From the NCBI GenBank assembly GCA_002633005.1, contig NMRA01000340.1:230425-294424 (forward strand): a stretch of 64,000 nt of DNA. Reading direction: 5' to 3'. Position numbers and translations under genes: made by a program. This document shows, piece by piece, positions 1 through 64,000 of this stretch (positions are counted from its first letter, which is position 1; the number at the start of each line of letters is the position of its first letter). This DNA comes from Phoronis australis (taxonomy: Eukaryota > Animalia > Phoronida). Under the pieces are notes generated by a model. The model was not told where the DNA came from and did no database searches. It was given only the letters and a program-made list of their open reading frames with translations.

Positions 1-9
1 TTCTTGTAG

Positions 10-2316
10 ACAGAAGAAGTTTGATGAAGGTGCTACATGGAAAGACAACAACGATGGACAAGTAAATGAAGAGGGTCCTAGGATGATTGTTGGGGACCAG
101 ATGGGACCAACAGGCGGTTATATTACTAAGTAAGTAGGGCTAGGACCGATTGCTGGTTAGTAAATGGGTCTGAGACCAACAGGCGGGCCTTTAACGCTGA
201 ATGGTAAACATCTTGATCTTGTAGACAAGGCAACTTATCTTGGTGTCATTTTACACTATCGTCTTTCCTGAAACCCGCATATTACAGAAAAAATCTCGAA
301 AGCCAAAACTGCACTGGTGAGATGCTTTCATGCGGTGGGTAAACCTTGGAGAATGTCTCCCAAGTATATGTTCTGGATTTATACTGCTGTTGTCCAACCT
401 ATAATGTCTTATGCTGCGTCAGTATGACTTGTATAACAGCATTAACAGAATACAATTATGAACAAACTTAATCAGTTGCAAAGTCTACCTTGTTTGTGCA
501 TTACCTCTGCTTTTCCAGGAATTGCTTCTACAGCCCCTTTTTAACAGGTGGTTATACTACTGAGTAAATAGGCTAGGACCAACAAGTGGATGTATTAGGA
601 AATAGGACTGGGACCAACGGGTGGTTGTATTGCTATTAACTGAAAGTAATTGGGCTAGGACTAACAGGTAGTTATATTACTAAATAAGTAGGGCTAGGAT
701 GAATGAGTGGTTGTGTTACTAAATAGAGCTGGCGGTTGTATTACCACTGCCACCACAGGTACGCATCAACTAATTAAATTTGTCTGTTGACGGGGATGAA
801 TCTACTAGATTGTCTATTTACGGAACACATTTTTGGGAGCTATTGGTTTTTTTCTGAAGAAGTTTGTCCATCATGTAATGTGACTGAAACTGTAATTTAG
901 GGATGTTTAACCTTGGGCTTTTGCCTTTAACTGTTGGCACTGCCCGTCATCATTACAGGATTACCAACGATGCACGGGAGGATGAGATGGAGCAGAATAT
1001 TACAGAGGTCAGCGGCATGATTGGTAATCTGAGAAACATGGCGATTGACATGGGTACAGAGATAGGTGCTCAAAACAGGCAGATTGACAAGATTAACCAG
1101 AAGGTAAGAACAGTGGGGAGTTGATACAGGGCTGAGGTCCACGATCAACACTTGCTGATTGATAATACAAGTCAGGTAGTTAGACTGTGTGCTCAGAAGA
1201 GAGTGGGAATTGATATTGGCACTAAGGTTTGTGATCAACAACTTGCTGATTGAGAGTATAAGTCAGGGAGTTAGACTGTGTGCTCGGAAGAGAGTGGGAA
1301 TTGATACTGACACTGAGGTCTGTGATCAACACTTGCTGATTGAAAATATAAGTTAGGGAGTTAGATTGTGTGCTCAGAAGAGTTGGGAATTGATACTGGC
1401 ACTGAGGTCTGTGATCAAGGAGATGTTACACTGTGAGCTCAGAAGGAAGTGGGGAATGGACATGCGTGCTGTGATCAGTGATCAAAACACATTGAGAAGA
1501 CTAATGGAAATTAGATAACGTTTTGGGCTCAAAAGGGAGCAGAGAATTGACACAGGTGAAGAAGCCAGTGCTCAAAAGTGGAAGGCAAGACTGGAGGGGC
1601 AGGAGAAGAGAACGTTGATTAGTCGTTGTGAACGTGTTGTATGGTTTTTAACTGCATCTGTCAGTTGTGCAATTTTATCACCTTATTTTCTGGGGTTTGA
1701 ATGGATATTGTTGAGGCGTAAGCCCCAACAATGAGAGCAGACAGTGTGGCTCAGTGCTTTGAGCTCCAGACTCCTGTTTGGGAGACTTGGATTCGAATCC
1801 TGGCTTTACTGGCAGACAATCCAGCATGGCACAAATATGTCTCCTAATCCTCTGAGCTCAGTGTTACTCGTGAATGTATTCAAGGGAATGAATGCGAACC
1901 TGGATATAATGTAAAAGCGATTTCTGGTGTGGTGCACATATTTTTAAAAAAACAATTGAGTTTATGCCTGTGGTACTCTTACTCGAAATACCAACACAGT
2001 GCTGATCTTGATAGATAAATATGTCAGTTATTTGAGCATAAACTTTTCTGCAAAAAACATTACCCCATTACATTCATTGATAATTAGTACAACCCTGGTC
2101 TTAGCCTTGCTCTGAAATTTGACGGCTTGAGTTTTTAAATAGTACATTGGGTATACGTATGGCACTTTGACCCTGTGAAAAGTATCTTAATTCATGAAAG
2201 ATTATTAGTAGACAGAGGCAAATATAATCCCACTAACTATGAATTTTCAGGCCACTTCTAATGAAGCCCGTATTCAAGAGGCCAACAAACGTGCTAACAA
2301 ATTACTCAAGTCCTAA
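10..2316 (+). CDS. SNAP25: Synaptosomal-associated protein 25 (SNAP-25), last three coding exons (5' part outside window)
   Basis: Exons 10-129 ([40 protein letters not shown]), 959-1103 ([48 protein letters not shown]) and 2251-2316 ([21 protein letters not shown]). GT-AG boundaries are in phase, and the sequence matches the SNAP-25 linker and Qc-SNARE motif. Confidence 0.96.
104..745 (+). repeat. Degenerate ~40-bp minisatellite derived from the SNAP-25 exon end/5' splice site, interrupted by a LINE fragment
   Basis: The unit GGACCAACAGGCGGTTATATTACTAAGTAAGTAGGGCTA recurs in degenerate form at ~143-186 and ~541-745. Confidence 0.8.
188..535 (+). mobile_element. Non-LTR retrotransposon (R1/LOA-like) reverse transcriptase C-terminal fragment, decayed
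   Basis: Translates to [78 protein letters not shown]. This has the YLGV..D..L.W..HI and W.YTA.V.P...YA motifs of the LINE RT thumb, with in-frame stops. Confidence 0.8.
1118..1590 (+). repeat. ~90-bp tandem repeat derived from the 3' end of SNAP-25 exon 959-1103 and its donor
   Basis: Units start at ~1118, 1207, 1298 and 1387, with more degenerate copies to ~1590. A unit reads [22 protein letters not shown] versus the exon [20 protein letters not shown]|VR. Confidence 0.85.
1735..1920 (+). mobile_element. tRNA-derived SINE (head with pol III A/B boxes)
   Basis: A-box-like TGGCTCAGTG (~1748) and B-box GATTCGAATCC (~1790) in tRNA spacing, followed by a non-tRNA body; intronic. Confidence 0.55.
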
Positions 2317-2373
2317 CTCTACTACTTCCTGTGAATTGGTCAACAACATTACAGTAAGTACACTGCAGCCATC

Positions 2374-2479
2374 AATAGTCACTTGCAGGGGTTTCCCAAT
2401 TTTGAGAACCAGTTTGATTCCTGTTATTCAGTGGTGAAAACTGGTTCTCAAAAATATGGGACCCCTGTAATTGACTATT
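2374..2479. mobile_element. ~105-bp hairpin MITE (family copy 1, SNAP-25 3' UTR)
   Basis: Inverted arms AATAGTCA..CAGGGG..TTTTGAGAACCAGTTT / AAACTGGTTCTCAAAA..CCCCTG..TGACTATT around the loop GATTCCTGTTATTCAGTGGTGA. Confidence 0.75.
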
Positions 2480-3905
2480 ACTGGGCAGCCTACATTCTTT
2501 TAACCAGGAAAATTAAACAGTGAATTCTGCTGCTTTAGAACACTTCGTCTGTATGACTAGCCCCCCTTGTGTTTACATGACGATTGTGCACAGGATGGCT
2601 TCAATTCATTTATTTATTATACTCAGTCGCTAGACCACCCCTGACTTTGGACACAAATATGTACAAAGTTTGCTGGTCTTAGACGCTAGTATTTTGTTAG
2701 TTTAAAGCCATGGTGGTTCCTAACATGTTTAAACAGGGATGTTGTATCTTTGACAACTGCAAAATAATGGACCCAACGTTGCAGCCATCAAATAATACCA
2801 TAGTTTGTCTGTGTTGGTTTAGATATTATCTGTTGGATATATATGTATGTCAAACAAGTTCACGATGGTTCCCGTCATTCATTTGCCTCCAGGTTAATAG
2901 CTTTTGAATCACTGCGTGAAGTTGTGAGGTATGTATTAGCTACACAAATGTTTTGCAGTTTGAGTCGAGAACTCAGTTGTTATCATGGTTTTCTTACACA
3001 AAATTTATCTTTCTTACAGACTACTGACATCTGCCTACTATTACTTACATCTGCTTACTACTCGTGACATCTTCTCCAAGGAAACATTCTGTGCTGATTC
3101 CATGTTCATCTTTGTCCAGCAGTGTGCTCCATTTGTCCTTAGTCCTTAAGGTCAACAAGTCTTGAAGTGTCAACGAGCTGCTCGCAAAATACTTATTTTG
3201 TGGGTTATTGTTTCTTTGTGCCAGGAGGCATTGATGTATAACTCTTCACCCATTCTCCACTGTATAGGCCAAAAGCTGGAAACAGTTTAAAACATTATAT
3301 TATGTTGTAAATATTCAAATTGTTTATTTTGTTTTTTTTGTTTAAAAGAAATTGCTATACTTGAATTCATTGCATATTATTTAATTGAATATTATTTGAT
3401 GATTTGAATCATTTAACAAGAAGAAGCTATGAAGAGACCATCTCTGGTATTTAAATTGTAGGATGTGCAATTTAGTTTTAGTGTTTATCATATCCGTAAG
3501 ATATTAATTTTTGTCTTCTTGATCTTAAATATATTATAGTTTCATGATACTGTTGACTGTACAGCCGGCAGGTATATTTATTAATTAAACCAATTCTGAG
3601 CTGTTCTCTGATATATTGTTCACTGAACTTTAAAGGAACTTGCCTGGTTTCTCTTTCACATTTTATAACTTCTTTTTCATTGACTTAATGTTCCAAAATT
3701 ACTACTAAAGAGTCTTAGAAATGAGTGATTTGACAGTACAGTAAATGTTGATACTATATGAAGGTACATTTATAATATATGAAGATACATTTGATACTAT
3801 ATGAAGTCAGCTGACATTGCACACATTTTCCTCACCATATGCTCTGAAATTCAGGTATATAACAGTCTTTAATAATGTATGCAAATTCAGTTTTACATTG
3901 CTAAT

Positions 3906-4008
3906 GGTAACTAATCACAGGGGTCCTGCATTTTGTGAACCAGTTTTCTCCACTGAATAACTGGCATCAAACTGGTTCTCAAAATCTGCAACCCCTCTGA
4001 CAATTGCC
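3906..4008. mobile_element. Hairpin MITE (family copy 2, opposite orientation to copy 1)
   Basis: Same arms, with the loop reverse-complemented (TCTCCACTGAATAACTGGCATC). Confidence 0.72.
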
Positions 4009-4289
4009 TTGTTGGAGGTAATTGTATGTAGCCGGTCATCAAGGCAAACAATTTAGACTGTTGGTGAGTGTATGCCAGTCTACTGACCAGTGTTAATTAG
4101 TGAAGGAGTATGCCGGTGGTGTACCTGTAGTGGTAGCTAATAGGTTATGAAGGTTATGAATGACTTATGCAATGTATGCAAGCACTAAGCTGATGTGAAA
4201 ATTCACTATTCTTAACTTCTTAAAAGCTTTGCATGTCACTGTCTCTCGATGTTGCAGAGCTGCCTGGAATGAAGACTCTCAGATTGTGT

Positions 4290-4445
4290 CGCCCTCTGTT
4301 GGTATTCCTGGATAACAACTTCAGGACCCTGGACCATAGGTCAGACACCTTAAATCTGACACCATCGTATCTATGCAAAGAGGGATTCTCGACTTACTCC
4401 CTTTCTTGGCACCCTTCTCAATGAGTTGGATGTCACTGATGTTTT
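4290..4445 (-). mobile_element. Possible Penelope-like element GIY-YIG C-terminal relic
   Basis: The minus strand reads ..VENPSLHRYDGVRFKVSDLWSRVLK, resembling the PSLNRD.G...L...W end of Penelope endonucleases. It is short and degenerate. Confidence 0.4.
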
Positions 4446-6204
4446 CAAAAACTATGGAATTTAAATCACTGGGATTTGCTGTGACTTGTTTTCCGAGACT
4501 CCCTTCCTAAAGAAATGCTTCGGTGTCACATTTGAGTTGTCCAACTCATGGTTCAGGGCCATGGAGTTGTCCAAACACACCGACTGAGGGTGACACAATT
4601 TTTGCAATAGTCAAGTATTCGCCAGTCCCCAGTATTATAGGCAAGTAGCTTTGCAATTTCTGGAGAAAATCATTAATAATTTTTTACAGAAGTTTTGAAT
4701 TCTATTGTCACATGAAGTACCTCCAGTCTGTAACTGGTCGAATGGTTATGCGCATCATCTAACGAGGTGTTACGGTTATGTAGGACCCTTGAAAATTGTC
4801 CAAATTTGCTTAATTTCTGGACTACGTATCAGAAACAACTGATTGAATTATTATGAAACTTTTAGATACCATAATGCTTTATTCGCTGTTCTCCAAAACT
4901 CTGTTAGAATTTTTTTAAATGTTCCACTTTTGCATGAGGAGCTATCAAAAAAGACTTGTGAAAAAAAAATAAAAACTGGTTTTAAACAAAAATGTTTTTT
5001 AGATTTCTCCCTGAGCATTTACATCAAATAAAACTCATGATTGTACCTTCTATTTTGTCTCAGTTTTATTAAAAAATGCATGGTCATGTGGCCGAATTAA
5101 TGTCAGATTAGTATTAAGTCAAACATTAGAGTTTACAGTGTCAGAAAATGTGTACTTTAATCAAGTTAAGATGTACAGTTTTGAAGACATTTTGCTAAAC
5201 ACATAGACTTGCCAGTAAGGTCCTACATAACCTTAAACTTTAATTGTGCCCTTCATAGAAAGTAAGATTGTATTGCCAGAATGAGGTGGTTTAAATGCAA
5301 GTGCGTGTGTTATGGCCCCAAACATGAAATGAGGTCTTCGACATATAAAATAACTGTTGTATGTTAGCTGTGTAGATTGTTTAGTTGGGGACACTCCTGT
5401 AATCTTTGCATCTCAATACTTTTACAATGAAGCTGTATCATTGTTTTGGTCGGAACATGAATACATTAAAGCTGTTTCAATTTAGTCCACTTACTGTTAC
5501 GAAATTGCTCTCGTTTTGTTCTGCACAGAGATTTGGAGTGAGGTCAGGCGAAGGTTATAAAATTTCGGGTCACACCATGCTTGAAATTATACAAGCTTGG
5601 TCTGAAAAAATACCAGAAATTATATAAGCTTGGTCTGAAAGAATACCAGACAACTCTAGACCATTTTCATAACGGTAATTGGCCCAAGTCAAATCTTGTT
5701 TATCGACAGAAAAAACGGGTTTAATGCTGCTTCAATAAAAGTTTAGCCAAATCTTTAGCGTTTGTATACATATCTTGTCTTACTGAACTTTTGATACACG
5801 TATCCCTAGTGTCCTGCATACATTTGGGCGATTTCGGATCGAGCAAAGATGCATTTTTAGATTGGACTCTGGTGCTGGTTTGTGTGTTCCCTTGGAAATG
5901 ATAAGGTTAGCATTAAGGTTTGAACGGTGTTGTTGTGTTAAGTGTAAAAAGATTTGCATGTTATGTGATATATCGATGCATATACTTGTAAAATATTCCA
6001 CATTGTAAACATTTATTGCCAATATAAAAAGTTTGAATGTACAGCAAGGGTTGTTTTGGATGAGCACACATTATTTTGTCCATTATTTTAAAGTTCACGC
6101 AACAACCAATGATGGAACTTTGCTTGTCAACAAACGTGACTAAGCTGTATCCAGTTAGTAATGAATAGATTACACACGACAGCATGCAGGCTTTAATGAA
6201 GCAT

Positions 6205-10448
<4,244 letters not shown>

Positions 10449-10666
10449 GGTTTGTTTAGAAATTCATCACTGACGAATTTGACTTCTCTCTGATGGTAAA
10501 ATTTTTCATTTCCGGCAACAAACGTTTGCACGCATGCGCGTCAGACTCGCACTTGATAATTGCAGGTCCGCAGCAAACGTCGTTTCCTGAGTAAGAGGTT
10601 AGATGTGGTTAGCCCGGTTTGCTTGGACAGTTTGCATTTCAAGTTATCACAAACCTGTGCGTAAGA
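10449..10666. promoter_or_regulatory. Bidirectional promoter between LRRC57 and NTPCR
   Basis: Divergent ATGs (10448 and 10667) are only 218 bp apart. The interval is CpG-rich, with an NRF1-like TGCACGCATGCGC (10527-10539) and an ETS-like TTCCGG (10510-10515). Confidence 0.7.
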
Positions 10667-13600
10667 ATGGCGTCATCGTCAACAGCAAAGCTTATACTTG
10701 TTACTGGGCCTCCTGGTAAGATGGTGATACGTAACATGTTAGATCAGCATTAAGCGCGGGCCCTTAAAGCTTGTAGTTGGTTTTGCTTACTACTAGACTC
10801 TAGAGTAGATGAAGGTTCTTAAAAACTAGTCAATCATCAATGCACCGCCTCGTGTGGGTGCCTTGGTGTAGGCCCTGTCATCATTTGAGCTGCTTAGCCA
10901 AGTTGACAAAAAGTTAAATAACAAAAACAAGACGCTGTGCTTCATACGAGGTTTCGATACATGTCTCAATATCATTAGGTATGATACAGCCAGTACACAG
11001 GTGCAATTTGAATAAATAAGTTGTGTGTAAAAGACGAGACAAATCCGTAATCCATTACCTCACGTCACAGTGCATGATACAGTATTGAACATCCAACTCC
11101 TACCACAACTCTACTGTGTTTGCATGCTCAAATGTTCTCTGTTATAGTTCAGGTTGGGTAGATTTATGGGCAAGCGTAGTTCTTGTCATAGTCATAGTTT
11201 GTGTGGTATTCCTGCTATCTGATCAGTTTTAAAACAGCTGATGTCAGTTTGTTTGTAAAAACATGCACAATTGCACATTTATTGTGGTGTGATGCATGTC
11301 ACTTGAAAAAGAAACACGGAACTTGATGCTTTGTGGTTGTTAAAAGTGGATAAAGTTACTCAACAAATGACTTTTAGTTGTCTTCTTACAACATCGCACC
11401 CGGTCCCTGGTTACCCGTGACCCAATCAGACTGGCCGAGACTGGTATAAGTGGAAAAATCTACACAATTTCTACTTTTAAAAAATTACTATTTTGACACC
11501 TTATATTTTGTAGATATTTGGCTCAATGCATGGATTTGGTGACGAAACGAGTCTAAACCCGCTTCCATCAAAAATAACTTTTAATTTGGGTTTCCTATGG
11601 TTATAAAACAGGTATTACTTGCTCCTTACTGGGATCAGACGTGACACCTATGGGCTTGGAAAGAATTGGCGGTTTATTATTGGTTGAGATCAGGCTGTAC
11701 TACAATAATGTTGACTTGTCATGGTGTGTCATTCATGTGTTGAGTATGGTCTCGAGTACACCGGATTTTGTCATCTCTTCCCAGGCACAGTAATCGTTGC
11801 TCATCTGAGTACTGATCAAGGTTTATCATGGTATTCAGTCTAAATCAGAAGCTTCTGTGATTGAGAGATGGGCTTTCTTACATCTAATGTTGGCTTAAAA
11901 CATGAACACTCAGAAAGAAGCAAACTCCTGCCCCACCATATTCTTGCCATCAATTGCTTCAATAAATAGTTAAAAATAATTTATATGTAGACTTTTCCTT
12001 AACTTTTGGTTATTTTCCTTGACTTTTGGAGGTGTTGGTAAAACAACAGTTGTGAGGAAGGTCTGTGAGAAACTGATCTCCAAAGACAAACGTGATGTCG
12101 CTGGATTTTACACGGAAGATGTGAGACAGCATGGTCAAAGGATTGGTTTTGATGTCGTTACACTAGATGGGAAACGAGGAGAGTTGGCCCGTGTCAGGTT
12201 GGTGGAAGACAGACTTTGAAATATTTGTGCTAATTTAGGGTATGTTGCAGCGCAAAGTCTAAATCACCTCTAAATTATGAAACTTTTCAGTAAAGTTAGT
12301 AGAAACTGTTTTTCAGAGTATTATTTATACCTACATTCAATTCTGTAAGCATGAGAAGGCTTATCTTTTCAAGACTGCGTCTGTATTTGATTGAAATAAA
12401 AAAATGATGGACTTAAGATTGTTTGTGAAATTCAATAACTTTGAAAATGGGACTTTTACATTTTTCAAATACGCTCTCAGACAGTAATGTTTGTTTCTGG
12501 AACTATCAGATTGATGTCTATTTCACAATCTTGAGATGGCTGGAGCAAATGATAAGTTTCCAATTCCATCAAGGATTTGTTGCAAAAAGGTAATTGAGTT
12601 TTATTTTAAAGAGATTTTAATTTATAGTAATTGTGATGTGCATGCAATTTTTTTCTTGGTTGTCGAAAAATTTTGTTAGCTTCTCACCTTCTCCAGTTCA
12701 TTTTCCTTGACTTTACGATATACTCTCCTTTCTGTTGTCCTCATACTCATGTTGGAGTGTCAAACTGCACTGCTATGAACCCACCTGTGACATTTCCATA
12801 TTTGTTGTAACGGAAATTCATTGTACCATATCAACTTACAGTTTGGGACTTGTGGAATGGAATGTAACTAGCAAGCAGACAATGAAAAAGCAAGCAGACG
12901 TTAAATCAAGTTTGATGTAATGTTGTTCTTAGCATCTCCATCATTGGGTTTTTGCATTTCATCATGAAATTTCCATAATTTGTAAAATTCTACTTTATGA
13001 TAAGTAACCAATGCTAGTGTAGGAATAGTTTGTACATTTCATAAAAAGGTGATTAAACAGCATTAACGTAGCATGGTTACAAAATTATGCAGTGAGGTTT
13101 TAATGTTATTTGTAGCCATACCAGTGACATACCAACTCAGAGACGGGATTTTAGGGTTGGTCAGTACTCAGTTAACTTGCAGTCATTTGAAAGACTAGTG
13201 CTGCCCCTTTTGAGATCACAGGTAAGAGCGTACTTGAAGAAATCCAAAACTATTCTGCCAGTGTCTAAAATGCTTTCTGATCATCTTTATGTCATTGGTA
13301 TTTTAAGGATTTTATTCATTTCTCTATATAAAGGTCATACAGTCTCTAAAAATTCTTTCATGCACCGTAGTTGTTTGGATACAACAAGGTTAGACGATGC
13401 TGCCTCATTTATAAGTGAATTTGAACAACGATGCTTTGATATTGACATCCTGGATTGGAGAGACAAATGAATATATTTTCTCAATCGTTAGATGTTTACA
13501 AAATAGTTAAATGTAATTTGTAGCTGAAAAATACATAACATGTTTGGAAAATAGTTTTCACAGAGTAGCCCTCGCAAGATTCAGATGCTTGACGCATTCT

Positions 13601-15491
13601 TTAATGATTGTTCAGGGAAGGTTTAGTGGACTTGATAGAGAGGACAGAATATAAGTTTCTGCTGTGACAGTGGGAAAGTGGAAACAGAATTACACTTTCT
13701 TCTCGAATGTAATTTATATTCTTATGTACGTGTGCTGTTCTTACCAAGATATGATAAAGTTGACGAGATAGTGTTCAGAGATTTTTTACAGACTCGTGAT
13801 TTAAATGTCTTGTGAAAATTTTCTAGATATTTAATTAAAGTTGAGAAACATCAAAAAGAGTTCCTTGATATAAATTAATTTATATTTGAAAAATCTTGTA
13901 CTCTCTATGTATTATATATTTATAACGTGGGCTGGAGTCCCGTTACATGAAATAAACCTACTTTTTATGCAGTCTTTAAAAATTCTTTCATACACCATGA
14001 TGGTACAAGAAATTTGTTCAAATAGCTGAGTCAGTAAAAATTCTATGAACACTTGCTTGAAACAAATGGTCGTAGTTTGCAAAGAATGGTCTGAATATGT
14101 TTAACATTTCTCTTTATGATGTAATAGGTTCAGTTCGTGTTTCATTTTACAGGAAGATGGTGGGATATGCGTAATAGATGAAATTGGAAAAATGGAGTTA
14201 TTCAGTGATGCATTTAAACAGTTAGTCAAAGCAGTCATTCATAAACCCAATCTGACTGTACTTGCAACAGTCCCAAGTAACAGAGGAAAACCTATTGCAT
14301 TTGTGGAAGACATCAAACGCCGCTCAACAATGCTGTTCACGGTGAGTTTGTTTTTGCTTTTAAAAAATGTTTTTTTAGTGTATTTACACCTGTTACACTG
14401 ATGTTCAAACTTCAACATTTTTTATAGCTCAAGAATAGTTTCAAAAACTAAAGTTACAGCTGCGATAGATGTGGTTTGAAACAACCAGTTTTAACAAAGA
14501 AGTTTTTGCTTATTAATATAAGGGGCAAACTTATAAACATAAGAATTGAAAAAAACAGGCTGTCTTCAGAATTCCCTTGTGATGATTGGAATTGGCGTCT
14601 GCCTTCAAAAGGATCAGAGATATCGCATGTAGTTGATATGAAGCAACCCAGTCTTTAAAAGGTTGAATAACTTTGTAGACATAGGTGGCTGTTTGACATT
14701 TTTACTTGCAAAGTCTTGAGTGGTGTTTGAGAATGGAAGTCATTATTTTTTACCTTGTTATGGTCTTGTTTGAGGCATAGTTTGTGTTATTGAATAACGT
14801 AGTTTGCATTTCAAAAGTGCTGGGTTAGAAGCAGCTGCTCCACACATAAATACGACTGTCTTTCTTGAAACCACATCTAGTGACATTCTCGTTATCAAAG
14901 TGGATTAAATCACTGGTTTGCAATAGGGAAACTAGCTACAGGCATCCATTCTCTACTAACTGTACCAGTGTGTTGACTTGATAAAATTAAAGCTGCCTTT
15001 TTTCTGTTTAGGGGTCAAAATATATTTTGAGTTTTAAATAAAGAGCTAAAATCAACAGCTCATCTGTGTTGTACTCCGTGGAAATGATTATTGTTGTGTC
15101 ACGTGACTGACCTATTTTTAAATTAAAGTCTCAGTATGCCTTTGTCAAAGATTGAGAGTTGGCCAACAAGGAAGACTTTGTAAGAGTAAAATTCCTAATT
15201 AGATTTTCATTTTTAGCCGACTAAATTGGGTGAAATTAAGCTTTAATAATGCGAACACACAAAAAAATCTCAATCCATCTGCAGTAGCTTTTCAAAAAGG
15301 GCTTTGTGTAGCTTAAATTTTGCAACTACCACGTTTTATCTGTTATTTTGATTGTATGTATTGTATGCCAGAGGCTACATATTCAGCACATTCCAAAACA
15401 TGGCTTATTCAGTGATTTATGCTTTCAGGTTACTAAAGGCAATAGAGATGCTTTAGTCAATGAAATGATAGCGCAGATGATTGACAGCTGA
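10667..15491 (+). CDS. NTPCR: Cancer-related nucleoside-triphosphatase (NTPCR/THEP1 family)
   Basis: Exons 10667-10715, 12032-12197, 13116-13221, 14153-14341 and 15429-15491. Motifs are Walker A TGPPGVGKTT, GFYTEDVR..G.RIGFDVVTLDG, VGQYSV and Walker B VIDEIGKMELFS. Confidence 0.95.
13370..13965 (+). mobile_element. 5'-truncated CR1/L2-like LINE 3' end in NTPCR intron 3
   Basis: Degenerate GRFSGLDREDRI..CDSGKVETELHFLLECNLYSYVR zinc-knuckle motif, then an AT-rich 3' UTR with AATAAA. It is flanked by the ~28-bp direct repeats CAGTCTCTAAAAATTCTTTCATGCACC (~13340) and CAGTCTTTAAAAATTCTTTCATACACC (~13970). Confidence 0.7.
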
Positions 15492-15951
15492 AAAAATCAC
15501 TTTGGAAAGTGGTGATGGAAGGCATAGGACATAGCTATCATATACACAAGTGGAGAAGCTGTTTTACGCACTGTGCCCACAGAACTGTACTACTAAGGGA
15601 CAATTCAGTTACAGCCCCGATTGCTTTGTGTGGTTAGTCAGCCTGTTCTGCTATAAGTATCATTTGATTGACCAAGGGTATGCAGTCCTTTAGCGGGTAA
15701 TTGTACCGTGTGGCTACTCTAGGTTTGCATTGCATAGACGGTCGATAAAGGGATGCCCCCAAGCTTCTCTCCGCACAAGACTAAAAACACCAGTGTGCCA
15801 TTATTCTGCCATTGAAAACTAGTCACCTCAAGCATCAGCATAGATGAATGCGTAGGTTGAGATTCAGTCATACCAATGAGTCACATGATCAATTTTAAGC
15901 ATGCAGTGTTACCTGGTGCTTTCTTATCAAGTGCCATGCTGTTGCATATAC

Positions 15952-16063
15952 GGTAATGGTCGGATATAACCTGCCCGCACTTTGAGAGCCAGTTTACTCC
16001 ACTGAATAACGGGCATGAAACGGCTTCTCAAAATATGGGCACATTATAATACGACAATTTGCC
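15952..16063. mobile_element. Hairpin MITE (family copy 3, downstream of NTPCR stop)
   Basis: GGTAATGGTC..TTTGAGAGCCAGTTT-loop-AAACGGCTTCTCAAAA..ATTTGCC. Confidence 0.68.
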
Positions 16064-16222
16064 GCATATCCTTATGCAGCCAATAATTGTTTTCGAGGAA
16101 CACGTTTCAGTTCCCATGGAGGGTACAGTTCAACTATGATACAACAAATATTCCCAGGACTTATACTTCCGCGCTGTTGGCTTGAAACGTTTGCACTGTA
16201 GTGTTATATGTGAGCTAAAATT

Positions 16223-16332
16223 GGCAATAGTCTGATATAACAGGCCTGTATTTTGAGAACCAATTTCATGCCTGTTATTCAGTGGAGAAAACTGGTTCTC
16301 AAAATTCGGGTACGTTATGTCAGACCGTTACC
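16223..16332. mobile_element. Hairpin MITE (family copy 4, inverted relative to copy 3)
   Basis: GGCAATAGTC..TTTTGAGAACCAATTT-loop-AAACTGGTTCTCAAAA..GACCGTTACC. Confidence 0.7.
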
Positions 16333-19150
16333 CTAAAATTATGAACCAAGGACCGTGTTTCATCAAAGATCAGAATGCTTGGCTTAGTCAAGATGGTCGT
16401 ACCTTTGACTTTCATTTGCACACAGCTCATTAAAAGGAATCGCGAAGATGGTAACAACTTTTTTGCTCTTCTACAAAAAATGCAGTGTCTTGTTTACAAT
16501 AACATCCCCATGACCGTCTTAGGTACAAGCAGATTTACAACCTTTGATCAATTTTAAACCAGGGTCGGATTTGTTTTAATGCGTTTCAATTTTGCTCGTC
16601 TGACAACAATTAACCATGTTTAAATCATTCTTATCCATAAGACCACAATCTGCAAGACCGAAATGAAAAATACATTAATTACTGACAAACTTTACGACTG
16701 CAATAAAGAAACCAGTCACAAAGGCAACCACACGCCACATCGTCCTGACTTAAATTATGTCACCAACTCACCACGTTAATACACCTACATAAACCTAGAG
16801 GCATCAGCAGTGCTTAGCTTTGTTTTCACAGCTTCATTAACGTCGTGTGAGCTTCACGCGGCATTCACTCATTCACTATAATTGCAGTTGATTTTTATGA
16901 TAAGTTACAATAAATTAAGAAGTTTTCATAAAAAGTGTTTATTTCAAATATAAATTCTATTACTGATACCCTTGTGCTGGTCACACATTGACCAGACAAT
17001 ATATGTTTTGAATACCTGAAATGGAGAAAACACTAACAGTGGAGCATTAATAGGCTCTGCTACACACAAACCATTGGAGCCACAAACAATGAAATGTCAC
17101 AATCAAATTATGCTGAGGTAACCCACACAATGGTCCATTCTCTCCCACTAAAAACAACTGTTGCTATTCACTTAGGACGAATGCTCAGTCAACAAAAATG
17201 AAAACAGAATTGATGCTTTCCCAGAACAATGCCACATGCAACAAGACTAGCACAAGTTTGTCGACATGTACAAAACACATGCATTCTGCAATTTTGATGT
17301 CAGGTTTCACCTCATATGGTAAATATCCTCCAGTTAGATTCAACGTAGGGTTCAACATTATCTTTATTTTCACGAGCGTACAAACCGTACGCTTTTCCCA
17401 ATTACCTCTCTCTCAAAAGCAGAAAAACAGTGACATTTTATCAGATCTATGATACGTTAAGCTGCAATTGTGCTTCAATGTTAAATATCAGTAGGTTTGT
17501 ATAGTGGCGTAGTTAAAAATAGAACAATATCTTCCAACAATTCTTTGTGTTTTTTATTTCAAACTAAACCATCTCAAACATGCTCTATGCACAGCTTGCA
17601 CTAATCAATCAACATGCGAAAGCTGTACAGCAATTTCCAGTTAAAAAGCACAAAGGTAGTGCGACAATGTGTCTAATGCACATGTAAAACAAAATGGCAT
17701 AAATTATGATTTTTATTAAAAGTTGACTTTTGTGACTTCACCTAGCCATTTTTGTGAGAAAAGACTAACGATTTGTATGCTCATGAAAATGTTGATGCTT
17801 GTGAAAGGTCCCTTATGAATGTTTCTATGAATTATTCAACAGTTGGATAAAGGTGAACTGAATTAAAAGCAGCATATTTCGTGCTAGAAACATATCACAA
17901 AATCACACCTGTTCCAATGAGCTTGAAGCCATTTTATAAACTAGGACACTTAATGAGCTCTACCAGCTGCATAGGCAATATTGAGACAACCATAAACAAG
18001 ATTGCAATGACGGTAAATTCAAATCGGATTCATTCTGGTGAAACATCATTCAATTTTAACAGTTAACAATCGGAAAGAATTTGAATATATTAATTCCTTG
18101 CATGAAGATAAATGAAAAATTAATTAAAAATCAATTTAAAATGAGTTTGTAGTTTTCAATTTAAAAGTGCTGAGAAGTAGAAGAGAGAAATAATTGTCAA
18201 TCTCATCAAGCTATAAACCAGTGATATACAATCTGCACTATAAAATACAAACAGCTATATTTTACATGGTGGGAACAAATGTAGCAACACTCGAGTCAAG
18301 ACTGCCCATACAACATACAGTCGGCATCAGAAAATAATAATTATTTTAATTATCTGGATACAAATGTTTGATAAAATCCCACAAAACAAGACCTCATCCA
18401 ATGCATTCACTCAACAAGAATTATGACATGAAAATTTTTAGACGTCAACAACTGAGGCCAAAGTGTTGCTAAGAAAACACTGTTAAGGTTATGATACTTT
18501 TCTAGGTTCCTTTTTCATAACCTTAACGCCAGGCTAAACAAAGCTCCACTGTGCTTTACATTACATTACTGTTCCAATAACTTTGCACAAAATTAATTTT
18601 CAAATGTTCGTTTTTCAATGTCTCGAAGGCTTGTTACTAATAATGGAAGATTCACAAAGTGTAGTTTAGTGAGTTACACAGTGCACGCTACGTTCATTGG
18701 TGTAAAATTTCTTTTAGGTTCATATTTGCCAATCAATTTGACAAAACTTGTTTCCAAATGTCAGCCATGTTGTGCGCTAAAAGGGTGAACTTTGCATCAT
18801 CTGCTCTTACATCAGCTGTAAAATTTAAGATGGCAACACTTACATCCAGTTGAGTGCTTTGTCGCAACCAACACCAGGCATCAGTGACTAAACATAACCT
18901 CCAGTTTAACGAATTACCAAAATTCATGCATCTTTTTGGAAAATGACTGCTAGGTAAGAAGCTTGAATTAATAGCAAAATGTTTTAAACATCACTTAATT
19001 CTCTCTCATGAAGTCGGCCACTTTGTATGGATAAGGATGAAATACAATAAGACATGTGACCACTGTGAAAGGCATTGGGTGCTGCATTCATGAAGACAGT
19101 ACTGCAGAATGTAGGTCAGTGCGCCATCTGTGGACCAGTAGAGAGCATCG

Positions 19151-22100
19151 CTATGCCAGCATACTCAACCAGGAGTTGGCGTATTGCATTGGCTTCACAT
19201 TTGGGTGAGGCTGCGAACACAAAGTAATACAATATCAGTAGGACTACAAGCTGTGATACATTAATGTAACCCAGTAACCTGCATATTGCCAGATACATTA
19301 ATGTAACCCAGTAACCTGCATATTGCCAGATACATTAATGTAACCCAGTAACCTGTATATTGCCAGATACATTAACACAGGTGAGAAACATGACCGCTGG
19401 TCCTCTAAATAGGACCGACTCACCCAAAACAAGACTGACGCACCTAAAAACATGACCGCCCCACCACAAAACAGGACCGCCGAGGACTGAACATGTATTT
19501 ATCAAAGGCCTTTGTATGATACTGCTGGTTATGACGTAACCGGTCAGCTAGCTGTGTAAAGACTTTCGCCAAATTAAAGCTTGGCAGCACTGCGTTATTG
19601 AACTTCGGCCGGTACATCCCCGAAATTTCCCACAGCCCGGGTAGTTCTGGTTATCACCTCGTCGTGAAACATACATCAACATGTAGAGCTCGCGACCGGC
19701 GCAGGCGCATGCAAAATCTAGGAGTCAATCAACACTCACCTTGCAGGTTGCAGCTGCTTGAGTGAAAAACAATCTAATGAACTATTGTAACAAAAATTCG
19801 TCGCGCTCGTGACATATGCACGCGCCATTTCCTAAAATTTTGCGGCATCTTTCGGAAGATGATGCCAACTTCGCAGCAGCAAGATTTGTTCTGAAATTCG
19901 GTTTGCTGGTATTAAAATACTAAAAACGAAATGAAACCACGCAGTTCCAATAATTTGTTGTGCCATGTACGCAACCTCGTAGAAGAGAATAGCTGACTGA
20001 AGAATCGGAGAAAAAAGGAACCGGACAATGTAAGCCGACCTAAAAGAACGCATCTCAATTTTAGCAGCAGAATAACGACAGAACGACAATTTTTCTTGAG
20101 CGCCGATAAATAATTTAGTTTACTCAAGGAAGAATGTCGTTAATAACACTAATTCGCCAGGTGAAGATTTTACATGTTCATATTTTAATCAATTAATCGG
20201 CGCAAGGTTGTACATTACAAAAAGAAGTATTCTGTGGCGCACAAAACTGAGATTTCGGTGGATTAATTGGCACAAGACCTGCATATGCATATACAGCCCC
20301 ATTGTATGATCTGTGTTGGCCTACCAGTAATAAATCTTAGCTTGTTTGTCATTGCGGTTTCAATCCCCAGCGTTCATGTTCAGACCCCGGCGGTCCTGTT
20401 TTGTGGTGGGGCGGTCATGTTTTTAGGTGCATCAGTCTCATTTTCTGATGTGGCGGTCCCATTTGATCCCCATCGGTCCTGTTTAGAGGACCAGCGGTCA
20501 TGCTGTTTCACACCCATGATTAAAATACTGAGCTTATCTTGGTGGTTTGTGTAACTTTAATTTGTAAATTTTCTTTGTTTCTATAATTATGCCTTGAGTT
20601 TACTGACCCATCAGCAACTGATGTTGTACCAGAACAGAAACCACAGCTGCAGTAGTTTCCACACAAAACAAAAAATCAAAAACATTAAGACACGTTCTAC
20701 AAAATGCACATTACTCTGACACAATTTTATGTACTGGAAATCGGCGTTCAAATCTGTTCAAGGTCCGCACAGACCCGGTGAATTTTTTACCTCTAAGTAA
20801 AATGTGAGGACAGGTATCAGCAGAAAATGAAGATATGCACGACATCCGACTATTTTAGAGTTGATAAGCAATATCAATAGATTTTATCTTACAATGCACG
20901 TGTACTGCAGACTTAGCAACAGTCATGATAAAGTCACACCATTGCGAAAACGCACACAGGGAAATGCGTTCTTAGTATTTCACAAAAAACGTTGAGATGG
21001 ATACTTATTGCATCTTGCAAGCATATACTATAGTATAATGCCAACAAAAATTGAACAAAACAGAAACATACCACAGCAGAGTAGGTTGTGAACTTTGGTG
21101 TGAGGTCATCACCCTTTAGGGTAATGAATGCTCCCTTGTTACCCATGGTATCACTGTGAAATCACAAATAGTTCCAATGCAGTGAAGATCATTACACAGG
21201 TGAAACAAATAACAAACAATTAATTAAAATCCATCCTGTTACTGGTATCCGTGTATGAATGAAAGAATCCGGGTGAAATGTGTGGACTTTTCAACAAAAG
21301 TCTTTTTAAAAAAAGAACTACTGCAGTAAAATCTACAGGGCATAATACATACAGCAGAGCTTTGACTATTCTCAACTTCATAGTTACTTTAGGGAACAGT
21401 TCAATGTAAATGTGGGCTTATTTTCACACAGAATCTTACACTCCTACCCGACCTTCAAGGGAAAGGCAATCATTATTAGAGTGTCATGGTTGGTTAAATT
21501 ACGATTTTCTGGTAATCGCCCAGGTTCTAATTAATTATCCATGCGTCACACCAAAAGCAGCAGTCTTGGTGGGAATCCTGCCCAGTTAGCTTTGTTTGTG
21601 TTAACAACAGCCGTTACTTTTCAAAAATTACCATGAAAATTGCCTTCGATGAGTGTTCTCAGACAATCCTAAGTTGACCTAGAATTCAACTGAGTGGAAC
21701 TTAATCATTGTTTGCTCTGCAGTGGGCAGACAATGACAGAAGTAGGCGACCACACAAGCATGAATCATGTGTATGAAGTTACTCTAGTTGGTAACCTTAG
21801 GCTCTGCCATGCCAGTTCACCTGCACAGGTGACACCAATTTTATGGTCTTGCGGCCCTTCAAAAAAGCACTCCCAGCAGGTGGTGATGGAGTCCAAAGTG
21901 CAAGTAAACAAAGGTGGCAGGAGTGATTCAGGTTGGGAATACCACTTCTGGAGTGACGCATGAATAAGAAAACAAGGGAAATTAATGAATTTAAAAATTT
22001 ATCAAGGATAAGAAAATTTGACCACTAAAGCAGTTGCCTTCACGTTTAACATGGAACAAATTGGAACAAATGGGTGACATTTTTGCCATATCTGCTGACA

Positions 22101-25100
22101 GTTCAGTATCAGTTTATTTTCCATTTTCGTGATCCAGGCAATGATGGTTGATCATGTTCCCTGTCAATTGCCCATTTAAACACACACTGCCTGCTATTAA
22201 GGTGGAAGTCGTGTGCAAGAGCGTGACCCCATCCATAAGGTATTTTCGGATTGCCCTGTATGTGCAAATTACTTTCTATAATTAAAGTCAGAGACTTCCA
22301 CCAAAACCATTAATAAACCCGCCTTCTGTAACAAAACAATTTTTGAGCCAGACAACGGCATGCTGTTGTGAAATGGTTCTCGGGTCGTTGCTAAGTGACA
22401 ATAACTAAACATTTCTGGCCTTGGAAAGAACTGACTGTTTGTTATTGCTTGTGACCAGGCTCTACCAGTTGACTTATCACTGCTTGTCATTTTATACATC
22501 GAGCAGGTCTGAAAGATTAATGAACTTTCAGTTCTTAGAAAGGCCAAAAAAACATCTTGTCTGAATAAAGAATAAGTTGAGACCAATCTCTGTGGTGAGT
22601 GGTCTAAATCAAGGCTTGACCTCTTCACCACACAGGTTCATTAGACTTTTTGAGGACTGTCTGAAGTGAAACTGACCTAACCAAGAGATTGCCTGGGGCA
22701 AAACCGTAAACAATGACTTATATATTAACCAAATGACAATACAGGAGAGCAATGAATTGTTTGTAAAACCAACTAAAAGTATTCAGACATAATGACCTGG
22801 AATAACCCCGTCACAGCATCTGGGCGACAGCCCACTTAAAGCTAGTTCATGTCACCCAGTTATAAGCAGGTAAGTTACAATCGAGGACAAACAGTAGTGC
22901 ATGACCTGCAGAAGTAGCGATACACACATCAGGTTCATTAGAAATTATATACATTTCCGATGAATATGGAATTTATTGTTATGATGGAAAAATATTTTTT
23001 GAATGATAACTTTTGCCGTGTACTGCACATCACCTACCAGTAATTAGGTGCAGAGAAGACGGTGATACACTTGCCATCGTGCGCCACCTCATAACCCTCG
23101 TTCTTCACCTCGTGGCTTCGTATGACATAGTCCAGCTGGTTCGCCTGCAGGAATGCCTTGGTCACGTCTGGGCCAAAGTGTATTCCTACGCCACGTTTAC
23201 TCGGTGACCGACCACTCTGTGGCTGTGGGTCAGACCACAGAAGCTCACACATGAGCCCTGGCAAATGGACAGAAAGAAACAGATTTTTAACTGGACTGAG
23301 GACATGTTGTACTGTAACATTTGCACTAAAAAGGTATTCTCCCAAGGTTTAACAAATTGAGAACAGTTACGCCTGAAAGATGAACTTTTAGGCCAACGCA
23401 ACAGCTGATAAGCAGAGTGTTCCACAAAAAGAGACCCTTTTAAGCTAGAACTTGTCAGTTGACATCATTCCAAGACAGCCCACTCCAGCAGAGAGTGTGA
23501 GTGGGGTGTCCTGTTGTATCTGTATTTCACTCCTGGATGATTGTTAAACATGTTAAGAAGTGTGTTCGTCTGGTATTAATATTCAATGTTGTTTGGCCTG
23601 GCTATTTTTAGACTGTTTGTCTGAGAATGAGGTCATCAGCCAGTCCTGTACTTGTACACAGATGACCATAGAGCGAGTGATACATAATTATAAAGTTTTG
23701 TGAATGTGGAAACTTATGAAGCTGCATTACAACAGATCATCTTTTGACGCTAAACAGTACATTTAAAGGTGGCCAGTGATGGTAAAATAATTCAGAGTTA
23801 AAAATGATCAGTCACAAAAAAGGACAAATTAAGAAGATTCCACAACACGGCATTGAAATACATTACATTCTGAAAGAAAGCTAAAGGCACAGCTGTGCAC
23901 TAATCAAAATTTCACCATTGCACACAATTCTGCTGTCTTTAATAATAGTTCAACATACTTAAACAGGAATGTTGATAAATAAAGACACGGCTCAGAGCCA
24001 CTGCACATGAAGTCAGCTACCATATGCTTACCAGACTCTGGCGGCTGCTTGTTACGTTGTATTTTTCGTAAATCATCTAGTGTGACATTGTCTTCACTGA
24101 ATAAGCCACCATGCATTACCTAAAATGTACAATACCACTATCAAGTATATAGTTTCCATATTCCAGCCAACAAACAAATGCAGTATTGAACATGAAATGA
24201 CAATTCTACAAAAAGCACTTCCATGATCACACACAGTGGCTTGCTGAGACATATTACACAGAAAAATGCTATGTGGAAAAGGACCGCACATTTGTGACAG
24301 GAGTAAAAACTGCTCTGGTGATTTCTTTGTCCTGTGTGCACAAATGACAATGAAGAATTCCGGATATTGAATATCCACGCACAAGGCACGATTACAATCC
24401 ACCAAGCCTATGGCTCAAAGTGAGATAGCTTAATAAAATGCCTGATCTTAATTAAAGGGACATTACTGGTTTTATGCCGAAGACACATTTTAGGAATAAT
24501 TATTGGATGGAATAGACTTCTTAAACCAAGTTATTAGCTATCATCAGAGCTATGAAACTATAAAATCTTCGCGGTTTAGAGATTTCATTACAAGTCGCCA
24601 ATTCTTGCCATTTTCTGCCAGACATTCACTGAAATCGAGGCTGGTGATTTAACATGTTAAATACACTTAAAATACTCTGCCACTTAAAGAGTGAGATTTA
24701 GCTTCTACTGGAGTTGCAAGTTTGAATTCGCACCGAGGCTGATGTTAGAAAATCACTTTTCTAACCCTGATGTCCCTTTAACAATTAAAAAATGTCGCAA
24801 ATATTATATAGAGTGTCACCGTATGACAAAACAAGAGAAGTTTACACTCACCAGAATCTTTTTATTTATGCAGTGGCAGAGAGGCAGCCAATTATAGACC
24901 TCCGTGAACAGGTCGGCCATCTTGCTGGTGTACTTGGCCTTGACCTCACCGTCAAAGCCATACATCTGGTTCATGTTAATACTTTCATGATTCCCTGAAT
25001 GAGGAGTGAATGCAGACTATTACCATACTCACCTAGCTTAATGTTCAGGGTGCATAAACAAGGGAAATCCAAAATCAGGAGGTGAGCATTAAGCCGAGCG

Positions 25101-28100
25101 GGTGCTTAAAATTTTTTTTTGAGAAGTCTGGGATGGGTGTCTACCCGAATAGTCAATTTGGTAGCACAAACGCCTTCACCATTTGTGATCAAATGTTTGA
25201 TAATAAAAAGAGTGCAAAATGAGCCAAAAAATGGCTATACGTTTCCTCGAGTAAAGAGTAATAGATATTTTCCCACTCAACTAGGGCAAGGCGCTGGTGA
25301 AACTGACTGCTCATTGTACAAAAGTGAGCAGTGTACAGTTTAGAGGCTCAAACTCACAGGAGACGGAGGGACGAAAAGACATAGGCACTTTAAAGTTAGA
25401 ATTGAGAGTGGACGTTATACCAATCGTGGGCTCTTGAACGTAAAAATTTGTAATTTCAGGGGTGGACATTAATGTGGACAAGTATTTGTAGATAACACAA
25501 TAATCAGGTAAACTGATATACACAATCAAAATAATCTCACTTATTTTAAATATTTCAACAATCAGGAGTTGTTAAAGACACAATAGATGTGCACCGTCTG
25601 TCAAAATGCAAATTTAATTTTAGCCAATACAATCCACCTCATCTTGCAATTTAATCAGATGACAAGTGATTTGTAGGTTCGAGACAACAGTTTGCTATAT
25701 GTTTAGACCAGGCTAATCAGTTGCTCAAAGATACATTTCAGTCTGTTTGAGAGTAAAAAAACACAAAAAATCAAATGGGGCCATTAACGGCCATAAAATT
25801 GGTCTCGTAATATTCCTTACCGTGACTGGATTCTATTTCCGTTACAAACAAGATCATAGAAACCATCAGCGACTCAAGAAAATGCTTTGGAGTTTATAGG
25901 GGTTGGCTGACCCTATAATTGTGATTACGAAAATAGTACATTTTTTAAACATTGCCAGTGACATCAGATGGCAACAGAAGTAGAAATGTACCACAGTAAG
26001 GATTATTACGAGACCGATTTTACAAGAGTTGATGGTCCACTTCAATTTTGTTTGAGCCAAATAAACAGTGTGAAATTTAGCTTTTTAAAGAGTGAAAATG
26101 TGTAGCTATCAGCTAATCAGGGCGTAACACAGCTTTAAGTTAGTTTCAGCCACCAAAGCAGAGTATGATATGTGGCAACTTGGAAAAAAACATTATTTTC
26201 CGCTGAATGAAACCAAAAACATGAACGAAGTTAATAAAATCTATATAGAACGATTTCACTGCATCGTGAATTCATATCGAATCCCGCGTAGTCAAATTTA
26301 AAATGTCAACAAATAGAACTTTCCCTAAAACATACATAACTGTTTCTTTTGATTTCATAGCGAATTAGCGCTCATTGGTACTTACCCCTAGACATGTAAA
26401 AGTGATTGGGGTACAATAGCTTAAAGCCAAACAGTGTGAGTATACACTCCACAGAGAACGAGCCCCTGTCCACAAAGTCACCATTAAATAACTGGCAAGA
26501 GTTAAAGAAAGATAATTGACATGATGGCCAACAGAGCAATGTCAAAACAAATACAATTCATGCTTTAGAGCATGGTAAGCAATGCATTCTCAGGACAACA
26601 TGCAAAGGCACAGCTGTGTGGCGTTGAAAAAGCTAAAGTTTACAAGTGTCTTTAGGTATGGTAATTCTTCCTTCTATTTAGCACACATTATGGCCGACAA
26701 GTGAAACTCTATTCTGCTAAATTTCTCCACATAAGCTAAAAGTAAGAAAATGTTAGCCCACTATAAGCTTGGTTTGTATTGTGTAGATGTCATAAAATAA
26801 CGCATTGTACAGTTTCCATCACTAGTAGCAGGGTAATCAACCTTTAGAAAATTGGAAAAGTGATAATTTTGGCAATTATTTTGTGCACAATAAATGGAGA
26901 ATTACTGTATATGGAGTGACTGGTAATTACTAGTGAACACTTCTGTCAGTCGCACTAGTAGTGATTAGCCAGACACACCTGTCAGTCAGACTAACGGTAA
27001 CTAGCTGGACATACCTGTCGGTCAGACTAGTAATAACTAGCTGGACACACCTGTCAGTCAGACTAGTAATAACTAGCTGGACACACCTGTCAGTCAGACT
27101 AGTAATAACTAGCTGGACACACCTGTCAGTCAGACTAGTAATAACTAGCTGGACACACTTGTCAGTCAGACTAGTAATATCTAGCTGGACACATCTGTCA
27201 GACTACCAGCCTGACATACCTGTCAGTCACACTGTCTAGTATTAACTAGCCAGACACACCTGTCAGTCAAACTAGTAATAACTAGCTGGAGACACTTGAC
27301 AGTCAGCAAAGGATACATAAGGATTGTCTTCTGATGGAAGACCATTCAGTTCAAATATATTGAGGAGATCATAAAACTGGCCGTGAATATCACCGCATAC
27401 TGTAAACTTCTTGCCCTGAAATGAGACAACCATTATACTGCTTTTATCAGATAGACGTGACAGCCAGATTGACCCGACAGAAAATTAAGTGTATTCCCCT
27501 TCCAATATGTACTTGAAGATTTTAGTTACAATCTGACAACTTTTTTTAATTGAAAATTGAAATATTTTTGCAACACAAATGAGTGCATACTGACAATAAG
27601 AAGTGGGAATATTATACCAAACTGAGTTACACAGCAAATAGCAGTGAAACGAGGGCGAGGGGAGACAAAAAATATTTAAAGGACTGGTTTTTTTAGTTTA
27701 ACCACAAGAAAGTATTTGCCTAATGTGTAAACCAAGCTTCCTAACTAAAATTATTTCCAGCATCTTATCCATTCACTGTCAAATGTGCCAGTCAGTGTGT
27801 TTGGTTCTGGCCCCTTATTGATTTCTTCATCAAATCGTTAAGCAAAACTCAAATTTTAGAGTTTGTTCCTGTTTTTTGAATAAATTACAGTAGGTCTAGT
27901 ATCTGAGTGTCATACTGCAATTGATGCAATGACCCTTTAGACTGAAAATCACAAATGATTTTACAAAAAGCAGCATTTCTCCTGTTTAGCAGTCAAAATA
28001 AATAAATTAAACCAGGCAATTTGCCAAAATAAAATCAGTTTCTCATGCTATTTACCGAGATAGGATTCTACGTTCGTAACTAACAAAAACATCAAAATGA

Positions 28101-31100
28101 ATTGGTAACGGAAATGGAATCTTATCACCGTAAGAAATATCACAATACCGATTTTATAAAAATAAAATGCCCAATTTAATTTTCATGTTTAGCCAGCTGA
28201 AGAAGACTCGAGATCCGAGTAAGAAATATCAAATTGGGGTTGTAATTCAACCAACAACAATTTCTGGATCTTTGTTGACCATTAACATGTAAGGTAAATG
28301 CACCCCATTTTTTGAAATTTGTCAAAATTTATTTGGCACATGAATATGCAGCTCTATAAACGATGAAATAGTTAACATTCCAGCGTGACAATAACAAGTT
28401 CCAAGTCTATGTTGTTACAAAACGCTATGGCATGAAAATGTTTTTGAACGAAAACTACCTCAGGCACAGAGATATCTACAAGGGAAGGTTGAGCGGAGAA
28501 GATCTTTTCAACTTCGACTAGGATTTGGAATGCCAATTTTCGATGAAGTTTCTTTTGGTCTCGGTAATGTTGTAGCAAGTCCTTCATGAACTCGGGCGTA
28601 ATTTTGTTGTCTTCAAACTTTGGTCCGTTATAGTCATCTTCAATGCCTGAAAGTATGAGACGTAGCAATGACAGAAATTAACAGTTCAATGTTATACATG
28701 AATGGTTCACCATTATCAATGCAGTTATCTTAGAAGACAAATGCTTAGGTTCACATTTTGGAGTGAAACCCTTTGTTTTGCTTCTCGAATACAGTGAGTC
28801 AGCGGCATTGACCAAATGGAACACATTCAGGTCTTCCACATGAAAATTCACACCCACTAACTTCTATTTTGAATTGATTGATTTTGACTTGACGTAATTA
28901 TTACTGTTGGGGCTTTGAAACCCAGAGAAACACACTTGTCTAGCCTTGTGTTGGAACAAATATCAAAACATTATTAACTGAGGACAACTTGAATTATCCA
29001 CATATGAATATAGTTGCATTATTCTACCACACAGAATAAGGTATATTGCACACAGTTGGATTGTTTTACAACGAATTACAAGGTATGTTCTACAGAGTGG
29101 CATTATTCGACACCACTTTAAGGTATGCTGGACACAATATTGCATTGCTCTACAACACAGTGCAAGACATATTGCATAGATATGCAAGGTACATGGTAAA
29201 CAGTTGCATTGCTTTACAGTTTAGTACAAGGCAAGTTGCACATAGATGCAATCCCTTACAAAGTATGTAGTCTGTAGCTGCATCACTGAACAACACTGTG
29301 CAAAGGACGTTGCACACAGTTGCAAGGATTTACAAGGTAAGGTATGTTGGATTTAGTTGCATCATTGAACTACACTGTGCAAAGGACGTTGCACACAGTT
29401 GCAAGGATTTACAAGGTAAGGTATGTTGGATTTAGTTGCATCATTGAACTACACTGTGCAAAGGACGTTGCACACAGTTGCAAGGGTTTACAATGTAAGA
29501 TATGTTGAATTTAGTTGCATTGCAATACAATGAAAGTTCCCCTCACTCATGTTCTCCAGGTTAATCTCCTCAGCAATCGACTTTTGGTGGTGGTCAACGG
29601 CGATTGCTTTGTTGAAAGCCCTCATTTTGACTATTTTACTGCACTCTTGGAACTTCAGCTTAGCATCACTATCTCTGGGCCGAACTTTGACTACCTAGTG
29701 AAAAAATAGTTTCCAACAAACATACTAAAAGAATAATTCAAATTTTTAACCATTAGTCAAATACATCATTCATTTAAAGAATAATGTAAATAATTAACCA
29801 TGCAAACTCGTGCGCATTGTGTAATGAAAATTTGTCCTTCTGGAACTTCAAATATCTCCGATGATGTAATGCCAATTGGTGCGTTCTGCCATAACCACCC
29901 TTAAATATATCGATTTACGTTCCAGTTTTACACTATTTCAAGTAATGTAGGTTAAATGCTACACTTGCATTACAACCATGATCTGAATAATTTGCAGAGA
30001 CCTAAAATTCACCATGCCAACTTAGATGTACATAAGAAATTTAAAGATGCCCAGATGCACATTCTTGAAATAGTTACGGTCTCATATAACACATAAGCGA
30101 ATTGCGAAACTATTTTTATTTTGGAATATTCAAACACACTTCGCAACATCTGGCAGTGCCAATATGGCATCATCATACCATTTACACAGAACACCAGCAA
30201 AATGAAGCTTCCACACAAACTATCAGGATCATTACACAACACTTCTTCTTTCAATAACTAAATACGACTGGTCGCCAATTCACTTTACAATGAATCTTGT
30301 TACTCGTGTAGTGACCTTGATTCTCCAAAAACAGAGGAATACAATTTAGCAAACATAACATTTGAACTTTTCTCCGTTTTATTAATGATCAAATTCTGTT
30401 GACCTACTTCAAAGTAATAAATAACCTAAACATGACCAGGGAATTGCCTAACTTTTGCCCGTGAATGATGCCCCAGCTCCATTTTACGGATAACTTGCTG
30501 GAAGTTTATTGTTTCTCAAAACCAGAAAAAACAGCACACCTTCATAATGATTGAACAACTACTACAACATATCTGCTGCAAACAATAATCGATCCATTTT
30601 GGTGCCTTAACCATGGAATTGGACGGATAAATTTTTCGCAATTAAAAAAACAAAATATCAAATTTAGGGTAAGAAGGCACTGAATTATAAGAATTGTGTT
30701 CAAAACCTCCAATTATGCGAAAGAAGTCAGAGTCCATCAATACCGTACGTTTTGTTTTATTATGGAAAATCAGGGTCTCTACTCATGTTGAAAATCAATT
30801 CAAAAGAAAAAGTACCACTGAGCAACAATACACCACCACCTTTCCAACTTACTGTTTCAAAGTCTTTCAGTGCGAGCTTGAATTTGCCCAGGGCCATGTT
30901 GGCTGAAGCTCTCCTATAATAGGCCTTGACATAGTTGCGGTCAATTTCCAGCGCTTTTGAAGCATCTTCCAGTGCAGAACCATAGCATTCAGTTTTTATG
31001 TAGGCAAAACTTCTGTTGCCATAGTAAGCTGCTACAAAAGGGTATGTGTCGATTGCCTCACTGTACAAAGCGATGGCTTGAGTGTAGTCTTGCTCTGTCA

Positions 31101-31663
31101 AATGATTCAACATAGCATTTTTACACAATTGTACAATCTTAGCCCTTGTCTTTGAAGTAGCTGAATGTTTCTGCTTCGAACTCTGTTCAAGACTGAATGG
31201 TGCCTAGCCACCCGTGAATTGTATTAAAAGTCAAAGACTAAAGAGACATCGATCGAGTAAATAAAACACTCTCCCCCATAAACAAGAAGTCATAAGCCAC
31301 AGGACCCCTCATTTAGCGGATAAAACTTAATTCCTAAATATTTTTGCACCTGTAGAGGTATCTGATTTAAAGAGCCATGCAATCAGTGAACAGCGAGCGC
31401 GTTATATCCGACAAGTCACAGGGAACTGAGTAACTTTGACGTAGACTAGTTGAAGGTTGTCGAATCGGATCCATGAATGATGGGAGAAATTGACCTTAAT
31501 AGAAAAATGCCTGGCAATGAGTCGGAAAGGTCTTACTTTTAAAAAATTCATTTGCTTGTTCTTTCACAGCTTCAGCCTTTACTTTCAAGTCCTGGTCGTC
31601 TTTTCCATTTAAATCAGAAAGTATTTCCTTGGGATCTCCCGCAGAATCATTCGGAGAATCCAT
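19151..31663 (-). CDS. PPP5C: Serine/threonine-protein phosphatase 5 (TPR + PPP catalytic domain), 11 coding exons
   Basis: Exons 31663-31537, 31094-30853, 29694-29547, 28646-28459, 27415-27317, 26491-26386, 24994-24852, 24119-24032, 23257-23038, 21153-21072 and 19210-19151, all in phase. It has three N-terminal TPRs, then GDIHGQ, GDFVDRG, RGNHES, HGG, LLWSDP, RSHE, SAPNYC and the C-terminal [12 protein letters not shown]. Confidence 0.97.
19255..19375. repeat. 37-bp tandem repeat x3.3 next to the last PPP5C acceptor
   Basis: GATACATTAATGTAACCCAGTAACCTGCATATTGCCA at 19255, 19292 and 19329, with a partial copy at 19366. Confidence 0.9.
19378..20518. mobile_element. Non-autonomous DNA transposon (hAT-like) with ~120-bp terminal inverted repeats
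   Basis: The left end CAGGTGAGAAACATGACCGCTGGTCCTCTAAA...GACTGAACATG is the reverse complement of 20375-20518. There are GGACCG subterminal repeats and imperfect ATTAA(C/A)A flanks. Confidence 0.72.
26492..27316 (-). other. U12-type (minor spliceosome) GT-AG intron of PPP5C
   Basis: The 5' site is GTATCCTTTG (U12 consensus RTATCCTTT). The branch site TTCTTTAAC lies ~10 nt before CCAG, with no long polypyrimidine tract. The intron separates NPY|LFNGD. Confidence 0.88.
26915..27307. repeat. 36-bp minisatellite (~10 copies) abutting the U12 donor
   Basis: ACTAGCTGGACACACCTGTCAGTCAGACTAGTAATA repeated head-to-tail with no spacers. Confidence 0.92.
29040..29522. repeat. 79-bp tandem repeat (3 good copies plus degenerate copies) next to the PPP5C exon 3 donor
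   Basis: AGTTGCATCATTGAACTACACTGTGCAAAGGACGTTGCACACAGTTGCAAGGATTTACAAGGTAAGGTATGTTGGATTT at ~29276, 29355 and 29434, decaying toward 29040. Confidence 0.88.
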
Positions 31664-33535
31664 GCTTAAATTGAGTTTCACTATTTTATTAATTCAGTAG
31701 AAAATAAAACAAACTTACAGGAAAGACTACGAAGTGAAATTCATATTAAAAGGTCAGTATCAAAACAAAAATAGTAATTTACTGTTTAATGTGATAAAAC
31801 AATCTGTTATTCTATTTCTCAAAAATGCGTTCTCATTTCATTTTAAAGAGGTTCGTGATTTTGTCAAAACTCTTCGCTGTTCTATTGTTTGATCAAGAAA
31901 GGGGCAGCGGCAAATTGGACGAGTGTTCACGACCTATTTCTTCAAGTACCGTCTTCCGCCAAATCCCAGCATCAAAGCATTTTCTATTATTTCGGCATAT
32001 GAACTTTAACGAGGGATTTAATGTCTTAACATAAGTTCTGACAGACATGACATAATGGCCAGTATCCAAAGTATCAGCAAGAGCGGTTTTAAAACAAGGC
32101 TAGAATGCCGCTCACGCGGCGTTTATTTCGTTTAATCCTGTAACAGGAATGATCTCAATACATTAGTTTAGCACAATATAGCACAATCATCTGAGACGGA
32201 GCGGGTACAACTGCATGTTGTTTGTGCTTGCGTTATTACGCTACAGCTAGGCTACAGCTAGGTAGGTTTGCTATTATATTGTTAGTATACCCGCGGGACA
32301 ACTCGTCGATCCGCGTCACAGCCACTTCAGTTGGGTGCGAGAACCGCGGCACCCTTTGCCAAAGTAAGGGCTAGTAAGGCTTTGGCAGTCATTTGACGTG
32401 CTAACCGCGTTAACGCTGATTTAGCAATCAGATCAAGACGGGGAAGTTTGCCTCGGCTGTCTGTGAACCGGTAGGGGTTATTTAGATGTATTTCAGAAAA
32501 AAAGCTGTAAGAGTTGCCCTTTAGATCACTTAATTTCCGCGTGGCCCTGTAGGCCTATCAATTTGTTCTCTGATTCAATTACTCATTGTGAGAAGGAAGG
32601 CATTGGTCGTGTGACTTGATTTGCGGGTTGTGGGAAATTTGACAGGACGGAAATGCTTACATGCTCGGCGCATTAAATGACATTCCGCGACAACTTATCT
32701 CAATCAATAACTATATCCCCCAAAATCGAGACGGCTGAGAACGCGTTCAATAGGGTGCGTACGTGAATCATGGACTTATCGTTGGCAGCTTTGTAGCACA
32801 ATTAAATTTTGACCCCGTTGTTGAACAATGCACCTGACGTCATGCGCCATGGCAATCATACTTATCCAGCTGATAATATTGAAATTTTGTACAATCCAGC
32901 CCTGATAAACAGGCCTGTCAGTGATGACACCCGGCCAGCGGGAATTATACAAATCTGTTGACGAAGTACAACTGAGGTACAGTGAAACGGGAGTTCGCAA
33001 TGCTGGGCCAATTGGTCACCGTTACAGCTTGACCATAAGCTTGCCACTTGTTTTCGAATCGGTCAAATGACCCCAAGATCCACATAGACCTCCCAATTTG
33101 TAAACATGTTTCTTATACCTGGAATTTCCGAAAATAGGCCCACCAAAAGTACGACTATGGGCATATTTTCTGAAAGTTTTCCAAAAGATCGCCCATTGGC
33201 GTATTTTCGTTAATTTTTTGAAAATCTAATGGATTGTTCTGTTAGCATAGTATGAAAGGCAGTTTTAACACACTGTGTTTGCTTTAAACCCAAATATATA
33301 TTCGTTTTTTGTCAGCCAAACAAAGCGAAATACAATTTTAACAATGATTGTCAATACCGAACATTTCCTAATGCGTTATAAAGATCATCAGTCGCCTTTT
33401 GCTCCCAAAACCGTGAACAGAGATTTCTGGTGATGGGCGCTTTGATATCCGAAATCTCGGTGAACGGCCTACTACCATGACCAGTAAATATTCATAAGAG
33501 TGTCACGTGACCTATATTTCCTAGAATGTAATTAA

Positions 33536-34263
33536 AGGCGAAGGCAACATTTTGTCATGTCACTTTTAGCAAAAATCAAGGTCTGTTGATTATCCCAGAC
33601 ATATTTTCACTTAATTACAGCTATTCGTAATTTAATTAATTTCTCGTCCTCTACTCCCGAAGTGACCTTTTTGTTAGGCAAGAATTTCTTGCCAATTTCT
33701 TGTCATGCAGTCTGACTGTGAGAGCAGTCGAGTCGGTCATTGTTCTACCTCTGTTGTGATAAGTTCGGTCGTCGTTTGCTTTTGCGAGTCAGTCAACATG
33801 CCGCACAGTTGCTGCGTACCAGGATGTACTCATTATCGTCTCACAGGCACTTCGTGTGTACCGGGATGTAAGCAGTTTGAGTGCTCAAGTCACCATCCAC
33901 TGGGAGTGTGTCGCGGGACACTAGAGCAAGTGGAACAGTTCTTCCTCTGTACGTGAGACGATAATGAGTACATCTCGGTAGGCAGCAACACCGTGGCATG
34001 TTGACTGACTCGTAAACAAAAGCATACGACGACCGAACTTATCACAACCGAGGTAGAACAATGACTGACTCGACTGCTCTCACAGTCAAACTGTATGAAA
34101 AGAAATTGGCGCGAAATTCTTGCCTCCCAAAACGTAACTTCCGGAGTAGACGACGAGTAATTAATTAAATTACGAAAAGCTGTAAATAAGTGAAAAATAT
34201 GTCTGGGATAATCAACGAACCCTATTTTTGCTAAAAATGACATGAAAAAGGTTGTCTTCGCCT
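33536..34263. mobile_element. Palindromic non-autonomous Kolobok-like DNA transposon (~310-bp TIRs, TTAA TSD, THAP start)
   Basis: TTAA|AGGCGAAG...CTTCGCCT|TTAA. 33536-33845 is the imperfect reverse complement of 33953-34263. The arms contain ATG CCG CAC AGT TGC TGC GTA CCA GGA TGT (MPHSCCVPGC), a THAP zinc-finger N-terminus. Confidence 0.82.
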
Positions 34264-35181
34264 TTAACATATACGAATAAAATCAAGTTCACCGTCTAGC
34301 GCGCTACGAGATTTTTTCTACTCGAGTAAATATCCGATTTTCTCATGCAAAAACTTATAATCTACCACACTAATAATCACGCCATCGCCCCCATGCATGT
34401 AGGGGTTCCCAGAAAGAACAAAGTCGGACCAAAAGGAGGCGAAAACTGAAATGTTGCTGACCTCGACGACCAATAAGGTTCCTTGAGTAAATTTCAGGAA
34501 CTCGTTGCTTTTAAGTTCTGAACTTAGCGATCCCAGAGTAAAACGTGCAAATTTACACTTCCTGCAGTTTTTTCGGCGTAGTATTCCATTTATCGATTTG
34601 CCGGATAGAGTCGACTTCAGTTAATGGAAGAACTGTCTTGTTTCCAGTTACAACGTTCTTTCATTTGTCTTTTCTTTGTTGACTGAGTCTCAGTGGAGGT
34701 ATCCCTCATTTCCGTGATGACACAAATAGGGACGGAATGTGTGACGTCACCATACTAGGGGTAGTCTGGGATATTTCGCCATCTTGGTTGTAACCCATGC
34801 CACTTAAAGGAAAATTACTTTAGGTCAAAAGCTGTAACGGGAAATCAGTTAAATTCTGTTTTAGAACACACGTGGTAAATATACTAATACATGTGCTTGG
34901 TTTCATTTCTACCGTCTTGTTCGCCAAGTTCGGGACCAGTAACTTAATAAAAAAGGAATTAATAAAATCAACCAACGACTTGGTGTGCTCTCACATGAGT
35001 CACTTGGTAAAACGGGCATCATGTATTTGATCATATATTCTTAAAAAAAACTGATCTCAAGCGTATTGGACAATCCATGGAATAGAGCAAGTGTACAATG
35101 AGACAATGTTTAAACATTTCAGGTAACACAGAAATGAAGTTGAATTAATTGACTCAACACAAACGAAGGGCTTACCGGATC

Positions 35182-38100
35182 ATGTCACAAACTAGTCCAG
35201 GAGAAGACGATAGCGCCATCGCTGGTGAGCAAAGTCATTTGCAAGCTGTTGGCTGCACCCTGCATACAAAACTATAGAGTTTCAGTCTTAGACATTTTTC
35301 TCCTTTTTCTGTTGATATATTTTAGTAATTATTTTGCTTTTTTTCAATTAAAGCGACATTAAACCGTGCTTTTTGTCAGCCAAACAAGCTTTAATTTGGC
35401 CTTTTATCTTTATAAAATTGAACTCAGTTTGTTTCTTAGCCAAATTTAATCTGATTTCAGGGTTTCTAAAGAACTGATAACTCGTCATTCCTTGAAAACA
35501 AGGTTCATAAAATTTCAGGTCAGGGCGTGACCTCAAAGTTTGTGAACTTGGTCTGAAGAATTAACGAGCTGTACGTTTTTCCGAGCTCAGAGATAATTTT
35601 TGAACTGAGTGAGGGGAAAGGTAACTAAGGGAAATTTCATAACGGTAAAGACAGAATGTACCGGCTTAACACCCCTTTAATTAATTTATTTATGTATCAG
35701 AAATACCGCTCATTGGAGGAACCACTAGAAGTTCGTTTGTTCGTAAAGAGCTCGAACACCCGTTTGCTTTGCCCGTTGTAATCAAACGGAAGGTGACGCT
35801 GCGACTATCATTTACTTTTTTAATTTACAAAGCCGTAACTCCCTAGTTCCTTCGTCCTCAAGAAACACAAAAAGTGTATCTCAGACTCTTAAGTTTTCTA
35901 AGTTACGTGAGATTCTTAGTAACTGGTCGTTTTTCTTTTATCTGTTGACTTATTCCGTTGTGCAAACTTTCTTTGCCATCCTTGCTTATCACTTATGGAT
36001 GTAGGAGGTCGTGAGGTGATCCCAACCACGTCCTCAGAAAAACGGCATGCCTGCGCAGTTGTTTTTTTTTGGGGGGGACAGAGTGTGGAGGCGAGCACCC
36101 TAAACTGGCTGTATTTCTATGATTCTGTACCAACATTGTAGCGGTCTCCATGTTCATCCTCAACAATGAATTGTGCTCTCAATTATTCTTGAGGCGGCTT
36201 CGGCGCAGTGTGTCCAAAATACTATAAAACAGTCGTTGTTTTACCACAATAATTAATTTATGAAACATTTGAATATTTTTCATTACAAATATCAAATTAT
36301 TTATATTGAAAAAATAATGATTTTGCGTTGAGTTTTTGTAATTAACGCGAGATAGAGAATAGGCGAACACAAGCGCAGGCGCTAGCTGTGACATAATTCG
36401 ATCGCAGGCGCTAGTTGTGACATAATTCGCAATAGAACGGCATATTTGATTTTATTAAAGAAGAAAGTTTTCTTGTAAGATTATTCAACTCAACTTATTT
36501 TTCAAACCCGACAACATAACATAAACGTCATCTAATGAAATGCAGCGGGACAATCCTGATGTTTTAATTGGCTCACTTTCGAACAGGTCACAGATGCTCA
36601 TTCTGTGACCCTGTTTGAGCTAATTGTGAAACGTTTTTGTGTAGGAGTCATTATGCTAAAATTTGAGGTACTCAGAATTCAGAAAAAGTTTACTTACGTC
36701 GATGTAAGAATTCAGTAAATACAATTAACGCCATTAAAAGTAAAACTGACCTCATGTACGAAATTATTCCGTTTTCAGAGGTTTTTTATTAGTAATTGAA
36801 TAGAGGTAGCTTTTTAACATTTCATATAAATTCTGCATTTTTGCGATAGGTGGCTCAACTAGATTATCAGTTTAGGCCATTCAAACTGAAAAATTAATTC
36901 GATCACCCCCGCCCCACTTTCTTTTGCAAATTCATTAGGCACTCAGACCAAAATACAAAATACAAATTATGAAAATCGAAAAAATTAAGGATTAATTGGA
37001 ACTGTGTCGAACCCCCTTAAATCAAAATCGCCATGTGTCGCACTTTACAGTGCTTTCACGTTTGTCACCCCTGTTAAGTTACTCAGCCTGCACCCTGAAC
37101 GTCTAATCACGTCATTGATTGTATTGTTTTAGGTGGCAAAATAGCAGCGTTGTATGCGAGGGAGACTGAACTGGCAACTTTAGTCATTCAAGAATCGAAA
37201 AGTGATCTTGAGTTGGAAGCAGCAATGTTAAAGGAAATAGGAGAGGTTCACGAAGAGTTGGGTATTTTAACGAAATCAGTGAAACATTTTGTCTGGGCAG
37301 GTGGCTTGTACAATGCAGCTCTTGCGCGAACTAACGTTGAGGGATTTGCCAAGGAAATCCAGCAGTTGATCAAGAGAAACGAAATGGCGTTTTGTAAGGT
37401 AGTTGGAGTGTCTCCTGATACGTTGCCTTCAGCTTTTAAGTCGGAGCTCAAAGAAAAACTCAACACAATTCGGCGAAATGCAAAAGACAAAGCAAATGGG
37501 TTGTTGGAACAAATAGAACAGAAATATAGTTTATCTCTTTCTACCACAGAAAGGATACATCTAGAAAAAGACATGATTGCTGATATTCAAAAGCTGTTTG
37601 ATAACATGTGTAAAGACTTAGTGGCACTAGTTCAACATATGATTAGTTTGAGTAAAGACATATTAGGAAAGCCGCCACAGGAATATGCAGCTCTCGCTTT
37701 AGGGTCTTTAGCAAGAGGGGACACAACTCCATTCTCTGACTTAGAGTGGTGCATACTGGTGGAAGACGAGACGAAAGATGTCGACTATTTCAGAAATCTG
37801 ACACGAATGGTTCACATGTTTGTACTAAATATTGGCGAAACACTTCTGAAGTCTTTGAACATCAACTCCCTGAACGATTATGACACCCCTGGTGGTCATT
37901 GGTTCATTGACACCGTAGCACCCAGAGGGTTTCAGTTCGATAGTGCTGCACCATATGCCTGCAATACACCGATAGGACGTCCAGCGCGTGCTGGTAAGCC
38001 TGCGCGTGAGCTTATCAGAACACCTCAACATATGGCTCTGCTTTGTGAGGAGACGACTGCTTTGAATGAAGGTAACAATATTGATCGTATTATGGGAACA

Positions 38101-41100
38101 ACTCTGAAAGTGGATGGAAGTGAGAATGGAGATGGTTTGGTGAAGGAGTTTGTCGCAACCCGAGCTAAATATAAAGGTGAAAGAAACGTGAAACTGAAAG
38201 CTCTAGGTGAAGTTCAAGATTTGATTCACGAGTTTCTTCCGAAACTTTCCTTTCACACGGTGAAGCGGACGGTGCATGACATCAAACAAGACATGTATAG
38301 ATTACCAACGTTGACTGTCACTCTGTTCAAGACACTGTTCTGCTTGGAAAGTGACAACACTTGGGACATTTTGAATGAGATGCAGTCGAAGGATAAATTG
38401 ACTGAACAAGGAGCCCATAATTTAAAATTCGTTGTGTCTGTTGTTGCCCTTCTGAGACTGGTGACCTACTCCGACAAGTGTCACCAGAATGAACTCATTA
38501 GCATTCTGAAACCTACTGACCCCGCTGCCAGCAAAGCTGACAGCAGCGACGCAACCAACTTCATGAAAGTTAAAACCCTGGTATTCCGCTGCTACTTCAC
38601 CATGGTGCCACTGTGCTACTATTTTAGTAATGCAGATATTAGCATTTGTTTGGACGAGTATTGCATCCCTGATTGTTTCTTTGAACAAGGAGACTTCCTC
38701 GTTGGGTTAATCGAACTTCAATGCCTTGCTTATGAAAGTGCCCGGGACAAATTTGTGTCCTGCATTGAGAAGTCCTGGAAAACGCAACTCGCCGAAAGCA
38801 ATGATTGTAACCCACAGAAGATATTGTACAAAGGAAAGGACGTGCTTTTTAATACCAAGGATGAGTTTGTCGCACAATGCCTTACTCGGATTGGCCAAGC
38901 TTACACTCAAGAAGGGCATCTAAATGAAGCGTTAAAGTTCCTACTCACGGCCCTTAGTATGAATCGAGAAATTCACCAAGAAGATCATCCAGACACTGCC
39001 ATTTGTCTTAATAATATTGGTGGTATTTATTTAGACACCAGTGACTTTGATTTGTCCTTAAAATATTTAAACGACTCTTTCCAAATGTTGACCAGGCTGG
39101 ATGATCGCGTCAAAAAAAAGTCGTTCATGGCTAAAACGCTGGGCAACATTGCCGTCGTTCACATCGAACTATGCGAGTTTGACAGAGCTCTCGAATACTG
39201 CCTCAGGGCATACATGGAAATGAAGGCCATCCATGGAGACCGAAACCACAAAGACGTTGCAACTTCCTTGGTCAATATTGCATGTGTGTACCAACAAAAA
39301 GGTGAATTTGCGAAAGCTTTAGAACATTTCACAGAATCTCAGAAAATGTATGAGACTTTGCATAGGAACAACGACCACCCAGATGTCGTAACCGCTCTCT
39401 CTAAACTTGGCTCGCTTTATACAGACATGGGTTCCGTAGAATTAGGATCAAAATACGTTCAGAAAGCTTTAGAAATGATGTCGAGGATTCAGCAGGGACA
39501 GGACCACCCGAGTATTGCTATGTACTTGAACAGCATCAGTCAATGCCTAGAAGAGCAAGGACGTTTTGAGGAGGCTCTGAAACACGCCAATGCTGCTTTG
39601 GAAATGATGAGAAGAATTTGCAAGGGTAGCGACCATGTGCGTACTAGTGCAGCGCTAAACAGAATTGGAAACATCTACAGGCTAAAGGGGCTACCAGACG
39701 AGGCTATTAGGTACTATATGGAATCCTTGGACATGGCTAAAAAAGTGGCGAGTCGACGTCTGTTGCCCATTCACTAAATGGTATAGGATGTGCATACCAA
39801 GACAAATATCATTTAACTTTAGCATTGCAGCATCATAAAGATGCATTAAGCATGTTCAGGAGGGTGCTAAGTACAAGTGAACATCCAAATATTGCAGAAT
39901 GCTTGAACAACATAGGCACGACCTACTTAAAGATGGAAAACTATGATGAAGCCTTACCTTGCTGTGTAGAATCGCTAACTATGACGTCACACATACACAG
40001 AGGCGCAGACAACTTCAAGGCTGCGGTGACATTGGCAAATCTCGGGTCTATTTACAGGGATAAAGAAGATTATGACGAAGCAATGCAGTATTACAACCAA
40101 TCGCTTGAAATGCAAAGAAGACTCCGCCTTGGTAAGGATCACCCAGCCATGGCTGATACATTAATTAACATCGGGTTTGTAACACATAAAACAGGAGACG
40201 TTGAGGCAGCAGTGAGGCACTTCGATGAAGCACAGCGTATTCTGAAGGTATTCTACGGGGATGAGGCACATCCCAGTACAGCCAAATGCTTAAACAGTAT
40301 TGCAAGCGCTATTTACAAAGATAAGCCCGACGTAGCTTTGACGTATTTAGAAAAAACGCTCGAGATGCAGCGAACACTCATGGGTGACCATCTGTCCGTG
40401 GTGTCCACGTTAAAAGACATCGGAGCTGTCCATTACTTTATGGGCCATCTTGATTTAGCCTTGACCTATTTTGGAGAATCTTTAGAAGTGGCGCGACGCT
40501 TAAAAGGTAACAGTCCCGTTGTTGTTGATACGCTAAAAAACTTGGGTTCCTTGTATTTTGCTCAGGGTCAGGTTGACTTGGCAACCCCACTCGTTGAAGA
40601 AGCATTAATTATGTGTAAGAAGATCTACTCCTCAGACAACCAAAATGTCACAGGTTTATTAGACATGCTTGGACTATTTTATCTTGCCACGGGTGATGCT
40701 GCTTTGGCTGAGAAATACTTTGATGAAGCCTGCGAGACAAGGCGACGGTTATACAAAGGCAGTGACCACAAAGATGTTGCTGAGTCTTTGAAGAACATGG
40801 GACATGCCCGTTTGGTAAACGGGAACGTCGCAGAGGCGTTGAGATATTATTTAAGCCACGTACAAATGACCATGCGTCTCCATAAGAATTGCGACCACAT
40901 AGATGTTATACAATCACTTAGTTTCTTGGGAGAAACATATGGACGGGTTGGTGATTTCAATTTAGCTGTCGAATACTGTGCCAAGTCTTTAGAGATGGAA
41001 AAAAGAGTTCATCTTGGCAAAGATCATCCCAATATAGTGACCAGTCTAGAACGCATCGCTAATTTTTCATTGAAAGGTAGAAATTACGAGGGGGCATTAA

Positions 41101-41726
41101 CATACTTCCAGCGTTCCCTTGACATGCAGAAAAGAATGCATCCTACAGAGAATCGAAAAAGTATTGTTGACACTTTAAGAAACATTGGAGACATTTACAA
41201 AATACAATGGGAAATTGACAAAGCAATGGAATATTATGCTGAGGCTCTTGAAATGGCTGAAAGAGTGTATAGAAAAGGTGACCACGAAGACATTGTGGAG
41301 TTGCTGAAGAAAGTCGGACAAATGAATATGTATTGCGGGCCGCTCGACCTAGCGGTGGATTATTATAGTAAAGCAATCGCTATGAAGAAACGAATGAATG
41401 GAGAGGATGGGGATGTAGCGGCGCTTCTAAAAGTCATTGGAAACATCTATAGAATGCATAAAGTATTCGACTTGGCCACGGCCAAGTTCATGGAATGCTT
41501 AGACATAAACAGGCGATTACACAAGGGTGAAGACCATGACGACACAGTGGGTGCTTTAAAATGTCTTGGCTCTAATTACGTAGACCTGGACGACTTGGAC
41601 AATGCGATAAAACACTATAATTTGGCCTTGGAGATGTTAGGTAGACTGCGTGCGAGCGAAGACAATCCAGACGTACTTGCGCTCCGCAACACTGTCAAGA
41701 AACTTAATGAGAGAAAGGGACACTAG
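35182..41726 (+). CDS. GlnD/GlnE/DUF294-like nucleotidyltransferase fused to ~22 TPR repeats (~1545 aa; one frameshift at ~39745)
   Basis: A short exon 35182-35224 (MSQTSPGEDDSAIA G|gtgagc) splices in phase to acceptor ttttag|37133, followed by a 4.6-kb exon. It has the pol-beta-superfamily motif LGSLARGDTTPFSDLEWCIL, a distal GFQFD, a helical DIKQDMYRLP...LLRLVTY domain and 42-44-aa TPRs (HPD.A..LNNIG). ORFs 37150-39777 and 39825-41726 join by a -1 shift at MAKK/GESTSVAHSLNGIG. Confidence 0.85.
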
Positions 41727-42329
41727 GGTGACATGTTAGTATATTTTCGCTGTTGTGAAATGTGTAGAATAAATTTGACTGCATATTAAAACGTGCGACC
41801 GTGTGTGACTAGGCAATTACAGATGGACTGAAATGAAACACTCACCTAAAATCTCCAGTCACCACGTGGTGGTACGTCTGGTTATCCAACAATTTTATTC
41901 TCCGGAATTCGCAAGCATTATGTTGTGTCACACAAGGTTACTTTCGTTGTAGGCTCGTTCCAGCCTCCACTTTGCAGTCGGCTGCGTGCAAGCGTTGACT
42001 TCTTATTTAGAAAGTCACATGAGCTAACTCGTCTGACAGGTGTTGCATTACTAGTATACGTAGACATTGAGATTATTAAAATGTGTTTTCGTTACTCAGC
42101 AAGCATCAATTATTGTGATGAGTGACCAATCCGTGCCCTTGTTGTGGGGAGCCTTAGTTGCTAAGTTATTCGATGTCATATCTATGAGCAGTCATGAACC
42201 ACAGTAGGCCTACATGGGGGCCGCCTTGTCTTTGGGTAGGTACAAGTCCAGGCTCAGTGAGGCTAAAATGTGGAATTTGCTTGTAAACGGACCATTGGGC
42301 TTTAGTGCCGCAAGTGGTCTACGTGCGAT

Positions 42330-42580
42330 CATGCACGCATCCGGGGGGGAGGCTCGAGCGAGCTCCCCTCCCCATTTGGCGAAGTGGGCAAAAGGTCCGC
42401 CTCAGAGAAACAAAAAGTCCGGGAAAACGAGACAAAAGTCCACTAAAATGCACAGTTCATAGCTCTGAACAGGGTACCCCGTTTTTCTTTTGTTTTTTTA
42501 GACTCCCGTTATTTTGTTAGTAAAAGGTCCGCATCGTCAAAAATTCGAACCCCCTATATTTTACGGTGGGTGCGCGCATG
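42330..42580. mobile_element. GC-rich MITE
   Basis: Termini CATGCACGCATCC...GGGTGCGCGCATG with internal AAAAGGTCCGC repeats. Confidence 0.55.
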
Positions 42581-45514
42581 GTGACTAGCTTTGTATAACG
42601 CGCCCCTGTTTTCTCCCATCGGTAAGATCATATAGCGTTGATGTTCAGTGATGTGGACCAGACCAGTGGCGTACTTTGGGGGTAAGGTTCCAACAGACTT
42701 GTGCTGTCGCCAGCAGAGATCCAGCCCCCAAAATTAAAAAATGGACATAAGCGTAATGAAGTTTTTCTTAACGAGTGGGGCTCAGAAAATTGATTACAAC
42801 TGTGTAACATTTGGCCCCCGTCGATATCAATTCCATCCCGTCGCCAACAGTTTCGCACCTGCCCCAGTTTTGTCCCCGTTCGCAGTCAATTTTCAGCGCC
42901 ACTTGTCCTTCACGGGCTTAACGGTACACGAAGATCCGCCACGAGTTTTATGACTTTAAAAAACATAGGCACCTCATATGTTTTCTCGTTGCTTTAGCGG
43001 AAAAGCGCAGTCTCGCAAAAATTTGAACATATAGACCTAATTCTGGCGGCGGACATTAAAATCCAAAGCGAGGCCCACTGCGATAAGGTGGCACTGAACA
43101 GTTAGGCTGCGGCCGCGGCCAATTTGCACTGCCAAAATAATAAAATTTTGTGGTAGGTCAAATTTGGGGGCATTTTGCTGGTAAGCATTGCATGTAAGCT
43201 CAGTAAATGTGGTTTGCTTGTATTTGTGAACATGCTGAGAATGAAAAGAGGCCATTTTCTCGGCTGTAGCTGTACTCTTCTTCAAAATGGTGGCCCCCTG
43301 TTGCAATTGTGCATTGCTGTGTAGCAACTGAGAAATTGGCCGCAATTTCAGGTAGTCGTCAAACAAGACAGATTTGCAAAAAAACTAGTTGGTTGACGGT
43401 ACTTTTGGACCACAGTCTTGGAATCGGTAGGATATTTGCTTTCGGAATCTAATGTTGGCTTTAGTCGAGCGTCGGCAGGGACGTGGTGGTTCAGTTGGGG
43501 TCAAAAGTGCTGCCCTTATTTTTCTTAGTCTACCTTGGTTTTCACTGGGAGTGGAAGAGTCAAAAATACAAGAAAGAATACAGTTTCTTCGCTCATCTGT
43601 AGGGCTTGTGATGTGAAATGACTCAAAACTTTTCTTTATTTGAATGCAGTTTTAGACGGAGTGAAGAAAAGGTGAAGAGTCAGTTGACGTGTGTTTTGAT
43701 AGGCAAACCCCTGTGAGAACTGTTCTGTGCCTCCTAAACAAAACAGAAGTTGACATTGCGTGAGTTAAATGGCCTGGCCGGTCTTTCGAGTCCAACCTGG
43801 ATATTAAATCTTTGAAATGGGTCGATAATTAACCACAGAGACGTAGAAAAATACATTAGAGAACAAGTTAATGCACCAAAGACTTGTCTGAGGTAAGGGT
43901 ATAATTTCTTTCGGAAAACTAGGTTCGAAACATGAAAGGTAAATGTGATCAAATTGCGGCGATCGTCACGGTAGTGTTACGGATTAGGTATTATGCTGAA
44001 TGCAGGGTTACGTTTCTTCTCGTAAATTGTTGCTAAAAATGCTTTCTACACGAACCAGGCCATCTTCTCGTATTGTTGACGAGTTGAAGATATATTCGAC
44101 TGTGGTGGCTCATTGCACTTTGCTGTCACGTGCAATTAGTCACATCTGGTTTAATTTGTTGATCAAGAATAGCATATCAAGCATAGCCTAGGTCCTGGTA
44201 GTGGGGTAGGGAGTACTGGGACTAACAGTTGATTTGTCATTGATCTGAAAGAATAATTGATGTTATTAAACATATTTTTATTAAAATAAAAAACCAGGCT
44301 CGTAATTGACAAAAAAAAGTTATTTGACTATCAATTCTGCTTTCTTGGTTTCAATAATTCTTACGTCTATTTCATGACCAAGTTTCTGAACCAAGTTGAA
44401 TTTTAAAATTAAAACATATTGGGAGTGACGAAGTGGGCTTATATGAAAAGCATTAAAGCGACGATGGCTGGGTGATACTCTGGGAGGGGTTACAGTATAA
44501 TATGCGCGTATTTATGCTCATGCGCCTATGTGTTGAGCTACACATCCAACCGGAATAAGGCGCATGCGCCTGTATGCTTGTTCCTTAAACAGATGATAAT
44601 TTCTGGGTTTACATAGAACTAATATGTCGTTGCGTGGGACCCCCTCGGCCTGTAGAGCTTGATATCGAGATAACGCACTGTCAGTTCTTTCGAAGACCGG
44701 AAATCAAATCCGGTCGAAACCAATTTTACAATCATGGTAAGTGGTCTGAATCAAAACTTGGTTTTCGTGATGGAAGGTGGGTTTATAGTCAGAAACGTTC
44801 AAAATAGTGGATGTTGACTGTATTCAGTTCAACATTACTGTACAAAATTCAATAAAACACTGACAGAAAACATCCAATTCAGGACCTAAGCAGAAATGAA
44901 GCATAAGCGTGCGCCTGTATGTGAAATACGGGAACAAATAATTTTCCTTTAAAACAACGCATTATTCCGGGTAAAGGCGCGTGAGCCTAAGAATGGTTAA
45001 TGAGGACATGTTTGTTGGAATCTTATGTAGAAAATAACTGCAGGCAGTCTGGTACGCGTTATACCAGCCTTATGAGGCCACTCGGGTGGGCCCAATGCAC
45101 TGATCACCTGGAACCATTTTCATGCTTTATTAATATATAGAACCTTATTTGAGAAAACATCTCTTTCCTAGTATAAATTTTCACCCAAGCATAGTTGTCT
45201 GCTACTGACTTAAATCAGCCATCAAATTTAACGATTTCAGAGACTGCCCATGTTATTTAATACATTGCATACCAAACAGCCAGAGATTTAAGATGTAATT
45301 TTAAAAAGGAAAGGAACATCAACAAATTCGTATCTATTTGTGAGATTGCACGACTGTATTATCGCTCAACACGGCAATAGTAACGAAACAATAACAAGAG
45401 ATCGCCCTCGGTAAAAACAAATCGGCTTGTAGATTGTCTGCTTGTTGACTTCAACCTAAATTACCATCTAAAAATTTCACGAATCATCGCACGGCGGTGG
45501 ATTGTACGACATAA

Positions 45515-48500
45515 TCATAGCTTAACGACACGGCGTTTCAGTTTCCACAGTATCCTGTATTTCGGTGCGCTATCGTTTATTCTCCATCGCGAAGACTTCA
45601 TAAATTTCAATGCGTTAGGCTTGTGTTCCACCTTCTTTAAGCCATGTGAGAGCGAAGGAACGTACTGCACATCAGTCTCAACTTGAATGGCATTCTGCAA
45701 AGAAATATGATATTCCGTAAGCTCCCCGCAATTAGTCATAAGGACATATTGAATTTATATCAAATGCACGCAGGGATGCAAGTTTTTAAAAGACGATGGG
45801 TGTGAAAATAAAAGTTGCAAATTGTGCTATTGTAGGAAAGGAGAATTACCAAGAAGTCGAAGTAAAGGTGGTTTAAAGTTAAACCTGGTTTAAACTGGAC
45901 TTAGACCAGGTTTAAAGATAATCTGCATTTCATAAAGGTGGTTTAACTTTTACACCAGTGGTCTAGTAAAACCTGGTTTAAAGATAATCTGCATTTCATA
46001 AAGGTGGTTTAACTTTTACACCAGTGGTCTAGTAAAACCTGGTTTAACTCCAATTTAGACCTGGTCTAAGTCAGTTTTCATTTCACCAACGAGGGCTATA
46101 TTCTTTAGACATGTATTAAGATCTTAAACCATGTTTAACTTTAGACTTGGTCAGACCCAGGTTTAACTGTTAAATATGTCAGACTTGCATGGTATAGGTA
46201 CAACTGAACGATGCCGCGGTGTGCAATTACGACGCAGTTTTAGAGCGAAAATGGACTATTTTCATTATTCAGGTTTACTACGACACGAGATCAAACGTAA
46301 CAGGGGCGGATCCAGGATTTTTTAAAGGAGAGGGGACGGTCAAGGACTTTTTGGAAGGGGGGACCAAGTCAACAATTTGAAAATTATAGTTTTGATATCA
46401 TTAAAATCAAGGGAAAAAGGGGGCTCCGGACCCCTTGACCGCCCTGGATCCGCCTATGTATAGACCAGTACGTGCTGGAGTGTGTCCTGCGGATTCCTCA
46501 GAATACGACTGGTCGAGCAGGGCGTCATCGTCGTAAGCACTACGGATTTGACTTAAGACAGCATCTTCTGATTCTTCTGACTGAGTTCCACCTCCACTGT
46601 TCTCCGATTCAATGTTGCCGGGAAGGGGTCTTGCCCCCCCTTTTGGCCGCGAAAAATAAAAACTAAAATGACACGGAAATAAATTTGGGCATTTATCATG
46701 TTACATCTAATCATGAGCATGTTCTTTAATGAGTGTTGGGCACACAAATTACATTTTTCCTCATGAGAAAAGCTTTTAGACCATTGTCGTAAATGTCTGC
46801 ACTGATTCTACTGGTGTATGCCATTCTATACCCACGTGATCAAGGTTTCATTGAAGCACTTCAATAGTTTCTTTGTTGGGTTTACCCACCTCGACACAGT
46901 GGGATGCCTTTGACTATTTTAAACCTGGTTCTACTGAACCAGCTCCCTGGTCTAGCAAAACCAGGCTTTCAGACTCTTAAACCATGTTGGTGAAATGCAA
47001 GTTAGGTCTAAAATTAGACCAGGTTTAGGAAGACCAGGGTTAAGTCTTAAACCTGGTTTTGTTAAACCACCTTTATGAAATCGACTGTTAGTGCCGGTTT
47101 CGTGAAGTGACTTAAACACATAGGCGGATTTACGGGGGGGGGGGATCCAGGGGGCTGACGGCATGTGTTGTTGTACCGTGCCGTTCGGGCGACAGTATCA
47201 GTCGAGGGCGACAATATGTGTGACAACACTGATGGAGTTTCAACGACTCTCAGCAGTACCACATTAGTTTACCTTAGTGGCGTTATCCCTACTTCGTCCA
47301 AACGAGATAAAAACAAGGAACTCGGCCCAGACGCTGTAGTTCCATTACTATTTAGCAATATGGGTGCGTTAGACAGATTAGAGTTCATCATCATTACGTT
47401 TTGGACTTTGGTTTACACATGACAACAGCACATACAAAAGCAATCACGTGTACACAAACCGGGAACATGGCATAATATTTCCCACCGTGAACTCCACAGA
47501 CACTGGTGAATATCTGACATTTGGTTATTTGATGTGGTGTACTGTGGCAAAGGAACGCTCTTTGAGAGTTTCAAGGACCGGCCAAGAGTCTGTAATTATA
47601 GTATTTGTTGTACATAGTGACCTGTGAAACGGGTCTGCCCACTGAGGGGTTCGAAGATCAGGGAGGAGTCTACAGTTGCACGATTTGTTGTATTGTCCTG
47701 TACAGAGAGACTTCCTATTGGCAGCTTAAATGGCCAGTTGTAGGAACATCACATAACTAATGGCTCATTGGGTATGAGTCCGTTGTCTTACAGGATTTGC
47801 TCTCCAAGACCGTAGGGACTGTCCTTCGAGAGGTTCAAAGATTGGGAGGGCATTCTGTAGAGGCGAGAATCTCAGTGGCACAAACGTCTCGGCTAATCAC
47901 ACAAGAATTCGCTAGATATCGACATGTATTATAAGCGGAGCTCGTGATCGCACTAGCTTCCTTCGCGAGATTTTTGCGTCTGCAGAACCCAGCACAATTA
48001 TATAGGGGCAGTTTGGGATTTGATGTAGAGTCCCATGTGGAACGGGGAGAGATTCTTGTACCATTGCAAGAGTTACATATTTGTTATGAAATCCTGCACC
48101 ATCTTTCTCGCAAATGCGAGTTCTGGCGTCGGAAGGTGATTTCCACGAAGTGATTTCGCGATAAGTTTTATTTATACACGTAAATGTTCTTTGAGGCGAG
48201 AGCCCACATATGACTGTTCAGCAATACGCACCTGCACCAAACTGATCTTGCTATTGACAAGTTTGATTCCAGACACTTCAGGGATAGGAATACCTTTCTG
48301 ACCGAGATCTTGAACAGAAAGAAAAACATACAGTTGAGAGAAAGCTAACATTGAGTTGTCGTTGCACTCTTGTAGCATTACTTGTTCATGTACAACAGCA
48401 GGTGGCAGATTCCTTCACAGGGACACATATGTTGTATTGTTGTGTTAAAATGTAGCTGTAAGCGAGTGATTTCAATGATTCGGAGATGGAATGAACTAAA

Positions 48501-51500
48501 GCAGACTTACAGGGACATGATCAAGCTCAATTACAGCCAACTTGGAACAACAAAAAATACAGTCAGGTTAGCGGCAAAGAAACAAAACTGCAGTCCCGTT
48601 TTTATTTTATTTTATTTTATTTGATTACTTCAACAACTAACCAGATGTTTTTTTACTAAACACACTGTCTTGTTTTCACTAGTTTACTATGTGGCTTGCT
48701 GTAAATTTTGTGCAGTTGTTATTAGTTATATTCCGAGTTATGGGATCTCTATAAAACACTGTATGCCATTAGAGATGACAATACCTAAATGTAGTGCTGT
48801 CAAACTATAGATCAGACAGCACTGAAGGTTTACTACTACGAATCTAGAGAATTCTGGCCATATTAAATATTTTGAAAAAATGTGCAGCACAGCCATTCAC
48901 AGTAAATACTTATAACAAGAGCAAGGCAGAGCGTTGAAATGCGCCAACAATTGCACCGTATACGGTATCCTTCTAGGGTTGGTACCATAAAGTGGCCAGT
49001 AGAGGTCATATATGTAGTATGTTGTACTTTGCAAAATGGAAAGGCATGGTCATTGTCTCCTCAATAGACTAGGGGCAAAATGTGAGTGATCTTCATAATA
49101 CAAGCACATCCTATACATCAGTTGCTTAAAGCACCACAGAAACATAGAATTAAAAACAAATTTACCAACATACGAGATAAGCACAGCATTAGAATGCCAG
49201 AAACAAATTTCTACTTGGAACTTTTCCTTCATAGTCACGAAGTAACACAAAGTATACACCTGAAGACCTATGAAAATACAGAGGTAAATGTAAAATACTA
49301 AAATTGCCACTAGAGGCATACCGGTAGTCAGAATCATCATAAAGTCGTCATTGTCCGTTGTCAACATCACATAAACACACTTGCTAAATTTAGTAAAGAT
49401 CCTGCAAACGGTTTGGGAGATACAGCCATGGGCGCAAAAAAAACTGACACTAGGAGGCGCCAATCAAAGTCATGGGAAATTCAGCGTCAACCGTCCTCTT
49501 AATACTAAGAACATTCATGCCAATTTTCACAATCATACTTAGAGTGGTTTGGTTGATAGAGGGGTGGACGCCAAAAAACAGACTCAAAAACAGTAAAAAT
49601 GGCCACTGGGTGTTGCAAACTAGGTCGAACCCATCCGAAAACGGGAAGATAGCGTCATCGCACTAATAGGTGCCTACATACCAAATTTCATGAAAATCCG
49701 TTAAGGACTTGTGAAGATACAGAGGTAAACGTAAAAAANNNNNNNNNNNNNNNNNNNNNNNNNNNNNNNNNNNNNNNNNNNNNNNNNNNNNNNNNNNNNN
49801 NNNNNNNNNNNNNNNNNNNNNNNNNNNNNNNNNNNNNNNNNNNNNNNNNNNNNNNNNNNNNNNNNNNNNNNNNNNNNNNNNNNNNNNNNNNNNNNNNNNN
49901 NNNNNNNNNNNNNNNNNNNNNNNNNNNNNNNNNNNNNNNNNNNNNNNNNNNNNNNNNNNNNNNNNNNNNNTAGGTGCCTACATACCAAATTTCATGAAAA
50001 TCCGTTCAGGACTTTTGAAGATACAAAGGTAAGCGTAAAAAAATAAAATTGCCACTAGGGGGCACACCGGTAGTCGGATCCGTCCGAAAGTTCGCACATG
50101 CCGTCCCATTCATGAATGGAACATATGTGCCAAATTTCATGAACGTATGTCAAAGGGTTTTGGAGATAAAACACCGGACGCCGGACGGACGCTGCCCGGA
50201 CGGACGGACGGACGGAGATGACGGCATAATGCGTCCACATATAAATATGTGGGCGCATAAAAATGATATCTTTCAACTGCAGAAAATAAAATGCAAAGTT
50301 TTTTCCTTTAACTGCCGTAATAAACCGACCCACAACAGTTCGCTGTACACTCGACTTACCGTTTAACTGTTTCTCAATGAAGTCTTTGGTGGCGAAACGA
50401 AGAGTGATATTCAACGCTCGTTCCTAAAATGACAATTCAGAAGTTTCTTTTGACCTTAAACTGCATCGGATGGTTGGAAAATGCGTCATTAATGTACGTA
50501 AATTTATTGTTTAAGCCCACCGAAAACGACTTTGACACGAACAGCACCATATAAATAACTGCAGACTCATTAAAACTAAACAAGTTTTGGTTAATTTGGT
50601 ACATTTTTATAATGACGAAACAAACAACTCCTCAAACGAAAAGCGAGGCTGTGGGTGTGTTGCTCAACAGGAACAATGTGTGTAATGATGCTGAATCATT
50701 GATGTATTATATTCCCTGTTTCTGAGATAATAGCTCGAATCAAATGGCAATTTGCTACAACATATGGCTAGGATTCAAAGAATTTCTGAATGTGCTAAAT
50801 GTGTCGCACTGTCGGCCTTGCGTAATTGCAACTTTTCAGTTCATTTTTATGGAAAATACATTTTCTATTAAGTAAAATATACCAAGTAGATCAGAAACGC
50901 CTTAAGAAGGTAACATTGCCCTTAAACTGAATTTACATACCTAAACTCGTTCTGAAACAATAGGTACAAAAGCGAAATCATGTAGCCTGGTTTGTTCCTT
51001 AGAAATTGCGGGGAGATTCACGCGCTTAGGAAAGGGTAGACGCGCAATAACACAAAGAGTTTACAGTCTAGTTTCATCGTCGTTGTTATGTTGTTCAACA
51101 ATAACACGTGAAGGGTTGAGTAAAAATGAAGAATCAAGATGCATGATCAGAATACGTTGATACACAAGACAAAAGGTAATGAGCCATGAAGGCTTCTTAG
51201 CCCTAGGCTACAGCCACATGTACCTGTACGGTAGAAGAAACGCCGCACTCACTTAAAGTGGAAAATAGCCAATGCCTCGTGTAGGAAGTGAACTTTTCGT
51301 TTAGTTCACTTACCGCCATAAAATGAGTCTAGCTCTGATGATAAGTGATGTATGGGTTTGCAAAGAATTGACAGTTCGTTATTCCTTAAGAGTATGCTGG
51401 GCGCATTAAATGACACGCCGTGACAAGTCAACTTGTATAGCCTGATCTCAAGCCATAACGAATAGTCAGTTCATTCCGAGCACTGATATCATCTCTCAAT

Positions 51501-54500
51501 TTTTCTCGATAAAGAACAATTTGAGACCAATTTCATAACGGTAAATGATCTCAGTCAAGAGCTTTCTCTTGAAATCTGGGTTATGACCGCTTCAATAAGG
51601 CTACTACTAAATAGAGTATAAGATCTACAAGAAAGCACAACTTCAGGGTAATTGGTCCCCGAGGGCCGTGTCAACGACATCACGCAAAATCATGAAACCA
51701 GATCAAGGATTCCAATTCTTTACAAATTTGTTTGACTGTAAGATTGTGTTTTTACAGGACAAAACTACTGAGAAGTCAACTTAGGTTGGAACGATAAATT
51801 TATAACCCGTTGCCCCCACTCATAATGGTTTCTGAAATGGCAGAAAATGATATCTTTTTCAAACAGAAACGTGGCCCTCGAAAACGCACATCTACATATC
51901 ACTGAAGTTACACAAATCCAAGTTTGCCTGGATAAATCAATCGTGAATTCCCATCGCGACACACATGTACACTATAAGTATATCATTTTTCCCATGAAAA
52001 TTTGACTTTATTTCCTCAAACATCCGTAGTATACGACTGACAGGTGTAGGTAAAATAAACTCACCAAAGGCCGTGTACTGTTGGTGATCGACGAATTCAT
52101 AACGCGGGCTGCAATGCTGAAACAAAATGGTGCAACCTATACTGAGATGTGGGAAAAATTTGGAAGCCTAATTTATTGAAGGATATACGCATATTCGTAG
52201 CAAGAATTGATGTATTAAGATTGGACCCACATGCAATGTGGTTTATGAAGCCAGTCGTCCAATGTAAACTTATATCACAGCCAAGTTTACATCAGCGCAT
52301 GCAAAGTCTCCTTCTGATACCACAGGAACGTAGAGGGTTCATGGCAAATATATAAGGAGTGACTATTTTTTCAAACACAAGTCTGAACTGCCCAAAATGG
52401 GCGATTGTTCTCTTGCATAACATATAATTTTTTGAAGATCAACGAAATCCGTCCTCTTATTAACAGGGACTCATTAAAAGAACGTGGTAGATATTGAGGC
52501 AGGCAAAAATTAAATCTGTCATCACATTCATTGACAGGCATGATCTCAACAGGAAATTTTTGTCAATTCTTCAGACAATCTTTCACCGAATTTAGTGGGT
52601 ACTGGGGCAGGCCGGAAGAGACTGGGACACCAAAAATGACTTTAAAATATAAAAATTGCCTCTCCACTAGGTAGTGCACAACAATACTCGCATGACATGA
52701 CTCCCTGACTCCTAACAAAAAACATATCTGACAAGTTTAGTGAAAATCCGACCAAGGTCTACGTAGATGAAAAACAAAAGTAGAAAACTGAAACTAGTGG
52801 CACACCAGTGATGGAATTTGACCGAACATCGGCGTAGTCCGACGGCATACTCGTAGGTGCACACTTGCCAATCAAAATTCAAGAAGATCCAGCAGCCGCG
52901 GCTCAATGCACAGAGAGGACGGTAATATGCAATCACATTCATGTATTTGAGCGCATTGAACGCAGTCTCGACCATTACCTTCCTACGACCTGGTATAGGA
53001 ACTTTGCTAAAATTAACCCCAAATGATCAATTTACTGTATACTTCTTTGGTAAACCCATGTGTGCACTGCCAGGCGATGGTTCCTGGTTGTATTGCAATA
53101 AATCGGGTCATTTTGGATTCACGGTTGCACTAATTTATGACGAAGGGCATGCCATGTCGGTCAACCCTTATACATACAGCTGCATATGACATAATAATTT
53201 TGTTAGCTCCCAATCTACCCTCTCTCCTTTGGGATAATAGTTATGTAATGTAGATACAAAATTTTTTTCATTTCTCGAGGTAGGACGCGCTCATTCTTCC
53301 ATTTCCCTAGCAAAAATTAAAGTGATATAAAATTGTTACATTGCTAAATGTTTTGACTCGTGTACATAGATTTGTATACTTTAAAAATTTTCAAAATTGT
53401 AGACCGTAATCTCCATAGGTTGCAACACAAGCCATAGATCATGATACCAGTAAAGAACAATAAAACAATAAACGTTCATGAACATCCTGTCTGAAGCACG
53501 ACAGGTTAATCAATGTTTCCAAACCTAGATCTTAAACAACACCGCGAAGGCCTTCGCCCAATACCTAGTGATATAATTTTCCAAAAAAAATTCACATTTT
53601 ATATCAAACAATTCATTACTGTTTGCCAGATTTCGCCGCAGCTAACGGAATCAGAAATCATCATCCCTGTGCTGGTTCAACTCACCTTGTATCTTGTATC
53701 GTTCCTTTTATCACGCCGTTGCTTGTCGAGACATTTAAATGAGAGGTCATCGACTGGAATATAAAAGGCGAGTACTCAATTTTCAAGACCGCAAAACCTG
53801 ACAGATTCGGTAACGTACGTCATAGTGGACTCGAAACCGAAATATATGCTGAAATGTATGTCACCAGAAAATTGGCAAATAGGACTCACTTTTTAATGAC
53901 AGGGGGTATTTATTCGATCTACCCACTTTAAATCTTAAGTGGGAGAGCCAATTACATTTTTCTCTCTTCCATTGATTCTTAAGTTGATGCGGCGCAAACT
54001 CCGATCTAGCCGAGAGTGGACAACATTTATTCCTTCACAAAATTAACCAGAGGTAATCTATTTTGATACGGTGGCGTTTTAGAGAACAATGCATAAATCG
54101 TGGAATTTGAAAGTTTCATGTGAATTCGATCAGCTCTTTCCGAGGTACAATGTTACGAATTGAGCCGCGAGACATTTCTCTAGGGTTCTATACAATTTCA
54201 AGAAGTCTATCCTATCCATCAATAATCATCCAAAATGCGATTGTGTCTTTAACAGTGGTCTAACTCTGTCCTACAACAACTCTAGTCATCAGATAAAGGA
54301 TGGTAAACTCAGACGCACAGTTGGTCTCTTTCTGTGACGTAAAGAATATCAAACTTGGAAGCACAGTTGTTCCGCTCGACAGGTAAAGGACGTCAACACG
54401 AATTTGGCCAACTGAGCAATGTTTTCAGCGGTATGTGCACACAATATCTTTCACAAGAGATAAGGCTACTTTTAAACTTCGAAGAAAGCAATGTTTGCCA

Positions 54501-57500
54501 ACATTAGCTTTCGAGGCTTTCTCAAAGCGCCTTCGTGTCTGGGTCTTTACTTCGAAGGACTTTTACGCCGAAGGGCCGTTGCTCCGATACAATAACAGAA
54601 AGGACCATAACTCTGAAGGTCTTCACTCCGAAGGGCTTTTACTCCAAAGGTACCCAGGCTCCGAAGGGCGGGCCGTTAATTCGCTCACGTTTGTACTTTT
54701 TCGATAGCTGTCAACACTCCCTGTCATTTGATTGTCAAAAATGTACCAACGATAAGTTATTTTTGAGGTTTTTTGAAAGCAGTTTAGTGTCGCGTTCGCA
54801 GTAATGGGATTTCAGAGAATAAAAGACCCATCCAAGTATAAAACAAGGAAAGTGGAGTTCGTAGCCACATTATTTCGGAGTAACGGCACTTCGGAGCAAT
54901 GGACATTCGGAGTAATGGCCCTTTGGAGTAGAGCAACCTGTTCCCAGTGTCTTAGACTGGTCGCTCTTTCCATTCAGTTGGATACTCTGACTTCAAGTCC
55001 GCGGCCTTGAGAGGCTGTTAAATTGAAGTTGTAAGTTGAATGTAACACTCATAATCATCGGCATCGTCCTGATGCGAAAGAGTAGAAAGGTGGCGTCATG
55101 GTCACAAATGTACTCAAGAGGTCCAATGAGCCCTGTTGAATTTAACGGGAAACGCCTTCGAAAGCGACGGAAACACTACAGTTTGTTTTTGTTTTAAAGA
55201 AGCCTGTAACGGGAACAATAGACTAAACTGCATTATTCAAAGTGGTTCTCTGCGACTGAAACTCAATAAACCTGTTCGCCAGGTATTTTCATGGCTTGTT
55301 TGCATAGATTTTGAATTTCTGTTGGTTTCAAATTAAAAAGAAACATCTGCCAACTGCTCCTTACTCCGTCAATTTTTCTCTGGCAAGGCGTCTCTTATAT
55401 TATGGAAAAATGCGACCTTTGACCTTTGATGTGAAAAAACAATAGCACTTAAGCAGCAGCCAATCTGATAAAGACGATGTAAGTCCCAAGTGTTTAAAAT
55501 TAGTTATAAATGTATCATAGTATTCAAATATAATCTAAAATGTACTTTAATTGTTTTTGGAAAATTGCTCGCTTCACTAGCTTGCCTCATACTGTGCTGT
55601 CCACGTTAGATTCGGAGTGGGATCAGACATGGTAATCTGCCGTTAACATCCATCTTGTTTGTCAGCTGTTTGTTGAATGACTGTGAGCATATGCCTATGT
55701 GGGAGGGAGATTAGAAACTCTACGGTCGCTTACAGAGATTTTTCTTCTCCAGTATTTCAAAAATTGTGAATTTTGTCATTTTTTCTGGAAAGTCCCTCAG
55801 AGGGCGGAATGTGAAAATATAACTCTGTAGTACACGTTGTGAGATGGCACTTTCGTCAGGAGCTGCTTCAAAGTAATTTTTGACAAGCTTTCATGTTCGA
55901 TGCCTCTTTAAAAGAGACCAGGTATTATCAACAGAGAAGCATTGCAACATGAATTCAATCTAATCAATGAAACCTAGCTTTTTATTGAGAAGATCATAGA
56001 TTTTAGAACTAACTTTTGAAAGAGGTCAGCACATTGAAGAACGCAAAACTCACAGCATTTGCAGAAAAGAGAAAGGGGCCACGACTCTTGTTCTTTGACG
56101 CCAGGTGTACTTCCAAAATGCCGGAAAAGGCCACACTGACATGTTCCGATGTGACTGTCACATTCGGAGGCCCAGTTGAGTACATGTCGAGTTCAACTTG
56201 CTCGTTGGGATATCGCTTGCCAATCTATGCACATGAAGAGAAAGTAACGTATTCACAGCTTAGCATCAGTAGCACTCACACATTCATGGTTAAACTTTAT
56301 GTGTAGAATGTTAGCACCCAATATTATTTGTACTGTATCTTTTTACAGGAATAACAGATAGGTTATAAATGTCCAACACTTCAGTTTTCACCTCACATCA
56401 GAAAAAATAACTCTATCAACATTTTGCGCCGCAAAAGGCATTGAGTTCCCAGGTCACCTTCAAAAGAACATTCCAGTTTTATTAGATATCGTGTATGTTT
56501 TTAATCCTAAGTTTGGCATACTCTTGTCGATTCAACTAATGCAAACACACACTAGGAGAATCAGACTCAGAGTGAAAATTGTTTTTCAAGCGAAAATCTA
56601 GGAGTACCTTGATCGACAGTGACCAAGCAAGTATTGGTCTACATCTGGGGTTCCAGCACCAACGTTACTACAAGAAAGCCATCCTAAGTTCCAGTTGTGT
56701 TTACATGGAAAATATTACATTTTATCTTTCTAGTATGACAAATGTCCGCTCAAGGGTGCTCTTTGTTGATAAATGCAACCACACTTCAAAATTTGTCGTC
56801 TTTCAAAAACAGCGCCAGCAAATACAATTTCGTAAAGGCTAAACTGGTTCTGGCACCAGCTCTTCTGCAATTTTGGGTGTAAAGATTCCCATTAAACCCG
56901 TAGCGCTATTTCTAAATAGGGGAGCAAATTGAAACATCCATAACAACAAGGGCGCCCTTCAGCGCTCTGTTACTCTTTTGGAATCTAGTCTGGTACAGAG
57001 ACTGTGAATATGTCCAACGTTGTGGGAACGTACTCTCAGCTAGCTGTCGTTAAATGCATTTAACTTGAGAATTACACATTTCACGTCTACGGCACACTTC
57101 AAGTACATATGTACCACATAGCATTCCGCCAACCGATTCTAGTAGTACTTACCAACGGAACCAGTTTGCCAATACAGTTTGACGATAGTGATGCACATGT
57201 TGTGTTCAGAAACACCGCTCCTTCAGACGAGAGCTAAAAGTAACGAAAATTTTCAGTGCTACCATTTACTGCAAAAAAAGGTATATGTTGTATAATCAAA
57301 TTGTTCACTGTTGGCTCTAAATCTCAAAGTTTACGAATGTTACGCTCAAATGCTGTTGACAATATTCAATTGAATAATATAATAGTCTAACAAAAGACTT
57401 AAAGTGTCCAGGCATTTTAGGCCCAAAGAAACAAGTGAAAGATGACTCTAGTTTGAAGTTAAGAAAACTTCAATGACAACTGAAAGACAAGCACAGCCTT

Positions 57501-60500
57501 TGAATCCTAACCTACCAGATCAATTAGAGATGTCACTACCAATGACGACCGTCACCCAGCACACTACTAACTACTCTGGGGCTTAACAGAGGATTTACAA
57601 ACATTGCATTTAACCTTCTGTACATTGAAACATGCATACTCACATCACGTGACGTGAGATTGTACTGAAGGAGACTGTTACTGAATGCTGCGTAGCCTGC
57701 CGACTTTGCAATATAGTCTGATAGCCAGATGGTCGACATTTTGTTACCACCAGATGGCGGTAAAGGCCGAGGCCCAAACGGCAAGCTTTTACGAGAGGCG
57801 GTGAAAAAGATCTCTCCCTACAAATGGAGGTGAAATGCAATCTAATTATCATTACAGAAATAATTAATTCATTGTGCATTTTATTATATCTTTAACTCAA
57901 TTTTAGTGCAAAAAGACACAAAAAATCGCATAGAAAATCTTTACGAGCAAACAAAACGTACCTTATGAGATGTTTCTAAGGCCGCGTCAGTGAATTGCGG
58001 TCCTTGCGTTAACGAGTAATCGATTGAAAGGTCACTGCCAAGGGATGAGACGAGATGGAGCGTAGACAGGGACTGTGCTGCGTTGACATTTATCGCCTTC
58101 TTCGCTTCAGAACACAACTAGAGAAAACGGTGGAAAATCCAGGAAGAGACGCTGCATTAAATTAAAGAGGATTGTGGGAAGCAGTTCCGTCAACTCATAA
58201 TGAAATCAACCAATGAAATCACAAAATATACTCCTATATCCAACCAACATGTCAGAGGCCTGACTAAAATGAAAATACCAAATCCTAAAACAGCAAGGAC
58301 ATGTCTCAAGTCGACAAACGAAAGAAATGAAGCAGACGCAAAGAGCAATTAGTCAATCCAGTATCAAAAAATAACTTCAAACTCGTTGAAAGTTAGGCAC
58401 GCTAAATAACTCTACTGAAAATTTCCTAAAGTGGTTTTCAACCTTGGAATGATTTTTAACTGATAGTGCTATAGAACTGTATGCGGCTTATTTCGAAGAA
58501 CCAAACTAGTCTGATACATAGATTTTAGATGTTGTTTCATCTCATGATTCTTGTCCATAAAGGTTAACTAGAACGTGCTTTATGCTGTACACCAAATTGC
58601 ATTTGAGAGAACGAATGTTCGCAAAAAGATAGAACAAACCCTACTTACTACTTACAATATCATTTAGTTGACCTTTCAAGGATTTCTCTACTGATCCAGA
58701 GAATAAGTTGTACAACCAGCTGAAAAATAAGACTTCAAGTTTAGCTGCTCCCATAATGCATAACGCGAAGTTCTAAATAATTTAACTGTCGGGTGTTGTA
58801 TTTTCCTTATTGTTATTTGCTATGACGAATTTCAATTCGAAACGGAGGCGCTCAAATTTACACCTGTAATTAAACAGAATGAGACAATTTTAATACTTGG
58901 CAAAAATAGTTGTGATTTAACTTTCTAACGGTCATGTTCATATTTAATGTTTAAACCCCAAACGCAATGTATAATATATCGATAAAACAAGAATAACAAT
59001 GCACTTACCTGGCGCCTCCGTGAAATTTAACGTCAACGCTGCCAGTAGAGGCGCTGCAAGTTGTCGCTTTAATAGTCGGTCGCAGTTTGCTGTCAATACC
59101 TGAGTTACAAAACAAGCATGGTCGATCTTGAGGTCGACCACAAAATGGCATCAATAATACAAAGTACATATACGCCACAAAGATGTCTCCACAAACTTCA
59201 AAATTTCACACCTCAAAATCTATCTTGGTTAACAACGAGCAACTCTTTATAAGAAGTCTTGCCCACTGTTAAGTTGATGCTCTGATCTTTTACAGAGGAG
59301 GTGGACCTTATACAAGCAAAGCGCCAAGACAGAGATCAAAATCCATCATCAAAATAATCATAACATACCCATGGAAACTGTTATAGAAAACTTCATGTCG
59401 GCTACCTTGATGTCGAAGCTGCCGGAATCTGACCATTTGACACTGGAAAACACAAACACCTGTGTTAGCCGTGGATCAACTGTAGCATGTCTACTGTTAG
59501 TAAATAAGAGCAACCCAATGCGGTGGAACTGCGCTGGAGACATCACGGCAAACGGTATGCGTTTGGGGTGTTTATTAGTGTCAAGCAATAAATAAACTTA
59601 GACTAATTTGACAAAAGCTGGAAATTCAGACTGTTACTGGAGAATCCCAGTCATACACTCCAATGCCAATGTCCATCAAAACCCTGCCAAGCCATTTTTA
59701 CAGTAATAAAAGACAACCAATATCTTGTCAACAATTAAAATGACCAAAACAGGGCGATACAATTGACCGATGCCGACGCATATCCACGACATACCTCTGC
59801 CTCATTGTCAGATAGTTTCAACAAAAATTGACGGACAAGAATGTCTGTGGAATTCTAAAACTTTTCAACATACTGGGAACCAGAGACAATTAATATGTGT
59901 CGGTGTTCATAACACATATTGTCACACACGACACACATGTTGTTCAATTTCGAACATATTGTAGTGCCGGCGAAAATATGTGTCAATTGCGACAATATGC
60001 CGCAACGGGGACTAAGATCTGGTTACACGAACTTGGACTGTCAGGAAGAGCCTAAAATGTCCCCTAAGGATGTATTATGTCACTACAAATGAGCCCTTCA
60101 ATAACATCCCGTCGTTGTGGCAAATTTGAATTTCATTAGTTTGAAAAATTATATATCATGATCTATTTTCATGATGTCAAGAGCAATCTTACAACGCCTT
60201 TCGTGCTTTGTAATGCCAGTCTCCGTGGATGGAACACAGCCCGCCTGACATACTCCAAGTAACGCCGACACCTGGCACGAGAACGACTGCAGCTGCTGGC
60301 TTAGAGAATGTCTGGACAGTCATCCTGAAAGATAAAGACTTAATTACAGTGTTATTATAAATAATTTGAGGCAACCCCTAACTTAAAGTCTAACTTAAAT
60401 GGTAACACAATGTAAATTTAGTTCTTACAATATGTTGAAATCGCCACTCTGAGCACACTTGAAGTCATAAATCGTCAAATGCAATCAGCGTCGTTTACAT

Positions 60501-61771
60501 CACCGCTAGAATCCTAAGTATTTATTTCTTACTGCCGTAGGACTCCACTTCCGTTACAAACACAAGTCACTTGCATTACGAACATGTAGATGATCTATTT
60601 TCGAAATTGCAATTTTAGGGTTGGCCGAACCCAACAAACGCTGATTGAGACGTCGTGTTTTCTAGAGTCGGTGATGGTTTCGATGTTCTTTTTGGGAACG
60701 GAAATAGTATCCTATCACGGTAAAGAATATTACGAGACCAATTTATGAAAGTAAAATTCCTCATTCAATATTCGTTTTTAGCCAGTTCAAAAGGGCGAAT
60801 GTAGCTTTAATTAAAACATCTAATAAACAATTCACTCAGGTCGGTGTTCTATTCGACATACTCGGGTAACCACGGCAGATACATACTTCTACCGCGGGTA
60901 CCAGTAACTATTCAAATAAATGTTCAAAGACAGGAAGTTGTGGTGGAAGTAAATTGGTGCATTCCCGTTTGTAATGTTGTACACAGGTTTAAAGAAGATA
61001 TAATTTTTGTCCGAAGGTTTGCGCGACATTGTAAATTATAGGATGTCTCCAAAATGTAAACAAAAATCAGAAAATACTCTGAAAAGGAGTACGTCCAGGA
61101 TTTTTTCTCGTCCCAGGAGCCCCAAAATGTGTTGTACAAGGCATAGAATTTAGGAAAGCCCCTATTGGTTCTAGTAACACAATGACAGCGTGTGAATTAC
61201 GTTAGACCAATGTAACTACTTAGTACGTGGAAACTTAACCACGTTCTCCACACGAGGACCATTTTGCGCCCATCACGTTTGCTACTTCCGTTCAATTTTC
61301 ACACAGTTTTTACCAGATAAAACTTGAAATTTTCAGCTTTTAACTAATCTCCGACTTGCAGTGAGGCATTAGCGATGCCTACGTTTTGTACAATTGATGG
61401 TTTCTGCCAAAACTTGACGATGTCTTGCGATTCAAACTTTGGGAAAAGACTAAAAATATAATTACATTAGTTACAGTAAAACTATCTGTGGATACATACT
61501 CCTGAGTATTTTTGAGAATCATTTTGATCACCCTGTATTAATTAAGATTCATTTCACGCACCATCATGTAATTTAACCATTGACTATAGATACAAAACCC
61601 ACGTAACCTGATGAGGGGAGTGTTAAACCGCTTGTAATGGTTTGTTTACGTTTACTTACGCCGTCAAATCGTAGTCAACTTTAATTCCTGAAACTTTTTG
61701 ATTGCCGTGTTGGTCGGGGAGAGTCTTCCCTTGGAAATCCTTGGTGAGAAGGTCAATAGCCACATCGCTAG
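45515..61771 (-). CDS. LBP/BPI (lipopolysaccharide-binding / bactericidal permeability-increasing) family protein; first exon not found in window
   Basis: In-phase exons 61771-61660, 60324-60193, 59442-59369, 59099-59009, 58719-58656, 58117-57962, 57817-57644, 57233-57153, 56224-56054, 53753-53686, 52116-52065, 50423-50360, 48308-48232 and 45694-45515. Motifs are GDWHYK, DSGSFD, C...FHGGASWLYNLF, LC, IDYSL, GEIF..PF.P, MSTIWLSDY, FLNTTC..CIG..P..YPN, GIPIP and ETDVQY. Confidence 0.9.
45862..47085. mobile_element. PIF/Harbinger-like non-autonomous element with nested MITE
   Basis: Inverted ends CATTTCATAAAGGTGGTTTAAC / GTTAAACCACCTTTATGAAATC with many AAACCTGGTTT subrepeats and an internal tandem duplication at ~45908-46045. 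A nested CAGGGGCGGATCCAGG...CCTGGATCCGCCT MITE lies at ~46301-46456. Confidence 0.6.
48914..50262 (+). mobile_element. Helentron-associated (HINE/DINE-1-like) element spanning the assembly gap
   Basis: It starts AACAAGAGC and has tandem CCAAATTTCATGAAAATCCG-containing units and a (GGAC)n microsatellite at ~50175-50215. It ends in the 3' hairpin TGCGTCCACATAT..ATATGTGGGCGCA followed by TAAAAA. Confidence 0.72.
54530..54945. mobile_element. MITE with tandem subterminal repeats
   Basis: (ACTCCGAAGGG)-like repeats on the left and inverted (TTCGGAGTAA)-like repeats on the right. Confidence 0.6.
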
Positions 61772-62675
61772 CTGAAAATGTGTGGAAATAAAAGTGTAAA
61801 GAACTTAAAGGTGGGTCTTCCCATCGGAATTTCCCATCAATTTTGAACTGCACTACATTGGGGCGTATTACTCTGCAGCCAGCTGAGACGATGGTCATTG
61901 TCTAGGGCTGTAGATATGCTTGGCCCCGGCTTGGAGGTGCTGGCTGCATTTAAGGCCCTTTCATATTGACTTAACTCCGGTCTGAGCGGAGCGTCGACGT
62001 AAACAGCGCAGTTAACTGGACCATTCATACTGGCTTCGGTAGTTAATGAACAACGAAGTAAGCGGTTGGTGCCGCTGTCGTCATCGAAGTTATCTCAAGG
62101 TAGCGTTGCACGCTAAGATTTTTTTCAATGTTTCAATTTGAAAACATTTGCATGTGCTAAGGGACATTTAACTTATTTTTAAATCGATTGGTTATTATTA
62201 GAGCAAAATATAAGCAGCTATTAGTGACGGCACTACCTTGCAACTGTTGACGATAACAGTGGCACCTGGCGATGACTTATTGTCCTGCGCGAGCAAGACA
62301 CAATTAAGTGTAATTGCCCGACCATAAACTGTCGTAATCATCACTGCCTGTACATAATGGCGAATTTTGAAATTGCATTAATCAATAATTTTCGTAAAAA
62401 AACGAATACCACGGCGGTAATCAGCTGGAAAAAACAACCAAGTAAGGTTTTCGAGTTTTTAAAAATCGATGAACTTAAAAAGCTAAAAACTACAAACACT
62501 GGGTACGATTGAATATAAACGACCGTGCGTATCGATACAGTCGGGGGAATTAACAAACGCTGATCAGAGTTATCAATATATCGCACGGACTATTCTTAAC
62601 ATTCTTTCAATCTCGTTTAACCAGATTTTTGACTAGGAAACAGTTGTATTTAACTTGTGCCCATTCTATATTTNT

Positions 62676-64000
62676 ACTGATAACGCTGTTCCTTTGTTGA
62701 ACGTTCTTGCTGCATTCAGGTTGGTTTAGCTTCAATTGAACTAGACTGCAGCCTATTTCTTAATGATTTATGACATCTAAATTCGTCATATGAATGTTGT
62801 GATGTTGTTCATCATCGCCACCAACATCATCATATTCGTCATCATCGCCATCATCTTCGTCATCATCTCCGTCTTTTCCTTAATTTCGCCAAGTGTCGCT
62901 CAAGACTAGCCTTTTTCTTACTGATTTTGGACTCCTACGTTCGTCATGTGTATGTTATTAACTTCTTTTGTTCATCCTCACCACCATCTTCGTCATATTT
63001 GTCATCTTCGTCATCATCTTTATTTTTTTTTGTTTGTTCGCACGATACAGGTCGCAATTTTCGTCCGATCATCACGAAATTTACACATAATACGTACTTC
63101 CGGAAGTACTGGAAGCCTATTGTTTTTCGTCAAAATCGAATCCAAGATGGCGGCTGTGGCGGCCATTTTGTTTTCATTTAAATCTTCAAATGCTTCTGGA
63201 GGCTACAATTTTTTACGTAAAAGGCTAAGAATCGGCACAGTAAGTGGACCGGAAGTTTGCTACAAGCATACCGGAAATTGTTTACTTCCGATTAAAGATG
63301 GCGGAAATATCGGCGATCGCGCATGCGCACCTCAATTTTGGCCTAAAAACGTTTTCTCCTGTAGAGGGCGCATTATAAAGCCAATTCCTTTGAAGCTTTA
63401 CGGATATTTGTTTTTTGTGAAATGCTATTATATCTACCCAAAAAACCGGAAGTTGCATTCAAGATGGCGGATCTTGTGCATGTTGACCTATTTTCAGTCG
63501 TACGTAGATGCTATTTAAACGGGTGAAGGAAAAGACGTGAATTTTTGCATGTGGATTTTCTAAGGTATACTCTTTCAAATGAACTGTGACAATTTTTTTC
63601 TCAGACTTACCGTTTTTGAGTTATTTGACTTTGAATTTCTTAAAAAATAAGCAAAATTTCATTTTTTCGAAAAATTTACGGAATTAGGCAATACCAACAG
63701 TTTAGATAGAATTTTGAAAGGGCTTTCAGAAGATGTTTTCCATTTTTCGCTAGGACGTCTACTTTTCGAGTTATTTGAGATTTTCTGATAACGCTGTTCC
63801 TTTGTTGAGCGCTCTTGCTGCATTGATGTTGGTATATCCTCTTTTGAAATAGACTGTAGCCTATTTCTTATTGATTTATGACATCTAAGTTCGTCATATG
63901 AATGTTGTGATGTTGTTCATCATCGCCACCACCATCATCATATTCGTCATCATCTTCGTCATCTTCGTCATCATCTCCGTCGTTGTCTTTTCCGTTATTT
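62676..64000. repeat. ~1.1-kb tandemly repeated unit containing a Helentron/HINE-like segment and (CAT/CTT)n low-complexity tracts
   Basis: 62676-62880 (CTGATAACGCTGTTCCTTTGTTGA...CATCATCTCCGTC) recurs at 63785-63985. The internal CCGATCATCACGAAATTT and CAAGATGGCGG motifs are typical of these elements. Confidence 0.65.

What the first reader, a model, noticed from the sequence alone, without database searches (positions are those of the whole stretch)
35182..41726. Candidate new animal sensor-effector system: GlnD/GlnE/DUF294-type nucleotidyltransferase fused to a giant TPR array
Seen: an N-terminal helical segment (EIGEVH...AGGLYNAAL) and a coiled region. These are followed by an intact pol-beta-superfamily catalytic signature GS-x10-D-x-E (GSLARGDTTPFSDLE, 37702-37746), a distal acidic residue (GFQFD, ~37940), a helical substrate-binding-like domain (DIKQDMYRLP...NTWDILNEM...LRLVTY) and ~22 diverged 42-44-aa TPRs. 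Established: this NTase plus helical-domain pair is the architecture of bacterial GlnD/GlnE protein uridylyl/adenylyl-transferases and DUF294/DUF294_C proteins, and is not part of the standard animal NTase set (cGAS/OAS/PAP/TUTase). Long variable TPR arrays serve as ligand sensors in NLR-like and conflict systems. Inference: a TPR-gated protein AMPylase/UMPylase or nucleotide second-messenger synthase acting in innate immunity, possibly related to effectors of intracellular bacteria. It lies tail-to-tail with an LBP/BPI immune gene.
Basis: partly seen in the sequence, partly recalled or inferred. Interest (0 to 1): 0.9.

Follow-up and report, generated by a model that had tools for sequence, protein, structure and literature searches.

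The report
Animal DrrA-like enzyme with TPR array
This spliced and transcribed gene, likely from a marine invertebrate, encodes a domain predicted to fold like bacterial enzymes that attach AMP to proteins, joined to 22 helical repeats; it belongs to a large family shared with bacteria that live inside eukaryotic cells, and it likely tags target proteins with a nucleotide, probably in immune defence.

The parts
35123..35224 (+). Exon holding part of the 5' UTR and the start codon at 35182 (14 codons plus one base)
   Evidence: Spliced contigs of X1 and X2 cover 35121-35223 and join to 37132; frame; an in-frame stop lies upstream at 35146
35225..37132 (+). GT-AG intron, 1908 bases, phase 1
   Evidence: Joint 35223>37132, ends GT..AG, in contigs of X2 and X3 and 2 reads (1 start) of X8; X1 contig
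37133..41726 (+). Single long coding exon (stop at 41724-41726); transcript contigs run on to 41941 (X1) and 42274 (X2)
37135..37431 (+). N-terminal TPR-like helical hairpins
37435..37665 (+).
   Evidence: Helices 101-130 and 137-177; DrrA aligns over model 37-505
37666..38175 (+). Pol-beta-fold nucleotidyltransferase core (DUF294-like)
   Evidence: Pfam DUF294 E 8.5e-8; models pLDDT 89, pTM 0.91
37702..37746 (+). Catalytic signature G-x11-D-x-E (G202, D214, E216 in P0001 numbering)
   Evidence: G 248, D 248, E 249 of 250 rows
37939..37941 (+). D281, likely third metal ligand
   Evidence: D in 249 of 250 rows; position in the active site not measured on the model
38176..38640 (+). Helical domain of HEPN/GlnE/DUF294_C type with near-invariant K396, R401, R453; no RNase R-x4-6-H motif
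38860..41680 (+). 22 diverged 40-44-residue TPRs (kinesin-light-chain/TTC28-like), 7 before and 15 after the break
39742..39743 (+). Site where the window's allele lacks a 10-base segment; frameshift to a stop at 39775-39777
   Evidence: Segment present in contigs of X1, X2, X3 and 3 of 3 reads of X7; absent from the DNA contig of X4 (depth 37.5); X5, X6, X8 do not cover the site

Best explanation
[not shown]
Against: No activity or substrate is shown for any family member; a shared fold shows no function, and identity to DrrA is 14-15%. The column that lines up with DrrA D249, a metal ligand by PMC8097203, is Thr here and Ser/Thr in 24 of 27 named marine-invertebrate rows; that alignment is itself below significance. 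DrrA's allosteric Rab site (R70, Q71, K74) reads V, A, Q here. The third acid is 67 residues after the first, against 40 in DrrA, and is Asp in a D-x-E motif rather than D-x-D. The window's protein has none of the immune adaptor domains; the fused relatives were a chosen, not random, sample, five of the seven have no taxon name, and other fusions (EGF, chitin-binding, eIF5A) look like gene-model joins. pN/pS in the repeats is about 0.6, under 1, so no positive selection is shown, the region boundary was set after seeing the data and the variants are linked. Expression is low and no challenge data were seen. A frameshift allele exists, which fits a dispensable gene. The branch that parts the 15 marine-invertebrate rows from the rest is only 90/84, the window's row has a long branch (1.81), the tree has no root, and the AU group was named after a first tree had been seen.
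Confidence: 0.5

Rival explanations
1. Same enzyme chemistry, but an eraser: it removes NMP from proteins, as the N-terminal GlnE domain does, and would undo modifications placed by bacterial effectors.
Against: DrrA, a writer, ranks first by 3 Z units. The bacterial relatives look like secreted effectors, for which a writer is the known case.
Confidence: 0.1
2. A TPR-triggered synthase of a signal nucleotide or short oligonucleotide, working like cGAS or OAS.
For: Same superfamily motif; NLR-like NTase+NB-ARC+TPR relatives; pol-beta NTases are named among signal-making effectors of bacterial NACHT proteins (bioRxiv 2022.07.19.500537, passage; whether that is this family I could not see).
Confidence: 0.13
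3. An active or fading protein nucleotidyltransferase with no immune role: a captured gene used in trafficking or another housekeeping process, or simply dispensable.
For: Low expression and a frameshift allele; long branch; no adaptor domain in this member; the repeats resemble kinesin light chain cargo repeats.
Against: Catalytic residues are intact; the family is expanded in amphioxus, Owenia and Hydra and fused to CARD, Death and IRF.
Confidence: 0.2
4. A fused MNT-HEPN toxin-antitoxin module: the helical domain is an RNase held off by self-AMPylation.
Against: The motif is absent from the window's protein and present in 2 of 27 named marine-invertebrate rows. The GlnD/GlnE/DUF294_C branch of HEPN is tabulated as lacking the motif (PMC3710099, passage).
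Confidence: 0.04
5. Bacterial DNA in the assembly, or a dead pseudogene.
For: One 4.6-kb coding exon; a frameshift in the window.
Against: GT-AG splicing and an intact frame in transcripts; intron-rich PPP5C-like and LBP/BPI-like neighbours; contiguous DNA contigs across intron and exon in X4.
Confidence: 0.02

Closest known systems
Neochlamydia NEX2 family (F-box, optional OTU, DUF294, TPRs; Domman et al. 2014, PMC4209131)
   Same: Homologous DUF294-type domain (27-30% identity, motif GSLAREEMTPYSDLE against GSLARGDTTPFSDLE) followed by a TPR array.
   Different: No F-box or OTU here; encoded by a spliced host gene; NEX2 proteins are proposed type III effectors and their enzyme activity was not addressed in the passages I read.
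DrrA/SidM N-terminal adenylyltransferase domain (Legionella; PDB 6yx5)
   Different: 14-15% identity; D-x-E, not D-x-D; D249 equivalent is Thr; allosteric Rab site not kept; TPR array in place of GEF and P4M domains.
GlnE (glutamine synthetase adenylyltransferase) and GlnD/DUF294+DUF294_C
   Different: One NTase unit with TPRs; no ACT, HD or CBS domains seen in Pfam; GlnD models score far below cut-off.
Amphioxus CARD+FN3+TRADD-N+NTase+HEPN+TPR proteins (Kaur et al. 2021, PMC8195603, Figure 4 source data 1)
   Same: Hit P0111 has the same length (1299) and CARD+FN3 start as the listed XP_002605446.1 and carries this NTase; the identity of the two is my inference.
   Different: Two table rows only; section 11 does not discuss the enzyme; the window's protein lacks the adaptor domains.
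Metazoan FICD/HYPE (TPR + Fic AMPylase)
   Same: An animal AMP transferase whose TPRs recognise the substrate (PMC8097203, passage): the best precedent for how this protein may work.
   Different: Unrelated catalytic fold; one or two TPRs; ER membrane anchor.

Membership tests
Pol-beta nucleotidyltransferase superfamily | G-x11-(D/E)-x-(D/E) motif on the core sheet | tested here: met
   37702-37746; conserved in 248-249 of 250 rows; strand-helix-strand in the model
Pol-beta nucleotidyltransferase superfamily | Third acidic metal ligand | tested here: inconclusive
   D281 is kept in 249 of 250 rows, but I could not measure its place in the model
DUF294 (PF03445) / GlnE-GlnD-DrrA branch | DUF294 profile above cut-off | tested here: met
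   32.6 bits against 21
DUF294 (PF03445) / GlnE-GlnD-DrrA branch | NTase core followed by HEPN-like helical domain in one fold | tested here: met
DrrA/SidM | SidM_N profile above cut-off; GEF and P4M domains | tested here: not met
   20.3 bits against 27; only TPR families follow the enzyme domain
DrrA/SidM | Allosteric Rab site R70/Q71/K74 and D249 | tested here: not met
   V, A, Q and T at the matching columns; the D249 match rests on a sub-significant alignment
DrrA/SidM | AMPylation of a small GTPase | not testable with these tools
   Needs biochemistry
GlnD / GlnE | Full-length equivalog match and regulatory domains | tested here: not met
   GlnD models 10.9-13.4 bits against cut-offs of 519-799, no GlnE model listed (enzyme domain only); no such domains in Pfam
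Neochlamydia NEX2 | DUF294 domain with C-terminal TPRs | tested here: met
Neochlamydia NEX2 | N-terminal F-box (most members), chlamydial origin | tested here: not met
   No F-box hit; the window's row lies outside the Neochlamydia clade
cGAS/OAS/CD-NTase | CD-NTase fold | tested here: inconclusive
HEPN RNase toxins | R-x4-6-H motif | tested here: not met
   Absent in the window; 2 of 27 named marine-invertebrate rows
NLR-like STAND receptors | Central NACHT or NB-ARC ATPase | tested here: not met
   None in the window's protein; present in bacterial relatives L028 and L034

The most novel reading that the evidence does not exclude
A third class of animal protein AMPylase, beside Fic and SelO: animals captured a DrrA-like effector enzyme from intracellular bacteria at least twice (an old marine-invertebrate lineage and a recent rickettsial transfer into Hydra), expanded it, and turned it into one-chain sensor-enzymes whose variable TPR arrays detect microbial proteins and whose enzyme domain then marks a host or microbial protein.
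Probability: 0.3. Interest if true: 0.88.

Novelty: new variant of a known kind. Interest (0 to 1): 0.68.

Why it matters
Two reviews (PMC8097203, PMC12409994; passages) name only Fic enzymes and SelO as animal AMP transferases and expect more. Here is a large, expressed, catalytically conserved family with the third known AMPylase fold, in several invertebrate phyla, which makes that question testable with one purified domain. It also gives a clear case of exchange between intracellular bacteria and animals: Hydra holds copies 50-66% identical to rickettsial proteins, one behind an animal Death domain. If the activity is shown, the uncharacterised NEX2-type proteins of chlamydiae, rickettsiae and Amoebophilus-like bacteria gain a likely function too.

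Tried and rejected
Sequence search of PDB with the single protein found nothing significant; the full-length profile was swamped by TPR hits; the domain profile ranks DrrA first but only at E 0.02. No relative in viral contigs or among predicted viral structures (0 at E 0.001). PADLOC gave two short motif-level hits only. The run index listed no RNA holder; three runs it guessed to be DNA proved to hold spliced contigs. The genome scan used one 8-residue pattern and returned no Neochlamydia-titled locus, so it is incomplete. 23 of 30 proteins looked up had no name, so much of the family has no taxon. The metagenome scan added 28 loci, none close to the window's protein. Animal cGAS and OAS were not among the listed structure matches; that excludes nothing. 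The wide structure search, the protein atlas and the complex prediction (enzyme domain against distal repeats) never ran, so there is no verdict on self-inhibition by the repeats. 19 of 22 bacterial segments scanned showed no immune-type domain (one methyltransferase, one ankyrin, two TPR-only, 16 blank). Homopolymer error as cause of the frameshift: rejected, the missing piece is 10 bases and an independent read set's contig also lacks it. Polymorphic-toxin paper PMC3482391 (passages): nothing on this family. Rooting with GlnE/GlnD was not tried, as 13-15% identity leaves too few columns.

Full report
What is there. The window is eukaryotic: an intron-rich PPP5C-like gene lies upstream on the minus strand and LBP/BPI-like exons downstream on the minus strand (3 of 11 frames tested, all below cut-off). 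Between them lies a plus-strand gene with its ATG at 35182, a 1908-base GT-AG intron and one 4.6-kb exon. The long exon holds two frames, 37099-39777 and 39741-41726. The first carries helical hairpins, a DUF294 domain above Pfam's cut-off, a helical domain and 7 TPRs; the second 15 more TPRs. The repeats are diverged (mean identity 26%), unlike the near-identical repeats of some relatives such as Owenia P0122 (82%).

The frameshift and expression. Eight runs were laid. Contigs of X1, X2 and X3 skip the intron exactly and have little or no depth in it, so I read them as transcripts although the tool guessed DNA. All three carry 10 more bases at 39742, which restores the frame and gives 1548 residues; 3 of 3 RNA reads of X7 agree. 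X5, X6 and X8 do not cover the site. The unspliced contig of X4 lacks the segment, as the window does; X4 may be the window's own source and contigs drop alleles, so I cannot say how common the short allele is. X1-X4 are one study, X6-X8 another. RNA depth along the exon is low (mostly 1-5 from about a fifth of each run) and of one orientation. The short allele would give 895 residues with the enzyme intact; no transcript of it was seen. Allelic differences fall mostly in the repeats: 27 codons (19 non-silent, 8 silent) in 2790 bases against 5 (3, 2) in 1727 bases, binomial p 0.005; pN/pS is about 0.6, so constraint is loose but positive selection is not shown.

Family. The domain profile finds 1132 clusters at 50% identity with E up to 1e-30 and 2557 up to 1e-3 (only the best 150 were listed). 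Named animal members are Branchiostoma (many), Owenia, Dendronephthya, Paramuricea, Styela and Hydra. Named bacterial members are Neochlamydia (11 places on one plasmid), Parachlamydiaceae, Holosporaceae, Rickettsiaceae, Amoebophilaceae and related Bacteroidota, and an unclassified gammaproteobacterium with nine listed loci. The window's protein has no close relative (at most about 35%).

Tree. In a 44-row tree (chosen from the 250; unnamed protein rows left out) the window groups with 14 marine-invertebrate rows; the branch to all others has 90/84, not starred, and the window's branch is long. Four Hydra rows sit inside Rickettsiaceae with starred support. Forcing all 19 animal rows together is rejected (p-AU 1.1e-5; the group was named). 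Hydra P0025 is 65.7% identical over 938 residues to the ORF of L041, lies on a 50-Mb record and begins with a Death domain; a recent transfer fits best, assembly contamination is not excluded. No root was obtained; bacteria-to-animal rests on the bacterial range of the fold, on the Hydra case and on the near-intronless gene, and is inferred.

Context for function. Of 20 relatives scanned, picked for a name or unusual length, 7 carry CARD (2), Death (2, one with Roc-COR), IRF, Roc-COR with GT4-conflict, or OTU. Two gammaproteobacterial copies place the enzyme before NB-ARC and TPRs. These point to conflict and immunity for the family; the window's gene has no such domain, and its place beside LBP/BPI was not tested for conservation.

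What is in print. DUF294 with TPRs is the NEX2 family of Neochlamydia, 50 proteins, with a type III signal shown for a tested member (PMC4209131: passages and section 9). PMC3710099 (passages) files GlnD/GlnE/DUF294_C and DrrA as an inactive HEPN branch in bacteria. PMC8195603 (passages, section 11, supplement search; file 13 not searched, file 4 cut when stored) lists two amphioxus proteins as NTase+HEPN+TPRs without comment; its bacterial PolB-NTase alignment begins with a different motif. Reviews PMC8097203 and PMC12409994 (passages) know only Fic and SelO in animals. Nine searches (listings only for papers not named here) showed no paper on this family in animals; the library lacks most subscription papers, and the tables of bioRxiv 2022.07.19.500537 (passages only) could list the enzyme. 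This scan noted the family in an annelid (e1-7276116, e1-7276117); my DrrA reading was entered before I saw them, and they are not independent support.

Verdict. A real, expressed gene of a large unstudied family; the window's allele is truncated. Most likely a protein nucleotidylating enzyme with a TPR targeting or control arm, derived from intracellular-bacterial effectors and used in defence (0.5). New variant of a known kind; interest 0.68.

Noticed in passing
window 34238-42056, minus strand: Contigs of X3 show a minus-strand transcript that joins about 41845 to 35258 and 35176 to 34831 with minus-strand GT-AG ends: the gene lies inside an intron of an antisense RNA that also overlaps its start exon.
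   Followed up: no
window 35121-35123: Transcript contigs of X1 and X2 have 69 and 21 unplaced bases before an acceptor-like AG: a further 5' exon outside the laid range, or a spliced leader.
   Followed up: no
window 35134-35148: A four-codon upstream frame, in frame with the main start, ends 33 bases before it.
   Followed up: no
window about 23000-31700, minus strand: Multi-exon PPP5C-like gene (TPRs, PPP5 region, phosphatase motifs), head to head with the finding.
   Followed up: partly
window about 45500-62000, minus strand: LBP/BPI-like multi-exon gene; a 240-base N gap lies in an intron near 49740-49970.
   Followed up: partly
window 8013-8411, minus strand: Leucine-rich-repeat exon of another gene.
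   Followed up: no
window 33600-34470 and 42326-43500: High-copy dispersed repeats flank the gene on both sides (depth in the thousands).
   Followed up: no
P0025, P0028, P0030, P0033, P0038 against L041, L019, L037: Hydra holds at least four loci of rickettsial type, 47-66% identical to endosymbiont proteins, one with a Death domain: a likely recent gene transfer worth its own study.
   Followed up: partly
L014, L028, L033-L035, L038, L039, L042 (one genome): An unclassified gammaproteobacterium has eight or more copies of 1200-2460 residues; the two scanned are NTase + NB-ARC + TPR, an NLR-like layout.
   Followed up: partly
P0071-P0074, P0076: Proteins with two or three copies of the enzyme unit in one chain; real tandem forms or merged gene models.
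   Followed up: no
P0112, P0118, P0092, P0108, P0111: Relatives in the amphioxus-rich clade fuse the enzyme to Roc-COR-Death, Roc-COR-GT4, IRF or CARD.
   Followed up: partly
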